Shown here piece by piece: positions 1 through 64,000 of a stretch of DNA of 64,000 bases. The stretch comes from Candidatus Latescibacterota bacterium. GTDB taxonomy: Bacteria > Latescibacterota > UBA2968. A program made the position numbers and the translations under genes. The notes under the pieces were generated by a model that had not been told where the DNA came from, did no database searches, and was given only the letters and a program-made list of their open reading frames with translations. The stretch's first letter is position 1; each line of letters begins with the position of its first letter. Where the stretch lies: the NCBI GenBank assembly GCA_965207885.1, contig OZ242311.1:160001-224000 (forward strand), given 5' to 3'.

Positions 1-615
1 GGTGCCGGACCCGATGTGGATCTCATCGTCGAAGTCCACCGCAAACTCACCCCAATGGTCGCCGTAGCCCTGGGCGAAGCCCTCATCCCCTATCACCTCT
101 ACTTCATGGAAGATCCCATCCAGATAGACACCATCACAACCCAGGCTGAAATCGCCAAACGCATCCCCGTACCCCTGGGCAATGGCGAGCGCTTCACCTC
201 AATATGGGAATTCCGCGAACTCCTCGAACACGGCGGACCCCAATACGTGCGCCCGGACATAGCCCTGGCAGGAGGCCTGACCCACTGCAAAAAAATCGCC
301 GCCATAGCCGAATCCTATCACTGCGCGGTCGTCACCCACAACTTTCTCAGCCCCCTGGGCACAGCCGCATCCCTTCACCTCGACGTTAGCATCCCCAACT
401 TCATCACCCAGGAATACTCCAAAAACGACGAAAGCGAACGCAACGCCGTGTACAAATGCGCGCACAAACGCGAAGGCGGCTATATCCCCCTTCCCGAAGC
501 CCCTGGCCTTGGCGTTGAACTCGACGACGCCAAAATCCCCGACACGCCCTTTGCCCCCTTAACCAAAGTCAATACACCGAGACGAGAGGACGGATCAATC
601 GCATATGCGGTGTAA
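1..615 (+). CDS. Mandelate racemase/muconate lactonizing (enolase superfamily) enzyme, galactonate dehydratase-like; 5'-truncated by window edge
   Basis: Frame open from base 1; motifs EVH, FMEDP, GER, RPD..LAGG, THN and C-terminal PEAPGLGVELD typical of the MR/MLE C-terminal domain. Confidence 0.85.
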   Translation, partial: GAGPDVDLIVEVHRKLTPMVAVALGEALIPYHLYFMEDPIQIDTITTQAEIAKRIPVPLGNGERFTSIWEFRELLEHGGPQYVRPDIALAGGLTHCKKIAAIAESYHCAVVTHNFLSPLGTAASLHLDVSIPNFITQEYSKNDESERNAVYKCAHKREGGYIPLPEAPGLGVELDDAKIPDTPFAPLTKVNTPRREDGSIAYAV

Positions 616-704
616 TGAGACGTGAGATGTAACCACCGATAACCACAGATTAAAAGTGCATCCAAAATCGTGGAAAATAACCTTTCACTCTTTTGGAGCA
701 CAAC

Positions 705-1487
705 ATGAACAATCCCGAAGAAGTTGAATTTCAATTCAGTACTCAGAAATTTGAAGAAGAATGGGTCGGAAAAGCCCTCAAAAATTTTCAAGAAGACGGC
801 TGGTTTTCAGGCGTTCTCTATCGCGTCAAAGGTGGCAAAGAAGCGCAGGTCTATTGTTGCAAAGCATCTCCTGGTATGGGGGTGGACCTCATTGCCGCCA
901 AAATTTATCGTCTCCGCCGCAACCGCGCGATGAAAAATTACGCCCAATACCAGCAAGGCCGACACATCACCTCCGACAAACGCTACCTTCGCGCTCTCAA
1001 AAAGAAAACCCGCACCGGTAAAGCCGTAGAAGATCGCGCCTGGCTCAAACACGAATTTCGCACCATGCAAATGCTCTACCATGCAGGCGCCGATGTGCCG
1101 CAACCCTTCGAACTGTCTGGCAATACCATCCTCATGGAATTCATTGGCAATGCACGAGTAGCTGCTCCCCTGCTTCGGGAAGTGCGGCTCGACCCTACCG
1201 AAGCCAAACCTCTATTTGACCGCTGTATTGAAAATATCGAAATCTTCCTCTCCTGCGATAGCATCCATGGTGACTTATCGGCCTTTAACATCCTCTACTG
1301 GAATGGGGCCATTACCGTCATCGACTTTCCGCAAGCTGTTGACCCCTTCGACAATCCCAGTGCTTTTTCTCTCCTCGTCCGCGATGTCGAACGCGTGTGT
1401 CAATACTTCTCACGCTACGGCATTCAATCCAGACCCGTGGACATCGCCGCCGATCTGTGGCGTCGTTACCTGCAACGAGAGTTATAA
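705..1487 (+). CDS. RIO1 family serine kinase/ATPase
   Basis: GGKEAQVY, AAKIY, HGDLSAFNIL and IDFPQAV motifs; GGAG upstream of ATG 705. Confidence 0.9.
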   Translation: MNNPEEVEFQFSTQKFEEEWVGKALKNFQEDGWFSGVLYRVKGGKEAQVYCCKASPGMGVDLIAAKIYRLRRNRAMKNYAQYQQGRHITSDKRYLRALKKKTRTGKAVEDRAWLKHEFRTMQMLYHAGADVPQPFELSGNTILMEFIGNARVAAPLLREVRLDPTEAKPLFDRCIENIEIFLSCDSIHGDLSAFNILYWNGAITVIDFPQAVDPFDNPSAFSLLVRDVERVCQYFSRYGIQSRPVDIAADLWRRYLQREL

Positions 1488-1640
1488 CCCAATAAGACTT
1501 CCAAAAAGAATGCCACAACGTTTGGGATTACCCACAAGAAATCATCTGGTAAATTCCTCTTCTCTATATATATTTTATATGCTAACTCAAATTGACCCTA
1601 ATCCCTCGCGCAAGCACAACCAATCTACCAACACCACTCT

Positions 1641-2822
1641 ATGTTTACGTCCAAAACCGATTACAAAACCGCCATCCTCAATGCGGTATCAAACCCCGAA
1701 ACCTTTCTCAGGCTTACCCTGAGTCATCCGCGTCGCGGCACAATATGGAACAAAATCACCGTCCGCATGGTCCAGATCAAAAACGCGCCCCACCTCCAGA
1801 TCGCGCGATATAGCCGCACGCAAGACATCACGGAAAACATCCCACTGACCGACGCGAACGCCGCGCTCGACGAACTACTCGCCTTGCCCTTCGCACAAAT
1901 CCACGTACAAAATAGCCACGAAGACCTCCACATTCGCATCACAAAAAAAGGCCGCGCACTATTCAAACGCGCAAAACCCTCGCGTCCAAACATCAAACCC
2001 ACTCTCTCGCACAACCGCGTCAAACACCACCCCCTATCCGACAACCGACCCGACGCCTTCCTCCAGGGCCTCGGCATCATGGATCACAACGGGCGCGTGC
2101 GCGCATCCATGCGCGACAAATTCAAACAAATCAACGCCTTTCTCCACCACTTACAACCCGTCATACCAGCGTCGAAACACCCCCTAACCCTCATAGACTG
2201 TGGCTGCGGCAACGCGTATCTCACATTTGCAGCGTATCACTACCTGAACAACATCTGTAACATCCCTGCACGACTCATCGGCATTGACCACAACCCATCC
2301 CTCATCGCCAAATGTCGAACCCTCGCCAATGACCTCGGCTGGACAGACCTCGCCTTTCACAATTCCAGCATCGCCGACTTCACACCCCAAACACCGCCCG
2401 ACATCGTCTTTAGTCTGCACGCCTGCGACACCGCAACCGACGACGCCATTGCCCGCGCCGTACAGTGGAACAGCCCCGTCATCCTCGCAGCGCCCTGCTG
2501 CCAGCACGAACTGCGCCCACAACTCGACGCATCTGTCTTCGCACCCGTAATGGCGCACGGCATCCTCAAAGGGCGCACCGCCGACATCCTCACCGACGCC
2601 TGCCGCGCACAACTACTGCGCATACTGGGCTATCGCACCGAACTCATAGAATTCATCGACTCCAAACACACGCCCAAAAACATCCTCATCCGCGCAAAAA
2701 AAACCTCCCGAACAAGTGATCCAACCCTCGTTCAGGAGTATTGCACCATGCGCGACTTCTGGCACATCAAACCCAGCCTCGAGCGACTGCTCGCCCGGGA
2801 ACTCGCGCCCCTTTTGTCTTGA
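1641..2822 (+). CDS. SAM-dependent methyltransferase (Methyltransf_32-like)
   Basis: IDCGCGNAYLTF, LHACDTATD, APCCQHE and HTPKNILI motifs. Confidence 0.85.
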   Translation: MFTSKTDYKTAILNAVSNPETFLRLTLSHPRRGTIWNKITVRMVQIKNAPHLQIARYSRTQDITENIPLTDANAALDELLALPFAQIHVQNSHEDLHIRITKKGRALFKRAKPSRPNIKPTLSHNRVKHHPLSDNRPDAFLQGLGIMDHNGRVRASMRDKFKQINAFLHHLQPVIPASKHPLTLIDCGCGNAYLTFAAYHYLNNICNIPARLIGIDHNPSLIAKCRTLANDLGWTDLAFHNSSIADFTPQTPPDIVFSLHACDTATDDAIARAVQWNSPVILAAPCCQHELRPQLDASVFAPVMAHGILKGRTADILTDACRAQLLRILGYRTELIEFIDSKHTPKNILIRAKKTSRTSDPTLVQEYCTMRDFWHIKPSLERLLARELAPLLS

Positions 2823-2893
2823 CACACGTACATAAAAATTTTTGTTTTAAAACATAGTTTTTTGGGTTCTCGGCTAATTACTGAGAGTATGCT

Positions 2894-3385
2894 ATGTTAC
2901 AGAAACCAACTCTTTATCTCGAATCAACCATACCGAGCTATCTGGCAGGTCGTCCCAGTAGCGACCTGATCGTAGCCGCGCAGCAAAAAATAACTCATGA
3001 TTGGTGGCAAGAAGCACGAACAAAATTTTCTATTTCAATTTCAGAAGCGGTATTGGAAGAAATTGAGGCGGGCGACCCCGATGCTGCAAATAGACGTCAG
3101 ACTTTTGTTGCGAATTTACCCATCTTAGAATTGAAAGACGATGTGGCAATTCTGGCAGAAGATTATCTGAATAGATTACAATTACCACAAAGTGCACAAT
3201 TGGATGCATTACATATGGCTTACGCAGTTGTGTATGAAATGGATTATTTATTAACTTGGAACTGCAAACACATAGCAAACGGGGTTATCATCCAACGCCT
3301 TCAGACCGCCAATCTTGAATTAACGCGACATACACCAATCATTGTGACACCGCAGGAATTGCTGGAATTTCCAGAAGGAGAATAG
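2894..3385 (+). CDS. PIN-domain (VapC-like) protein
   Basis: LYLESTIPSYL N-terminus, DALHMA and LLTWNCKHIAN motifs. Confidence 0.85.
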   Translation: MLQKPTLYLESTIPSYLAGRPSSDLIVAAQQKITHDWWQEARTKFSISISEAVLEEIEAGDPDAANRRQTFVANLPILELKDDVAILAEDYLNRLQLPQSAQLDALHMAYAVVYEMDYLLTWNCKHIANGVIIQRLQTANLELTRHTPIIVTPQELLEFPEGE

Positions 3386-3387
3386 CC

Positions 3388-3576
3388 ATGTGGAGAGACC
3401 CAATTGTAGAGGAAATACATTCTGTTCGCCAGAAAATCGCTGAAGACTGCAACTATGACTTCAAACAGATTGTCGAACGCCTCAGACAAAGGGAAAAAAC
3501 CCATAAAGATAGGCTTGTATCTCTGCCACCACACAGCATTGAGGAAAACGCACCAATAAGGAAGGCCGCACATTGA
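3388..3576 (+). CDS. Small protein coupled to the PIN gene, probable antitoxin
   Basis: MWRDPIVEEIHSVRQKIA...YD pattern of small partners downstream of this PIN subfamily; GGAG RBS; 2-nt gap. Confidence 0.65.
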   Translation: MWRDPIVEEIHSVRQKIAEDCNYDFKQIVERLRQREKTHKDRLVSLPPHSIEENAPIRKAAH

Positions 3577-3682
3577 TACTGATTCTGAATCGATCGGACT
3601 TTTCCGCGTGCCTCGCTTACCTTCTCGTAACTCCGCCTTGCGAATCCATAACCCCTTCAACTGCATCTATCCAGAAACATAA

Positions 3683-3718
3683 AAATGGGTAGAGAATATT
3701 GCGATTCTCTACCCATTT
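3683..3718. terminator. Inverted repeat / bidirectional terminator
   Basis: AAATGGGTAGAGAAT-attgcg-ATTCTCTACCCATTT perfect 15-bp stem between convergent genes. Confidence 0.7.
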
Positions 3719-3758
3719 CTTGGTGTGTGTTCATGAAATTATCGCGCCTGGATTAAGT

Positions 3759-3899
3759 TCAATAAGCCTCGATTTTCTTTTGCCATTCCTTTTCAACTTC
3801 TCGAAAAGCTACCGCAATTCCCTCGTCGTCTTTCCAAATGCCATGCGTCTGTGCCAGCGCTTCCAACACCTTTTCTTTTTTTTGAGCCTTCAGCTTCAC
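3759..3899 (-). CDS. Small 46-aa antitoxin-like protein (not in ORF track)
   Basis: Manual translation from GTG: VKLKAQKKEKVLEALAQTHGIWKDDEGIAVAFREVEKEWQKKIEAY*; the G-I-W-K-D motif resembles small VapB-type antitoxins. Confidence 0.45.
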   Translation of the reverse strand: MKLKAQKKEKVLEALAQTHGIWKDDEGIAVAFREVEKEWQKKIEAY

Positions 3900-4152
3900 A
3901 GGAACCTCACCAACCTCTCCCTCGACAAAACCGGCATTACGGACTTGTCAGATCATTAACCGATTATGAAAACAATGTATCAAAAAGTAATATTTTTCAG
4001 AATATCAGACAATACAAATCTCACATTTATGACATTTTGTCCATATCAGTTGAAATAAGAGAGGCTTCAATGTAAATTGGATATCGCAATCAAAAGTAAA
4101 AATACTGTTTCCTCAACCATTAGGAGAAAACGCCTGAGACATCCAACCCTGC

Positions 4153-4986
4153 TCAGGGGCTTAAAGTCAGTCCTTCGCGGGCCACCACCGCCCCGGCGAA
4201 CAATCGGCGCGCCGCCGCTTCAATTCTACTGAGTGCTTCATCGTCGCGCTTCGGTGCGTGGTGGAAGATGACGTACGTCTTGACGCCAGACACACGGCAT
4301 AGCCGCGCTCCTTCCTCGAAAGTCGAATGACCCCAGCCGCGATGACGGGGAAGCTCAGCATCGGTAAACATCGCGTCATAGATCACGATGTCAGCCCCTT
4401 CAATAAGGCCAATGACGTTCTCATCCTGCATACCCGGCTCGTGCTCGGTGTCTGTAACGTAGCAGATGCTTTGTCCAGCGTATTCGACCCGATAACCTGT
4501 CGCCCCACCGGGATGTCGAAGCGGCGCAGTGCGAATGGCTATTCCGGGCTTCGGATTCAGTGTCTCGCCAGCCTGAAAGTCAAAGAACGCAACGTGGGCG
4601 GGAAAAATTTCGGGCGACACGGGAAAGAGCGGCGCGCTCATAAGGTGGCGAACCGCCCCTTCGGTGGTACCGCCCGCTGACTGATGGCCAGACCATATCC
4701 GGAGCGTGTTACCACGATGGTAGGCGAGCGGGAAGAACGGCAGACCGAGGACATGGTCGATATGACTATGGGAAAGGAACAGATCGACCTCGGTACATCT
4801 TTCCTCGACCAGGGCAGCTCCGAGCCTGCGAATGCCTGAACCGGCATCGAAAACAAACACCGCCTCATCACATCGGACCTCAACACAGGAGGTATTGCCG
4901 CCGTAGCGGATATAATGAGCATCCGAGACGGGGATGCTCCCCCGTACTCCCCAGAACCGGACGTACATGTGATTCGAAGCACTCAT
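4153..4986 (-). CDS. Metallo-beta-lactamase fold hydrolase, cyclic-nucleotide phosphodiesterase-like
   Basis: WGVRGSIP, GGNTSCVEV, HSHIDH (HxHxDH), TDTEH, WGHS and FHHAP motifs. Confidence 0.85.
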   Translation of the reverse strand: MSASNHMYVRFWGVRGSIPVSDAHYIRYGGNTSCVEVRCDEAVFVFDAGSGIRRLGAALVEERCTEVDLFLSHSHIDHVLGLPFFPLAYHRGNTLRIWSGHQSAGGTTEGAVRHLMSAPLFPVSPEIFPAHVAFFDFQAGETLNPKPGIAIRTAPLRHPGGATGYRVEYAGQSICYVTDTEHEPGMQDENVIGLIEGADIVIYDAMFTDAELPRHRGWGHSTFEEGARLCRVSGVKTYVIFHHAPKRDDEALSRIEAAARRLFAGAVVAREGLTLSP

Positions 4987-5064
4987 CTGAGAAATTGCCG
5001 AAATACTCGGAAATGTACAACGTAAAAGGTCTGCAACGGGCGACGTCTCATGGTTCGACTCCTC

Positions 5065-7257
5065 TTATAGATGGTGCCGGAGCTCCCGCGTAGAACGATC
5101 CAAGCGGGCGGCGATCATCTTGACGATAGCGGCATGAAAACGACCAGCGGCTTCGGGATGCCGCAATTGCAAGTGCTGTAGGCCCTCGGCGTCAAGACGG
5201 TACAGGACACTCGAGGTTTCGATTCGAACGCTCGCCGTACGCGGCCCTTCCATATAGACGGCCATCTCGCCGAGGATCGCACCACTCGTATAAACACACA
5301 CGACGTGTTCACCGCCGTATGCTGCATCGACCACCACCGACACTGTACCCGAATCAACGATATAAAGACTGTCTCCCAGATCCCCGCGCCGAAACAACCA
5401 GTTCCCCTCGGCATGTTCCTGCCTCTGGAAGAAGGGCACTATTCGGCGAGCGGCATCCTCGTCTCTCAGCATCTTGCTGAGCCGGCCTTCGAGTGTGTCA
5501 GTGCCGACGAGCCTCGACGCCTTGCAATCGTCCAAAATCCGGTCCTCGCAATAGGCAATGCCTTCATTGAGTTGAGAAAATTGACAGCGATGGACACGCG
5601 ATGTCGGTTTCGTGAAAAACGCGATACCTTCCAATTGTTTTCCCATCCTTTCGTCATGTCCCGTGATGACCACCGAAACCCCGTAATTTTCCGTCACCTG
5701 GGCCAGTCTCGAAAAGAGCGTGACACCCGACGCATCCATGAAGACGACATGTTTGAGATCCAGAATCAGATACTTTAACTTCAGTTCCTCCGGCGATGTC
5801 AGCTTTTCGCGTATGATGCCCATCAAGTCGCCAGCCGTTCCAAAGAAAAGAGCTCCTTGCACCTCCATAATGAGAATACAGTCGCTCTCGTGGTCGAGAA
5901 TCTCCCGAATCTCCGGATCGCGCTCAATGTGGCTGATGCGATCCCGTCCGGTGTATTCGCTTCTGATGCTGGTGAGCCGACTATAGTTGATTACGAACAG
6001 GATCACCGATATCAACAGCCCAAAAATTATCCCCTCAAGAAGACCCTTCCAGATGCAGACCGTCAGAATCAGCAGTACCACGATATAGTCCGACGACGGC
6101 AGTTCTTTTCGAGCCATCCACACCCATTTCAGCAGAAAATCGATTCCTATATAGACGAGCAGACCGCCTACGATAAAAATCGGAAACATAGAGATGAAAT
6201 TGATCGCGACGAAGACCGCGGTCAGGATGCAGGCAACGAAAACGAACCCCGCCAGGCGACGATCGCCGCCCGACATATAGAATAAGGCCGTATCCGGCAG
6301 ACTCTGAACGCCAGCACAACCGCCGAACAGACCACAGGTCAGGTTCGCGACCCCAGCCACCTTCAGTTCGCGATTTGGATCCAACTCCCTATTGACGATG
6401 ATTTCGATGGCTGTAACGTCAATTAAGAGCAGGATGACGCACAACATCGCAACCGCCCCGATGCTACCAGCCTGCCCCGCGACAGTCAGCCAATGCACAC
6501 GGGACAAGTCACCGAAATCGAAGACCGGAAATAAAGTCGGGAAATCGGAAAGCTCCAGCAACCAGCCCGAGGCCATGGCCACTTCCAGGGCCTGACCGCT
6601 CAACCACAAGAGCGTGTAGAACACCGCAAATCCCAGCAGCAAAAGGATCGGAATAACGAACCACTGATTCCACCGGCGTTTAAAAACGTACAAAAACACG
6701 CCAAAAATCAACGGCGAAGCCCACTGCTGTATAATCTCCGGAGAAAACCATATAGCGAGATCATTCCAGGGGATGGGCTGATGCGTGGCGACCGACAACC
6801 CGCCTGTGAAAAGCGCGAATCCTCCTCCGGCAAAGATCCCTCCGGCGACCGGGTAAGGAAAGTAACGCACGAGTCTGCCCAGACCAAATTGTCCGACCAG
6901 CACCAGGACCAGACCGGTCACAATACTCGTGATCCCGAATGCCGCGATCACCGTCGCTAACACATCAACCTCTCGGCCCTGAGCCGCCATCGTTACTGCA
7001 ATTTTTGCCGCCATCGCGGAAAAAATAGGTATCGTGGCTGATCGAAGCGAGACTATGATGCCGGGATAACCACTTCCCAGCGTCCCACCAAGTGCGATTA
7101 CAACTGTGCTAATCAGAAGCAGGACAATTCCCGTCGAGAGATACTCTACCATAGGGCCGGAGAAAATCAACGCTGCTAAAGCAATCGTTCCAAATATTGC
7201 CAGGATCCCATTGATAATTCCGGCCAAAATATTTTCGATGTTCTTTTGCAACTTCAT
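5065..7257 (-). CDS. SulP/SLC26 anion transporter with STAS and C-terminal cNMP-binding domain
   Basis: Multi-TM N-terminus (LVRYFPYPVAGG, NRELKVAGVAN), STAS (GALFFG..LDLKHVVFMDASG), cNMP domain (LFRRGD, GEMA, PRTASV). Confidence 0.9.
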   Translation of the reverse strand: MKLQKNIENILAGIINGILAIFGTIALAALIFSGPMVEYLSTGIVLLLISTVVIALGGTLGSGYPGIIVSLRSATIPIFSAMAAKIAVTMAAQGREVDVLATVIAAFGITSIVTGLVLVLVGQFGLGRLVRYFPYPVAGGIFAGGGFALFTGGLSVATHQPIPWNDLAIWFSPEIIQQWASPLIFGVFLYVFKRRWNQWFVIPILLLLGFAVFYTLLWLSGQALEVAMASGWLLELSDFPTLFPVFDFGDLSRVHWLTVAGQAGSIGAVAMLCVILLLIDVTAIEIIVNRELDPNRELKVAGVANLTCGLFGGCAGVQSLPDTALFYMSGGDRRLAGFVFVACILTAVFVAINFISMFPIFIVGGLLVYIGIDFLLKWVWMARKELPSSDYIVVLLILTVCIWKGLLEGIIFGLLISVILFVINYSRLTSIRSEYTGRDRISHIERDPEIREILDHESDCILIMEVQGALFFGTAGDLMGIIREKLTSPEELKLKYLILDLKHVVFMDASGVTLFSRLAQVTENYGVSVVITGHDERMGKQLEGIAFFTKPTSRVHRCQFSQLNEGIAYCEDRILDDCKASRLVGTDTLEGRLSKMLRDEDAARRIVPFFQRQEHAEGNWLFRRGDLGDSLYIVDSGTVSVVVDAAYGGEHVVCVYTSGAILGEMAVYMEGPRTASVRIETSSVLYRLDAEGLQHLQLRHPEAAGRFHAAIVKMIAARLDRSTRELRHHL

Positions 7258-7294
7258 GGAAATTTGTCTTCTCGAATACCTTTAGAACAGCTTC

Positions 7295-10200
7295 TCAGGT
7301 TTCTGCGTGCCCGGTGCGCACAGCCCCTTCCCGTATCTGTCGCACCGGCTGCGCGTCCAGAAAGGTGTGTCGCCGTTCGGAGTCTTGCAGTTGCGTCGCC
7401 ACCTCGTGAATAATGTCCAGTGCCTCGCGATAAACAGCGCGAGCCCGATCCGTCTCGCCCCGATCTTCATACAGCATCCCCAGTGCCTGGTGCGTCCGCC
7501 AGATCTGCGGCGGATTGCCGAGGTCCCGGCTAATCGCCAGTGCCCGGCGGAGGGCTTGCTCGGCTTCCTCGTCGCGCCCTTGAGCGAGGAGGGCCTGCCC
7601 TTGCAGGCGCCATCCCTTGGCGAGGTTCTTGCGGCTTGCCGTCGGCTCTGCCTCCTTGCAGCACAACTCGGTATATATGAGAGCCTTCGCGCTGTCTCCC
7701 TTAGCCAGCCACAACTCGCCCAGGCTGTGCCACAAATGCTGGGCGTATCGCCATTTCATCCAGTCTTCGCCCCATGTCCCGTGCCGCTGCAGGCTTTCGT
7801 GGACCTCCTCGAGGTGCTTTTCAGCCTCTTCCAACCTGCCGAGCAAGAGGAGAGTATCGCCCTGGTTCAACTGTGCGTTTCTGGTGACTTCGGGATCGCC
7901 GATCTCCTCCGAGGCGTCGAGACACGTCTGGTTGTAATGAAGAGCCGCCTCCAGGTCATAGAGCTCGCCGCACACCCAACCCAGAGTATTGAGAATCCGC
8001 CCTCTGTGGGCGTAGTCACCGAGACGCTCGCTCAGATCCAGGGCTTCTTCGAGGGACGCAAGAGCCTTCTCGTAGTCACCCCTCCCACACAGGATAATCC
8101 CTCTCATCCACAGCACCCCGGAGATGAGAAATGGCAGGTTCTGCGTCCGGCCGATGTGCAGTGCCTGATCCAGAAGCTGGAGTGCCTGTGCGTATTCCCC
8201 CTTCCAGTTCCTGATCTGTCCCAGCACCCACAGGCAGAACCCTTCCTGCTCCTCATCCCTGGCTTCTCGACTTATCTGCAACGCATCATTGCAATGACGC
8301 CTGGCCTCGTCGAGATCACCGAGCACAGCGCGTATCCAGCCAATGACGAAAGTACTCGCCGCGATCGTGGACCCGGCACCGATCTGCTGTGCTAATACCT
8401 TCGCGCTCTCGCTGCATTGCAAAGCCTCCTCAAATTCGTGGGCCCAGTGATAGCCCAAGCCCATCTTATAGAGGGCGAACGCCTCTTGCGCCCGGTCTCC
8501 GTTTCGACGGGCGATCTCGAGCACTTGTCGATAGGCTTCGACAGAAAGCAAGAACTCGCTGCGGAGGAAATGCGCCTCGCCCTTGTGGGCGTAGATCGAC
8601 ATCATCTCCGGATCGACCGCCGAGCCGAGTTGTTCACAGACGTCCAGGGCACGCGCGTGGAAATCAAGTGCTTCCTTTAGAGCCGAGGCCTGCTGTGCCT
8701 TCTGTCCGGCTTGCACGAGATAGGTCAGTGCCTTTTTCCACATTTCCCCCCGCTCGAAATGATGGGCCAACACTTCAGCGTGTTCGACCAGGTGAACCTC
8801 GAATTTCTCGATGGTTTCGCCAATCAGCCGATGCAGATATTGCTGGCTCCTGACCAATAGCGATTGGTACGCCACCTCGCGCGTGAGCGCGTGTTTAAAT
8901 ATATAGCTTATATCTGGCTCCGAATCCATTTCGCGGATCATTTCAATATCCGTCAGGTCCCGCAAATAGGTATCGAGCAGGTCCGGCTGAGCCACCTCCA
9001 GCCGGACGAGTAGCCCGCGTGTAAACTCTCGACCAACCACGGCGGCGAACTGAAGCGTTGTCCTGTGCGCCTCCTCAAGGCGATCAAATCGCGCCGAGAG
9101 AACATCCTGGACGGTCTCGGGAATAGAAATATCCTCAATGGGCCTGGTCAACACACAACGATGCTCAACTCGTCGTATGGCCCCGACTTCCTGGAGCGAT
9201 CTGACCACTTGTTCGATAAAGAACGGATTCCCTTCCGTTTTGCGGTCAATCAGGCTTGCGAGCTCGTCCGGCAAAAAATCGACACCCAGTATGGTCCTGG
9301 CTATCTGTGTGCTATGCTTTGTCGAGAGTGGTTGCAGAGTCAAGTGCGTATGATAGGTTCGCTCACCAAATGGAGAGGCATAACCGGGCCGATAGGTCAA
9401 CAGGAACAAGACATGGCTTGTCGAGATGCTGTCGGCAATGATCTTGAGAAAGTCTTGAGTCGCCTGATCCATCCAGTGGATATCCTCCAGGACGATCACT
9501 CTGGGGGACAACTCCGAGGCGTGGAACAGGACACGCTGGAGCGCGCGGAAAAGCTCGTTCCGGCGCAGTTGAGGGTCCATCCTTCGCACGTTCTCGTCTC
9601 CGGGGTCTAAGGCGAGAAGGTAACGCAGATAGGGCAGATCGGAACGCAAGGCCTCGCTGTGACTTAACAACGTCTGCTCAATCTTTGTGACGACCGTTGT
9701 GTCCGCCTCTGCCTCCTCGATACCTGCGCTTCTCTTGAGCATATCGATTAAAGGATGAAATACTGAGGAACTTCCGAACGAAAGGGCGCGGCCTTCAAGC
9801 CAGGTAGCATCGGTGGCAGCGATCCGCTGACGAAACTCCAGCAGGAGACGCGATTTGCCAATACCTGGATCTCCGACCAGAAAGACCATCTGCCCGTGAC
9901 CCGCCTGTGCCTGTGCAAAGCAGTTCTGCAGTGTCTGCAACTCGCGTTCGCGCCCCATGAAATGCGTCAGACCGCGTTTGATTTCCACGTCGAGTCTATT
10001 CACGGATTCGAACGCGGCAAGCACCTCCCAGGCCAGCGTCGGATCGGCCTTTCCTTTCAGGTCAAAGGTGCCGAGCGAGCGTGTTTGGCAATATCCCTCA
10101 ACCAGACGATAAGTGGACTCTGAGATCACGATCTGGTCGGGGGCAGCCTGCCCTTCCAGGCGAGCCGCCACATTCGTGGTGTCCCCCACGGCGGTGTAAT

Positions 10201-10900
10201 CCATCCGCAAGTTGTCACCGATGGCTCCCACCACCACGGTACCCGTATTTATTCCTATCCGGAGGGTAATCTGGGCATCGCTTTGTCGCGTCCTCGCGTT
10301 GTTCCATGCCTCAATCTGATGGCGAAGCTCCAACGCGGTGAGCACTGCGCGTTGGGCATGATTCTCATGGGCGATAGGGGCACCAAACAACGCCATGAAA
10401 CCATCGCCCAGGAATTGATTGACATTGCCTTCGTAGCGATGGACGGCATCAAGGGCGAGCTTGAAGAACTGGTTCAGGAGGTCGTGCATGGCCTCTGCGC
10501 CGAGTTGCTCGGCAATACTCGTCGAGTTCGCCATATCGCAGAACAGTACCGTGACCTGCTTGCGTTCTCCTTGCAAGGCGGCACGGGACGTGAGTATTTT
10601 CTCGATCAGATGGGGCGGGGTGTACATGTTCGGATCGCGCCCCCAGGCCTCCGACGGAACCGGTATCGGAGACGCCGCAGGTGGTGTGGCATCATCCTGG
10701 TCCGAAGCGGAGCATCCGACCCATACGAGTCCCCGACCATCCTCGTCCTTGGCCTGAGGATGGTCAAAGAGAATAGCCTCTTTGAGGTCCTCGAGCACCT
10801 CGTCATCGAGATCGAACTGGCGTTTAAGAGCGCGATACGAAACCCGGCCACGGCCGCGAAGCAGTTCCAGTATTTGGTCAACCATCTCGTAAAAGTCCAT
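7295..10900 (-). CDS. Class III adenylate/guanylate cyclase fused to AAA/STAND ATPase and TPR repeats
   Basis: VTVLFCD, QFLGDG, GDTTNVAARLE cyclase motifs; Walker A GDPGIGKS, Walker B VLEDIHW; TPR-like helical C-terminus; start set at MDFYEM (ATG 10900). Confidence 0.9.
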   Translation of the reverse strand: MDFYEMVDQILELLRGRGRVSYRALKRQFDLDDEVLEDLKEAILFDHPQAKDEDGRGLVWVGCSASDQDDATPPAASPIPVPSEAWGRDPNMYTPPHLIEKILTSRAALQGERKQVTVLFCDMANSTSIAEQLGAEAMHDLLNQFFKLALDAVHRYEGNVNQFLGDGFMALFGAPIAHENHAQRAVLTALELRHQIEAWNNARTRQSDAQITLRIGINTGTVVVGAIGDNLRMDYTAVGDTTNVAARLEGQAAPDQIVISESTYRLVEGYCQTRSLGTFDLKGKADPTLAWEVLAAFESVNRLDVEIKRGLTHFMGRERELQTLQNCFAQAQAGHGQMVFLVGDPGIGKSRLLLEFRQRIAATDATWLEGRALSFGSSSVFHPLIDMLKRSAGIEEAEADTTVVTKIEQTLLSHSEALRSDLPYLRYLLALDPGDENVRRMDPQLRRNELFRALQRVLFHASELSPRVIVLEDIHWMDQATQDFLKIIADSISTSHVLFLLTYRPGYASPFGERTYHTHLTLQPLSTKHSTQIARTILGVDFLPDELASLIDRKTEGNPFFIEQVVRSLQEVGAIRRVEHRCVLTRPIEDISIPETVQDVLSARFDRLEEAHRTTLQFAAVVGREFTRGLLVRLEVAQPDLLDTYLRDLTDIEMIREMDSEPDISYIFKHALTREVAYQSLLVRSQQYLHRLIGETIEKFEVHLVEHAEVLAHHFERGEMWKKALTYLVQAGQKAQQASALKEALDFHARALDVCEQLGSAVDPEMMSIYAHKGEAHFLRSEFLLSVEAYRQVLEIARRNGDRAQEAFALYKMGLGYHWAHEFEEALQCSESAKVLAQQIGAGSTIAASTFVIGWIRAVLGDLDEARRHCNDALQISREARDEEQEGFCLWVLGQIRNWKGEYAQALQLLDQALHIGRTQNLPFLISGVLWMRGIILCGRGDYEKALASLEEALDLSERLGDYAHRGRILNTLGWVCGELYDLEAALHYNQTCLDASEEIGDPEVTRNAQLNQGDTLLLLGRLEEAEKHLEEVHESLQRHGTWGEDWMKWRYAQHLWHSLGELWLAKGDSAKALIYTELCCKEAEPTASRKNLAKGWRLQGQALLAQGRDEEAEQALRRALAISRDLGNPPQIWRTHQALGMLYEDRGETDRARAVYREALDIIHEVATQLQDSERRHTFLDAQPVRQIREGAVRTGHAET

Positions 10901-11115
10901 ATTCTCATCCCTTCGGATACCGCACATCCGGCCTGCTTCCGGATCAGTGGTGCCGGCTTTGAGCCGCAATTTTGGCTTGCCAATCCATCGCGTTCTTACT
11001 TCTATATAGAGCATAACCCAGCAATCAAGATAGACGAAATCTCATGAGCGTCAAGCGCGTTTTGCACGAACCACCCTATGAACCAAACCCATCTCCCAAC
11101 CAACAAAGGAAACGC

Positions 11116-12513
11116 ATGAAACACTTTATCCTAATCTGTATCTCAATCGCATTACATCATCCGGCATTTGCACAGGACGGAAAAGCCCTGTACGCGATAC
11201 ATTGTGCACAGTGTCACGGACCCGACCTGAGAGGGGGCAATGCACCGAGCATGGTCGATGGCGTCTGGAAATACGGAGACGGACGCGGCTATCGCATCCG
11301 CAACATCAAAAACGGACTCACCGAATTGGGCATGCCCGGCTATGAAAAACAGCTCACAAACAGACAAATCGCGATGATCGTAGATTTTATCGAACAACAA
11401 GAAAAAGAAGTGGGCCAACCCAAACCTCCGCCACCCGACTTTGTACAAACACTCGACTACGACATAAATGTCGATATCTGGGTACAGGACCTGAAAATCC
11501 CCTGGGCAATCGACTTCATCGACCCACAAACAGCACTCATTACCGAACGTCCGGGCATGCTGCGAATGGTAAAAAACGGACAACTCCTCAACCCCGTCGC
11601 GGAAACGCCCCAGGTGGTTCACGAAGGACAGGGCGGATTAATGGACGTGGCAATAGACCCCAATTACCCTGAAAACGGCTGGATCTACCTCGCCTACAGC
11701 CATGAAATCGCCCACATTGAAGGGCAGCGCCGATCCCCTGCAATGACCCGCATCGTACGCGGTCACATCAGGGACAACACCTATGTCAACCAACAAGTAA
11801 TCTACGAAGCCCCGCATGAAACCTATCTCACCACCCGGCATCACTACGGCACCCGCATCGTATTCGACGCAAACGGGTACCTCTACTTTGCAATAGGAGA
11901 CCGGGGCGTGCAAAACCAGGCACAGGACCTGACCCGACCAAACGGCAAAGTCCACCGCATCCACACAGACGGACGCATCCCCAAAGACAATCCCTTTGTG
12001 AGCCAGGAAGGCGCCCTCAAAACCATCTATTCCTATGGCCACCGCAATCCCCAGGGCATGGCAGTCAATCCAGTCACCGGAAAAATATGGGACGGCGAAC
12101 ACGGACCAATGGGCGGCGACGAACTCAACGTCGTCGCCAGAGGAAAAAATTACGGATGGCCTGAAATCACCTACGGCCTCAACTACAACGGCACAATCGT
12201 ATCCGACCGCGTCAGCCAACCCGGAATGGAACAACCAACCCTTTATTGGCGACCCTCAATCGCCATCTGCGGCATCAATTTTTACCAGGGCAACATGTTC
12301 CCCAAATGGCAAAACAAATTGCTCGTCGCATCCTTAAAATACGAAGATGTGCGGGTCCTCTCCATTGACGGAGATCGCGTCCTGCACGAAGAAGTCATAC
12401 TCAAAAACGCGGGACGGGTGCGCGAGGCTATATCCGGACCAGACGGCGCAGTGTACGTCGTCCTCAACCAGCCTGATGCGATCTTGCGCTTGACACTGAG
12501 TGAAGAGAGATAA
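11116..12513 (+). CDS. PQQ-dependent sugar dehydrogenase (GSDH family) with N-terminal cytochrome c
   Basis: Signal peptide, CAQCH heme motif, GQGGLMDV, YGHRNPQG, EHGPMGGDELN, NYGWP. Confidence 0.9.
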   Translation: MKHFILICISIALHHPAFAQDGKALYAIHCAQCHGPDLRGGNAPSMVDGVWKYGDGRGYRIRNIKNGLTELGMPGYEKQLTNRQIAMIVDFIEQQEKEVGQPKPPPPDFVQTLDYDINVDIWVQDLKIPWAIDFIDPQTALITERPGMLRMVKNGQLLNPVAETPQVVHEGQGGLMDVAIDPNYPENGWIYLAYSHEIAHIEGQRRSPAMTRIVRGHIRDNTYVNQQVIYEAPHETYLTTRHHYGTRIVFDANGYLYFAIGDRGVQNQAQDLTRPNGKVHRIHTDGRIPKDNPFVSQEGALKTIYSYGHRNPQGMAVNPVTGKIWDGEHGPMGGDELNVVARGKNYGWPEITYGLNYNGTIVSDRVSQPGMEQPTLYWRPSIAICGINFYQGNMFPKWQNKLLVASLKYEDVRVLSIDGDRVLHEEVILKNAGRVREAISGPDGAVYVVLNQPDAILRLTLSEER

Positions 12514-12523
12514 GGATCATCAA

Positions 12524-12552
12524 CCGCTAAAAAAAATCCCTTTTTTTAGCGG
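12524..12552. terminator. Inverted repeat / terminator
   Basis: CCGCTA(n)-TCCC-T(n)AGCGG directly after the GSDH stop. Confidence 0.55.
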
Positions 12553-12719
12553 CATTCGAGATTGATTTCGGTATATTTAACCAAACAATCTGTTAGAGGT
12601 GGTCTTGACATCTGGCCATCTTCGAATACATTGAAGGGCATTATAATCCGCATTGTAGGCATTCTTCCATCGCCTATGCGCCTTAAAACACACCACCAAA
12701 ATCGGGGGAACTCCACGTT

Positions 12720-13313
12720 ATGTCTGACCTCACATCTACTGAGACGTTCATACCGACACTGGAAGTACCTCAATTCAAAGAACAAAAGACGACCCAAGTT
12801 GCTGCGATACTTGCAACATATTGTGGCAGTAAAATTGATGTACATAAACTGGTCAAGTTAATTTATCTTATTGATAGAGAATCTTTGAAACGCAGGGGAA
12901 GCCCAATAACTTATGATCGTCCATATAACATGCCATTAGGCCCAACACCAGGTAATACATATCGCCTTATTAACAATCCGTGGACAGGAGAATATTGGTC
13001 TCAATTTTTTTCTCCTCCTGAATCCCCCCATGTCATTAAGTTACTCAGAGATGATACAGGTGAAGATAAACTATCTCGATTTGAAGTTGATTTGATACGC
13101 GAGGTATTTGAGAAATTTGGAAAAAAATCATCTAATGAATTACAAAAATATATGCATTCTTTACCAGAATTTGATGATCCTGGCAGATCATCTTCTCCAA
13201 TAGATTGGGACACCTTGCTCAAGGCTGTGGGATGGTATGGTGATAATTTGATAGCGATTAAACAAAAACTCAGTGGGAGGACAATGTTTGAACGCAGGAT
13301 TGCGTATAGCTGA
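12720..13313 (+). CDS. Panacea/DUF4065 (SocA-like) antitoxin domain protein
   Basis: KLVKLIYLIDR..G.PIT.D....PLGP motif and ELQKYMH..PE; AT-rich composition. Confidence 0.8.
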   Translation: MSDLTSTETFIPTLEVPQFKEQKTTQVAAILATYCGSKIDVHKLVKLIYLIDRESLKRRGSPITYDRPYNMPLGPTPGNTYRLINNPWTGEYWSQFFSPPESPHVIKLLRDDTGEDKLSRFEVDLIREVFEKFGKKSSNELQKYMHSLPEFDDPGRSSSPIDWDTLLKAVGWYGDNLIAIKQKLSGRTMFERRIAYS

Positions 13314-13383
13314 AATTATTTTTTTAATATGCCCAAGAATCTGTAAGATGTTTGAGATTCGGGCTATTGTATATATTCTCGCA

Positions 13384-13416
13384 AAAAGGGGATGCAAACA
13401 ATCTTGCATCCCTTTT
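13384..13416. terminator. Bidirectional terminator
   Basis: GGGATGCAA-acaatc-TTGCATCCC stem flanked by A and T runs between convergent genes. Confidence 0.65.
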
Positions 13417-13494
13417 CTTTTTTGAAGTTACTCCGTTTTATGTGAGCCTTAAAGATGCGGCCAAATTCAAACCAGGCTACGCTATAACTCAATT

Positions 13495-13713
13495 TTAACA
13501 CCCCTCTTTACGCTGGTAAAACAAATCGCGCCATCGCTTCGTCTCCCTGGGGTCGAAGGCACGGGCATTACAAGTATCACACACACCCACAATTGCTTCC
13601 GGGACCACAAAGGGATAGGCTTTGACTTTGATTTTGTAATTCTGAAACCGCACAGGCTCAATAGTTCCCTTGCCACATTCAGGACAGGGAACACCAAACA
13701 TTCTATCATCCAT
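13495..13713 (-). CDS. YgiT/MqsA-type zinc-ribbon protein
   Basis: CPECG ... CDTC two CxxC pairs with typical spacing. Confidence 0.7.
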   Translation of the reverse strand: MDDRMFGVPCPECGKGTIEPVRFQNYKIKVKAYPFVVPEAIVGVCDTCNARAFDPRETKRWRDLFYQRKEGC

Positions 13714-13852
13714 TTTATTGTTTTTTTGCAATGAGTGTTTTAATATCATTGAGGGTGATTCTCTCCCCTTATATTTTCTTATCAAACCATAATATACGTA
13801 AAAACATGGTCTTTTTTAAAGTGTAATTTTCTACACTCTGAAACGACATCTC

Positions 13853-15838
13853 ATGGCACTCGCGCAACCCGTAAACAACACCGAAGTCTTGCCCAATCGC
13901 GACCGCGTAACCGCGCGCTGTGTCTTGCTGGGGTTGGGACTCGTCATAAGCGTGAACACCTGGCCCATCTACGGGCTATATGTCATCCACATCAACCAGA
14001 TGGTATTCAGCTACATGGCGATGGCACTCATGATCCCATTTGTACTGCTATCCCTGGGGCTGAACGTACTCCTGCGAAAATTCTGGCCCCGCGCCGCGTT
14101 TTCCCCCCTCGAAATGGCCGTCGTCTTCTCCATGGGGCTGGTAGGCGCATTATTCCCCCTCATGAACTTCACCGGCCTGATCATGGGGCACCTCGCAACC
14201 CCCTATTATTTTGCCTCGGCGCAAAATCGGTGGTCCGAATTTCTCCATCCCCACTTGCCGCACTGGTTATTCCCCACAGATGAAAACGGCGCCATGCGCC
14301 TCTTCTTCGAAGGCCTGCCGCCCGGCCATGCAATACCATGGGAAGTCTGGATCGTCCCCCTATTCTGGTGGTTTGCATTTGCAGGCGCAATCATCTGGAC
14401 CTGCTTGTGCATCGCCGTAATTTTGCGACGACAGTGGTCCGAACACGAAAAACTACCCTTTCCCGCGGCACAGGTCGCGCTGGAACTCGTACGAGAAGAA
14501 AACAAAAAAATATGGCCCCCCCTCGTAGGACGCCCGGCATTCTGGATCGGCATGGCAATTCCACTCACCGTAATATGCTGGAATATCCTGTCGTATTTCA
14601 TGCCCGACTTCCCCAAAATACCAATCACCCGAGCGGGCGACGGCGTCACATTCTTGCACATCAGCCGATATATTCCAGATCGGTACTTCTATATCGGCAT
14701 ACAATTCTTCATCGCGGGATTTGCCTACTGGACCAGCCTGGAAGTACTATTCTCAATCTGGTTCTTTTACTTACTCGTCGTAGCCGAAGTCTATACCTTT
14801 AACCGGATCGGATACACCATTGGAACACCCGGCTTGTGGTCCTCAACACACGCCGCCAATGCGTGGCAGGCATTTGGCGCACTCGCCTGTATGCTGTGCC
14901 TGGGATTGTGGATGGGACGCGAACACCTCAAAGGCGTCTGGCATGCCATCAGAGGACGAAAAAAATCGGACGACGCCGAAGAACTCATGTCCTACCGCAC
15001 AGCCGGCATAGGTGGCCTGGCCGGATTGTTATTCATCATCGGATGGCTACACACCGCGGGCATGGCCTGGTACGTAATCATACCCTTCTTAATCGGCATG
15101 GGAATCTTATATGTCGGCATAGCCCGGGTCATTGCCGAAAGCGGACTGGTGTATTTGCGCGGCTCCATGATGCCCCCAACCTTCGCCCTCTACACCCTCG
15201 GCTCGGCGAATATCCCGGCGGCGAGCATGGCAAATTTTGCGTTCTCCTTCGCGTATTTTACAGACGCCAAAAGCCTCGCCATGGCCAGCATGGCGCATTG
15301 CTCGTGGATCACAGCAGCCATAAAAGGACGCAAACGCATGGTCGCGATTGCCCTCGTATTAGCCGGCATAGCAGCCGCCATCTCATCAGTCGCATTCACA
15401 CTGTATCTGGGCTATGAAACAGGCGCGTATAACTTCAGAGCATTTGAATTTCGCACGCACCCGCGGATCTTTGACTACTGGATCCGACAGATGCAAACCT
15501 TTAACCCACCCGACTGGAAGCGAATAGGCTTTTTCGGCTTTGGCGCAGCCGGAATGGCGCTATTGACATTCTTGCGGTATCGCGTATCCTGGTGGCCCTT
15601 GCACCCGGTTGGATTCGCCATCATGGAAACCCAGGCCGTGCGGGGAACGATCTTCACCATCTTTCTCGTATGGCTGTGCAAACTGCTCATCCTGCAAATT
15701 GGCGGCATCGCATTATACCGCAAAGGCCAGCCCTTATTTCTCGGTATCCTCGTCGGGTTCATCCTCGGCGTGGCAATCTCGGCAACAGTAGATACAATCT
15801 GGTTCCCGGGCAGCGGACACTCGGTTCACCATTGGTAA
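13853..15838 (+). CDS. Large polytopic membrane protein, DUF6785/DUF6784 (OPT-like) family
   Basis: Many TM segments; LRRQWSEHEKLPFP and WWPLHPVGF motifs. Confidence 0.75.
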   Translation: MALAQPVNNTEVLPNRDRVTARCVLLGLGLVISVNTWPIYGLYVIHINQMVFSYMAMALMIPFVLLSLGLNVLLRKFWPRAAFSPLEMAVVFSMGLVGALFPLMNFTGLIMGHLATPYYFASAQNRWSEFLHPHLPHWLFPTDENGAMRLFFEGLPPGHAIPWEVWIVPLFWWFAFAGAIIWTCLCIAVILRRQWSEHEKLPFPAAQVALELVREENKKIWPPLVGRPAFWIGMAIPLTVICWNILSYFMPDFPKIPITRAGDGVTFLHISRYIPDRYFYIGIQFFIAGFAYWTSLEVLFSIWFFYLLVVAEVYTFNRIGYTIGTPGLWSSTHAANAWQAFGALACMLCLGLWMGREHLKGVWHAIRGRKKSDDAEELMSYRTAGIGGLAGLLFIIGWLHTAGMAWYVIIPFLIGMGILYVGIARVIAESGLVYLRGSMMPPTFALYTLGSANIPAASMANFAFSFAYFTDAKSLAMASMAHCSWITAAIKGRKRMVAIALVLAGIAAAISSVAFTLYLGYETGAYNFRAFEFRTHPRIFDYWIRQMQTFNPPDWKRIGFFGFGAAGMALLTFLRYRVSWWPLHPVGFAIMETQAVRGTIFTIFLVWLCKLLILQIGGIALYRKGQPLFLGILVGFILGVAISATVDTIWFPGSGHSVHHW

Positions 15839-15844
15839 AATGAA

Positions 15845-16099
15845 ATGAAAGACCCCAATACTCACAAACCCTCATCCCTCGCCCAGGCCTATCGCAGTGT
15901 AGGCCCCTATTTAACCCTGGGCATACAACTCATCGTCACAATATTGGCATGTGTATTTGCGGGACATTGGGCAGATGGCAAATTTGACACCGCGCCCCTG
16001 TGGACCTTAATCGGTGGTCTGATAGGCATTGCCGCGGGCTTTTACCACTTCTTCAAAGCCGTCTTAAAAATAGACCGCAAATCGGAGGAAGATACGTGA
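15845..16099 (+). CDS. AtpZ/AtpI family ATP synthase accessory protein
   Basis: Two TM helices with GHWADGKFDTAP pattern; first small gene of the atp operon. Confidence 0.85.
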   Translation: MKDPNTHKPSSLAQAYRSVGPYLTLGIQLIVTILACVFAGHWADGKFDTAPLWTLIGGLIGIAAGFYHFFKAVLKIDRKSEEDT

Positions 16100-16485
16100 G
16101 GTCTTTTGTCAAACAAATTGCCGTCGTCTTGTCGGCATTCTGGATCCTCGGAGGATACCCGCTCTACCTGTGGCAGGGAACAGATGTACTCATTGCCACA
16201 GGGGTTGGTTGTGCGATTTGCACCCTGAATGCACTCGCCGGGGCCTATCTCGCAATATGGGGCATGCGCCGGGATAACCGCACATTTATGACCGTCGTAT
16301 TCGGCGGAATGGGGATTCGCCTAATTATTGTACTCATTTTCTTTTTTGTCGCACTAAAATTAGTTAAACTTCACGTTTTTAGCTTGACTCTTTCACTATT
16401 TTTATTTTACGTAGTATTTCAGATTTTAGAGATTCGGTTCTTCGTCGGGCGCCCGCCCGACAAAGCCAATAATTCAGGAGTCTGA
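16096..16485 (+). CDS. ATP synthase protein I-like 4-TM membrane protein
   Basis: GTG start overlapping previous stop (GTGA); four hydrophobic segments; position before atpB. Confidence 0.7.
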   Translation: MRSFVKQIAVVLSAFWILGGYPLYLWQGTDVLIATGVGCAICTLNALAGAYLAIWGMRRDNRTFMTVVFGGMGIRLIIVLIFFFVALKLVKLHVFSLTLSLFLFYVVFQILEIRFFVGRPPDKANNSGV

Positions 16486-16488
16486 CGG

Positions 16489-17286
16489 ATGGCAGCACAG
16501 GCAGAGGAGCAAAGCAGCGGCAGTTTCATCCTCGAGCATATCACAGACCATCACGAGCTACACCTCGGTCCACTCCATATCCCTTTACCCCATATTGAGC
16601 TTTTTGGCGTTGATATGTCCATCACCGGCCATCTGGTCATGATGTGGGTCGCCTCGCTATTACTCATTCTCACCCTCATTATTTCCACAAAACGACGCGG
16701 ACTCATACCCTCGGGCTTTGCCAATGCGATTGAAGCCATCGCCATATTTATCCGCGACGACGTCGCCGTGCCCAACCTGGGAGAGCGGGACGGGCCGAAA
16801 TACATGCCGTTTTTAATGACGGTCTTTTTCTTTATCCTCTTCTGCAATCTATTGGGATTAATACCCTTTGGACAAACCGCAACCGGCAATATCAATGTAA
16901 CAGCCACGCTGGCGGGCATCTCGTTTGCAATGATGCTCGGAGCCGGGATCAAACACAACGGCCTATTCGGCTTTTTCAAAGGCTTGATCCCCCCCAATTT
17001 GCCAATTGCACTGTTGCCGCTCATGATCCCGCTGGAATTTCTGGGCCTCTTGACCAAACCATTTGCACTGTGCATTCGTCTCTTTGCCAATATGCTGGCC
17101 GGTCACGTCGTAATATTGTCTCTGATCGGCATCATTTTTATTCTCGGTTATTTTGTCGCCCCCATTGCCATTGCTTTTGCATTGGCAATGTACATGTTGG
17201 AAATTTTCATAGGTTTTCTTCAAGCTTATGTATTCACGCTCCTGACCGCCCTGTTCGTGGGCCTGTGTATTCATCAGGAGCACTGA
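16489..17286 (+). CDS. atpB: F0 ATP synthase subunit a
   Basis: NLLGLIP, ATGNINVT, IRLFANMLAGH, LQAYVF. Confidence 0.97.
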   Translation: MAAQAEEQSSGSFILEHITDHHELHLGPLHIPLPHIELFGVDMSITGHLVMMWVASLLLILTLIISTKRRGLIPSGFANAIEAIAIFIRDDVAVPNLGERDGPKYMPFLMTVFFFILFCNLLGLIPFGQTATGNINVTATLAGISFAMMLGAGIKHNGLFGFFKGLIPPNLPIALLPLMIPLEFLGLLTKPFALCIRLFANMLAGHVVILSLIGIIFILGYFVAPIAIAFALAMYMLEIFIGFLQAYVFTLLTALFVGLCIHQEH

Positions 17287-17550
<264 letters not shown>

Positions 17551-17588
17551 ACCGCGCGAACCAAACGCGGTGAAAGAGAGACATAACA

Positions 17589-18083
17589 ATGGATTTGTTG
17601 AGTCCAAACCCCGGCTTGATCATCTGGACGCTCATCACATTTGTGCTCGTATTGCTCGTCTTGAAAAAATTTGTTTGGGGACCGTTATTATCGGCACTCG
17701 ACCAGCGAGAAACGCGCATCCGCGAAGCACTCGAGCAAGCCGATAAAGCGCGTGCCGAAGCTGAAAGGTCCGCCGAAGAGAACAAACAGGCACTCGTACA
17801 GGCGCAGGCAGAAGCTCAAGCTGCAATTAACAAAGCGCGCGAAGACGCCGAACAGGTCGCTCGAGACGTGCAGGAACGCGCCGAAGCCGACGCCCAACAG
17901 CTTCTCGAACAAGCGCGGCGCACCATACAACAAGAGCGCAATCAGGCCCTCCAGACATTGCGTCAGCAAACAGCCGAACTGGCGATTCTCGCTGCGGGAC
18001 AATTGCTGGAGGAAAATTTGGACGACGAGCACAACAAAAAAATCGTAGATGATTTCATCAACCGCATGCCAGAACATTCCTGA
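17589..18083 (+). CDS. atpF: F0 ATP synthase subunit b
   Basis: N-terminal TM ([11 protein letters not shown]), coiled-coil body. Confidence 0.95.
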
Positions 18084-18097
18084 GTTCGGAGTTTTTT

Positions 18098-18637
18098 GTG
18101 AGCCAATCCGCCGTTTCCATCCGATACACCAGCGCATTGATCGATGCCGCCCAAGACAGCGGGGTCTTGGATCGGGTTGAAGCCGATGTGCAGGCATTAT
18201 TGGACCTATTGCACGCCTCGGAAGACCTGCGGGGATTTGTCGCAGATCCGATGATGCGATCTGAACAAAAGCGCGCGGTATTGAACAATCTGCTCGCCGG
18301 AAAAGTAGAGGACATAACCCTCAGATTTTTGCTGCTGCTCTGCGACAATCGCCGCGAGCGCATATTGCCTGAATTGTTATCGGATTTCCTATCCGTATTG
18401 GAAGACCGGCGCGGTCAGGCCACAGCGCAGGTAACGGTTGCTGCGCCCCTGTCCTCTGAGCAGGAAACGCAATTAATTGCAAAACTCTCGACCTATTCTG
18501 GCAAGCAAGTGCGATTGGAAACCACAATAGACGAACAATTAAAGGCCGGGTTTGTGGTGCGGCTCGGCGACCGTGTATTTGATGGCACACTGGCGACGCA
18601 ACTCAATCGGTTGCGACAACGCCTCGTGTCTGATTAA
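18098..18637 (+). CDS. atpH: F1 ATP synthase subunit delta
   Basis: RYTSAL N-terminus, [15 protein letters not shown]-terminus, operon position. Confidence 0.95.
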
Positions 18638-18654
18638 AAGAAGGCAGGCAAAAC

Positions 18655-20172
18655 ATGGCGACGAATTTGCAGATTCGCCCCGACGAAATTTCGGCACTGC
18701 TCAAACAGCAGATCCTGGATTCCAGGACTGAAATAGACGTCTATGAAAGCGGCACCGTACAGCAGGTGGGCGATGGCGTGGCCCGCGTGCAGGGGCTGGG
18801 CAATGTGCAGACCAGTGAACTGGTCGAATTTCCCAACGGCATTATGGGGATGGCACTCAACCTCGAAGAAGACAACGTGGGCTGTGTATTATTTGGCGAT
18901 GACACATTGATCCGCGAAGGCGACGAAGCCAAACGCACCGGACGCATTGCCGAAGTGCCCGTGGGCGAAGCCCTCCTGGGCCGCGTGGTAAACCCACTCG
19001 GCATGCCAATAGACGGCAAAGGCCCAATCAACCCCGAAGCGACACTACCCATTGAACGCAAGGCACCCGGCGTCATCGAGCGACAGCCCGTAACCGAAGC
19101 CCTGATGACCGGATTAAAAGTAATCGACTCAACCGTGCCAATCGGGCGGGGGCAGCGCGAACTGATCATCGGCGACCGGCAAACGGGCAAAACGGCGATT
19201 GGCGTCGATACCATCATCAACCAGAAAGACAGCGACGTGAAGTGCATCTATGTCGCCATTGGGCAAAAAGCTTCGACAGTCGCCAAAGTCGTGGCCGAAC
19301 TGGAAGCCAATGGCGCAATGGAATACACCATTGTCGTATCGGCCACAGCCAGTGAACCCGCCCCACTTCAATTCCTATCACCCTATTCGGGTTGCTCAAT
19401 GGGCGAGTATTTTCGCGACAAGGGCGAACACGCGCTGATTATTTACGACGATTTGTCCAAACAGGCGTGGGCTTACCGCGAAATGTCCCTGGTATTGCGC
19501 CGCCCGCCGGGCCGCGAAGCCTATCCCGGCGACGTATTTTATTTGCATTCGCGCCTGCTCGAGCGCGCCGCCAAAATGAGCGACGAACAGGGCGCAGGTT
19601 CGCTCACCGCATTGCCCGTCATTGAAATTCTGGAAGGCGATGTCTCTACCTTTGTGCCCACAAATGTGATATCGATTACCGACGGACAAATCCTGCTCAA
19701 ACCCGAGTTGTTCTACGCGGGTATCCGCCCCGCCATGGACGTGGGCGCATCCGTATCGCGCGTGGGCAGTTCGGCACAGACGAGCGCGATGAAAGCCGTT
19801 GCCAGAACCATCAAAGCCGACATCTCGCGCTACAACGAAGTCAAAGCCTTTGCGATGTTCGGCACAGAAGGCCTGGATGCCTCAACTCAAAATTTGCTGA
19901 ACCACGGCGAAAAATTAATCGAAATCCTCAAACAAGATCAGTATTCCCCGATGTCGCTGGAAGAACTCACCGTGGCACTTTTTGCCGCCAATCTGGCCGA
20001 TGATCTGCCCACTGAAGACGTGCGGCGCTTTGAGCGAGAATTGCTGGCGCACATAGGCCACAGTGAGTTGATGGAAGAAATCCGCGAAAGCGAAGACTTG
20101 AGCGACGAAAATGCCGAAAAGCTCACAGAAATAATTGAGAACTTCAAACGCGGCTTCCGCGTATCGGTATAA
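18655..20172 (+). CDS. atpA: F1 ATP synthase subunit alpha
   Basis: [32 protein letters not shown]. Confidence 0.98.
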
Positions 20173-20190
20173 GAGAACAAAGGACCGGAT

Positions 20191-22427
<2,237 letters not shown>

Positions 22428-22432
22428 CAAAA

Positions 22433-22837
22433 ATGGCCACTTTTCAATTAGACATCGTAACACCCGAAAAAACCGTGTACTCCGGTGAAATTGAGCATTT
22501 TCAAGCACCGGGCGTTGACGGCAGCTTTGGCGTACTGGCGCGCCACCAACCCCTGCTGGCTGCACTCGGCATCGGTCGGGTCGGCTTCCGAGAAGCAGAC
22601 GGCACCGAGCGCACCCTTGCCATCAGCGGCGGCTTCGCCAATGTATCCAGTGATGGTGCAACAATCCTCGCAGAAGCCGCCGAATTTGGCGACGAGATCG
22701 ACATAGAACGCGCCCGCGCCGCGCGAGATCGCGCACAAGAGCGATTGGACAATCGCACGCCAGATGTAGATGTAGAACGCGCACAAAATGCACTGGCACG
22801 GTCGTTTATGCGGCTGCGTGTATCTGGAACCGAGTAA
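22433..22837 (+). CDS. atpC: F1 ATP synthase subunit epsilon
   Basis: LDIVTPE, GSFGVLARH, ISGGF, IDIERA. Confidence 0.96.
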   Translation: MATFQLDIVTPEKTVYSGEIEHFQAPGVDGSFGVLARHQPLLAALGIGRVGFREADGTERTLAISGGFANVSSDGATILAEAAEFGDEIDIERARAARDRAQERLDNRTPDVDVERAQNALARSFMRLRVSGTE

Positions 22838-22859
22838 TATTTCTATAAATAGGAATAAG

Positions 22860-22892
22860 AAAGCACGCTCTGTTTAGAGCGTGCTTTTTTTT
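22860..22892 (+). terminator. Rho-independent terminator of atp operon
   Basis: AAAGCACGCTCT-gttt-AGAGCGTGCTTTTTTTT. Confidence 0.85.
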
Positions 22893-22966
22893 CACAGGAT
22901 GATTATTTTTTGACTATAAATCCCAAACCTATACATCCACGGCGATTGAAAGGATAAAAATTAAAC

Positions 22967-23992
22967 ATGCCTGATATTGCGCGACACGTACTCGTAACAG
23001 GTGCTGCGGGATTCATTGGCTTTCATCTCTCCAGACGACTGCTCGAAATGGGGCATTCGGTGGTCGGATTGGACAACGTGAACGACTATTACAACATCCA
23101 GCTCAAAGAAGACCGCCTATCCATTCTAAAACGGGAAAGCGGATTCAAATTTGTTCGCATGCACCTCGAGGACGAAGCGGGAATAGCAAACCTCTTCCGC
23201 GCAGAGAACTTTTCTCATGTCATCAACCTCGCGGGACAGGCGGGTATGCCTTACAGTCTGAAAAATCCCCAAGCATTTGTCAAAAGCAATGTCCTGGGCT
23301 TCCTCAACATCCTGGAAGGATGTCGCCATTGCGGTATCGAACATCTGGTCTATGCATCCTCCAGTTCCGTTTACGGCTTGAACACCACCACACCTCACGG
23401 CGTCCATCAAAATGTCGATCACCCGATCAGCCTGTACGCGGCGACAAAAAAATCAGATGAACTAATGGCGCATGTGTATAGCCATCTATACGGCATCCCG
23501 ACGACGGGATTGCGCTTTTTCTCTGTGTACGGACCCTGGGGACGTCCGGATTTTGTCGCCTACTTGTGGACCAAAGCCATCCTGGAAAATCGACCGATAA
23601 AAGTCTATAATCATGGAAAAATGCGCCGCAGTTTTACATATGTCGGCGACATTGTCGAAGGCGTCACTCGCGTATTGTCAAATCCCGCAGCGCCAGCCCC
23701 CGAATGGACGGGACAATGTCCCGATCCGGGATCGAGTTCCAGCCCTTATCGGATTTACAATATCGGCAATCCGAATGTCATAGAATTGGATTATTTTTTA
23801 TCGCTATTAGAGGACTTGCTGGGCAAAAAAGCTATCCGAAAAGATTTGCCCATGCAGCCTGGAGATGTACAGGATAATGCAGCAGATGTATCGGACCTGA
23901 TGCGAGATGTGGGCTACAATCCCTCAACACCCATAGAAACAGGACTTGCAAATTTTGTCGCGTGGTACAGGGACTATCACAACATCAAATAA
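22967..23992 (+). CDS. NAD-dependent nucleotide-sugar epimerase (UDP-glucuronate 4-epimerase / CapI-like)
   Basis: TGAAGFIG, YASSSSVYG, YAATKK, RFFSVYGPWGRPD, PMQPGDV. Confidence 0.92.
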   Translation: MPDIARHVLVTGAAGFIGFHLSRRLLEMGHSVVGLDNVNDYYNIQLKEDRLSILKRESGFKFVRMHLEDEAGIANLFRAENFSHVINLAGQAGMPYSLKNPQAFVKSNVLGFLNILEGCRHCGIEHLVYASSSSVYGLNTTTPHGVHQNVDHPISLYAATKKSDELMAHVYSHLYGIPTTGLRFFSVYGPWGRPDFVAYLWTKAILENRPIKVYNHGKMRRSFTYVGDIVEGVTRVLSNPAAPAPEWTGQCPDPGSSSSPYRIYNIGNPNVIELDYFLSLLEDLLGKKAIRKDLPMQPGDVQDNAADVSDLMRDVGYNPSTPIETGLANFVAWYRDYHNIK

Positions 23993-24010
23993 ATCGGAGA
24001 AACACAAACG

Positions 24011-24044
24011 AAAAAACACGCTCTGTTCAGGGCGTGCTTTTTTT
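24011..24044. terminator. Terminator, near-copy of the atpC terminator
   Basis: AAAAAACACGCTCTG-tt-CAGGGCGTGCTTTTTT. Confidence 0.75.
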
Positions 24045-24059
24045 ATTACTCATGTCCTC

Positions 24060-24248
24060 TTACTTCTCAAACACCTTCAATTCTGCATCCAGATTATAGA
24101 GATGATGTTCGGATTCCGTCAATTTGGTCAACTTGTCGTAGTCTATAGCGGCAACATGATCAATCCTGAACTCCACCAGATTATGACTCAGCTATGCAAT
24201 CTGCTTTCTAAGATTGGCGAGTGTTGCTTGATTTACACGGGTTGCCAT
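24060..24248 (-). pseudogene. Small 62-codon ORF with internal amber stop
   Basis: GAAGGGA RBS, ATG, MATRVNQATLANLRKQIA*(TAG 24194-24192)LSHNLVEFRIDHVAAIDYDKLTKLTESEHHLYNLDAELKVFEK*. Confidence 0.5.
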
Positions 24249-24312
24249 GTTGTAATCCCTTCAAATTTTATATACGAAGTTATTTTATTTTGGCTTCGCG
24301 GATAGCCCCGTC

Positions 24313-25359
24313 TTAATTTTTCAAAATATTCTTTTTGTGTTCGAATGCTTTGAGTTGTTTGATCTTCCCATCTACGGGCCAGGGATGTTTTTGATAGACT
24401 GGCAGTGATTTTAAGCCTTCTGTTTCTTCTACTGTACTGCATTTCTTGAGCAATTTATGGAGATTCCAGCGATCTAAGAGTGTCCATGTATCGTTGTATT
24501 TTGCAAACGCATTTTCTAAATCCTCAATACGATGCGGCAATGCCTCCTCCATCCTGCTAAGTCCCCCATCATAACAGTCCATTTGACGGGCAATGGCTGA
24601 TTCAGCAAACATCTGCATCTCTAAATCACCGGGAAATTCCCACATAATGAGTTTTGCAACCGCATCATTACATGCAAAACCGAGTTCAAGTTCAGAGGGA
24701 TCAAAAGCTGGCAACCGAATCCCCCGGGTACGTGAACCTGTGGTATCCCATACAACTTTGTGAAATGTCGCATCTGTAAAATTAGTACCCAATAGGCGTG
24801 CTCTTGACAACGTTGTATTCTCCAAATGGACGCCTATGCAATTTGCTACGGAAAAATTCGAGAAGGCAAAATCGGTCTCAATAATATGACTCTCATCCAG
24901 AATGGCTCCGCAAAAATCTGTATGAGCCAATTTTAGATGTGATAGCTCTGCCCCTCGCAATTTGGCACGATACAGTGTCGCGTATTTCAGATTGGTTTTG
25001 AACAGCTTTGCCCCTCTTAAATCTGCGCCCGTAAGGTCTGCACCCTCTAAATCCTCACCTGAGAAATCCGTCCCTTTCAAATCTGCACCCGCATAATTCT
25101 TATTAGATTCATTGAGCAGGTAGTCAGCTAACACTTCACCATCTGTTTCCTTTTCAATATAGTCTGCCAGGTTCACGGCGGTTCTGTAATAGAGCCTGTT
25201 CGTCTTCCCATTGAGAATTCTGCTCACTGTTTGCCGACTGACGCCTGTTTCGGACTCAATAACCTGTAGTTTCAGCCAGATATTCTTTCCATTTTTGCTC
25301 TTGCTATATAACTGTTTCAGATGTCTGGATATCCTATGCGCCACAAACCCATTCACCAT
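24313..25359 (-). CDS. HTH (XRE-like) + pentapeptide-repeat protein
   Basis: ESETGVSRQTVSRILNG helix-turn-helix; ADLKG/TDFSG/EDLEG/ADLTG pentapeptide repeats; GAGGTG RBS before ATG 25359. Confidence 0.8.
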   Translation of the reverse strand: MVNGFVAHRISRHLKQLYSKSKNGKNIWLKLQVIESETGVSRQTVSRILNGKTNRLYYRTAVNLADYIEKETDGEVLADYLLNESNKNYAGADLKGTDFSGEDLEGADLTGADLRGAKLFKTNLKYATLYRAKLRGAELSHLKLAHTDFCGAILDESHIIETDFAFSNFSVANCIGVHLENTTLSRARLLGTNFTDATFHKVVWDTTGSRTRGIRLPAFDPSELELGFACNDAVAKLIMWEFPGDLEMQMFAESAIARQMDCYDGGLSRMEEALPHRIEDLENAFAKYNDTWTLLDRWNLHKLLKKCSTVEETEGLKSLPVYQKHPWPVDGKIKQLKAFEHKKNILKN

Positions 25360-25524
25360 TATGCACCTCAAGTGTGTGAATTGTGTGAAAAAAAATTCTC
25401 GACAACGAGTAATAAAAAATAGAAATTATTTATCAAGCCAGCTTTCTCACGAGTTGGTGATACGGTCAGAGGCGTACTTTGCTTTGACGGGTGAAGTATG
25501 CCTCTACTGTTATTCCGCAAAATA
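25351..25524. repeat. Divergent regulatory repeat, copy 1 (others at ~54811-54992 and inverted at ~63822-63897)
   Basis: Shared TGTGTGAATTGT.T.AAAAAAA(A)TTCTCGACAACGAG...ATAGAAATT...GCTTTGACGGGTGAAGTATGCC. Confidence 0.85.
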
Positions 25525-25681
25525 AGTGTATATGAACCTGATACGTAACTTCAAATCGGTCAGATTTAGATTGTGCTATTAAACACACGTTTGGATTTCA
25601 CATCGTATATGAATGTAATTGTAATGCTCCACAATTCAAGACAAAAATGTACCTGCCCATTAGACCAAAACTCGAGGTGGT

Positions 25682-25843
25682 ATGATGAACGCTCAGGACG
25701 AATCACAGAGTAACAGGCATGTCCCCTTGATTAAATCCTCAAGGGCAGGCTCTGCGGGTGTAAGCAGGGATGGACACAGAGACCAAATCCTCACAGCACT
25801 TGAAGAGGCGGCAAGCCAGATTTACCTTCCCGTAACGGAGTAA
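25682..25843 (+). pseudogene. 53-aa in-frame deletion relic of the PAS histidine kinase
   Basis: MMNAQDE...HRDQILTALEEAAS|QIYLPVTE* matches the N- and C-termini of the kinase at 55069-56196. Confidence 0.9.
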
Positions 25844-25848
25844 AAGAG

Positions 25849-27237
25849 ATGGAAAAAGAGAAAATCCTCGTAATAGATGACGAGCCGGATATGTTGAGCG
25901 GTTGCCAGAAGTTTCTGGAAGCAGCGGGATACACGGTTGTCATAGCAGAGTCGGGTGAAGCAGGTCTCGCGTTATTCGACACAGAAAACCCCGATCTGGT
26001 CATCGTGGATTTGAAAATGCCCGGGATAGACGGTATGGCTGTACTTCAAAGCATTATGGCGCGTGATCAAGAGGCTGTTGTGATCGTCTTTACAGGATAC
26101 GGAACCATTGAAGGTGCCGTAGAAGCGATCAAGGCAGGCGCATTTGACTTTATACAGAAGCTATTTGATCCAGAGGAATTTTTAATCGTCATAGAACGGG
26201 CACTGAAACTGCGGCGTGTGAGGATGGAAAATGTAGCGCTGAAGCAGATGCTGGATACGCGGTTTCGATTCGAAAACATCATCGGGAACAGTGAAGCGAT
26301 CACGCAGGTATTTGATCTAATACGAAAAATCAGCAATACACCTGCCAACGTCCTGATCACAGGGGAGAGTGGAACGGGCAAGGAACTGGTGGCGCAGTGT
26401 ATTCATGCAAATAGCAAGCGGAGCCACAAGCCATTTGTTCCGCTCAACTGCGGGGGCCTACCAGAGAATCTGGTTGAAAGTGAGATATTTGGTCATGCAA
26501 AAGGGGCATTCACAGATGCGAAACAGAACCGCGTCGGGTTAATCGAACACGCGAGGGGCGGGACATTTTTTCTCGATGAAATCGGGGAATTGCCCATGCA
26601 CCTTCAGGTGAAATTCTTGCGCGTTCTGGAGGACCACAAAATTCGCAGGTTGGGAAGCAATGAGGAGATAGAAATCGACATCCGTCTCATCTCGGCGACC
26701 AATCAGAATATCGAGGCGTTGATTGGAGAGGGCAAGTTTAGAGAAGATTTATTTTATCGACTTAACACATTTGAGATTCACTTGCCACCTCTCAGGGAAC
26801 GGCAGGGAGATATTCAACTTCTTACTCATCACTTTTTGAACTACTTTGCCGAGACCTCTGAAAAAGCGGTTCAAGGTATTTCCACTGAGGCGATGGATGT
26901 ATTGTGCGAATATACCTATCCGGGCAATGTACGGGAATTAATGCATGTGATGGAGCGAGCTGTCGCCCTGTCAGATGTGGATACGATCCAGCTTGAGGAT
27001 TTACCTGAAAATTTAATCACCCAGACCGAAGATATCATTGGTTCCGCGCAGACCGATTTGCCTTTCCAGGACGCCAAAGACGCCGTGATTGAGAATTTTG
27101 AGCAGACCTTTATTGACCGCCTCCTCAAAGCACACAATGGCAATGTGTCCCGTGCAGCCAGAAAGAACGGAACAGACCGGCGCACATTGCAACGGTTAAT
27201 CTCAAAATATGCAATAGATGTATCCACTTATAGATAG
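25849..27237 (+). CDS. Sigma-54-dependent response regulator (NtrC family), copy 1
   Basis: Receiver (IDDE, D-LKMP), GESGTGKE, GAFTDA, LDEIGE, PGNVREL, Fis-type HTH. Confidence 0.95.
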   Translation: MEKEKILVIDDEPDMLSGCQKFLEAAGYTVVIAESGEAGLALFDTENPDLVIVDLKMPGIDGMAVLQSIMARDQEAVVIVFTGYGTIEGAVEAIKAGAFDFIQKLFDPEEFLIVIERALKLRRVRMENVALKQMLDTRFRFENIIGNSEAITQVFDLIRKISNTPANVLITGESGTGKELVAQCIHANSKRSHKPFVPLNCGGLPENLVESEIFGHAKGAFTDAKQNRVGLIEHARGGTFFLDEIGELPMHLQVKFLRVLEDHKIRRLGSNEEIEIDIRLISATNQNIEALIGEGKFREDLFYRLNTFEIHLPPLRERQGDIQLLTHHFLNYFAETSEKAVQGISTEAMDVLCEYTYPGNVRELMHVMERAVALSDVDTIQLEDLPENLITQTEDIIGSAQTDLPFQDAKDAVIENFEQTFIDRLLKAHNGNVSRAARKNGTDRRTLQRLISKYAIDVSTYR

Positions 27238-27304
27238 CGGTCAGTTCGCTCTCCCAATCTCACCCACCCTTAAAACCACTAAAGCCTACCCCACAATACC
27301 TGTA

Positions 27305-27720
27305 CCTGCATGTTTTAAACAGGAGAGTAATACAGGGTAAGGCTCCCCCTACCCTCTAAATCAGCCAAGCCAGCCCCCAAGCGGTGTATAGCTGCTATAG
27401 AAGTTAATCCTCGGTTCCCAAGCGATTAGTTTTCAAAGGTCAACCCCTTCAGCCCCAATCTCCGGTATCCAGCCTCTCGCCTATTAACACTCAGAAGGTC
27501 AACGGATAGTAGCAGGTGCGACAGAGATGTCCCAAAAGTGCGACAGAGATGTCTCACTGGCTCCTTTTACTGCGGATTATATTTTTCAGATCAATAAAAA
27601 ATTTTCAGGAATAAATTATTGTAATAAAAATATATATAGAAAAAGTGGAGATATATGTAGCCAATGCAATTTAAAGTGGCACATATTTCGCTTTTGAGTT
27701 TCATAGCAAAACAACTGTGA
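27305..27720 (+). repeat. Enhancer + sigma-54 promoter cassette, copy 1
   Basis: Homologous to 31664-31980 and 51488-51870; tandem GTGCGACAGAGATGTC at 27516 and 27538; AT-rich tract; TGGCAC box. Confidence 0.85.
27677..27692 (+). promoter_or_regulatory. Sigma-54 -24/-12 promoter
   Basis: TGGCACATATTTCGCT: GG-N10-GC spacing. Confidence 0.8.
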
Positions 27721-27761
27721 ATTAATCGATATAGGAAAACTTAACATTAGAGGATAACATA

Positions 27762-29108
27762 ATGGCTATAACAGAAAGATTACCTTGGAGAATCGCCAAT
27801 CCCAGACAGATGCTGGAGGAAAAAATCGCATCGCACGAAGCGCGGATAGCGGTGATGGGACTGGGGTATGTGGGATTGCCTTTATCCGTGGCATTGGGCA
27901 AGGTGGGATTTTCCGTCACGGGAATCGATACATCGGCGCGCAAAGTAGATCTGGTAGAAGCGGGAAAGTCCGATGTGCAGGGTGTATCGGAATTTGAGGT
28001 GACAAGTCTTAAGGCTGTGGGGAAATTGACAGCAACACGAGAATGCGATGTGCTCGATGAGGCCGATGTGGTCGTGGTATGTGTGCCCACACCCTTGAAT
28101 AAAGCACGCGATCCGGATGTCTCATTTATTGTACAAGCCTGTAATGCAATCAAAGACCATCTGCACAGCGGACAACTGGTGATTTTGGAGAGCACGACGT
28201 ATCCAGGTACGACCCATGAACTGGTATTGCCTCTGCTCGAAGAAAGTGGCTTGAAGGTCGGTCGAGATTTTTTTCTGGTATTTTCCCCAGAGCGCGTCGA
28301 TCCGGGCAACAGGGTTTATACCATCACCAACACGCCCAAAGTCGTGGGGGGTATTACCCCGTCTTGCACAGAAATAGGCACGTATTTTTACCGACAATCG
28401 ATCGGCGAAGTCGTATCGGTCTCATCAACCCAGGCAGCAGAAATGACCAAGTTGCTGGAAAATACTTTTCGCAGTGTAAATATTGGTCTTGTCAATGAAG
28501 TGGCCCTGATGTGTGACCGCCTGGGGGTGGATGTTTGGGAAGTAATCGATGCCGCAACGACCAAGCCGTTTGGGTTTATGCCGTTTTATCCCGGTCCTGG
28601 GTTGGGCGGGCATTGTATCCCGGTTGATCCGCACTTTCTGGCCTGGAAGCTCAAGACCTTGAATTACAATGCGCGCTTTATCGAATTGGCCAGCGAAGTG
28701 ACGCGCAGCATGCCAGGGTATGTGGTCGATAAAATCACCGACGCACTCAACGAACACGAGCGGTGTTTGAAAGGCTCGAACATCCTGATATTGGGCGTGA
28801 CGTACAAACCCGATATGCGCGATATTCGCGAGTCACCAGCATTGGATATTATAGAAATGCTTCAGGAGAAAGGGGCGAAGGTCTCGTATTGCGATCCGTT
28901 TGTGGATCACTTGCAGACAGAAAGTTTGGACTTGAAGAGTATCTCCTTGAACGATAAAAATTTAACTGATGCCCATTGTGTGGTGATTGTGACACATCAC
29001 AGCGATTACGACTACGAATGGATTGTAAAGCGCGCGTGTTGTATTGTCGATACACGCAATGCCACACAGGCTGTATCTGGACAGAAAGATCACGTCTTTA
29101 AACTGTAG
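27762..29108 (+). CDS. Nucleotide-sugar dehydrogenase (UDP-GlcNAc/UDP-ManNAc 6-dehydrogenase, WbpA/WecC family)
   Basis: GLGYVG, CVPTP, ESTTYPG, SPERVDPG, KLLENTFRSVN, GGHCIPVDP, DIRESP. Confidence 0.93.
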   Translation: MAITERLPWRIANPRQMLEEKIASHEARIAVMGLGYVGLPLSVALGKVGFSVTGIDTSARKVDLVEAGKSDVQGVSEFEVTSLKAVGKLTATRECDVLDEADVVVVCVPTPLNKARDPDVSFIVQACNAIKDHLHSGQLVILESTTYPGTTHELVLPLLEESGLKVGRDFFLVFSPERVDPGNRVYTITNTPKVVGGITPSCTEIGTYFYRQSIGEVVSVSSTQAAEMTKLLENTFRSVNIGLVNEVALMCDRLGVDVWEVIDAATTKPFGFMPFYPGPGLGGHCIPVDPHFLAWKLKTLNYNARFIELASEVTRSMPGYVVDKITDALNEHERCLKGSNILILGVTYKPDMRDIRESPALDIIEMLQEKGAKVSYCDPFVDHLQTESLDLKSISLNDKNLTDAHCVVIVTHHSDYDYEWIVKRACCIVDTRNATQAVSGQKDHVFKL

Positions 29109-29170
29109 CATTGGAGATCTCTGTGGGCTTCCTGTTAGGGGATCTCATTGGTGGCTTCTCAAGTCCCTTG

Positions 29171-29269
29171 TCGAGTTCTGTTTATGGCTTGAACACCACC
29201 ACGCCTCATGGCGTCCGTCGAAACGTCGATCATCCGATCAGCTTGTACGCGGCGACAAAAAAATCAGAT
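29171..29269 (+). pseudogene. 99-bp internal fragment of a paralog of the epimerase gene at 22967-23992
   Basis: Aligns with 23360-23458 (SSSVYGLNTTTPHGV..NVDHPISLYAATKKSD); 10 differences, 8 synonymous. Confidence 0.9.
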
Positions 29270-29285
29270 AGGCAGGTCAAGTCCA

Positions 29286-30476
29286 ATGAAAATTTTTAAA
29301 AACATCATGAATTTTTTTAAAACAAAAAGAAAAACTGCGTATTTATCTGATATAGCTATAAACATAGCCCAACAGGATCGAAAAGGGCTTTCTGATAATG
29401 ATCCAGGAGTCGAAACGGCCATTGAACTTGGAATGAAATGGCTTTGTCTTGCTCAAGATTGTTCAGCTTCACAAGATGGCGGTGTGGCCAGGCATTATAG
29501 CCTTATCAATGGCTGGGCAACTTCCTATCCAGAAACTACGGGTTATATTGTGCCAACACTTTTGGAATTTGCCCAACAAAATGATGACTTAGAGATTCGT
29601 TATAGAGCAAAGCGTATGCTTGATTGGCTCATCTCTATTCAATTTTCCGAAGGGGGATTTCAAGGTGGGAGAATTGATGCGAAACCTCGTTTACCTGTAA
29701 CTTTCAATACTGGACAAATTTTGCTTGGGTTAGCTATAGGTGTTAGGGAGTTTGGAAATACGTATCTCGGCCCGATGCAACGTGCTGCGGATTGGTTAGT
29801 GGATACAATGGATGTGGATGGATGCTGGCGAAATTATCCTTCGCCATTTACAATTATCGGAGAAAAGGCTTATGATACGCATGTTGCCTGGGGCTTATTA
29901 GAAGCAGCACGTATTTTGCCGGACAAGCCTTATAGTAAGGTAGCACTAAAAAATGTAGATTGGGCACTAACACAGCAGAGGAAGAATGGTTGGTTTGAAA
30001 ATTGTTGCCTCAATGATCCATCCAAACCATTAACCCACACATTAGGTTATGTACTTCGGGGAATATTGGAAGCATTCAGATTCACCAAAAAAGAAATTTA
30101 TTTATCAGCAGCTTGCAAAACAGCCCATGGAATATTAGAGGCCATGAGATCAGATGGTTTTATCCCTGGGCGACTTTCCGCAAATTGGCAAGGCGCGGTA
30201 AATTGGGCCTGTTTAACTGGAACAGCTCAAATTGCCTGCTGTTGGCTGATCCTTTATCAATTTACGGGCAACCAACACTATAGAGATGCCGCATATATAG
30301 CTAATCATTTTGTAAGACGCACTATAGAAGATGATGGTCCCCGTGAAATTCAAGGTGCTATAAAAGGCTCTTTTCCTATTGAAGGTGACTATGGCAAATT
30401 TGAGTATCTCAATTGGGCTTGCAAATTTTCCATTGATGCGAATATGCTGGAACATAAAATAAGAATCCAAAAATGA
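29286..30476 (+). CDS. (alpha/alpha)-barrel protein, prenyltransferase/squalene-cyclase-like repeats, glycan-cluster associated
   Basis: SYPETTGY motif, repeated WL...Q..DG/EG motifs, CLTGTAQ, YLNWACKF. Confidence 0.6.
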   Translation: MKIFKNIMNFFKTKRKTAYLSDIAINIAQQDRKGLSDNDPGVETAIELGMKWLCLAQDCSASQDGGVARHYSLINGWATSYPETTGYIVPTLLEFAQQNDDLEIRYRAKRMLDWLISIQFSEGGFQGGRIDAKPRLPVTFNTGQILLGLAIGVREFGNTYLGPMQRAADWLVDTMDVDGCWRNYPSPFTIIGEKAYDTHVAWGLLEAARILPDKPYSKVALKNVDWALTQQRKNGWFENCCLNDPSKPLTHTLGYVLRGILEAFRFTKKEIYLSAACKTAHGILEAMRSDGFIPGRLSANWQGAVNWACLTGTAQIACCWLILYQFTGNQHYRDAAYIANHFVRRTIEDDGPREIQGAIKGSFPIEGDYGKFEYLNWACKFSIDANMLEHKIRIQK

Positions 30477-30499
30477 TTTTCTAATCTTGTGAGGAGAAT

Positions 30500-31582
30500 G
30501 TGAAAATTATCCTTGTTGCAGGCGTAAGACCCAATTTTATGAAAGTTGCCCCACTGTGGAATCAACTAATCGAAGTGCCCGATTTATTTGACCCGATTTT
30601 GGTGCATACGGGACAACACTACGATGATCTTATGTCCGATATTTTCTTTCGAGATTTAAATCTGCCCAGACCGCATTATGAATTGAATGTGGGGTCGGGC
30701 AGTCACGCGTACCAGACAGCGCAGATCATGATGGGTTTTGAGGAGATTTTATTGTTGGAGAAGCCGGACTGGGTCCTTGTCGTTGGTGATGTCAATTCCA
30801 CTTTAGCATGTGCGATGGATGCAGCAAAATTGCAAATCCCCGTTGGGCACATAGAGGCGGGGTTGCGAAGTTGGGATCGGTCAATGCCCGAAGAGATCAA
30901 TCGAATTGTGGTGGATGCTATATCCGATCTTCTGTTTGCACCTTCAATGCAGGCGTGTGAAAATCTGAGGCGCGAAGGCATAGAAGATCGCCGCATTCAT
31001 TTTGTAGGCAATGTAATGATAGATTCTCTGATGTTGTTAGCCCCTAAAGCCGATGAATCCCGTATCCTAAGCATACACGGTTTATCGGTTCGAGAATACG
31101 TTTTTCTAACCCTCCATCGCGCCTCAAATGTCGATTGTCCAGATACGTTGGCTGGCATTGTATCCGCGTTACAAACCCTCAAATGTCCAATCGCGTGGCC
31201 TTTGCATCCAAGAACGCGCAATCGCCTATCCCAATTTGGTTTTTTGCAAGGGCTTGAGATGATGGACAATATTAAACTTATGGATCCCGTTGGCTATCTC
31301 GATTCTTTGAAACTTCAGAAAAATGCAAAATTTGTGATGACAGATTCCGGGGGATTGCAAGAAGAGACGACAGCTTTGGGTGTACCGTGTTTGACGCTTA
31401 GAGAGAATACAGAACGACCAGAGACCATAAATATTGGGACTAACACACTTGTAGGTGTTCGTCCCGAACGCATTGTTGCAGAGGCTGAATCTGTTTTGAA
31501 TGGGCGTTATAAATCCGGCCGCTTGCCCGAGTTGTGGGACGGCAATACAGCTAAGCGAGTTGTTGCTTTATTGAAAAGTTAA
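30500..31582 (+). CDS. wecB: UDP-N-acetylglucosamine 2-epimerase (non-hydrolysing)
   Basis: RPNFMK, HTGQHYD, GDVNST, HIEAGLRS, MPEEINR, TDSGGLQEE, TERPE. Confidence 0.95.
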   Translation: MKIILVAGVRPNFMKVAPLWNQLIEVPDLFDPILVHTGQHYDDLMSDIFFRDLNLPRPHYELNVGSGSHAYQTAQIMMGFEEILLLEKPDWVLVVGDVNSTLACAMDAAKLQIPVGHIEAGLRSWDRSMPEEINRIVVDAISDLLFAPSMQACENLRREGIEDRRIHFVGNVMIDSLMLLAPKADESRILSIHGLSVREYVFLTLHRASNVDCPDTLAGIVSALQTLKCPIAWPLHPRTRNRLSQFGFLQGLEMMDNIKLMDPVGYLDSLKLQKNAKFVMTDSGGLQEETTALGVPCLTLRENTERPETINIGTNTLVGVRPERIVAEAESVLNGRYKSGRLPELWDGNTAKRVVALLKS

Positions 31583-31663
31583 TCCTAAATGACAATCCTA
31601 AATGACAAGAAACAGTTACTCTTGGCTTCTTCGCAGTTTGGGAATGTACTTAGTTCCCATTTA

Positions 31664-31980
31664 CAGCTTTCAAGGATCAGCCCCTCCCTCCGGCCTACAA
31701 CCTCCAGTAGTCATTCTCTAATCTTACATATCCATTCTCCAATCTTCAGTATCCATCCTATTGCTTCTTAGCAGTAGGTGCGACATGGGTGTCCCAAAAG
31801 TGCGGCAGAAGTGTCGCACCTGATCTTTTTTCTGGCGGATCGTATTTTTTAAATTGAAAAAAATTTTAGGAATAAATCATTGTAATAAAACAATATATTT
31901 AAAAAACAAAAAATATATCGCTAATTTAACTTAAAGTGGCACACATTTCGCTTTTACGTTTTGCAGCAAGACAGCAGTGA
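31664..31980 (+). repeat. Enhancer + sigma-54 promoter cassette, copy 2
   Basis: GTGCGACATGGGTGTCCCAAAAGTGCGGCAGAAGTGTCGCAC, AGGAATAAAT.ATTGTAATAAAA, AAAGTGGCAC. Confidence 0.85.
31937..31952 (+). promoter_or_regulatory. Sigma-54 -24/-12 promoter
   Basis: TGGCACACATTTCGCT. Confidence 0.8.
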
Positions 31981-32016
31981 CAAACAAGAAAGAGAATAAA
32001 TGCGGAGGGTGAGTCC

Positions 32017-33360
32017 TTGACACATTTTTCTACAACAGACGGATTTTTGACCAATACTCAAGCGGTCAGCAATGGCTGTGACCATAGTCGGTGGCCGGAA
32101 TGTATAAAAAAAATTCTTGCGATTTCTTTTCGCATGCCTCCCTTGCTCTCACCACGGTCTATTCAGATCCATCGGCTTTTGACCCATTGGGCGAGACGAG
32201 GTTGTGAGGTTCATGTTGTGTGTGTTAATCCCTCAACTGTGCCTCGTCTGCACTGGGATCAAGAGCTCGCAAATTTGTATCCAAACCTGATTCACTATCA
32301 TTTTGTGTCTTTTCCCAATTCACCCACCAATATTTGGCAGAAGTTGCGAAATATCGGCAGCCAAATTCCCGATCCTTATCGGAGGTGGGCACATCAAGCT
32401 GAGAGTGTTGCATTGGATTTGGCCAAGCAGATACAATTTGATCTGTTACTCACTTTTGCAAGTCCCATGTCGGACCATCTGACAGGTTTGGGAATAAAAA
32501 AACACCTGCGGTGCCCCTGGGTTGCACATTTTAGCGACCCCTGGGTCGATAATCCATACAATGCCTATATGAATACTATTTTGTCTCGGTATGTGAGTGC
32601 CAGACAAGAGCGAAGCGTCATCGCACAAGCAGATTCGGTGGTTTTTGTCTCTTCGGAAACTCAGGATCTGGTGATGAGAAAGTATCCCAGTACTTGGCGT
32701 GCCAAAACTTGGGTTATCCCTCACTATTTTGACCCAGCTATTTATCCCAAAGTTGATCCTTTAGATGTTCATCCTAAAATGATTTTTCGCCATATCGGCA
32801 GGTTTTATCAACATCGCACACCAGAGCCACTTTTTCAGGCTTTGTATCAGCTCAAATCGGAAAAACCAGTTGTTTTGGAAGGCGTGGTTTTTGAAATGAT
32901 TGGCCCATCGCCACCGTATTTGTTGCATCGGCTACGTGCCAAATACGATTTGCAAGATTGTGTCACCATCCGCTCTTCTGTGCCTTATCTGGAAAGTCTA
33001 AAATTGATGGCTGAATCGGATGTGCTTATGGTTATGGATGCGCCTGTGACAGACCCAAACGTCTTCTTGCCTTCCAAGTTAGTTGATTATTTAGGCACTG
33101 GTCGTCCATTGATGGGGATAACACCTCTACGCGGGCCTTCAGCAGACCTGATTCGGGAATCTAAGGGTTTGGTTGCTGACCCAAGAAATTTGAGCGGCAT
33201 TGTGGATGTCATTGCGGCTTACATCGGTGAATACCGAATGGATGGGCTGGTACGGCGCAAGCCAGGTAAAGCCATCATGCAAGCATATAAGGTGGACACA
33301 GTTTCCGAGCATTTTCAGGAACTGTTCCTACAGTTGGTTGAGGAAGATGATCGTAATTAG
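32017..33360 (+). CDS. GT4-like glycosyltransferase (GT-B fold); start uncertain
   Basis: PWVAHFSDPW, HIGRFY, LPSKLVDYLGTGRP. Confidence 0.8.
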   Translation: MTHFSTTDGFLTNTQAVSNGCDHSRWPECIKKILAISFRMPPLLSPRSIQIHRLLTHWARRGCEVHVVCVNPSTVPRLHWDQELANLYPNLIHYHFVSFPNSPTNIWQKLRNIGSQIPDPYRRWAHQAESVALDLAKQIQFDLLLTFASPMSDHLTGLGIKKHLRCPWVAHFSDPWVDNPYNAYMNTILSRYVSARQERSVIAQADSVVFVSSETQDLVMRKYPSTWRAKTWVIPHYFDPAIYPKVDPLDVHPKMIFRHIGRFYQHRTPEPLFQALYQLKSEKPVVLEGVVFEMIGPSPPYLLHRLRAKYDLQDCVTIRSSVPYLESLKLMAESDVLMVMDAPVTDPNVFLPSKLVDYLGTGRPLMGITPLRGPSADLIRESKGLVADPRNLSGIVDVIAAYIGEYRMDGLVRRKPGKAIMQAYKVDTVSEHFQELFLQLVEEDDRN

Positions 33361-33405
33361 AGATCGGAATGCCCTGAGTTTTGCATAAAAATCTGGGAGG
33401 ACAAC

Positions 33406-34644
33406 ATGAAAGTCTGCATCATTACAGAACAGTATCCCCCGAGTATCGGAGGACTTGGTAGCGCGACTCACCGGATTGCTAAGAATCTTGCGAACTACGG
33501 TCTTAATATCCATGTGATAGCACCTGGGTATCAATCCATTGACGTGCCCATCACATCTGTATGGGAAGATGGTGTGGTCGTTCATCGGACATTTCCCGCA
33601 TTATTCAGTTTCTACGGTGATCCTGTAGAACTCAGAGATATCGGTGCTTATGCTGTTCAATTGCACAAAGAGGTCGATTTCGACCTCTTTCATGGAATGT
33701 TTCTAATACCGTCTGGTCTGGTTGCCGCCACTACAGCTAAAGAGGTGGAGCGGCCTTTTATTGCCAGCATTCGCGGAAGTGATTTGGAGCGAATGTGTTA
33801 CAGTCCGATGGTGTCGAGCAGTATGAGATGGGTGCTAGAGCAGGCAAACTTTGTAACTTCAGTGAACCACAATCTCTTGGAAAAAGCGCAAAAACTAACA
33901 GCTATTCAAAACGGTTGTGCAATTCACAACGCATTTGATCCATCCGTCTTTAATCACTCCGATATCTTGACTATTGCAAAAGAAATGGGATGGCGGTCTC
34001 GGATGTTAGTCAAAAATTTTTTAACCGCAAAATCAAAAGGCGGGCCTGTTATAGGTACTGTCGGAAATATCAGACATGTTAAGGGTTTTTCATTCCTGCT
34101 TGAAGCATTTAAAAATATTGAGAGTATATATCCAGATGCCTATTTGATTTTGGCAGGAGATTTTTCCGATCCAGAAACAGGAAAGAAATATTTAAAGCAA
34201 ATCAAAGAATTGGGTTTGAAGCGGCGAGTGTTCATTACAGGACAAGTTCCTCATAGCCATATTTTGGCGTGGATGAAGGAGATGGATGTCTTTGTCTTAC
34301 CCTCTTTATATGAAGGGTCGCCGAATGCTCTGTTAGAAGCTATGGGGTGTGGGCGTGCAATTGTTGCGTCAGATATTGGCGGAGTCTCGGATGTTTTAGA
34401 AGATCACAAAGAGGGCTTACTCGTTCCGCCAGGACAAGCCGAAGCATTGACTTGTGCCTTAGAGGAAGTTATCCAAAATGAAGACCTTCGAAGACAATTA
34501 TGTGAAGCAGCAAAAAATAAGGCGGAGACAGTGCTGTCGCCACAACAGGAAGTTGAAACCTGGCTGGAAATTTATCGAAAAATTATCGATGGAGATGAGG
34601 AGCAAAGTGTTGAAACCAATATGGATTTGATAGCGTACTCATGA
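33406..34644 (+). CDS. Glycosyltransferase family 4
   Basis: YPPSIGG, RGSD, KG, FVLPSLYEGSPNALLEAM (E-x7-E). Confidence 0.92.
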   Translation: MKVCIITEQYPPSIGGLGSATHRIAKNLANYGLNIHVIAPGYQSIDVPITSVWEDGVVVHRTFPALFSFYGDPVELRDIGAYAVQLHKEVDFDLFHGMFLIPSGLVAATTAKEVERPFIASIRGSDLERMCYSPMVSSSMRWVLEQANFVTSVNHNLLEKAQKLTAIQNGCAIHNAFDPSVFNHSDILTIAKEMGWRSRMLVKNFLTAKSKGGPVIGTVGNIRHVKGFSFLLEAFKNIESIYPDAYLILAGDFSDPETGKKYLKQIKELGLKRRVFITGQVPHSHILAWMKEMDVFVLPSLYEGSPNALLEAMGCGRAIVASDIGGVSDVLEDHKEGLLVPPGQAEALTCALEEVIQNEDLRRQLCEAAKNKAETVLSPQQEVETWLEIYRKIIDGDEEQSVETNMDLIAYS

Positions 34645-34682
34645 AATGTGTCATAAAGCGTCTATTTCTAAAAGGATGTTAT

Positions 34683-35216
34683 ATGTCTGACAAGTTCAAA
34701 GTCTTTTTGTCGAGAGCTATGCTGATTTTTCTGGTCTTTTCGTCTTTTGGATGCAAAAAAAAGGATACTTTTCCAGTAGAACAAGCAAATGTTAAGGACA
34801 TTTTGATTGGGGAATCGGCTCCTGATTTTAGATTAGAAAGCTTGAACGGCGATTATGTTCACTTGGCAAATCAGCAGGGCAAGGTTGTTTTGATCAGTTT
34901 CTGGGCAACCTGGTGTTCTCCCTGCCAGAAGGAGCTTCCACACCTTCAGAATATCTACAATCAATACCGGGATAAAGGGGTAATTGTTTTGGCTATCAGC
35001 ATAGAAAGAAAAGAGACAGTGCAATATTTGGTAGAAAGCTCAGGTTATACATTTCCGGTATTATTTGCCGATAAGAACACCCAATTGGCATATAAGGTTC
35101 AAGGGATTCCAGCTATATATCTCATCGATAGAAATGGTGTCATACAATTCCATCGAACTGGTTATACCAGAGGCGATGAATCAAAAATTGAAAAAGAGGT
35201 TAATAAACAGATTTAG
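34683..35216 (+). CDS. TlpA/ResA-like thiol-disulfide oxidoreductase, lipoprotein
   Basis: Lipobox SFGC, APDF, FWATWCSPC, GIP. Confidence 0.9.
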   Translation: MSDKFKVFLSRAMLIFLVFSSFGCKKKDTFPVEQANVKDILIGESAPDFRLESLNGDYVHLANQQGKVVLISFWATWCSPCQKELPHLQNIYNQYRDKGVIVLAISIERKETVQYLVESSGYTFPVLFADKNTQLAYKVQGIPAIYLIDRNGVIQFHRTGYTRGDESKIEKEVNKQI

Positions 35217-35332
35217 AACAGCGATTTTAAACCATAATTTGGTAAACAATTTGTCCGCGCAGATTTTGATATAGTGAATTGTAGAGGATATTCCAAAGCG
35301 ACTTGGACATATCAGTCAAAATAGGTTCAAAC

Positions 35333-36298
35333 ATGAAATTTGTTCAATCACATTTTAGATTCCTGTTCAATTTTTTATTCATTTGCTTTTACTGTGGCTG
35401 TTCAAGGGAATATGCGCCCAATTTTTTCTTTGATGTATCAGAGATCTCTTTTGAAGGGATTTCCAGAGAAGAAGACCTAGAGGTAAATGATTTGGCTATC
35501 AACTCACGCGGACAAATTTTTATATGCGATAAAAAAAATAGCCTTGTCATCTGTTTTGCGTCCGATGGTTCGTATTTGAGGCAGATTGGAAGGCGGGATA
35601 AATACTCTGGTGACATTATTCATCCTGTGGCACTGGCAATGGGTGAAGATGACAAACTATACATCGCCTGCTCAAAGGAAATTCTTATCTATAATTCTAA
35701 AGGTAAAAAAATCAGGCAATTTAATCTTGATATTAGTGGTCCGAAGTCTATTGATGTTGATAAGTGGGGAAATATATATGTCACCGGATACCACAAAAAT
35801 GGCCTGATTCATAAATATGACCCTGAGGGGCGCAAGCTAAAAACATTTGGAAATTTGTTTGAGCATGATAATCAAATTGTTAAACGGAATTATTCGGGGG
35901 GTAATTTAAATATCATAAAAGATAGAATATATATGACGTCTTACATACCCTATAACGTGAATATATACGAATTGAATGGGCAATTGGTTACTCAGTATCA
36001 GAGACCTGAATTGGATTTTCGGCCTTCATTTGAAGTGGTTGGAGGCAACCATATTTTTCGTAGAAGTTCTCGGGGGTTGACAATATGCTCTGTGGATAGT
36101 CTGGTTTTTCATACGTTTTATTTAAATGGAAAGGGTATATATCTGGACATTTACGATAGTGACAACGCCCTGATTCATCGGGATATTCTTTTGAATGTCC
36201 ATATCTTGACATCCGACCAGATGGGATATGTCTATTATATGACCAGACGAGGCCCGGGTGCATCGGTTTTTAGAGGTCGTCCCAAAGGAGATTTTTAA
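35333..36298 (+). CDS. 6-bladed beta-propeller (NHL-repeat) lipoprotein
   Basis: Hydrophobic N-terminus ending in CGC; repeats DLAINSRGQIFI, ALAMGEDDKLYI, SIDVDKWGNIYV, KYDPEG. Confidence 0.75.
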   Translation: MKFVQSHFRFLFNFLFICFYCGCSREYAPNFFFDVSEISFEGISREEDLEVNDLAINSRGQIFICDKKNSLVICFASDGSYLRQIGRRDKYSGDIIHPVALAMGEDDKLYIACSKEILIYNSKGKKIRQFNLDISGPKSIDVDKWGNIYVTGYHKNGLIHKYDPEGRKLKTFGNLFEHDNQIVKRNYSGGNLNIIKDRIYMTSYIPYNVNIYELNGQLVTQYQRPELDFRPSFEVVGGNHIFRRSSRGLTICSVDSLVFHTFYLNGKGIYLDIYDSDNALIHRDILLNVHILTSDQMGYVYYMTRRGPGASVFRGRPKGDF

Positions 36299-39138
36299 TG
36301 GTATATCGATACTTCGGAATTGGGCTTTGTATTCTTCTTATCGGATGCGGTACACCTGATCCGCCCTCTGCTTCGCTTTTTTATACCATACGCGTGGAAG
36401 ATGCAGCAAATCAGACTTTTGAGGTGGAATTGATTATTCGAGGGGCACATCAGAGAGAGATCCCTATGCGGTTGCATACATTCGATGAATTCACTGAAGT
36501 GGAAGCATTCCAGGCATCCCATTCCACTGGACAAACTCTCAATATCGATTTAGAAGAAGAAAAAAGAAGAGTGGTTTCACATGAATTGACAACAACAATA
36601 AGAACGATATCTGCTCTGGAAAAGGAAGACATCAAAATTCTTTACCGGGTTCGCGTAGGAAAAGAGATTCACGCAAACCATGGTGTACAATCTTTTCAGA
36701 CCTATGGATATATGAATGAACGCTTTGGATTGGTTTCTGGCCGAAGTTTATTCATGTTGCCCGATATGCCTATTGTATCTGCCCAAATACGCTTCAAATT
36801 ACCAGATTCTTGGCAGGTTGCCGTACCCTGGGAGAATCATCAAGGATGGTTCAAGCCAGAGATTGGGGTATCTGAACTAAAAGAGGAACTGGTCAATACC
36901 AATGTTGCACTTGGTTTACTGGAACATGAAACAAAAAAGGTGTCTGACACAGAAGTTTCAGTCTATGTGTTTCGCCCATGGGCGCGTGCTGTTAAAGATA
37001 GTCTGTATCAGAGAGCTTTTGCAACCTATGAGTCTGTTACAAATTTGTTCGGTGGTGATGGCGGTGGGAAATATGTCTTTAGCTTCGTCCCTAAGACAAA
37101 TGATGATTTATTTATTGCAAATAGCCATTGGTCGTCTTCTCAGGGTTTTGTATTGAACCATCCGAACTTTGTCAATGATGGTACTCCTCCTCCAAGTGCT
37201 CAACGCTGGTTGACATGTATCGAAAAATTGATGGATCGCTGGATAAAATATCCACCTTATCGCATGACATTCCGATCCCAGGATGATTACTGGGTAACAA
37301 CAGGCATTCAGAAATATTTCGCGGTCAAAATTGGCGGACAATTGGGATTCTTAAATGCACGGAATTATTTGGCACACATTCGAAAAAGATTTCCCAGTGT
37401 CATTGGAGAAGTGACGGTACATAGCCAGATCAGCAAACCACTCCCCCTATCTCCACCCATTCTTGATGTGCGTCAGCTTTATACAAGCCATTCTAATGTT
37501 CGGAGAGGAAAACGAGAAGCGATTGCTCCATTTGTACTGAATTTTTTAGATGATAAGATTCAGAATCACACGTTTGGCAAAAAGACATTTATTGACGTGC
37601 TGAGATATCAGTATCAAAAAAGAGAAAATCTGGATCTGTTTGCGGATATCGGGCAGGTGGTTAATGATCAATTTGCTCGAAGTCTAAAGCCAATGCTTCA
37701 AGACCTCGGCAAACTCGCCCGCGAGGCCAATATTGTTGAGGAGGAGTCGAAACTACCATCGTTTTATGTTCGGCAAACCGATGTTACACAGTTAGATACA
37801 TTGCGGTTCTTGTTTACGGGTAATACCAAAGGTTTTTTAGAGCATTGTGGATGTAAAATAAATCAAAATGGCGGCGTTGCTCGACGCGCAACAGTTATAG
37901 AAAGAGTTCGTAGTCAATTCCCTGATGTTTTGTTGTTGGATACGGGCAATTTTACTGCTTATACAAAAAGTCATTATCGCCTGACGCCACTGATGAAGGG
38001 GGAATTTAAGCTCTACCTGGATGCGATGGAAGCAATGGACTACGATCTGGCGGCTGTATCATTCTACGAATTGTTCTATGGAGAGGATTTGTTTTTAGAA
38101 CAAATATCATCTCAGAAATTTCCCGTTGTTTGTGCAAATGTACTTAAAGATGGTAAACCTATTTCCCGCCCACATGTTTCGATTAAGGCAGGGAAATATC
38201 GAATTGGTTTTCTGGGGATCTTTGAATTTCCGCTCAGTCAAGGTGACAGGAGAGAACTCACATTTGAGGAGCGTACATCAGATCTGGTATTCTTAGACCC
38301 AGTGGCGACTATTCGCAAGTACCTGCCGAAACTCCGTCAAGATAATGATTTGGTCGTTCTAATTGGTGCCATAAGCCCACAATTGATCCAAGAAGAGATT
38401 GTTAAATTCGAAGGTATAGATATGATTATATCTACCGAAAAACACTTGAACAATTTGGTGGAATCGCCGGATGGCATGAAATTGATCTTAAATGATCTTT
38501 CGGGCGTCAAAGGCGAAACATTGGTCGTTTATGACATTAACTCTCTATATGCAATTGATCTGGTTGAGGTAACGGTAGATCAAGATGGCATTGTGCAGGG
38601 ATGGGTTACCAAAAAAACGCTGGGTGAAGATGTAGAAGATCATGAAATGGTGCGTTCGTTGATCGATAATTTCTATACAGAAACAGTGGCTATGGCCGCA
38701 GATGTCAAGCCATTGATGCAATGGCATAAATATTTTCAGGAGTCGGATTTTGTAGGTGCCGATGCGTGTAAAACATGTCATCCGAGCCAGCATGAACAGT
38801 GGAAAACGACAGAACACGCGACAGCTTTTAATACACTTTTAGATGCAAAACGGCAATACCAGCCCGACTGTGTGAAATGCCATGTCACTGGTGCTGGTCA
38901 TCAAAGCGGGTATCAGTTTGGAAATGTCAGGCATCCTTTAATCAATGTGCAATGTGAAATGTGTCACGGTCCAGGCAGTCAGCATGTCACAAATCCCATT
39001 GCGGGTAAAATGATTCGCACGCCCTCAAAACAGCTTTGCACAACCTGCCACGATCAGGAACATTCCGATTTTGTCATGGAAGAATATTATCCCAAAGTCA
39101 AACACAGTATTGATCTTGCCAAAAAGACGACGCATTGA
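36298..39138 (+). CDS. Lipoprotein fusion: degenerate M61-like peptidase domain + UshA/5'-nucleotidase-like domain with CxC + tetraheme c554-type cytochrome
   Basis: Lipobox LIGC; HCGC..NGGVARRAT and LLDTGN; four heme motifs CKTCH, CVKCH, CEMCH, CTTCH. Confidence 0.75.
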   Translation: MVYRYFGIGLCILLIGCGTPDPPSASLFYTIRVEDAANQTFEVELIIRGAHQREIPMRLHTFDEFTEVEAFQASHSTGQTLNIDLEEEKRRVVSHELTTTIRTISALEKEDIKILYRVRVGKEIHANHGVQSFQTYGYMNERFGLVSGRSLFMLPDMPIVSAQIRFKLPDSWQVAVPWENHQGWFKPEIGVSELKEELVNTNVALGLLEHETKKVSDTEVSVYVFRPWARAVKDSLYQRAFATYESVTNLFGGDGGGKYVFSFVPKTNDDLFIANSHWSSSQGFVLNHPNFVNDGTPPPSAQRWLTCIEKLMDRWIKYPPYRMTFRSQDDYWVTTGIQKYFAVKIGGQLGFLNARNYLAHIRKRFPSVIGEVTVHSQISKPLPLSPPILDVRQLYTSHSNVRRGKREAIAPFVLNFLDDKIQNHTFGKKTFIDVLRYQYQKRENLDLFADIGQVVNDQFARSLKPMLQDLGKLAREANIVEEESKLPSFYVRQTDVTQLDTLRFLFTGNTKGFLEHCGCKINQNGGVARRATVIERVRSQFPDVLLLDTGNFTAYTKSHYRLTPLMKGEFKLYLDAMEAMDYDLAAVSFYELFYGEDLFLEQISSQKFPVVCANVLKDGKPISRPHVSIKAGKYRIGFLGIFEFPLSQGDRRELTFEERTSDLVFLDPVATIRKYLPKLRQDNDLVVLIGAISPQLIQEEIVKFEGIDMIISTEKHLNNLVESPDGMKLILNDLSGVKGETLVVYDINSLYAIDLVEVTVDQDGIVQGWVTKKTLGEDVEDHEMVRSLIDNFYTETVAMAADVKPLMQWHKYFQESDFVGADACKTCHPSQHEQWKTTEHATAFNTLLDAKRQYQPDCVKCHVTGAGHQSGYQFGNVRHPLINVQCEMCHGPGSQHVTNPIAGKMIRTPSKQLCTTCHDQEHSDFVMEEYYPKVKHSIDLAKKTTH

Positions 39139-39196
39139 AATAAGTTGCGAAATAAGTTTTGGGGAGTTAAATCCAATATGAAGGGAGGTGAAAAAC

Positions 39197-39493
39197 ATGT
39201 TGAATTTTAAAAAAGCAAGTGCCTTTTTGGGAGCAGTTCTGTTTCTCGTAGCAGGTTCTTTCTTCTCCCAAAATACGGCGGTGAAGTCGGCAAGTCCTTA
39301 TGGTAATTTGCTCGCTTCCTCACTGTTTGTCAAAGATGCACAAGCTTCAGGCCATTGGAAGTGTGGCTATTGTAGCGGGGCTACATGCGTAAAAGATAAG
39401 CATACCTTGGGACTTCAGTGTAGGCAGTATAGCACGAATCCCGACGAGTGCCATGTCCGAGAGGTTTCAGAAGATATTTGTAGCGGCGGTTGA
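39197..39493 (+). CDS. Small secreted Cys-rich protein (98 aa; six Cys in the C-terminal 48 aa)
   Basis: AAGGGAGGTG RBS; signal peptide; ...DAQA|SGHWKCGYCSGATCVKDKHTLGLQCRQYSTNPDECHVREVSEDICSGG. Confidence 0.8.
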   Translation: MLNFKKASAFLGAVLFLVAGSFFSQNTAVKSASPYGNLLASSLFVKDAQASGHWKCGYCSGATCVKDKHTLGLQCRQYSTNPDECHVREVSEDICSGG

Positions 39494-39522
39494 GCGGTAA
39501 AAATCTGTAAGGCACTATACCG

Positions 39523-39569
39523 TATCTGGGTGCTGGAGCATTAAATTTTTGTGTTCCTGCGCCCAGATA
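39523..39569 (+). terminator. Intra-operonic stem-loop after the peptide gene
   Basis: TATCTGGGTGC...GCGCCCAGATA stem with no strong U-tail. Confidence 0.55.
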
Positions 39570-39609
39570 ATAAGGAAGAATCGTTCGAGAACTTCAGGTT
39601 ACAGGAGGC

Positions 39610-41316
39610 ATGCACATGAAATCACTTAAGATATGGCTCGTGTTGCTTTCGATTGGATTCTTGCAGTGTGGCAAATCTTCGGATTATTCTCAGGGACCGA
39701 AAAGTTCTGGCGGTGAGGTCCGTATTCATCTGCTGAGTGTTGTGTATCAGCCAGAAAAGGGTGCTGTTCTGATTCAATGGGACCAGACAGGTGATGCTGG
39801 CAAGGGTAATTTTCACATTCAACGCAAAGAAGGCAATGGCGACTTTGCAGACATCGGTCAGAAAGCGGCTGATGGTTCGGGTTCAGAAGCGGGTGTTTTT
39901 TCTTTTTTGGACACAGAAGCACTTGCTGGAGAATTGATGTCTTATCGAGTAGTCTTGCGTTTGGAAGATAAGTGGACCTATCCAAGCAATGTGTTGTACA
40001 CCCGGATGCCCGGTGCAAGACTGATGGATGTGAGTCTCGACCCGGAGCGTGCAGGGGTTCAGATTCGCTGGACGCCAGATGTAGAACAGGGGATGGCTTA
40101 TGAAGTGGTTCGGCGTATTGGTGAGGGGACAGAAGCAGTGGTGTATCGGACGATGGATGCCGGATCGAAAGCGTTTGTGGATGGTCCGATTGTGGGAAAT
40201 GAAGTGCACACGTATTGGATTCGCACGCTGACGCAGGGGGGATCGAAGTTGAAAAGCAGGCCTCATAAAACGGGCCTCTACCTCACATCTTACGCTACTC
40301 AGTTTCCCATAGTACCCGAAACATCCATTCGCCTTGCCATAGGTTCTATTGGTTCCTATACGACGACGCACCCGCTTCTTTGTGTATTGGGATCAGGTGG
40401 TGTGACAATGCATCGCAAGGCGTACTACCCACCAGATAGGCTCAGGGTCCCCCCGGGAGGACCGCCGACGGTTGATGAAGCGTCTATCTATCTGAATCTG
40501 AATGAAGGACCTACTCTGTTATCCTCTTCTATTTCTATAGCAGGCTCTTCCTTGCCAGTGATTTGGAATCCAGTAAGTTCTCAGATAGATCTCACCCGCT
40601 ATGGATATACTTTTGTCGCTGGCATTGATCCTCATACACAAGCGGTTCATATTAAGCTTTTCGGTACCTTTAGTTCAGGATGGACTTTTCAGTTTCGTAA
40701 ACCGTATCCCTATCTATCTGAACCGCCTATCTGGCACGTTGACCCTGACGGCCGTACAGCCATAACACAAGAATTCGTAAGGCGGTATGATAAGTATAAT
40801 CATTTTCGGCTCTATGTGGTTGCAGGTGGTACACTGAAAATTTTCAACATTTTTGCATTCGGGGGCCGCTTTCCGAAAGCCGAAATCGTTGAAGTGTGGT
40901 CAGAACCCATCCAGGCGACAACCCCACCTTATGATTTGTTGTTTTGGAAAAACACGCTCTGGATGTCCTTTCCTGATGAACACCGCCTTGTAAAAGGACA
41001 GATCAACTTTAGTAGCGACGCAGAACCTCAGAATATTACCTGGCAAGATATTCCGCTGATGGACGGCATGCAGCCCAGTGCATTGACGGTCAATTTTTCA
41101 GGTCAGTTGTGTGTGCTGGATATGCACAACAGTAAAATTTGGATATTGAATCAGGAGGGTGATCCCATAACCCATATTGAAGTCAAAGGTCCGGGTTTTA
41201 TGCAGGACGGGCGTCTGAATGGCGATCTTGTCGCAGGTCTTGAAGAGTTACAGGATGTGCTCTATGTGGTCAAACCATCGGGCATTATGACGATACTTAA
41301 AACCGAGATGCCATGA
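39610..41316 (+). CDS. Hypothetical lipoprotein with FN3-like N-terminal domains and beta-rich C-terminus; paralog of 48826-50385
   Basis: Lipobox-like FLQC; shared PGA.L.D and YE..R....E.V...F.D....GN....Y motifs with the paralog. Confidence 0.65.
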   Translation: MHMKSLKIWLVLLSIGFLQCGKSSDYSQGPKSSGGEVRIHLLSVVYQPEKGAVLIQWDQTGDAGKGNFHIQRKEGNGDFADIGQKAADGSGSEAGVFSFLDTEALAGELMSYRVVLRLEDKWTYPSNVLYTRMPGARLMDVSLDPERAGVQIRWTPDVEQGMAYEVVRRIGEGTEAVVYRTMDAGSKAFVDGPIVGNEVHTYWIRTLTQGGSKLKSRPHKTGLYLTSYATQFPIVPETSIRLAIGSIGSYTTTHPLLCVLGSGGVTMHRKAYYPPDRLRVPPGGPPTVDEASIYLNLNEGPTLLSSSISIAGSSLPVIWNPVSSQIDLTRYGYTFVAGIDPHTQAVHIKLFGTFSSGWTFQFRKPYPYLSEPPIWHVDPDGRTAITQEFVRRYDKYNHFRLYVVAGGTLKIFNIFAFGGRFPKAEIVEVWSEPIQATTPPYDLLFWKNTLWMSFPDEHRLVKGQINFSSDAEPQNITWQDIPLMDGMQPSALTVNFSGQLCVLDMHNSKIWILNQEGDPITHIEVKGPGFMQDGRLNGDLVAGLEELQDVLYVVKPSGIMTILKTEMP

Positions 41317-41339
41317 TGGTATGGTAGAGAGATAGGGCG

Positions 41340-43241
41340 ATGAAGAGGTTTGGAAAAATGCAGGATACTACACGCGCTGAACACTACCGATTTATGGGTA
41401 TGGATCAATTTCCAGTTGGCAAGGACCTGTGGATGGGCTATTCCGGGAATAAGCGTGCGGGGAAAATAGTCTCCAGTCAAATCATCGACTTGTTATGGCG
41501 ATGCAGAACATTTGCAACATTAGATGATCATGCCCAAAATTTGCTCGGCGCAAATATGAATGGCAATCACGCGCCAGTACATTGGTGGCAAGTTTTTCAG
41601 CGATTTCTCCCAAACCACAATCGCGGACACAGACGGTTAAAGGAAATCAAACAACAATTGCAGGAACTCGCTGATAATGGACTTCTTGTTGCATACCATG
41701 ATCTCATCAAAGCCTGCTTTAAAAAGGAATTCCAGGATCTTCCACATCAGACCATCACTTCGGTCGGCATTATGACCTGCAATCGCGTGGATTACTTAAA
41801 ACGCGCACTTTCCAGTTATGTTGCCAATGCCAAACAGTTCGAGAGAAAACAGGCGTTTATCGTTGTTGATGGGTCTGAACATGTTCATACAAGAAAAAAA
41901 TATCGGCAGGTATTGAAGAGCATGCAAAAGAGTTGTGAGGGGACGATTTACTATTGTGGATTAGAGGAAAAAAAGCAATTTGCCAAAAGGCTAATTGAGC
42001 AAGGTCTGCCGCCTGATGTTGTCAATTTTTCTTTGTTTGACGTAGAACAGTGTGGCAACTCCACAGGTATGAATCGAAACGCCCTGTTGTTGAGTACAGC
42101 GGGCGATCTTCTTTTTAGCGCAGATGACGATACGGTTTGCCGCATAGCTCCTGCGCCTCATTTTAAGGAAGGGCTTGCATTTAAGTCAGGCACAGACCCG
42201 AATGAGTGGTGGTTTTATCCCAACCGACAAGCTGGCCTTCGAGCCGTCAATTTTGCAAAATGGGATATTCTATCTGTTCACGAAACGCTGCTTGGAAAAG
42301 ATGTGGGGCAGTGTATCTCTGATTTTGGTAAAAATGAAATAGATTTTAATCAATTGGATGTGACATTTTTTGAACGCCTTGCGTCACGGGGCGGGCGCGT
42401 TTTGATCACCTTTAACGGATTGATCGGTGATTCGGGGAGCCGTTTGCCCACATATCAGTTTCTGTTAAACGATCAGTCCCACGAACGCTTTGTGCATTCA
42501 CACGCGGCTTATTGTTCTGCATGTACGTGTGGCGAAGTCCTCCGGTCAGTGAATCGTGCAACGGTCAGTGATGCTGCATTTTGTATGACGGGATTTGTGG
42601 GGTTGGACAATCGCACTTTGTTACCGCCCTTTATGCCCGTAAACCGCGGACAAGATGGTACTTTTGGTCTTACCTTGTGGACGTGTTTTACCAATTCTTG
42701 TTTTGGTCATTTGCCCTGGGCTGTTTTGCACGCACCGCTCCAGTCTCGAACTTTCTCGCGAGATGATATTTGGCAGAACGCATTGCTTATGAGAATTAAC
42801 GATCTGATCCGGATGATCATCCGGGCATATAAGACCAGACCCGGTCAGCTCAATGATGCAGAAAATCTACGCAATTTGGGTGATCATCTGATTGATCTGG
42901 GGAATATGCCACTTGACGACTTTGAAGAATTTGTTCGCTTGCTTCGATGCCAATGGGCGAGTGACAGAATTGTTGCTCTGGATCATCGCCTCAATATATA
43001 TCGGGGAAAACCCAATTATTGGGCACGGGATGTTGCAAAATATATTGATGTGCTCAAGGGCGTGATTTCGGCGCGGCCCGTGCCTCATGATCTGATGGAT
43101 GGCCGAAGCACAAAAGATGCGCGTCTTATGTCGCAGCGTTTGGTGGGGCGGTTTGGGCAACTCCTGACATGGTGGCCCGATATGGTTGACGTGGCAAAAT
43201 ACTTAAAAGAAAAAGGACAGGGACTCGCAAAGCCTGTTTGA
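41340..43241 (+). CDS. GT-A/GT2-like glycosyltransferase with N-terminal winged-helix (RRE-like) extension
   Basis: VGIMTCNR..L.RAL.SY, IVVDGS, SADDD (DxD); N-terminal LLWRCRTFATLDDHA...LQELADNGLL. Confidence 0.6.
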   Translation: MKRFGKMQDTTRAEHYRFMGMDQFPVGKDLWMGYSGNKRAGKIVSSQIIDLLWRCRTFATLDDHAQNLLGANMNGNHAPVHWWQVFQRFLPNHNRGHRRLKEIKQQLQELADNGLLVAYHDLIKACFKKEFQDLPHQTITSVGIMTCNRVDYLKRALSSYVANAKQFERKQAFIVVDGSEHVHTRKKYRQVLKSMQKSCEGTIYYCGLEEKKQFAKRLIEQGLPPDVVNFSLFDVEQCGNSTGMNRNALLLSTAGDLLFSADDDTVCRIAPAPHFKEGLAFKSGTDPNEWWFYPNRQAGLRAVNFAKWDILSVHETLLGKDVGQCISDFGKNEIDFNQLDVTFFERLASRGGRVLITFNGLIGDSGSRLPTYQFLLNDQSHERFVHSHAAYCSACTCGEVLRSVNRATVSDAAFCMTGFVGLDNRTLLPPFMPVNRGQDGTFGLTLWTCFTNSCFGHLPWAVLHAPLQSRTFSRDDIWQNALLMRINDLIRMIIRAYKTRPGQLNDAENLRNLGDHLIDLGNMPLDDFEEFVRLLRCQWASDRIVALDHRLNIYRGKPNYWARDVAKYIDVLKGVISARPVPHDLMDGRSTKDARLMSQRLVGRFGQLLTWWPDMVDVAKYLKEKGQGLAKPV

Positions 43242-43278
43242 GTTACACCTGATTATTGGCGGCGGGTATGGAAGTGCA

Positions 43279-45672
43279 ATGCTCAAAAATTACTTCACAG
43301 TTTCGATTCGAAACGTACTGCGAAACCGCATCTATTCCCTGATCAATATTTCGGGATTGGCAATGGGCATCGCGCTTTGCATTTTGGCCTATCTGTATGT
43401 TTATCACGAGTGGACTTACGACACATTTCACAAAAATGCAGACCGCATTTACAGGGTCTATAAAATACAAGAGCAGGTACGCGGTCAAAGATCAATAAGT
43501 GCTTTTGTTCGCGCACCACTGGCACCGGCACTTGAGAATCAATTCGCGGACATTGAGCACTGCGTTAGACTGACAAAAAAAAAGGCTCAGATGAAATATG
43601 GCGATAAAGCCTTTCATGAAGATATACTCTTTGTCGATACAGGCTTTTTCGATGTATTCACTTTTCCGCTGCTTCAGGGGCAATCTGAATCTGTTTTTAT
43701 GCATAAAAATTCGATTGTTTTGAGCGAGAGGATGGCCCGTAAATATTTCGGTGATGAATATCCTCTATATGAGAAACTCTCGGTGAAATTATGGGAGGTA
43801 CACGAATTTATTGTCACGGGAATTGCGAAGAATCCCCCTGAAAATTCCAGTATTCAATTTGATTTTTTACTGCCGTATCAGAGTATGCCGCTTTTTGGAA
43901 CGGATATCGACAGTTGGAATATTTATATGCCAACTTCGCTTTATGTCCAATTGTCCGGTGCAGCACGGGCGACAGACCTTGAAGCGCGATTTCCAGACCT
44001 TGTTGAAGAGGTTATACACAAAAGCGCGAGCAGGTTCCCATTCCAGTTAAAACTGCAACCGATAACAGAAATACATCTCAATCCTGACATTTCTGGCCCT
44101 GAATCTGTGGGCAATCCGATCCATGCCTATATTTTATCGGGCATTGCACTGGGAGTTCTTCTGATTGCGTGTATCAATTTTGTGAACCTGTCCATTGCGA
44201 TTTCTTTTACACGCGCAAAAGAAATTGGCATGCGCAAGGTGGTTGGTGCTTCACGCCTGCAACTCGTTCAGCAGTTCTGGTGTGAGTCCTTTTTATTGAC
44301 ACTGATCTCCTGTATTCTTGGCGCAGTGCTGGCAGTATCTTTTTTGCCGACCTTTAATCGCTTAATGTATAAGCGTCTCTCCATTGATTATTACACCCAT
44401 GATATTACGATTGTCGTGCTTTTTGGCCTGATATTTTGCGTGAGTTTTATTGCCGGTGGTTATCCCGCAGCATTCTTGTCGGGGTTTCGTCCTGTAGAAT
44501 CATTAAAGAATACATTGAATATCGAGTGGAGAAATTATTTTCGTCAGGGCTTTGTCCTCTTTCAGTTCATATTATCTACATTTTTTATCATCAGCACGAT
44601 TCTTATGTACAGTCAAATAGGTTTTTTGAAATCCAAAAATTTGGGTTTTGATGCAGAGCAAATCGTTGTATTCCGCATCGACAATTTGGAATCTGCTGAT
44701 CGGGTGCGGATGCTGGATATTTTCAAGAATGAATTACCCAAACATCCTACCATCCTGGGGGTTTCTGGGGCTTCTTTTATTTTTAACGATCCATTTATTG
44801 GACGCGCTTTTTATTCGTTAAAGAATGGGGATAGAAAACGAATTGAGATTCATCTTTTGGGCGTTGATAGCGATTTTTTTTCTATGCTCGATATTGACTT
44901 AGATAGTGGTCGCGGTTTCAGGCAGGGAAGCGCGCCCGATGGCATTGTGATAAACAATGCGTGGAAAGAGAGTTTTCAGTGGGATGAACCGATGGAAAAT
45001 TATGTCAGATATAGATTCGAAGACTTGCGATATCCCACACTCCAAAATCCTCGGGTAATCGGCGTTGTAGAAGATTTTCATTCTTTGTCACTGCACCATG
45101 CGATTAAACCTACAATTTTCTATCAGACTTCCTCCCCCAGATATTTGTACGTTAAAATTCGTTCTGACAATATCTCCACTGCGCTGTCATTAATAAAAGA
45201 TAAGTGGAATGAATTTGATGCTGGCCTTCCTTTCGAATACATGTTTCTGGACAAACACGTTGAACGTCAGTATCGAGAAGAAGAAAGATGGGGGCAGGTT
45301 GTTGCGTATGCCTCCTGTTTTGCAATTGTTATTGCCTGCCTCGGTGCCCTTGGCTTGACAATGCTTGCAATGGCCCGGAGAACAAAAGAGATCGGCATTC
45401 GAAAAATCCTCGGCGCATCTGTTCTGCACATTATCTCGTTGGTTTCAAGAGACTTTCTGCGACTGGTGTTCATTGGCAATGTGATTGCCTGGCCTATTGC
45501 TTATTATGTCATAGACCGTTGGTTACAGGATTTTTCTTACCGAATAGATCCCAATATTGGGCATTTTCTGTTCGGCGGGGGACTCGTCGTGATTATCGTA
45601 TTTTTGACGGTGGGCTGTTTGGCTGTCAAGGTCGCCAAAAATGATCCCGTGAAAGCCATTCGGTATGAATAG
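43279..45672 (+). CDS. ABC transporter permease (MacB/FtsX-like, duplicated)
   Basis: MLKNYF..RN, INISGLAMG, two R.KEIG.RK..GA motifs, NLGFD, DPVKAIRYE. Confidence 0.93.
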   Translation: MLKNYFTVSIRNVLRNRIYSLINISGLAMGIALCILAYLYVYHEWTYDTFHKNADRIYRVYKIQEQVRGQRSISAFVRAPLAPALENQFADIEHCVRLTKKKAQMKYGDKAFHEDILFVDTGFFDVFTFPLLQGQSESVFMHKNSIVLSERMARKYFGDEYPLYEKLSVKLWEVHEFIVTGIAKNPPENSSIQFDFLLPYQSMPLFGTDIDSWNIYMPTSLYVQLSGAARATDLEARFPDLVEEVIHKSASRFPFQLKLQPITEIHLNPDISGPESVGNPIHAYILSGIALGVLLIACINFVNLSIAISFTRAKEIGMRKVVGASRLQLVQQFWCESFLLTLISCILGAVLAVSFLPTFNRLMYKRLSIDYYTHDITIVVLFGLIFCVSFIAGGYPAAFLSGFRPVESLKNTLNIEWRNYFRQGFVLFQFILSTFFIISTILMYSQIGFLKSKNLGFDAEQIVVFRIDNLESADRVRMLDIFKNELPKHPTILGVSGASFIFNDPFIGRAFYSLKNGDRKRIEIHLLGVDSDFFSMLDIDLDSGRGFRQGSAPDGIVINNAWKESFQWDEPMENYVRYRFEDLRYPTLQNPRVIGVVEDFHSLSLHHAIKPTIFYQTSSPRYLYVKIRSDNISTALSLIKDKWNEFDAGLPFEYMFLDKHVERQYREEERWGQVVAYASCFAIVIACLGALGLTMLAMARRTKEIGIRKILGASVLHIISLVSRDFLRLVFIGNVIAWPIAYYVIDRWLQDFSYRIDPNIGHFLFGGGLVVIIVFLTVGCLAVKVAKNDPVKAIRYE

Positions 45673-45716
45673 GCGCACTTTTATACTATTTACGGTAAGA
45701 CAGGAAGTTTATAGAA

Positions 45717-48700
45717 ATGAAATATTCTCTTTCAATTTTATTGCTCGTGTTTTCTGCTACGGTGCAGTGTGAGGATTTGCCGCAACGCGAAGCGGTTCCC
45801 CGTCTGGCGGTGTTTCCGTTGGTTTCGGAGAAAGATCCCGATTACGGGGTTTTTATGGCTGACCGCCTGGTGGATGAGTTGATGCGCCATCGGGATATTC
45901 CCGCGTATCAGGGGCGCTGGTTTGAACTGGTAGAGCCTGATACGATTCCACGGCGCAGGATGAAGGGGATGGTGGAGACCAAACAGGCGTTGAAAGATTA
46001 TGATTTGTTTTTGTTGAAAACAGCGGCTCGCGCAGAGCAGGCATTGATCGGATTTGTTTCTGATGCTGGGACGCGCACATTGCATGTGCGGATTGTGGAT
46101 CTGGACACTGGGGAACCGGTTTGGATGGGCAAGGCGCGGGATGATGTCAAATGGCAGTGGATCTATGCCCAGCGCGATATAGGAGAGATTGCACTGGGCA
46201 ATTTGATGGCGCAACTCGGCTTTCAGGAGGCCAATCGGCATGGGAGGATGATGCGGTCAGATGAATGGCCGTTGCAGGTGGTATTCGCGCCTTTGCACAC
46301 TTCGCAAAAAGCGCTGGTGGGAGGATATGTGCGGTTGATTAGAGAGGGTATGATAGGTGATGGGTTATTTGATAGATTGGATATGTCACAGCCAATAGGC
46401 AGGCGACTGAATACTGCGGATCGGACGTTGTTGTCGCATAAGGCAGATGCTGTTTTATGCGGTAGTTTGATGGCTACGGGCAAGGACAATGCGATCAATG
46501 CTGTGGGGGTTGCATTGCGGCTGATTGATACGTCTTCTGGGCGTGTTTTGTGGGCGGGCAGTGCCAATGGTCGGCGCGTCTGGCGCAAGGATCGGTTTGA
46601 CGATTTGTCGCAGACGATTGCCACAGATCTGGTCGCGGGATTGGCAAAGGTTAAATCGGGTACTCAGACAGATGCCTGGGCAAATCAACCGGAACCTCAA
46701 GACGGACCGAGCTGGGTGAATCGGGGGATGGTCGCGCTGGAGCGCGGGCTTTTGAGCGATGCTGAAGAGGCATTTTTAAAGGCAGAGTCTTTTGAGGGTA
46801 GTGAGGTGCTATCTTATGAGGGGTTAGGGCGGGTTTATGCGCGACGCCCAGCCCTGAGGCAGCGCGCTGTTTCGTATTTTTATCGCGCTATAGAGGCGGA
46901 TACGACGCGCGCAGATTTGTATTACCAGATGGCGTCGGTGTATTTTGATATCGGTACGGATCAGTGCGTAGATATGGCGTCTCGAGCGATTGCGATTGAT
47001 TCGACGTATAGCGCGCCCTATCAGTTGTTGGGTGACTGGTTTGCGCGCGATGATTTTTACGCTTTGCCTCAGGACAATACAACAGCCGCTGCGTATTATA
47101 CGCACTATTTGTCTCTGGAACCGGATGATGTTGATGCGGTGACAAAGCTGGGTGCTGTGTTGTTGCGCATGGAGGATCAGCAGGCGATCGCGCGACAGAT
47201 TTTGCCCTTTATGAAACGCCATCCAGAGGCGCTTGATTTGTTGCCCGTTGCAGCACAATGGGCTTATCGGGCGGGGGATTACGAGCGCGCTTCGGAGTAT
47301 TGGGATCGGTTTTTGGAGCGGATTGATGCACAGACGCTGGCGTTGCACGTTGATCCAACCCCTATTTTGTCAGATGCTCAACGCGCGACCTACAATGCGC
47401 TTTCTAAGGGGGAGAAGCAAAATTTTATCGATCGGTTCTGGATGCAAAAGGATCTGGATCCGACTACAGAAGTGAATGAGCGTTTGCAAGAACACTATCA
47501 GCGGGTGTGGATGGCGCGGCAATATTTCGCAGGGTCTGCGTATCCATGGGATCGGCGAGGTGAGGTGTATTTGCGCTATGGAGAGCCGGATTATCGTTCG
47601 CGGTCTGGTCGCGCGCCTGGAGTAATGAGTGTTGCGGTGCAGCGGGTGAAAGACGAGTTGTACGCGCAGTTGTACACGCGTCCACACGAAGGCGCACTTG
47701 TGGGCACGGTGTTTCCTGTGCGGAGTTCGCGGGCGATGTTTGCCGATTCGTTTAATCTGATGGGAAGAAATGACGCGGATTCTCACACGATGGGCGATGG
47801 TTATTTGCCCGTCACCTCAGGGGAAGATAATAGTCTCGTGCCCTGGGAATCGTGGGTGTATGTGACGGTTGGCGGGGGGATGGAGATTACATTTACGGAT
47901 GAGATGGGATCGGGGCATTTCAATTTTGCGCCGATTCCGCTGCGCCAGCCGATAGGGATGCGGTCCATTGCCAGGATTCAGGAAAATGCGCCGGAAACGT
48001 TTTATATGCAGGCTGTAGGCGAGATGCCGGAGCAATATCGACCGTGGTGGCAAACGCGGGCGTTGGAATTTTATTACGATGTGGCCGATGCGCGCGGGGG
48101 ATATTTCATGACGCGGGTGGATGTGGCCTATGGTTTACCGATAGATGTGGAGAAGACCGGAAGGGGCGATTTGACACTATCTATTGCGCTTTATGATTCG
48201 GTGACAAACCGCGCGTTTCGCACGCGCCGAACGGTTGTGCGGAAAGACACGCTATCTGATTCGAATGCTATGCTGACCGATTTGTTGACCTTGCCCGTGC
48301 CGCCCGGCACATATCATTTGACGGTGAAGGCAGAGAATGTCAGTGCCAATCGCGTCAGTTTGTTGCAGCAGGTTCTTGCGGTTGAGTCTTATGGTGATTC
48401 GGAATTGCAGATGAGCGATCCGGTATTGGCCGCGCAGATTGACGAGATGGATGTGGATGATTCTTTTCGCCGAAAGAATTTGCGGGTGTTGCCTTTGCCT
48501 ACGCGCGCATTTCTCATTGGGCAGGAGATGGGGTTGTATTTTGAGGTTTATAATCTGGTGGCAGACGAGTTTGGGCAGACGCGCTATCGCGTGACGATTC
48601 AGATTGCGGCTCTGGAGCAGGTAGAGGGTTTGCGCATGCTGTTGACTGGGCAGGAGGTCAATCCCGAAGTGTCGATGTCATTTGAACAGGTGGATACACA

Positions 48701-48836
48701 GCCGAGCGTGCAGGTTTATCAGTTTGTCGATCTGACAAAGGCGAAACAGGGGCGCAATCGGGTGAAAATTATCGTAGAAGACTTAAATGCACAGCGTCGT
48801 GTTTCAAAGGAGATTGTGTTTCGATATGGGAAATAG
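45717..48836 (+). CDS. GWxTD-domain protein with TPR repeats and CsgG-like N-terminal repeats
   Basis: FW..KDLDPTTEVNERLQEHYQR, WDRRGEVYLRYGEPD, PWESWVY; TPR-like helices; signal peptide. Confidence 0.8.
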   Translation: MKYSLSILLLVFSATVQCEDLPQREAVPRLAVFPLVSEKDPDYGVFMADRLVDELMRHRDIPAYQGRWFELVEPDTIPRRRMKGMVETKQALKDYDLFLLKTAARAEQALIGFVSDAGTRTLHVRIVDLDTGEPVWMGKARDDVKWQWIYAQRDIGEIALGNLMAQLGFQEANRHGRMMRSDEWPLQVVFAPLHTSQKALVGGYVRLIREGMIGDGLFDRLDMSQPIGRRLNTADRTLLSHKADAVLCGSLMATGKDNAINAVGVALRLIDTSSGRVLWAGSANGRRVWRKDRFDDLSQTIATDLVAGLAKVKSGTQTDAWANQPEPQDGPSWVNRGMVALERGLLSDAEEAFLKAESFEGSEVLSYEGLGRVYARRPALRQRAVSYFYRAIEADTTRADLYYQMASVYFDIGTDQCVDMASRAIAIDSTYSAPYQLLGDWFARDDFYALPQDNTTAAAYYTHYLSLEPDDVDAVTKLGAVLLRMEDQQAIARQILPFMKRHPEALDLLPVAAQWAYRAGDYERASEYWDRFLERIDAQTLALHVDPTPILSDAQRATYNALSKGEKQNFIDRFWMQKDLDPTTEVNERLQEHYQRVWMARQYFAGSAYPWDRRGEVYLRYGEPDYRSRSGRAPGVMSVAVQRVKDELYAQLYTRPHEGALVGTVFPVRSSRAMFADSFNLMGRNDADSHTMGDGYLPVTSGEDNSLVPWESWVYVTVGGGMEITFTDEMGSGHFNFAPIPLRQPIGMRSIARIQENAPETFYMQAVGEMPEQYRPWWQTRALEFYYDVADARGGYFMTRVDVAYGLPIDVEKTGRGDLTLSIALYDSVTNRAFRTRRTVVRKDTLSDSNAMLTDLLTLPVPPGTYHLTVKAENVSANRVSLLQQVLAVESYGDSELQMSDPVLAAQIDEMDVDDSFRRKNLRVLPLPTRAFLIGQEMGLYFEVYNLVADEFGQTRYRVTIQIAALEQVEGLRMLLTGQEVNPEVSMSFEQVDTQPSVQVYQFVDLTKAKQGRNRVKIIVEDLNAQRRVSKEIVFRYGK

Positions 48837-50385
48837 TGTCACATACCTTTTATTGTGTCTTTTATTGTTCGCCGGGTGTGAATCTCGGCGCGATCTCGCT
48901 ACTGATCCGGCCAATTCGCCGGTTGTAGTCCCCTTTGATCTGAGATATGACGAGGAGCAGAATGCGGTTGTACTCGAATGGGAATATCTGGGTATTGAAC
49001 CCGTGGTGCGCTATCAATTTTGGCGCGTTGAGCGCGATGGCATTCACACGCTTCCCTGGTATAATTTCCCTGCACCTTCGCGGGAAGTGAACCGCCGTGC
49101 AGATGTATGGGATATGATGCCAATAGTAGATGCTGCCATCCATGCTGGCGAAAAATATATTTATATCCTGCGTACGGAAACAGCCGGAAAACGACTGGCA
49201 GAAGCTCCTGTAGGCGAGGTGCAGATTCCCGGGGCGATATTGGCAGACATCCAGTTTTTGCCCGAAGAGGGTACAGCGACTGTCAATTGGCATTTGGTGG
49301 CAGGTGTTCCCCGTCGCTATGAGCTGTTGCGTGCTGTAGATGATGCGGCAGAGCAGGTGATTTTTCAGTCTGAAGATCCCACCGTTGCGAGTTTTACCGA
49401 TGTGATTATAGAGGGTAACCGCAAATATACGTATCGCTTGCGGAATACGATGGATCGCGGTGTGGTGCTCGATAGTCGCGAGATGTCTCTACACCCGTAT
49501 AAACGACGATTTGAGTTCAATATTGTCGAGGCACCAAGCGTGTTTGTGGCTTTGACGCCTGCTGCGGCTTTTGCAAGTCCCGCCCTATCGTTGCTCGCGA
49601 CATCCGATGCCATTTCCATACGCGATCTCAATCAGACGGGGTATGTGGGTAATTCTCGCATGCTGCCCGTGCCCAATCGCGCGAGGTTGCGGTTGAACTC
49701 TCTTTCTGTTGCTACGATTTCTGCTGGGTCTCCTGTTGCTCCCCATGTGTTGCTCGGCGGCATTTTGTCAGAGACCAGAGAGGTGCAACTTTCTGCGTTT
49801 CGGTCAACTCAGTTGAGAATCTCTAAGATTCCCTGGCAATACGAGGACTGGCGCGTTGTGGATTCTGAGTTGCCTACCGCGATAACGATTGCGCGAGATG
49901 GCACGATTTGGGTGGGTATTGGACAGAGGTTAAAGGCATTCTCATTCGATACAAATAATATTGTTGAACGTGGGTCCTATGATACGGGCATTGAAGGTGC
50001 GATCCAAAGTCTTGCGGTTTTGGGACCTGATATCTGGATGGTGACGACATTGGGAGAGGTTTTTCGAATGGATACAAGTCACATGGGGGCACAGCCTGTT
50101 TGGGATGAAGTTGTGTTGCCCGATGGTGTTTTTCCCGTGTGGGTTAGCAGTGGTCCTGATTCTAAAACTGTATTTGTACTGGCTCGGGATCGGATTATGG
50201 TTTTTAATGCTGACGGACAGCCTGTATTGTGGTGGGGTGGTTTGGATGATCTAATTTTGGATTCTGCGGGTTTGATTGTTTCCGAGTTTGAAGATGTGTA
50301 TGTATGGGATGCACAAAATCATATTGTTCTGTTTAAGAGTGTACCTGCGTTGCTGGTGCGTTTTGCCGAAGAAAACCCGAATTGA
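48826..50385 (+). CDS. Hypothetical lipoprotein, paralog of 39610-41316
   Basis: Lipobox FAGC; FN3-like motifs. Confidence 0.65.
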   Translation: MGNSVTYLLLCLLLFAGCESRRDLATDPANSPVVVPFDLRYDEEQNAVVLEWEYLGIEPVVRYQFWRVERDGIHTLPWYNFPAPSREVNRRADVWDMMPIVDAAIHAGEKYIYILRTETAGKRLAEAPVGEVQIPGAILADIQFLPEEGTATVNWHLVAGVPRRYELLRAVDDAAEQVIFQSEDPTVASFTDVIIEGNRKYTYRLRNTMDRGVVLDSREMSLHPYKRRFEFNIVEAPSVFVALTPAAAFASPALSLLATSDAISIRDLNQTGYVGNSRMLPVPNRARLRLNSLSVATISAGSPVAPHVLLGGILSETREVQLSAFRSTQLRISKIPWQYEDWRVVDSELPTAITIARDGTIWVGIGQRLKAFSFDTNNIVERGSYDTGIEGAIQSLAVLGPDIWMVTTLGEVFRMDTSHMGAQPVWDEVVLPDGVFPVWVSSGPDSKTVFVLARDRIMVFNADGQPVLWWGGLDDLILDSAGLIVSEFEDVYVWDAQNHIVLFKSVPALLVRFAEENPN

Positions 50386-50404
50386 TTGTTCGCGGCGGGG
50401 TCTT

Positions 50405-51166
50405 ATGATGAGATTTTTTATTTTTGTCGCACTTATTGGTGCCTTTGGTATTGCAGGTGCTCAGGATGTTCCGCCTTATGTTCGAGAGGCTGAAGCGCGC
50501 TATAAACAGGGGGATTATGCAGGTGCGATAGGGTATTTGTTGGCTGTGCCGGGTGTGGCGCAACTCTCACCGAAGCTGACGCCGATGAATCGAGATTCGC
50601 GTGCATGTCTGTTTTTTGATCTGGGCTGTTGTTATCTCGCGGCAGGGGATTCTCTGCGTGCCGATTGGGCATTTCGAGAGGCTTTTGCTTTGAATAATCG
50701 ATTGGATCGGGGATATTTTAAAAATGCAGATCCGGGCGCGTTCTGGTGGGCTTTGTTGCACGGTGAGGAGGCCGCACGTCGCCTGAAGACCAAACGCTTG
50801 TTTTCTGCGATGCGATCTTTGTTCGTTCCCGGATGGGGTCAGTTTTACCGGGGGTATAAGAAAAAGGGATATGTGTTTCTCGGTGCAGTGGTTGGTACGT
50901 CTGTTGCACTGAGTTTTCAGTATCAGAATTTTCAGAGTGCCCGCGATCACTACAATCAGACGAATATATTTCAACATATAAACCAGCGATATACAAATGA
51001 GGATGGGACGCGCTATACCGAGTGGGAGGCGCGTCATCGAGAGGTCAAGTCCAGTGAAAAACGGGTGAATATTCTAATCGGTGTGCTCGGTGCGATTTGG
51101 GTTCTGAATCTATTTGATAGCGTGGTTTTTGAGCCAGCACCTATGGGTTTGACAGTCGCATTTTGA
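50405..51166 (+). CDS. TPR + DUF5683-like membrane protein
   Basis: SAMRSLFVPGWGQFY motif; TPR-like N-terminus; signal peptide. Confidence 0.7.
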   Translation: MMRFFIFVALIGAFGIAGAQDVPPYVREAEARYKQGDYAGAIGYLLAVPGVAQLSPKLTPMNRDSRACLFFDLGCCYLAAGDSLRADWAFREAFALNNRLDRGYFKNADPGAFWWALLHGEEAARRLKTKRLFSAMRSLFVPGWGQFYRGYKKKGYVFLGAVVGTSVALSFQYQNFQSARDHYNQTNIFQHINQRYTNEDGTRYTEWEARHREVKSSEKRVNILIGVLGAIWVLNLFDSVVFEPAPMGLTVAF

Positions 51167-51195
51167 TTTTTTTAAATCTATTGTCTTAAACCGGT

Positions 51196-51305
51196 GTCGT
51201 AAGACTTGGGCAGAATCAGGTAGCAGGGGATGCTTGGCACAACGTTTCGGTTGCGTCCCCGTCTAAAGCAGCGAAGATTGCACCCTGCCCATCGCGTCTT
51301 GTGAT
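51196..51305. other. Long interrupted palindrome, candidate structured RNA/DNA element
   Basis: Nested pairings GTCGTAAGAC/GTCTTGTGAT, TGGGCAG/CTGCCCA, AATC/GATT, GGGGATGC/GCGTCCCC. Confidence 0.4.
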
Positions 51306-51387
51306 TGATGGCAGATATCAGGACCAAACGATGCACAACATCACCAGACCATTTCAGAATCGTCCTATGTAACCTGTTCAGGAATCA

Positions 51388-51440
51388 CTAAAATGAAAAG
51401 AGCGAGTCCTTTTTGACTCGCTCTTATTTTATTTTAAATA
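51388..51440. repeat. Terminator-type repeat, copy A (partial)
   Basis: CTAAAATGAAAAGAGCGAGTC-cttttt-GACTCGCTCTT. Confidence 0.85.
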
Positions 51441-51487
51441 CTTTGTTGATGACAACCAAAACCTTCTGGATCTTGGCTCAAGCATGC

Positions 51488-51870
51488 CCTGCGTGTTTTA
51501 AGCAGAGGGTTAAGTTCCCCCTCCTAGGCAATCAGCTTTCAGAGTCAGTCCCACCCCGCCAGTCCAACTTCCAGTAACCATTTCTTAACCTCCTATATCC
51601 ATTCACCAATCTCCAGTATCCAACCTCTGCTTCTTATTCGTCATGGTTGGTCAACGGATAGTAGAAGGTGGGCCAGGGATGTCCCAAAAGTGCGACAGGA
51701 ATGTCCTACCTGAACCCTTTTACTGCGAATCACATTTTTCAAATCCAGAAAATTTTTCAGGAATAAATTATTGTAATAAAAATACATATAAAAAAATGGG
51801 AATATATGTCACCAATGCAATTTAAAGTGGCACATATTTCGCTCTTAAGTTTTGCAGGAATACAGCATTG
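51488..51870 (+). repeat. Enhancer + sigma-54 promoter cassette, copy 3
   Basis: GGTCAACGGATAGTAG, GATGTCCCAAAAGTGCGACAG, CCAATGCAATTTAAAGTGGCACATATTTCGCT shared with copy 1. Confidence 0.85.
51828..51843 (+). promoter_or_regulatory. Sigma-54 -24/-12 promoter
   Basis: TGGCACATATTTCGCT. Confidence 0.8.
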
Positions 51871-52057
51871 CCAAATAAAATACAGTGAACAGGTTATTCT
51901 AACCTTAAAGAAAGGAGGTACCACAATGTCACGGAGTTTCATCGTGCTGCTATATATCCCACCTCAAAAATGAAAGGAGGCTATGAAACATTGCAGGTCG
52001 TAATTCATCGCAATTTTATTGCAGGATAACCTTACAAGCTGTTATAGGAGAATCGTC

Positions 52058-53383
52058 ATGAAAAAGCGAATCAGGACAAATCGACTGCACAGATATATCC
52101 TTGCCTCGGGGCTCATCATGGTGAGCTTTGGGATATGGATAAGCTGCTCCAAAGATGCTTCCGTCTCCAGCATAGCCCCGACCTCAGCCGACGATAGCGG
52201 CTCCGGTCAAAGATTGGTTGGAACAAAGCCTGCTGTTGGGGGTTCAAATTATGCCGACTTTCATCCACAGACTGGTGTAAACTACGATCCCTTTGCGAAT
52301 ATGACCTTAGAAGAGCGAAGGACTGCCATTGGTGGCCCGGATGCTGCTGAAAAGTATCTCCGAATAATGGCGAAACAACTTGCCAGAGTCATGGCCGATG
52401 CTAAAACCCGCACAATTCTCCACAGTGTCGTTCCCGACCTGGAACAAGGCGAGATCCATATCTCTAAAATAGCCGACGAATTTCCTCAATTCTTGGAGAA
52501 ATTCTCCGACGGCTTCAGGGATGCTGTAGCCAACGGAGCCATATCGGGCAATTTGGCAAATTTGATCAAAGACGACAAATCGGATTCCAAAACGATATAT
52601 AAAGCCTCAAAAGCCTTGTTCGAGTTAGAGATAGCGGTTTCAAATCCCCCTGGGAAAACATGGAATCCCGCACAACCCATTCCAGTATTTTTTGCCCCTA
52701 TTGATGATGAAAGTGCCACTGTCATAGAAGGGATAGACACCAATTTACAATCCATCTCCGTTCCCGCTGGAGGTGATACAGCTCCTTATACCTGCCTGGT
52801 GCTGAACCTCGATGAGGACTTACCTTTGTTCTCTAAGGATGTTAATGTATCATCCGTTCCGCAACACGAAAGTTTATGGACATGGCAGAACATCCTGAAT
52901 TCCTTCAGCCTCACCTCTCCTGCCTATGCACACTACCCACCGAGTCCATTCGACGACGACCCTGAGGATCCACATGACCCTTGTTATGGTGAAGATATTA
53001 TAGCACCTGTGGACAGAGTTGTAATGTACTACGATCATGAAGACTGGCCCATGGGAGCACCTGAGATTTTTATGGGAATTATATGGCGTCAGGTCAATGA
53101 ACCTGTTGAACCATATCGAACAACCGAGGAACAACTCGAAGATCTGGATGAGGAGAATGTATGGTATACAGACTTCGCGGACTTAAGGGCTCGGCATGGG
53201 ACATGCGGGGGCAGTGGTACTTTAGAAATTGTGTATATCGAGGAAATGGATCCTTGGGGTGCAGATGACTTAGGCAGATGGACTAATGTGACCATTCCTA
53301 CCGGGGGAGCTACTCCAAATCGGAAAGACCTGACAACCAATGATGTCCGCTTGAGGATTCGGCGAACTACTGACGACACATAG
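52058..53383 (+). CDS. Hypothetical lipoprotein, DUF3103-like
   Basis: Lipobox WISC; AGGAG RBS; DHEDWPMGAPEIF resembles the D.EPW..G..EI motif of DUF3103. Confidence 0.55.
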   Translation: MKKRIRTNRLHRYILASGLIMVSFGIWISCSKDASVSSIAPTSADDSGSGQRLVGTKPAVGGSNYADFHPQTGVNYDPFANMTLEERRTAIGGPDAAEKYLRIMAKQLARVMADAKTRTILHSVVPDLEQGEIHISKIADEFPQFLEKFSDGFRDAVANGAISGNLANLIKDDKSDSKTIYKASKALFELEIAVSNPPGKTWNPAQPIPVFFAPIDDESATVIEGIDTNLQSISVPAGGDTAPYTCLVLNLDEDLPLFSKDVNVSSVPQHESLWTWQNILNSFSLTSPAYAHYPPSPFDDDPEDPHDPCYGEDIIAPVDRVVMYYDHEDWPMGAPEIFMGIIWRQVNEPVEPYRTTEEQLEDLDEENVWYTDFADLRARHGTCGGSGTLEIVYIEEMDPWGADDLGRWTNVTIPTGGATPNRKDLTTNDVRLRIRRTTDDT

Positions 53384-53453
53384 ATTGACAATCCTTCTAT
53401 TTTCGGGGCAAATTGGATATTTGCCCCTTTTTCTGCCCAATAAGGAGTAAAAC

Positions 53454-54125
53454 ATGAAATACGCCATGAGTATCCTGGTCTTGTTGATAATGTCTTATTC
53501 TGCACCTATTTTCGGACAGCACATAGTCGCTATCCGGTGGGGTGGCAATATGACAAAAATCGGTGGTTTTGATCATCATGGTGCGCCGCGCAGAAGTATG
53601 AGGATAGGCGCCTCTGTAACCGTTCCAATACAGAACCGCTTCAGCCTTCAAGCTCATGGCGACTATGTCCCAAAAGGAGCAGGAGAGGACGATTTTTATT
53701 ATTATACCGGATTATACATTGACTACATCGAACTTTCAGGATTGGGAGCTTTTACAGTCTTCGCTCCTTCTCGGGGATCCTCTTTGTCTATGTCTATACT
53801 CGCCGGGCCTACGATAGCATTTAAGATCAAAAACCGAGGAGAAGAAATACTGGCAAAAAGATACGGGCAGGGACAAGATCGCTTTGACTTCAAATCTATA
53901 GACTTTGGTTTTGCTGGGGGGATCGGTACACAGATAGCAATTTTCAAACCATGGATAGTCACAACAGAGATTCTATACACCAGGAGCATCCAATCTATCA
54001 ACAAAACCACTTTCTATATCGTAGATTACGATTCTCACACAGCAGAAAAACGTGGCCTGATGAACCACGCCCTTTCCTTCTCTATTGGGCTCGGTTTTTC
54101 TTATGGCAGAAGAACGGGAGGTTAA
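53454..54125 (+). CDS. Outer-membrane beta-barrel (porin/PorT-like family), copy 1
   Basis: Signal peptide, DYVPKGA, DYIE, ILAGP..AFK, FK..DFG motifs; paralog of 59034-59681. Confidence 0.75.
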   Translation: MKYAMSILVLLIMSYSAPIFGQHIVAIRWGGNMTKIGGFDHHGAPRRSMRIGASVTVPIQNRFSLQAHGDYVPKGAGEDDFYYYTGLYIDYIELSGLGAFTVFAPSRGSSLSMSILAGPTIAFKIKNRGEEILAKRYGQGQDRFDFKSIDFGFAGGIGTQIAIFKPWIVTTEILYTRSIQSINKTTFYIVDYDSHTAEKRGLMNHALSFSIGLGFSYGRRTGG

Positions 54126-54138
54126 AATAAAATCTGTC

Positions 54139-54660
54139 ATGTCAACGTTGGTGTTTCTGCCTATCGTTCTGGTCTTGTGTCGCACGGATGATGCACACGC
54201 CCAGGATCAATTCAAACGTGCCGAAGCCTCCCTCGCGATGGGCAGACATGTCGAGATCAATGCGTTAGACGATTTTGGGTTACAGGATAACAAAATGTAT
54301 CTGGCAGGACACCTGCTCTATAACTTTTCTGCCACGCAGTCCATCGGTGTGAGGTTTGGCCGCACAGCCCATCCGAGGATTGAATGGTTTGCTACATATC
54401 GGTATAATTGGCGACAAAGACAGCCCACACGTATTTACTTTGAGGTTGGATTGGGTGCCAACGAGCCTCTTGAATCCTTTTTCAACAAAGGTATGCGGTT
54501 TTCTATGGCTTTCGCAGTGGGGATAAAGCGTTTTTTGGGGGAACATTGGTCTTTGAGCCTTGAATCGAGGGGCGTGGGCTTTACGCAGAAAAAGGATCCA
54601 TTTACAGATGAAATAGTGACTGTCCATATACTCTCATTCGCATTGGGATACCTGTTCTAA
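54139..54660 (+). CDS. Small outer-membrane beta-barrel protein
   Basis: Signal peptide (AHA), amphipathic strands, terminal LGYLF. Confidence 0.65.
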   Translation: MSTLVFLPIVLVLCRTDDAHAQDQFKRAEASLAMGRHVEINALDDFGLQDNKMYLAGHLLYNFSATQSIGVRFGRTAHPRIEWFATYRYNWRQRQPTRIYFEVGLGANEPLESFFNKGMRFSMAFAVGIKRFLGEHWSLSLESRGVGFTQKKDPFTDEIVTVHILSFALGYLF

Positions 54661-54689
54661 CACGCAATGAAAGCGATTTTATATTTCGC

Positions 54690-54740
54690 AAATGAAAAGA
54701 GCGAGTCTTTTTAGGCTCGCTCTTTTTTTATTAAAATGCC
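54690..54740. repeat. Terminator-type repeat, copy B (partial)
   Basis: AAATGAAAAGAGCGAGTC-ttttta-GGCTCGCTCTTTTTTT..TTAAAATGC. Confidence 0.85.
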
Positions 54741-54768
54741 TGGTCATCATCATTACGAGTGTGCCGCA

Positions 54769-54819
54769 ATGTTGTTTAAGGTGTGTGGAGACCCTGATGG
54801 TCACGACCTCATTCACCAT
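54769..54819 (-). pseudogene. N-terminal relic of a paralog of the HTH-pentapeptide gene
   Basis: MVNEVVTIRVSTHLKQH versus MVNGFVAHRISRHLKQL (24313-25359), in the same position relative to the repeat. Confidence 0.7.
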
Positions 54820-54992
54820 CGCGTCCCTCAACTGTGTGAATTGTATAAAAAAAATTCTCGACAACGAGCAGCAAAAAATAGAAATTATTCATCAAGCCAA
54901 CTCTCTTACAGGTTGGTGATACGATCGGAGGCATACGTTTGCTTTGACGGGTGAAGTATGCCTTCTCTTTTTATTTTTTATTCCGCAAAATA
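54811..54992. repeat. Divergent regulatory repeat, copy 2
   Basis: Homologous to 25351-25524. Confidence 0.85.
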
Positions 54993-55068
54993 AGCCATAT
55001 CATGTAATCCCGCAATTCAAGACGAAAATATAGCCATCCTGATGAGACCAGAATCTCAAGGTGGTACG

Positions 55069-56196
55069 ATGAACACGCAAAACGAGCACAGAGACCAAAC
55101 CCTCACAGCACTTGAGGAGGCGGCAAGCCATTACAAAGCGATCCTGGAAACGACTGTTGACGCGATTATCACAATTGACAGTCAGGGAATTGTACAAACA
55201 TTCAATTCCGCTGCCGAGAAGATATTCGGCTACTGCGCCGAAGAAGTCATTGGAAACAATGTCAAGATGCTGATGCCCGCGCCCTATCGCAGTGAACACG
55301 ATGGCTATATCGGTAGATATTTAGAGACGGGCGTACCTAAAATTATTGGAATAGGGCGTCAAGTGACTGGCCTGCGTAAAGATGGGACTGAATTTCCAAT
55401 GGATCTGGCTGTCAGTGAGGTCCCCTTAAAAGACAAGCGATTATTTGCTGGCATTATCCGCGACATGACAGAGCGCATACTGTTGGAGGAGCAATTGGTG
55501 CAATCAACCAAACTCGCAGCCGTGGGTAGATTGATTAGCGGGATTGCACATGAGGTGAACAATCCCGTGAGCATTATCAAACTCCATATCGCCAATGTGA
55601 TGCAAAATATCGAAAGTCAAAAATTGCCAGAAGACCTGATCGAGACACTAAGGGTCATTCAACGCCAGAACAATAAGGTCGGGCAGATCATATCGGAGCT
55701 ACAGGCTTTTTCCAGGCAGGGATATTTCAGCCCTGACTGGATCAATGTCAACCAGATCGTGCATACGGCCTTGAGACTGGTTGAAAATACGCTGCAAAAT
55801 CAGGACATTGTGTATCAAGCCGAATTGGCAGACAGTTTGCCCAAAGTGTTTTTGGATCCCATACGCATTGAGCAGGTGTTGTTGAATCTGTTTAACAATG
55901 CGATTGAAGCGATGCCCGATGGCGGTGTTTTGACCGTATCAACGACACTGGAGACAGACCAAACAGATGAAGATTGGATGGTGGTCCGGATAAGAGATAC
56001 AGGCACAGGCATTGAGGAAGAACATCTCAGCCATCTATTTGATCCGTTTTTTACAACCAAAGAAGTGGGTGAAGGAACCGGCCTGGGTCTTTCGGTCAGT
56101 TATGGTTTAATTCAAGAGCACAAAGGCCGAATTGAGGTAAGCAGTCAACCGGGCAAAGGCAGTGAGTTCCAGATTTACCTTCCCGTAACGGAGTAA
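55069..56196 (+). CDS. Soluble FixL-like heme-PAS sensor histidine kinase
   Basis: PAS LMPAPYRSEHDGYI.RY..TG..KIIGIGR.VTG.RKDGT.FP; H-box AHEVNNP; N, G1, F and G2 boxes. Confidence 0.92.
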   Translation: MNTQNEHRDQTLTALEEAASHYKAILETTVDAIITIDSQGIVQTFNSAAEKIFGYCAEEVIGNNVKMLMPAPYRSEHDGYIGRYLETGVPKIIGIGRQVTGLRKDGTEFPMDLAVSEVPLKDKRLFAGIIRDMTERILLEEQLVQSTKLAAVGRLISGIAHEVNNPVSIIKLHIANVMQNIESQKLPEDLIETLRVIQRQNNKVGQIISELQAFSRQGYFSPDWINVNQIVHTALRLVENTLQNQDIVYQAELADSLPKVFLDPIRIEQVLLNLFNNAIEAMPDGGVLTVSTTLETDQTDEDWMVVRIRDTGTGIEEEHLSHLFDPFFTTKEVGEGTGLGLSVSYGLIQEHKGRIEVSSQPGKGSEFQIYLPVTE

Positions 56197-56201
56197 AAGA
56201 G

Positions 56202-57557
56202 ATGAAAAAAGAGAAAATCCTCATCATTGATGACGAGCCGGATATGTTGCGCGGTTGCCAGAAGTTTCTGGAGACAGCGGGGTACGCTGTTGTCATAGCA
56301 GAATCAGGTGAGGATGGTCTCGCGTTGTTCGAGACGGAAAATCCCGATCTAATCATTGTGGATTTGAAGATGCCCGGAATGGACGGGATGGCTGTGCTTC
56401 AAAGCATTATGGCACGCGATCAAGAGGCTGTTGTGATTGTCTTTACCGGATATGGAACCATTGAGAGTGCAGTCAAAGCGATCAGAGCAGGCGCATTCGA
56501 CTTTGTTCAGAAACCATTTGATCCAGATGCATTTTTAATTGTAATAGAACGGGCATCGAAACTGCGGCGTGTGAGGGAGGAGAACAGTGCTCTCAAGCAA
56601 ATGCTGGATACGCGATTCCGGTTCGAAAACATCATCGGGAACAGTGAGGCGATCACTCAGGTATTTGATTTGATGCGAAAAATCAGCAATACACCTGCCA
56701 ATGTCCTGATCACAGGGGAGAGCGGAACGGGCAAGGAACTGGTGGCTCAGTGTATTCACGCCAATAGCAAGCGGAGCCACAAGCCGTTTGTGCCGCTCAA
56801 CTGTGGGGGCCTGCCAGAGAATCTGGTTGAAAGTGAGATATTTGGTCATACAGAGGGGGCATTCACAGATGCGAAACAGAACCGCGTCGGGTTAATCGAA
56901 CACGCTAAGGGTGGGACATTTTTTCTCGATGAAATCGGGGAATTGCCCATGCCCCTTCAGGTGAAGTTCTTGCGCGTTTTGGAAGACCACAAAATTCGCA
57001 GGTTGGGAAGCAATGAGGAGATAGAGATCGATATCCGTCTCATATCAGCGACCAATCGAAATATCGAGGCGTTGATTGGAGAGGGCAGGTTTCGAGAAGA
57101 TTTATTTTATCGAATCAACACATTTGAGATTCACCTGCCACCTCTCAGGGAACGGCAGGGAGATATTCAACTTCTTGCCCATCACTTTTTGAACTACTTT
57201 GCCGAGACCTCTAAAAAAGCGGTTCAAGGGATTTCCACCGAGGCGATGGATGTGTTGTGCGAATATACCTATCCAGGCAATGTGCGAGAATTGATGCATG
57301 TGATGGAACGCGCCGTTGCCCTGTCAGAAGAAGGTCGTGAAATTACGCCTGAATTGTTCCCAGAGCCTATTGGGGGTAGCCTGGGGATAGAGACACAGAC
57401 TAAAGGCCACTTAAAAGCGAGGGTCGCAATGTTTGAAAAACATATAATCCAGGATGTACTCAAGAAACACGCAGGCAATATCACGCATGCGGCTAAAGAA
57501 TTGGGGTTGACCCGCGATGGTTTAATAAAAAAGATGGCGCGTCTAAAGATGCGTTAG
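56202..57557 (+). CDS. Sigma-54-dependent response regulator (NtrC family), copy 2
   Basis: Near-identical to 25849-27237 through ERAVALS; different HTH. Confidence 0.95.
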   Translation: MKKEKILIIDDEPDMLRGCQKFLETAGYAVVIAESGEDGLALFETENPDLIIVDLKMPGMDGMAVLQSIMARDQEAVVIVFTGYGTIESAVKAIRAGAFDFVQKPFDPDAFLIVIERASKLRRVREENSALKQMLDTRFRFENIIGNSEAITQVFDLMRKISNTPANVLITGESGTGKELVAQCIHANSKRSHKPFVPLNCGGLPENLVESEIFGHTEGAFTDAKQNRVGLIEHAKGGTFFLDEIGELPMPLQVKFLRVLEDHKIRRLGSNEEIEIDIRLISATNRNIEALIGEGRFREDLFYRINTFEIHLPPLRERQGDIQLLAHHFLNYFAETSKKAVQGISTEAMDVLCEYTYPGNVRELMHVMERAVALSEEGREITPELFPEPIGGSLGIETQTKGHLKARVAMFEKHIIQDVLKKHAGNITHAAKELGLTRDGLIKKMARLKMR

Positions 57558-57737
57558 CAAATTGGACATGACCTTGTGAGGTGTATAATTTTTTCGTGGT
57601 TTCTTTTTTAATCGTATAAAAAATTATATACTCCGCAGAAAGCGACAACTTATAGCACCTGAAACATAAAATTTTATCTTTTTGTTTTTCAAGCACTTGA
57701 GCATTTTCAAGTGCTTTTTTTGTTTTAGATGAATTTA

Positions 57738-57753
57738 TGGCACGCATCTTGCT
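57738..57753 (+). promoter_or_regulatory. Sigma-54 -24/-12 promoter
   Basis: TGGCACGCATCTTGCT, near-consensus. Confidence 0.85.
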
Positions 57754-57804
57754 TTATAGAATGTGCGAGAGAATAATAACAATCAGATTTTACTGAGGTG
57801 ACTT

Positions 57805-58008
57805 ATGGTTATCCAGGAGCCTTTAACAAAACGTCTGGCATATCGGTCTCTGATTTATGCCATGTTGGGCGACAAAACGCGATCTGAAGCATTGCGCGCA
57901 ACGATGAACCGACTGAATCATCAAAGAGCAGGTTTAGAATGTCAGTCAAGGAAAGACGATTCGGCAAAATCTTACCCCGGACCACAGGATACTATCTTTG
58001 AACGTTAA
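57805..58008 (+). CDS. Small hypothetical protein or gene relic (67 aa)
   Basis: GAGGTG RBS directly downstream of the sigma-54 promoter; no recognised family. Confidence 0.4.
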   Translation: MVIQEPLTKRLAYRSLIYAMLGDKTRSEALRATMNRLNHQRAGLECQSRKDDSAKSYPGPQDTIFER

Positions 58009-58121
58009 TCGCATATCTTTGGGCGCGCTATCGCTATTAACTGACAATTTTGTTGCAGCGGCGTCGTGATCTGGAAGTGGCATCATAAGGGATCTATGTG
58101 CCTTAAACAGAGAGGTGAGAA

Positions 58122-59015
58122 ATGTATAAAATTCCAGACTTCAAAATTCCGGATCGGCTTAACCTGGACACAGACTGGAGCATTGGTGAGACAGCATTTG
58201 AGAGAATCGCAACCACGCTTCTTCAGATGTCCCCGGTAGAAAAAATTCTCGAATTTGGAGGTGGTCCGAGTTCTATCCGCCTGGCAATGGCGTTTTCTGA
58301 AACTCACATTCTGTCTGTGGAAGGCGACTGGCGAAATTTTGCAGAAACCATGAATCTGATGCAAACATTCTGGGATAAACGCAATCTATCAATCAAATAT
58401 CGTCCAATTACACTTGAATCTTATGGAGATGCGGAATTTTTGACTTATGAAGACGGGATGTTTTGGGAGGAAGAGATAGATTGCGTGATTATTGATGGTC
58501 CGCCGGTCTATACCTTGCGAGGTCGAGAAGCATGTCTCTACCAGGTTTATGACCAGATCAGGATAGGTGGTCTGGTCATTCTCGACGATTTCAGAAGGTC
58601 TTATGAGAAGCAAATTGTCGAGAACTGGCTATCCGTCTATCCCGGCAGTTTTACAGTGGAAATGATCCACGAAGACCACCATCTGGCCGTGCTGCGTAAG
58701 GTCAGATCCACGACACCGTGTTGGGATGCGCCTTATAGACTTTCGGATGTTCAGTCTGTCAGTAAAATGCTCGCCCGCATTACACAGGCATTATCGCTTG
58801 TTGATGATGTGTATTTGAGCGTGCTGGCTAAAGCGAATAACTGCTATGAGACAGATCTGATTGACCTGTTCAATACCCTTCGCAACATCTATGGGATTAC
58901 ACCTGAGCATATCCATAAGTTCGCGGATCGAAATTCTACACTCCCACCAGACGCGAAAAATAGAAAACAGAATGCCTGTTATATGACAATTTTCAATACG
59001 TTTTTTCGGAACTGA
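58122..59015 (+). CDS. Class I SAM-dependent methyltransferase-like protein
   Basis: ILEFGGGPSS, SVEGD, IIDGPP, GGLVILDD. Confidence 0.75.
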   Translation: MYKIPDFKIPDRLNLDTDWSIGETAFERIATTLLQMSPVEKILEFGGGPSSIRLAMAFSETHILSVEGDWRNFAETMNLMQTFWDKRNLSIKYRPITLESYGDAEFLTYEDGMFWEEEIDCVIIDGPPVYTLRGREACLYQVYDQIRIGGLVILDDFRRSYEKQIVENWLSVYPGSFTVEMIHEDHHLAVLRKVRSTTPCWDAPYRLSDVQSVSKMLARITQALSLVDDVYLSVLAKANNCYETDLIDLFNTLRNIYGITPEHIHKFADRNSTLPPDAKNRKQNACYMTIFNTFFRN

Positions 59016-59033
59016 ATGTACAAGGAGGAAGAT

Positions 59034-59681
59034 ATGAGATACTTTATAGGTATTCTGATATTTGCGGTCCTGTCCTATCCCGCCTCGATTTTTGGGCAAC
59101 CCACACTCTCTATCAGGGAGGGCCTGAATCTGGCAACCCTGAGTGGAGAGATAATGGATAGGCGTCCAGTGAATGCACGCGCCACCCTCAAGATGGGTGT
59201 TTCCGGGACTTTTCCAGTACGGGGCAGATTTGGCTTTCAACTCAATGGTGACTATGTGCAAAAGGGTGCTCATGACTTATTATACGACTTCATCATAGAA
59301 GTTGACTATATTGAGTTTTCAGGGCTGTTCAATATCACACTTATCTCACCCTATCATGCACCTTCTTTATTTATACTCGCAGGGCCATCAGTGGCATTCA
59401 AAGTTAGGAGCGAGGGCGAACAGTTAGCGAGAAGACACTGGAGAGACCGCTTCGAGTTCAAGACCACAGACTTTGGTATCATTGTAGGACTTGGCACACA
59501 AATGACATTTTCTGAAGCGATGATACTCAAGGCAGAATTGCTATACACCGAGGGCATTCGATCTATCAACAAAACCGCTCCCTATGATCCTGATTTCAAT
59601 GTAGAAACCAGTATCAAAAACCGGGGGATTTCTTTCTGCATCGGCCTCGGTTTTCCTTATGGACGAAGAACGGGAGGTTAA
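59034..59681 (+). CDS. Outer-membrane beta-barrel (porin/PorT-like family), copy 2
   Basis: AAGGAGG RBS; DYVQKGA, ILAGPSVAFK, FKTTDFG; ends GLGFPYGRRTGG like copy 1. Confidence 0.75.
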   Translation: MRYFIGILIFAVLSYPASIFGQPTLSIREGLNLATLSGEIMDRRPVNARATLKMGVSGTFPVRGRFGFQLNGDYVQKGAHDLLYDFIIEVDYIEFSGLFNITLISPYHAPSLFILAGPSVAFKVRSEGEQLARRHWRDRFEFKTTDFGIIVGLGTQMTFSEAMILKAELLYTEGIRSINKTAPYDPDFNVETSIKNRGISFCIGLGFPYGRRTGG

Positions 59682-59694
59682 AATAGACTCTGTC

Positions 59695-59939
59695 ATGTCA
59701 ACATATATTCGCAGGATCCTCGTGGTAGCACTGACTACGAATCGCCTCTGGCACGGAATGGAGATATAGATGGGGACGGAGATGTCGATTTCTCTGATTT
59801 TCTACTTTTTACTTCTGCCTTTGGCACAATTGAAGGGGGAATAGGATACAATCCCGCGGCAGATTTAGACGGGGATGGTGCGGTCGTATTCTCAGACTTT
59901 CTGATATTTGCCAGTGCCTTTGGCAAATCCGTGGGTTAG
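59695..59939 (+). pseudogene. Relic: N-terminal start fused out of frame to a C-terminal dockerin/EF-hand pair
   Basis: The ATG frame stops after 24 codons; another frame reads GDIDGDGDVDFSDFLLFTSAFG...ADLDGDGAVVFSDFLIFASAFGK*. Confidence 0.75.
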
Positions 59940-60002
59940 GAGTATAGTATGACACACAATAAACAGCCCAAGGACTGACCCCCTGAGCTGTTTTCTATTT
60001 CT

Positions 60003-60124
60003 CTAAAATGAAAAGAGCGAGTCCTTTTAGGCTCGCTCTTTTTTGCTTAAAATGCTTCGTTGTGCTGCACAGAGCATAATTCAATACGGTTCGTTGACAC
60101 CCTGTTAGATTTGGGCTATATTGC
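60003..60124 (+). repeat. Terminator + sigma-70 promoter repeat, copy C
   Basis: GAGCGAGTC/GGCTCGCTC hairpin + T-run; TTGACA(60094)-N17-TATATT(60117). Confidence 0.9.
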
Positions 60125-60169
60125 TTGAAATGATCAAGATCACCTGAAAATCAGTTCTGGAGTTTAATA

Positions 60170-60550
60170 ATGGCAACATATACAGTTGATGAATTGGTCA
60201 AAGCTGCTGAGCAATTGCCTCAAACAGATTTGGAAAATTTGACAGCGCAGGTACTTACACTCAAGGCAAGACGCACGGCACCAGAATTGTCGCAAAATGA
60301 AGCCGGATTGCTCCGGAATATCAACCGGGGAATGCCCGATGAATTACAGAATCGATATCGAGAACTTATTGCTATCAGACGCGCAGGAACACTGACTGAA
60401 TCCGAACATGCCGAATTGCTTCACCTGACAAATCAGGTTGAAAAACATGATACAGAACGATTGAAATATCTTACCGAACTTGCACGTATTCGAAAAATTT
60501 CTCTGACCGACCTTTTGGATGAACTCGGCATTGAACCAGCCTATACATAA
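60170..60550 (+). CDS. Helical hypothetical protein paired with HNH nuclease (antitoxin-like)
   Basis: LL.NIN.G....LQ.RY.EL...R..GTLT..E..EL..L pattern of partners upstream of HNH genes; GGAG RBS. Confidence 0.7.
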   Translation: MATYTVDELVKAAEQLPQTDLENLTAQVLTLKARRTAPELSQNEAGLLRNINRGMPDELQNRYRELIAIRRAGTLTESEHAELLHLTNQVEKHDTERLKYLTELARIRKISLTDLLDELGIEPAYT

Positions 60551-60553
60551 CCT

Positions 60554-60982
60554 GTGAACGCGAGACTGAAACAAGCTGTTATTCATCGTGCTCAGGAATG
60601 CTGTGAATACTGTCAAAGCCAAGCTCGTTTTGCAACCCACCCATTCTCTATTGAGCATATTCATCCACTTAGCCGAGGAGGCGAAGATACGCTCAATAAT
60701 TTGGCTTTGGCTTGCCAGGGATGTAATAACTACAAATACACCAAAGTCGAGGCACTTGATCCCGTCAATGGCCAGCCCGTTCCACTCTTTCATCCAAGAC
60801 AACAACGTTGGATAGATCATTTTAGATGGGCGGACCGCTTCACCCACATTGTCGGAATTACGCCAACAGGTCGTGCAACTGTGGAGGCTTTACAACTGAA
60901 CCGTAGAGGTCTGGTAAACTTGCGCCGAATCCTATTTGCCGCAGGTGTACACCCCCCATCGAATTCTAACCGCAGTGAATAA
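60554..60982 (+). CDS. HNH endonuclease
   Basis: CEYC, IEHIHP, NLALACQGCN, LFHPR, TPTGRATV. Confidence 0.92.
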   Translation: MNARLKQAVIHRAQECCEYCQSQARFATHPFSIEHIHPLSRGGEDTLNNLALACQGCNNYKYTKVEALDPVNGQPVPLFHPRQQRWIDHFRWADRFTHIVGITPTGRATVEALQLNRRGLVNLRRILFAAGVHPPSNSNRSE

Positions 60983-61030
60983 ATCTCCATAACTCCAAAG
61001 ATCTGATTGGCAAACACAAAAACCCTCACA

Positions 61031-61158
61031 TTTGAACTAAAATGAAGAGAGCGAGTCCTTTTTGGCTCGCTCTTTTTTGCTTAAAATGCTTCGTTGTGCT
61101 GCACAGGGCATAATTTAATGCGGTTCGTTGACACCCTTTTGGATTTGGGCTATATTGC
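61031..61158 (+). repeat. Terminator + sigma-70 promoter repeat, copy D
   Basis: Near-identical to copy C; TTGACA(61128)-N17-TATATT(61151). Confidence 0.9.
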
Positions 61159-61211
61159 ACAAAATATCATCCAAAAAAGAAGGATCTTATACATTGACGG
61201 AGACACTTACG

Positions 61212-61565
61212 ATGACACAGGAACAAAATGAGAAAGTCCAAACCATTGTCCGCGAGACCATTGCGGAACGTTTCTCGTCGGACGAGTTCGTGTTCGACCC
61301 CATTGTAGTGGTGCCCATGGTCGATGAATTTGGTTCTGACGCCAGCGGCGAAACGTATCTTCGCATCATTATTGTCTTCGATGGCGATCAGAAGCACCTC
61401 GACTCCAGTTGGACATCCAGTTTTATCAGACGCATTCGCCCGAAGCTGATTGAGGAAGGCATAGAAGAGTTCCCCAGCCCGTCATGGGTTGAGAAATCTG
61501 AGTGGTGGAGTCTGTATCCCAAATGGCGACAACAACACCCAGAGGTAACTATTGAAACCGCTTAA
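61212..61565 (+). CDS. Small alpha/beta protein paired with HEPN gene (antitoxin / nucleotidyltransferase-like)
   Basis: Acidic, LRIIIVFD strand, EFPSPSWVEKSE; overlaps downstream gene; GGAGA RBS. Confidence 0.6.
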   Translation: MTQEQNEKVQTIVRETIAERFSSDEFVFDPIVVVPMVDEFGSDASGETYLRIIIVFDGDQKHLDSSWTSSFIRRIRPKLIEEGIEEFPSPSWVEKSEWWSLYPKWRQQHPEVTIETA

Positions 61566-62028
61566 TTTTATTGCAACAGCCCGGGATTTGGTTCATGCGA
61601 ACAGCAAAGGCAGGACACGAGAGACGAACATCCGCAGGGCTGTCAGCACGACGTACTACGCGCTATTCCACTGTCTCGCAACTTCCAACGCCAATATGCT
61701 CGTTGGCGGTCCCGGCGCCAATCGCAGTCAACCGGCATGGCGTCAAGCATACCGGGCATTGCAACATGGAACAGCGAGGCAACGCTGCGAACACCAAGGT
61801 ATCATCATAAAATTCCCGGACGAAATTCAGGACTTCGCAGAACGATTTGCTGATATGCAAAAAAAACGTCACGAAGCGGATTACGACCCTGATACGACCT
61901 TTTTCAAATCTGATGTCATTCAAGACATCACGGATGCAGAAGATGTTATCCGCTGCTTCAACAGCGTTCCCGCCCGGGACCGGCGTGCCTTTGCAGTTTA
62001 CGTGTTGCTACCTCTCCGAACTGACTAA
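61552..62028 (+). CDS. HEPN-domain protein
   Basis: RRAVSTTYYALFH and KRHEADY (Rx4Y-type) motifs. Confidence 0.75.
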   Translation: MKPLNFIATARDLVHANSKGRTRETNIRRAVSTTYYALFHCLATSNANMLVGGPGANRSQPAWRQAYRALQHGTARQRCEHQGIIIKFPDEIQDFAERFADMQKKRHEADYDPDTTFFKSDVIQDITDAEDVIRCFNSVPARDRRAFAVYVLLPLRTD

Positions 62029-62132
62029 AACCGCTCGTTACGCGGTATGTCCAGATAAATCCTAAATGAGCGTAATCTTCAATATCCAGTAACCTCAACT
62101 TCCGCAACTCAAAAGACTTTGCAATTAAAAAA

Positions 62133-63749
62133 ATGCCCAAAACTAACGAAATCGCCTTCAATGTCCGGTTGTTAGACGTACTACAAACCAAGCACCCGCG
62201 CTGGCGTGACCATGTCGGTGTGGAGCAACGGGATGTCCTCCGTGAGACCGCCCTGCAACCGGATATTGTCATTCGTCCTCCAAGCGGTGTACCAGTCATT
62301 CTCGAGACAGAGTTTATGCCAGCGCGTAGCGTCGAGGCAGACGCTACGGCTCGTTTGGGGAAATTCTTGGAGTACAACGGCGACTTGATAGAGCAGACTA
62401 TAGCTGTCCAGGTCCCACAAGAACTGAGCCGTGCGCCACAGGGAGACTTAGAGCGGCAAATCAAGGCCTCCGAGTTCCGCTATTGTACCTTTTCACTGCA
62501 AGAAAAAGATACCGTCGTGCGCTGGCCATCTGAGGGTTGGCTCACCGGCAGTATTGATGATCTTGCTGCCTGCATTGAAAATGTCTCGCTATCTGAACGT
62601 CTGCTTGCCGAAGGAACGCAAATTCTGGAGCAGAGCATAGGCGAGGCCGCTGGCAAACTGCGCGAAACAGCCAGCATACAAGTGCTGGAGAAAATGGCGC
62701 AGTCCCTCCATCAAGAGGATGGCGAGCAAACCTCGCGTATGGCCATGGCCATTGTCGCCAACGCCCTTGTCTTCCACACCGCTATTGTTGACGCACACGG
62801 TATCCCAACCATTGACGAATTGCGTATTCCAGGCCGCAATGATGTCAGCAAAAGCCGTTTGCTCGAATGTTGGCAGCATATTCTCGACAACATCAATTAC
62901 TATCCCATCTTCCGCATTGCCTCCGACCTGCTCCTGCCTATCGCTGACAGCACCGCAAACGCGGTTCTCAATCGTCTCGCTCAGGCAGCCGGTGATTTAG
63001 CTGGCTTAGGAGCTACCACCTTGCATGACCTCTCTGGACGCATGTTCCAAAGGCTTATTGCTGACCGGAAGTTTCTCGCCACGTTCTACACACTACCAAC
63101 ATCTGCTGCCCTGCTCGGTGAGTTAGCCGTATCACGCCTCGACGCGGTAACGGATTGTTCCAACCCCGATGCCCTCACCCGTCTCCAAATCGCCGACCTT
63201 GCCTGCGGAACTGGAACTCTGCTCTCGGCGGCGTACCGCGCCCTGGCCTCGCGCCATCGGCGAACTGGCGGTGCCGATCAAGTGCTACACACTCAGATGA
63301 TGGAACGCGCCCTCATCGCTGCCGACATCATGCCAGCCGCAACGCATCTAACCGCGTCCATGCTGTCAAGCACTCATCCGGGCACGATCTTTGGCAACAC
63401 TCGTGTCCACACCCTGCCCTATGGACAGCAAAGCCAGGAAAAGCGGCACGCCATGGCCCTGGGTGCTCTCGACCTCATTGAGGATGACACCGCGCCATCG
63501 CTGTTTGGGACTGGTATTCATGTAGCGCGAGGTACGGGCGCGGATGTGGAAGCAGAGGGAAGCCAGGACATGATCCTCCCCCCTGAAACGGCCGATCTTG
63601 TAATTATGAATCCCCCCTTCACACGACCTACCAACCACGAAAAGGCCGAGGTACCAGTGCCATCATTTGCCGGGTTGGGCACAAGCAAAGAAGAACAGCA
63701 GGCCATGTCCAAGATGAGTGGATCACAGGCAGACGCTATCTGGACATGA
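62133..63749 (+). CDS. Type IIG-like restriction-modification fusion (N6-adenine MTase), probably C-terminally truncated
   Basis: N-terminal PD..ETE nuclease-like motif, ATFYT, ADLACGTG (motif I), IMNPPF (motif IV); ends about 40 aa after NPPF. Confidence 0.75.
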   Translation: MPKTNEIAFNVRLLDVLQTKHPRWRDHVGVEQRDVLRETALQPDIVIRPPSGVPVILETEFMPARSVEADATARLGKFLEYNGDLIEQTIAVQVPQELSRAPQGDLERQIKASEFRYCTFSLQEKDTVVRWPSEGWLTGSIDDLAACIENVSLSERLLAEGTQILEQSIGEAAGKLRETASIQVLEKMAQSLHQEDGEQTSRMAMAIVANALVFHTAIVDAHGIPTIDELRIPGRNDVSKSRLLECWQHILDNINYYPIFRIASDLLLPIADSTANAVLNRLAQAAGDLAGLGATTLHDLSGRMFQRLIADRKFLATFYTLPTSAALLGELAVSRLDAVTDCSNPDALTRLQIADLACGTGTLLSAAYRALASRHRRTGGADQVLHTQMMERALIAADIMPAATHLTASMLSSTHPGTIFGNTRVHTLPYGQQSQEKRHAMALGALDLIEDDTAPSLFGTGIHVARGTGADVEAEGSQDMILPPETADLVIMNPPFTRPTNHEKAEVPVPSFAGLGTSKEEQQAMSKMSGSQADAIWT

Positions 63750-63821
63750 CGGATTGGATATAAACGCTCTGACCCCTATTTCACGGAGCTATAATTTTAC
63801 AGAACTTTTTGGACTTGACCT

Positions 63822-63897
63822 AAAAAATTTCTATTATTTTATGCCCATTGTCGAGGATTTTTTTTCACACAATTCACACATTTGAGATTACACGATG
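63822..63897. repeat. Divergent regulatory repeat, copy 3 (inverted, partial)
   Basis: AATTTCTAT...TTGTCGAGGATTTTTTTTCACACAATTCACACA.TTGAG is the reverse complement of 25365-25430. Confidence 0.8.
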
Positions 63898-63919
63898 AGT
63901 TAGCATAAGGTCCCGCACT

Positions 63920-64000
63920 TTTGAACTAAAATGAAAAGAGCGAATCCTTTTGGGCTCGCTCTTTTTTTGCTAAAATGCTTCATTGTGCTGCGCGGGGCGA
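63920..64000 (+). repeat. Terminator + promoter repeat, copy E (cut by window edge)
   Basis: TTTGAACTAAAATGAAAAGAGCGA...GGCTCGCTCTTTTTTTGCTAAAATGCTTC.TTGTGCTGC. Confidence 0.85.

Follow-up and report, generated by a model that had tools for sequence, protein, structure and literature searches.

The genes for a small cysteine-rich precursor (pep), a lipoprotein in which a Cys-Gly-Cys motif is joined to four c-type heme sites (the fusion) and a TlpA-like thioredoxin form a linked group that may constitute a dedicated extracytoplasmic thiol-redox system for maturing a leader-bearing peptide, a reading that we give about an even chance of being correct. The occurrence of pep beside a heme- and cysteine-containing lipoprotein, usually with a thioredoxin as well, in a few sponge-associated bacteria points to an undescribed route of extracytoplasmic peptide maturation, and no counterpart of the trio was found in the literature searched. 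To judge from comparisons among genomes, the unit is this three-gene module and not the run of seven genes in which it lies in the window (the whole stretch of 64,000 nucleotides that was analyzed). The principal features are as follows:

31937..31951, +, σ54-type promoter-like site TGGCACACATTTCGC, one mismatch to TGGCAC-N5-TTGC, ahead of the co-oriented run
34641..35216, +, TlpA/ResA-like periplasmic thioredoxin with WCSPC, candidate core partner
35303..36298, +, NHL β-propeller protein, optional neighbor
36298..39138, +, fusion lipoprotein: M61_N-like N-domain, UshA-like domain with CGC, tetraheme c domain
39181..39190, +, strong Shine-Dalgarno sequence AAGGGAGGTG, 6 nt ahead of the ATG start codon of pep
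39197..39346, +, pep residues 1-50, signal peptide and conserved leader (SPYGNLLASSLFVKDAQA, AxA at its end)
39347..39493, +, pep residues 51-98 and stop codon, hypervariable six-Cys core
39524..39568, +, stable stem-loop behind pep, predicted by folding, with no U-run after it
39610..41316, +, lipo568, 568-aa exported protein of a multi-copy family, not core
41340..43241, +, GT633, 633-aa putative GT-A-like protein, not core
43279..45672, +, ADOP-family duplicated MacB/FtsX permease with no adjacent ATPase, not core
45717..48836, +, TPR and GWxTD-domain protein, possible looser associate

The Locus and Its Regulatory Sites

All seven ORFs of the run, from the TlpA gene to the permease gene, are on the plus strand, and the orientation and coordinates given in a first-pass annotation of this DNA were borne out, as was the presence of two GT4 genes upstream. 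The σ54 promoter that it had placed ahead of the run was also recovered, as the site at 31937. Two further sites, at 27677 and 51828, are near-identical to it, and a third, at 57738, is perfect; all four sites are intergenic and upstream of plus-strand genes, and the window encodes two σ54 activators. Taken overall, the motif shows no enrichment, with 78 matches where 69 would be expected. The surrounding region is a mosaic of envelope and polysaccharide functions, including a UDP-ManNAc dehydrogenase, WecB, GT4 genes, genes for outer membrane proteins and σ54 regulators.

The strong ribosome-binding site and the stem-loop that had been remarked on for the peptide gene are both present. The predicted folding energy of this 101-nt stretch is -37.7 kcal/mol (z = -4.67), a stability equaled by none of 200 shuffled sequences. 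GGAGG-type sites also precede pep in genome G083 and both copies of pep in G019 and in G106, and comparable hairpins (z ≤ -3.6) lie 3' of pep in five of ten cases elsewhere; a strong Shine-Dalgarno sequence and a hairpin behind the gene are recurrent across loci.

The Peptide Precursor

The pep ORF (39197-39493) encodes 98 residues with exactly six cysteines and a Sec-type N terminus, in agreement with its original description as a secreted protein with a six-Cys core; it lacks a double-glycine leader, and no Pfam or NCBIfam family matched it. In its homologues, too, a signal peptide is followed by a GPY...AxA leader and then by a hypervariable core, usually with six cysteines. The leader spans about 20 residues (GPYxxL...AxA), within which Tyr35 and Ala48 are invariant among 13 aligned sequences and Ala50 is retained in at least 90% of them, and an AF2 model places helices at residues 6-20 and 36-48. 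Among five close homologues identity is 88% in the leader and 59% in the core, where the only invariant positions are cysteines. In contigs from sponge samples, too, no part of the locus diverges as much as the core: nucleotides 39374-39485 are swapped for unlike sequence between flanks that are 94-98% identical, and one DNA contig has 47 differences over 376 positions in the pep region, as compared with 94 over about 7350 upstream. Judged by its sequence, pep is RiPP-like in anatomy: its leader is conserved and its cysteine core hypervariable.

Exactly six core cysteines are present in all 12 genus-type sequences, and the counts beyond the genus are 3, 4, 5, 6, 6, 6 and 7; the odd counts are a poor fit to a product held together entirely by disulfides. 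This variation in number and spacing, together with a CGxC motif that is kept within the genus only, a cysteine 0-3 residues from the C terminus in 10 of the 13 aligned sequences and a weak match of the window TlpA to MauD (TIGR02661, E = 4e-8), would suit a scheme in which the trio carries out a heme-driven, non-disulfide modification of cysteine (a thioether or other cross-link, or a cofactor), so that pep would be a RiPP in the full sense, with its maturation in the periplasm, much as MauG acts there on the small subunit of methylamine dehydrogenase. The linkage evidence behind this scheme is that of the thiol-redox system that we favor. However, the core offers no conserved residue other than cysteine as a cross-link partner, the heme domain is of the c554/c7 kind and not of the MauG or peroxidase type, and the six cysteines of most members, an even count, fit three disulfides. 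We consider this scheme distinctly unlikely.

The Fusion Lipoprotein

The 946-aa fusion begins with a lipobox (LLIGC), followed by an M61_N-like N-domain (about residues 25-180, with an unmodelled stretch to about residue 490). After this come a pseudo-phosphoesterase domain of the UshA-like kind, in which E-H-C-G-C-K (residues 515-520) is invariant, and a tetraheme c domain with CxxCH at 824, 858, 886 and 914. Cys17 of the lipobox, Glu515, Cys517, Gly518, Cys519, Lys520 and three of the CxxCH motifs are invariant in ten of ten fusions, the fourth CxxCH being kept in at least 90%. Invariant Trp, Tyr and Arg residues are frequent in the N-domain, and the heme domain is similar to cytochromes of electron transfer (c554/c7); the structure model of the whole protein is poor (mean pLDDT 49), and the N-domain has an assigned fold only as far as its β-sandwich.

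Of the earlier description of this protein as a fusion of a dead peptidase, a CxC motif and a tetraheme domain, the CxC (HCGC) and the four CxxCH motifs stand. The peptidase part rests on a weak Peptidase_M61_N match (E = 0.0056 in the window protein; matched in nine of ten family members) and on the absence of HExxH from the sequence, and the label may denote an M61_N β-sandwich without that motif. The N-domain probably binds peptide rather than cutting it. Phosphoesterases of this fold carry their metal ligands in the motifs DxH, GD and GNHE, and, judged against these familiar motifs, the UshA-like domain appears to lack them.

Over its C-terminal 450 residues the fusion matches the UshA-like (seleno)protein family NF041198 (230.7 bits, under the curated cut-off of 275), including the multiheme part and the CGC, which is the Cys form of the CxU of selenoprotein relatives; the fusion differs in adding the M61_N-like N-domain of about 490 residues. 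Two sources (PMC2398784, PMC13188914) list NF041198 among selenoprotein families, with a CxU motif, and their passages on it give neither a function nor a peptide or TlpA partner.

A genus-wide paralogue, P0025, has the same module of CGC and tetraheme domain joined to thioredoxin-fold segments, with sub-threshold matches to DSBA, Thioredoxin_4 and GILT and faint PDB matches to DsbA and PDO at a CAVC motif. P0025 also matches SoxB (TIGR04486, 67 bits), as would suit a role in sulfur handling: pep would be a SoxY-like cysteine carrier, the UshA/SoxB-like domain and the hemes would load or unload sulfur species, and TlpA would reactivate the carrier as SoxS does. The frequent near-C-terminal cysteine of pep and, in G106, a two-domain rhodanese gene that precedes TlpA by about 1.2 kb are in keeping with such a role. 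Yet the dimetal ligand motifs of the fusion appear, by the comparison above, to be replaced, SoxB is absent from the 15 NCBIfam matches of the window fusion, and SoxYZ, SoxAX and SoxCD were not found among the window ORFs scanned, which are a part of all its ORFs. Conservation, moreover, would be expected of a carrier, but the core of pep is hypervariable, and we regard a Sox-like role as very improbable.

The Thioredoxin Partner

The window thioredoxin, recognized from the outset as a TlpA with WCSPC, matches AhpC-TSA (2.4e-26) and the ResA subfamily (1.1e-35). A TlpA-like gene adjoins the fusion at five of seven loci, and for the fusion-adjacent TlpA of a distant family (f4) the window TlpA is the best match among the G000 paralogues (93.6 versus 80.5 bits). 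Two observations count against the three-gene reading: no TlpA was found in G019 and G083 within the 20-40 kb fetched, and TlpA-like domains are plentiful, with 11 in G000 at E ≤ 1e-15. Proteins of the TlpA/ResA type are well known from cytochrome c maturation, and next to a c-type cytochrome this one could serve heme attachment alone.

Linkage of the Fusion and the Precursor

The fusion N-domain was found in six of 168 genomes of the phylum, at seven loci representing about five divergent lineages, between which the fusions are 27-45% identical; all of these loci come from one phylum and the genomes are few and partly related, the G102 and G104 fusions being 81-94% identical. The pep profile matched in eight of the 168 genomes, including all six with the fusion, and no fusion without pep was found among them. 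At each of the seven fusion loci the same-strand cluster holds a pep-family ORF. It lies 58-145 nt behind the fusion at four (G000, G019, G083 and G106) and just upstream of it at three (G104 and both G102 loci), where the order is pep, genes for products of 316-343 aa, TlpA and the fusion. The neighborhoods of fusions from different lineages have no other gene in common. The first-pass annotation had proposed the neighbors of fusion homologues as the point on which its model would stand or fall, and the result favors it: a small Cys-rich signal-peptide ORF of one family accompanies the fusion at seven of seven loci and TlpA at five.

These data also bear on whether pep has anything to do with the fusion. 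In principle the fusion could be a respiratory or electron-transfer lipoprotein with a substrate of its own, TlpA could serve only its heme attachment, as members of that family do elsewhere, and pep could be an independent small secreted protein, for example an effector or surface factor, that shares the operon and its σ54 control within a variable island of cell-envelope genes. Consistent with this, G017 and G103 have pep with no match to the fusion N-domain anywhere in the genome, and in G103 there is no TlpA within 10 kb; second copies of pep, in G019 and in G106, are not directly beside the fusion. The setting of the locus in a mosaic envelope and polysaccharide region and the presence of a GWxTD gene directly 3' of pep in four cases can be read in the same way. 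But a pep-family ORF is retained at every fusion locus in spite of the low identity of the fusions and the turnover of their other neighbors, and no fusion was found without it. Because the linkage has also survived differences in gene order between families, shared regulation alone is hard to uphold, and we judge an independent pep unlikely.

Neighboring Genes Outside the Core

The first-pass annotation had treated the seven genes as one RiPP-like system with a glycocin-type layout, producing a disulfide-rich and possibly glycosylated peptide, with the MacB-like permease as exporter. In the sublancin glycocin locus the SunA precursor is encoded with the S-glycosyltransferase SunS, the oxidoreductases BdbA/BdbB and the C39-ABC exporter SunT. 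The likeness lies in the assembly of a precursor, a thiol-disulfide oxidoreductase, a glycosyltransferase and a transporter in one run, with a disulfide-rich product. Here, seven co-oriented genes lie behind a single σ54-like promoter and an RNA-library contig connects the 3' end of the fusion gene with the start of the ADOP gene. The assignments of two of the neighbors were also sound: the propeller gene has an NHL match (1.1e-6), and the permease at 43279-45672 is an ADOP/MacB-type duplicated permease.

The distribution of these genes, however, separates them from pep. GT633, ADOP and lipo568 are found at no other pep locus, and NHL, GT4 and ADOP genes recur together without pep in G001, G002 and G008, the NHL gene being also directly upstream of the fusion in G083. 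lipo568, put down in the first-pass annotation as an FN3 lipoprotein, has no family match and only a faint NHL-like PDB match over residues 489-529. Its paralogues include window positions 48787-50385; its 81% identical orthologue in G020 adjoins ADOP, in a genome where no member of the pep family was detected. GT633, put down there as a GT-A enzyme with a winged-helix N terminus, has as its sole match a faint one to Glycos_transf_2 (residues 141-188, E = 0.04) and no PDB match, and it occurs in one of 40 relatives (G002, 39% identity). A weak DNA-contig joint skips 41319-45715 and thus lacks both GT633 and ADOP. Finally, export of pep would be of the Sec type, with no double-glycine leader, and no ABC ATPase, C39 peptidase or known RiPP enzyme was detected among the 37 window ORFs scanned. 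On this evidence the sugar-transferase and exporter genes beside the core are unrelated neighbors. The glycocin-like model is already disfavored, and we consider it extremely improbable: its precursor anatomy and the link to the fusion and TlpA hold, its layout does not, and we saw no indication that the peptide is glycosylated.

A Proposed Route of Maturation

Export signals on all three core proteins make action outside the cytoplasm plausible, as the extracytoplasmic maturation with a multiheme cytochrome suggested previously would require. In the dedicated system that we favor, pep would be a Sec-exported precursor, the fusion a membrane-tethered lipoprotein whose CGC adjoins the four hemes, and the TlpA-like thioredoxin the third component. 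Once exported, pep would dock on the fusion through its leader. Its core cysteines, if they are modified at all, would be oxidized by a CGC/heme relay that passes electrons to the hemes, giving disulfides or possibly another cysteine cross-link. TlpA would act as an opposing reducing or proof-reading arm, or would keep the CGC and heme sites reduced. The leader would be cut off at the AxA site, and the end product may be a compact, strain-variable peptide with an outward-facing role.

Comparison with Known Systems

DsbA/DsbB and VKOR systems use a thiol relay to oxidize cysteine pairs of exported proteins and send the electrons to the respiratory chain. The proposed system would likewise oxidize cysteine pairs outside the cytoplasm by a thiol relay, but in G000 neither DsbB nor VKOR has a match and DSBA has one, the electron sink would be four covalent hemes on the same polypeptide as the CGC, and the system is rare and apparently dedicated to one substrate rather than housekeeping. 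In methylamine dehydrogenase maturation, MauG (diheme) and MauD (thioredoxin-like) act in the periplasm on the small, disulfide-rich MauA. Here too a c-type heme protein and a TlpA/DsbE-like protein are co-encoded with a small exported Cys-rich protein, which would be their substrate. The heme domain, in contrast, is a c554/c7-like tetraheme on a pseudo-5'-nucleotidase scaffold with a CGC, the putative substrate is hypervariable and has a leader, and there is no dehydrogenase large subunit.

Bufferins, as presented in the sections of PMC11626156 that deal with their modification, are Sec-signal Cys-rich RiPPs whose cysteines are converted to thiooxazoles by an MNIO (DUF692) and its DUF2063 partner, in vitro and on co-expression in E. 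coli, with modification occurring without export. Compared with bufferins as portrayed there, pep would share a periplasmic product and a small dedicated operon; it differs in matching no Pfam or NCBIfam family and in being encoded with exported lipoproteins, and G000 has no match to MNIO (PF05114) anywhere.

One further neighbor is the TPR and GWxTD-domain protein. GWxTD genes number 35 in G000, where orthologues of the G017 and G019 copies sit elsewhere, away from pep. A GWxTD gene nonetheless lies directly 3' of pep in G017, in G019 (twice) and in G083.

The Gene Run and Its Setting

The source genome (G000) is a single contig of 6.23 Mb that contains the window at 160001-224000, and the stretch was also found in sponge metagenome runs. 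ORF and family scans bore out the first-pass annotation's description of a co-oriented gene run, the members of which are as follows.

Genes of the run and the gene behind it (position in the window, strand, product)
32017-33360 and 33406-34644, +, two glycosyltransferase genes, Pfam GT4 families
34641-35216, +, TlpA/ResA-like thioredoxin, WCSPC active site
35303-36298, +, NHL protein, NHL repeat
36298-39138, +, fusion, 946-aa heme/Cys lipoprotein
39197-39493, +, pep, 98-aa Cys-rich precursor ORF, six Cys
39610-41316, +, lipo568, 568 aa, no family match
41340-43241, +, GT633, 633 aa, no family match
43279-45672, +, ADOP, duplicated permease of the MacB/FtsX type
45717-48836, +, TPR and GWxTD protein, TIGR04514

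The two signals that had been read in the flanks of pep are likewise present: a ribosome-binding site, AAGGGAGGTG, 6 nt 5' of the ATG, and a stem-loop behind the gene (39524-39568; z -4.67, with equally stable folds in 0 of 200 shuffles), which has no U-run after it.

A sigma-54-like site lies at 31937; positions 27677 and 51828 carry near-identical sites and 57738 a perfect copy, all on the + strand and intergenic. Together with two NtrC-type sigma-54 activators (25849-27237 and 56202-57557) and a PAS histidine kinase in the window, these four sites, which precede envelope genes on the + strand, suggest a single sigma-54 regulon. The region from about 27.7 to 59.7 kb is a cell-envelope/polysaccharide neighbourhood, with genes for UDP-ManNAc dehydrogenase, WecB, GT4 enzymes, OMP beta-barrels, and a histidine kinase.

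The Fusion, pep, and TlpA Are Linked across Genomes

A search of 40 relatives with the full-length fusion recovered G019 only, and a scan of the genome-contig collection with the fusion found no related locus. The N-domain of the fusion used alone identified it in six of the 168 genomes of the phylum (G000, G019, G083, G102 with two loci, G104, and G106). The first pep profile (A1) matched 3 of the 168; a profile that included sequences from these fusion loci matched eight, adding G017 and G103 to the six that have the fusion.

Gene order at fusion loci in the other genomes
G083: NHL, fusion, pep (six-Cys core), GWxTD
G019: fusion, pep, GWxTD; a second pep-GWxTD pair 6.6 kb upstream, behind GT4
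G106: TlpA (WCSPC), fusion, pep, 1025-aa gene without assignment, second pep
G104 and both G102 loci: pep, one to three unassigned genes (316-343 aa), TlpA, fusion

As the first-pass annotation had anticipated, a small Cys-rich ORF is a conserved neighbour of the fusion, with a pep-family ORF at all seven fusion loci, and TlpA adjoins the fusion at five of the seven. G102 and G104 are close kin (their fusions are 81-94% identical), so that there are about five independent lineages, with fusion identities of 27-45% between them. The window TlpA matches AhpC-TSA (2.4e-26) and Redoxin (2.4e-22), scores 123 bits against the ResA subfamily (below the cut-off of 170), and fits the TlpA/ResA thiol-disulfide oxidoreductases in its WCSPC motif and in an N-terminal hydrophobic segment that ends in FGC. 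For a distant TlpA, the best match among the G000 paralogues was the window TlpA (93.6 versus 80.5 bits).

The linkage could reflect co-location only, of an independent secreted peptide, a cytochrome, and the cytochrome's own maturation thioredoxin. In keeping with such independence, pep occurs without the fusion in two of its eight genomes, and in G103 neither fusion nor TlpA was found within 10 kb of it. On the other side, no fusion was found without pep, and we consider co-location unlikely.

Several details of these loci deserve mention. The 316-381-aa proteins encoded between pep and TlpA in G102 and G104 (L074:11702-14776, -; L075:7301-8332, +; L076:11376-12356, -) form a family of one to three tandem copies that has no Pfam match, shares an N-terminal HG(G/H)xGDRVYP motif, and yielded no homologue in G000. 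In G106, a two-domain rhodanese gene (L073:6185-7036, +) precedes the TlpA-fusion-pep cluster by about 1.2 kb. The second fusion copy of G102 (L076:8019-10756, -) is split into two overlapping frames of 146 aa and 788 aa, possibly by a frameshift or through faulty assembly. The pep-family ORF at the first G102 locus (L075:7108-7275, +) keeps the leader, followed by three Cys and then a non-Cys tail, and may be degenerate or frameshifted.

The pep Family Has a Conserved Leader and a Variable Core

The closest homologues of pep carry the NCBI names Candidatus Poribacteria and Gemmatimonadetes MAG. A library-wide search of 1.84 billion representatives with the A1 profile returned five true relatives and one unrelated repeat protein, and a word-indexed search returned 15 clusters. 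The longest contigs of pep clusters and of fusion clusters have no length in common, a comparison that is neutral as to linkage. Nothing was found when the metagenome-contig and genome-contig collections were scanned with a smaller pep alignment (A2), no Pfam or NCBIfam family matched pep at E <= 0.01, and a literature search on cysteine-rich proteins in Poribacteria yielded nothing relevant.

All members consist of a signal-peptide-like N-terminus, a conserved segment of the form (G/S)PYxxL...(D/N)AxA, and a Cys-rich core. Identity among five close homologues is 88% over the first 52 residues and 59% over the core. The cores, which are mainly acidic, contain exactly six Cys in 12 of 12 genus-type sequences, and the C-termini differ (CSGG, CSG, CSV, CSW, CT, and others). 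The structural model of pep (pLDDT 64) has two helices, residues 6-20 and 36-48, together with a small beta-rich core (pLDDT 71-81). Neither Foldseek (E <= 0.001) nor VIA (Z >= 5; best 2.5) returned a match for it, results that do not imply a novel fold. Stable hairpins recur behind pep (z <= -3.6 at 5 of 10 loci), as do GGAGG-type ribosome-binding sites.

Contigs from sponge samples that cover the locus revealed that the core is hypervariable at the level of strains. In an RNA-library contig (X6), nucleotides 39374-39485 are swapped for 103 unlike letters between flanks that match at about 98% and 94%. In a second run (X5) the match is interrupted at both of these points, and the loose end of X5 encodes a different core in frame. 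In a DNA contig from another study (X7), 47 of the 376 positions over pep differ, versus 94 of about 7350 upstream. RNA-library contigs span 31942-50457, although such contigs neither prove transcription nor rank genes. The pep-holding contigs of two RNA-library runs had k-mer depths of 293 and 106 versus 36 and 19 upstream, but because contig depth has no power to rank genes and DNA carry-over is possible, we do not take these depths as evidence of expression level.

The Fusion Combines Three Kinds of Domain

The C-terminal half of the fusion scored 230.7 bits against NF041198 (UshA-like (seleno)protein), below the curated cut-off of 275, and also matched cytochrome c554/c7 families. The features that define NF041198, CxU or CxC and a C-terminal multiheme part, are present in the fusion as CGC and four CxxCH motifs. 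Two reports list NF041198 among CxU selenoprotein families and, in the accessible text, give no function for it (PMC2398784, PMC13188914). Our literature search on the combination of nucleotidase, multiheme cytochrome, and selenocysteine returned no paper.

A PDB profile search and Foldseek (E ~1e-16 to 1e-17) placed a 5'-nucleotidase-type fold at residues ~500-790. Active 5'-nucleotidase/SoxB metallophosphoesterases carry their dimetal ligands in DxH, GD, and GNHE motifs. At the corresponding positions of the fusion we read TGNTKG, DTGN, and SFYEL, by eye against the canonical motifs, and on this reading the metal motifs appear to have been replaced. All 10 aligned fusions share as invariant positions the lipobox Cys17, the residues E515 and C517-G518-C519-K520, and three of the CxxCH motifs; HCGC occurs in 10 of 10, and the fourth CxxCH is conserved in at least 90% of them.

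The N-terminal part of nine of the 10 fusions matched Peptidase_M61_N (best E 6.5e-6). The catalytic M61 model matched none of the 10 at E <= 1, and the HExxH zinc site is absent from the window fusion. The invariant residues of the N-domain are mostly Trp, Tyr, and Arg, with a single invariant His (H128). An AlphaFold2 model of the fusion from six sequences had a mean pLDDT of 49, left residues 206-415 unmodelled, and retrieved only 5'-nucleotidases in Foldseek. A complex prediction for fusion residues 25-946 and pep residues 23-98 gave a best score of 0.08 versus a mark of 0.32, a result that is silent on binding either way.

A Paralogue of the Fusion Points to Thiol Chemistry

All genomes of the genus have a paralogue of the C-terminal half of the fusion. 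The G000 copy, P0025, is a protein of 994 aa encoded outside the window (L056:4647-7631, -, equal to G000:C1:4954647-4957631) directly behind signal peptidase I (LepB). It has an LEVCGC motif and a tetraheme part as in the fusion and scores 255.7 bits against NF041198 (cut-off 275); both proteins are clearly related to NF041198, yet fall under its equivalog cut-off. Thioredoxin-fold segments follow the tetraheme part, with a CPYG motif and with a CAVC motif that has faint DsbA and PDO matches, and there are sub-threshold matches to DSBA, Thioredoxin_4, and GILT as well as to SoxB. Each match is weak, but the matches converge, and at the level of sequence they suggest a link between the CGC-tetraheme module and thiol-disulfide chemistry in the cell envelope. 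DsbB and VKOR had no match in G000, and DSBA had a single one. P0025 is a candidate for a heme-linked envelope thiol oxidase.

GT633, ADOP, and lipo568 Do Not Travel with pep

Glycocin-type loci have a double-glycine leader, an ABC exporter with a C39 peptidase, and a dedicated S/O-glycosyltransferase. The first-pass annotation had read the run as a seven-gene RiPP system of this kind, and the co-orientation of the genes behind one sigma-54-like site is in its favour. Its glycosyltransferase did not prove to be a conserved partner of the precursor: GT633 was found in one of 40 relatives (G002), where tblastn detected no pep at the locus, and GT633, ADOP, and lipo568 occur in none of the other pep loci. 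A GT2 or GT4 gene lies directly 5' of pep at two loci only (G017 and the first G019 copy). Nor was a glycocin-type exporter recovered, there being no ABC ATPase or C39 domain in the 37 window ORFs scanned and ADOP being a permease only. Finally, pep has a Sec-type N-terminus and a leader ending in AxA, not double-glycine. We regard the full glycocin-like model as exceedingly improbable.

lipo568 belongs to a multi-copy family, and its 81% orthologue in G020, a genome in which no pep-family member was found, directly adjoins a 90% orthologue of ADOP. In G001, G002, and G008, NHL, GT4, and ADOP form a group of neighbours that lacks pep, fusion, and TlpA and that in one case includes a sigma-54 activator. 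PDB sequence searches with GT633 and lipo568 returned nothing significant. In contig X7, the end of lipo568 (41318) is linked to the start of the GWxTD gene (45716), omitting GT633 and ADOP; eight other letters stand at the joint, the same run also contains the full form, and the short side measures 25 letters, which makes this a weak hint only.

A Model for the Three-Gene Module

The best-supported explanation, to which we give an even chance, is that TlpA, fusion, and pep constitute a three-gene extracytoplasmic module, whose function we infer from gene linkage and motifs only. The leader of the exported precursor would dock on the noncatalytic M61-like domain of the fusion, a CGC/heme relay would oxidise the core cysteines of pep, TlpA would act as a reducing or proof-reading arm, and the leader would be cut off at AxA. 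MauG and MauD act on the small subunit of methylamine dehydrogenase, and it is this maturation that the logic of the trio most resembles, although the parts are unrelated.

The nearest described Sec-signal Cys-rich RiPPs are the bufferins, the only Sec-exported Cys-rich RiPP family found in the literature searched; according to the accessible text of the report, they are modified by an MNIO that acts without export, with the MNIO (DUF692, PF05114) and a DUF2063 partner encoded beside a precursor of the DUF2282 or BUF_6/12Cys type (PMC11626156). PF05114 had no match across the whole G000 genome, in a search for which a Caulobacter control was positive. Bufferins depend on an MNIO, whereas G000 has none and pep matches no family. 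In another reading, which we consider quite unlikely, pep would bear a different Cys modification and be a true periplasmic RiPP.

Sox thiosulfate oxidation employs a SoxYZ carrier with a GGCGG C-terminus, SoxAX, and SoxB. The sub-threshold SoxB match of P0025 and the common near-C-terminal Cys of pep would suit a Sox-like carrier system, but the C-termini vary and no Sox family matched among the scanned window ORFs, leaving this reading very improbable. Assignment as a glycocin, an M61 peptidase, a Sox system, or an NF041198 equivalog fails at least one defining feature in each case. Searches of the literature on GWxTD, UshA-like selenoproteins, nucleotidase-multiheme proteins, and Poribacteria Cys-rich proteins found no description of the trio, and we therefore rate it as undescribed.

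A broader reading of the three-gene module, which we offer tentatively and consider somewhat doubtful, is leader-guided, wholly extracytoplasmic maturation by fusion and TlpA, extended to P0025 as a DsbB/VKOR-equivalent. A pseudo-5'-nucleotidase with a CxC centre (CxU in relatives) would be wired to four c-type hemes and would read the GPY...AxA leader via its catalytically dead M61-like domain; disulfides or other Cys cross-links would be put into the hypervariable core, with the dedicated TlpA as proof-reader. By extension, P0025 would supply the DsbB/VKOR-equivalent oxidase that these bacteria otherwise lack. If so, this would be the first proposed function for the UshA-like CxU selenoprotein family. 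A trio that worked as proposed would represent a route of ribosomal-peptide maturation located wholly in the periplasm, and an enzyme architecture (pseudo-phosphoesterase, CxC/CxU centre, and multiple hemes) hitherto without an assigned function; it would also make testable the role of that family and the oxidation of exported cysteines in bacteria without DsbB and VKOR. The strain-variable core and the presence of the locus in sponge RNA-library assemblies (transcription unproven) fit a competition or host-interaction molecule in sponge symbionts. The module is rare (six to eight of 168 genomes of one phylum), and all of its chemistry is what we infer.

GWxTD Genes and Other Neighbours

A GWxTD gene lies directly 3' of pep in G017, G019 (twice), and G083, and 6 kb downstream of it in the window. 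We rejected GWxTD as an obligate partner of pep: G000 has 35 GWxTD-domain genes (TIGR04514), and orthologues of the pep-adjacent copies stand elsewhere in that genome without pep. In G000, the gene orthologous to the G017 copy (90% identity) is accompanied by an IS-bearing insert of about 15 kb where pep would be; the G017 order is GT2, pep, GWxTD (L033:18394-18711), of which G000 keeps GT2 and GWxTD (C1, ~1879000-1895000). Among the genes of the insert are those for IS3-type transposases and for a kinase-like protein of 1599 aa. For the G019 copies, the matching genes in G000 adjoin BlaI/BlaR-like genes. No plausible Cys-rich secreted ORF was found upstream of the other G000 GWxTD genes, and a literature search on GWxTD gave nothing relevant. 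Within this order, we take GWxTD to be loosely associated with the module and do not count it in the core.

Proximity of TlpA to GWxTD in G000 (four of 11 TlpA-domain genes within 15 kb versus about two expected) was judged not meaningful. At three G000 sites a GWxTD copy of ~1040-1070 aa adjoins a lipoprotein-like gene of the lipo568 family of ~530 aa (in the window, 45717-48836 and 48787-50385). Elsewhere in the window, a SocA/Panacea antitoxin-domain gene (12720-13313) and a gene for a DUF6785/DUF6784 membrane protein (13853-15838) are flanked by a glucose/sorbosone dehydrogenase-cytochrome c gene on one side and by the ATP synthase operon on the other.
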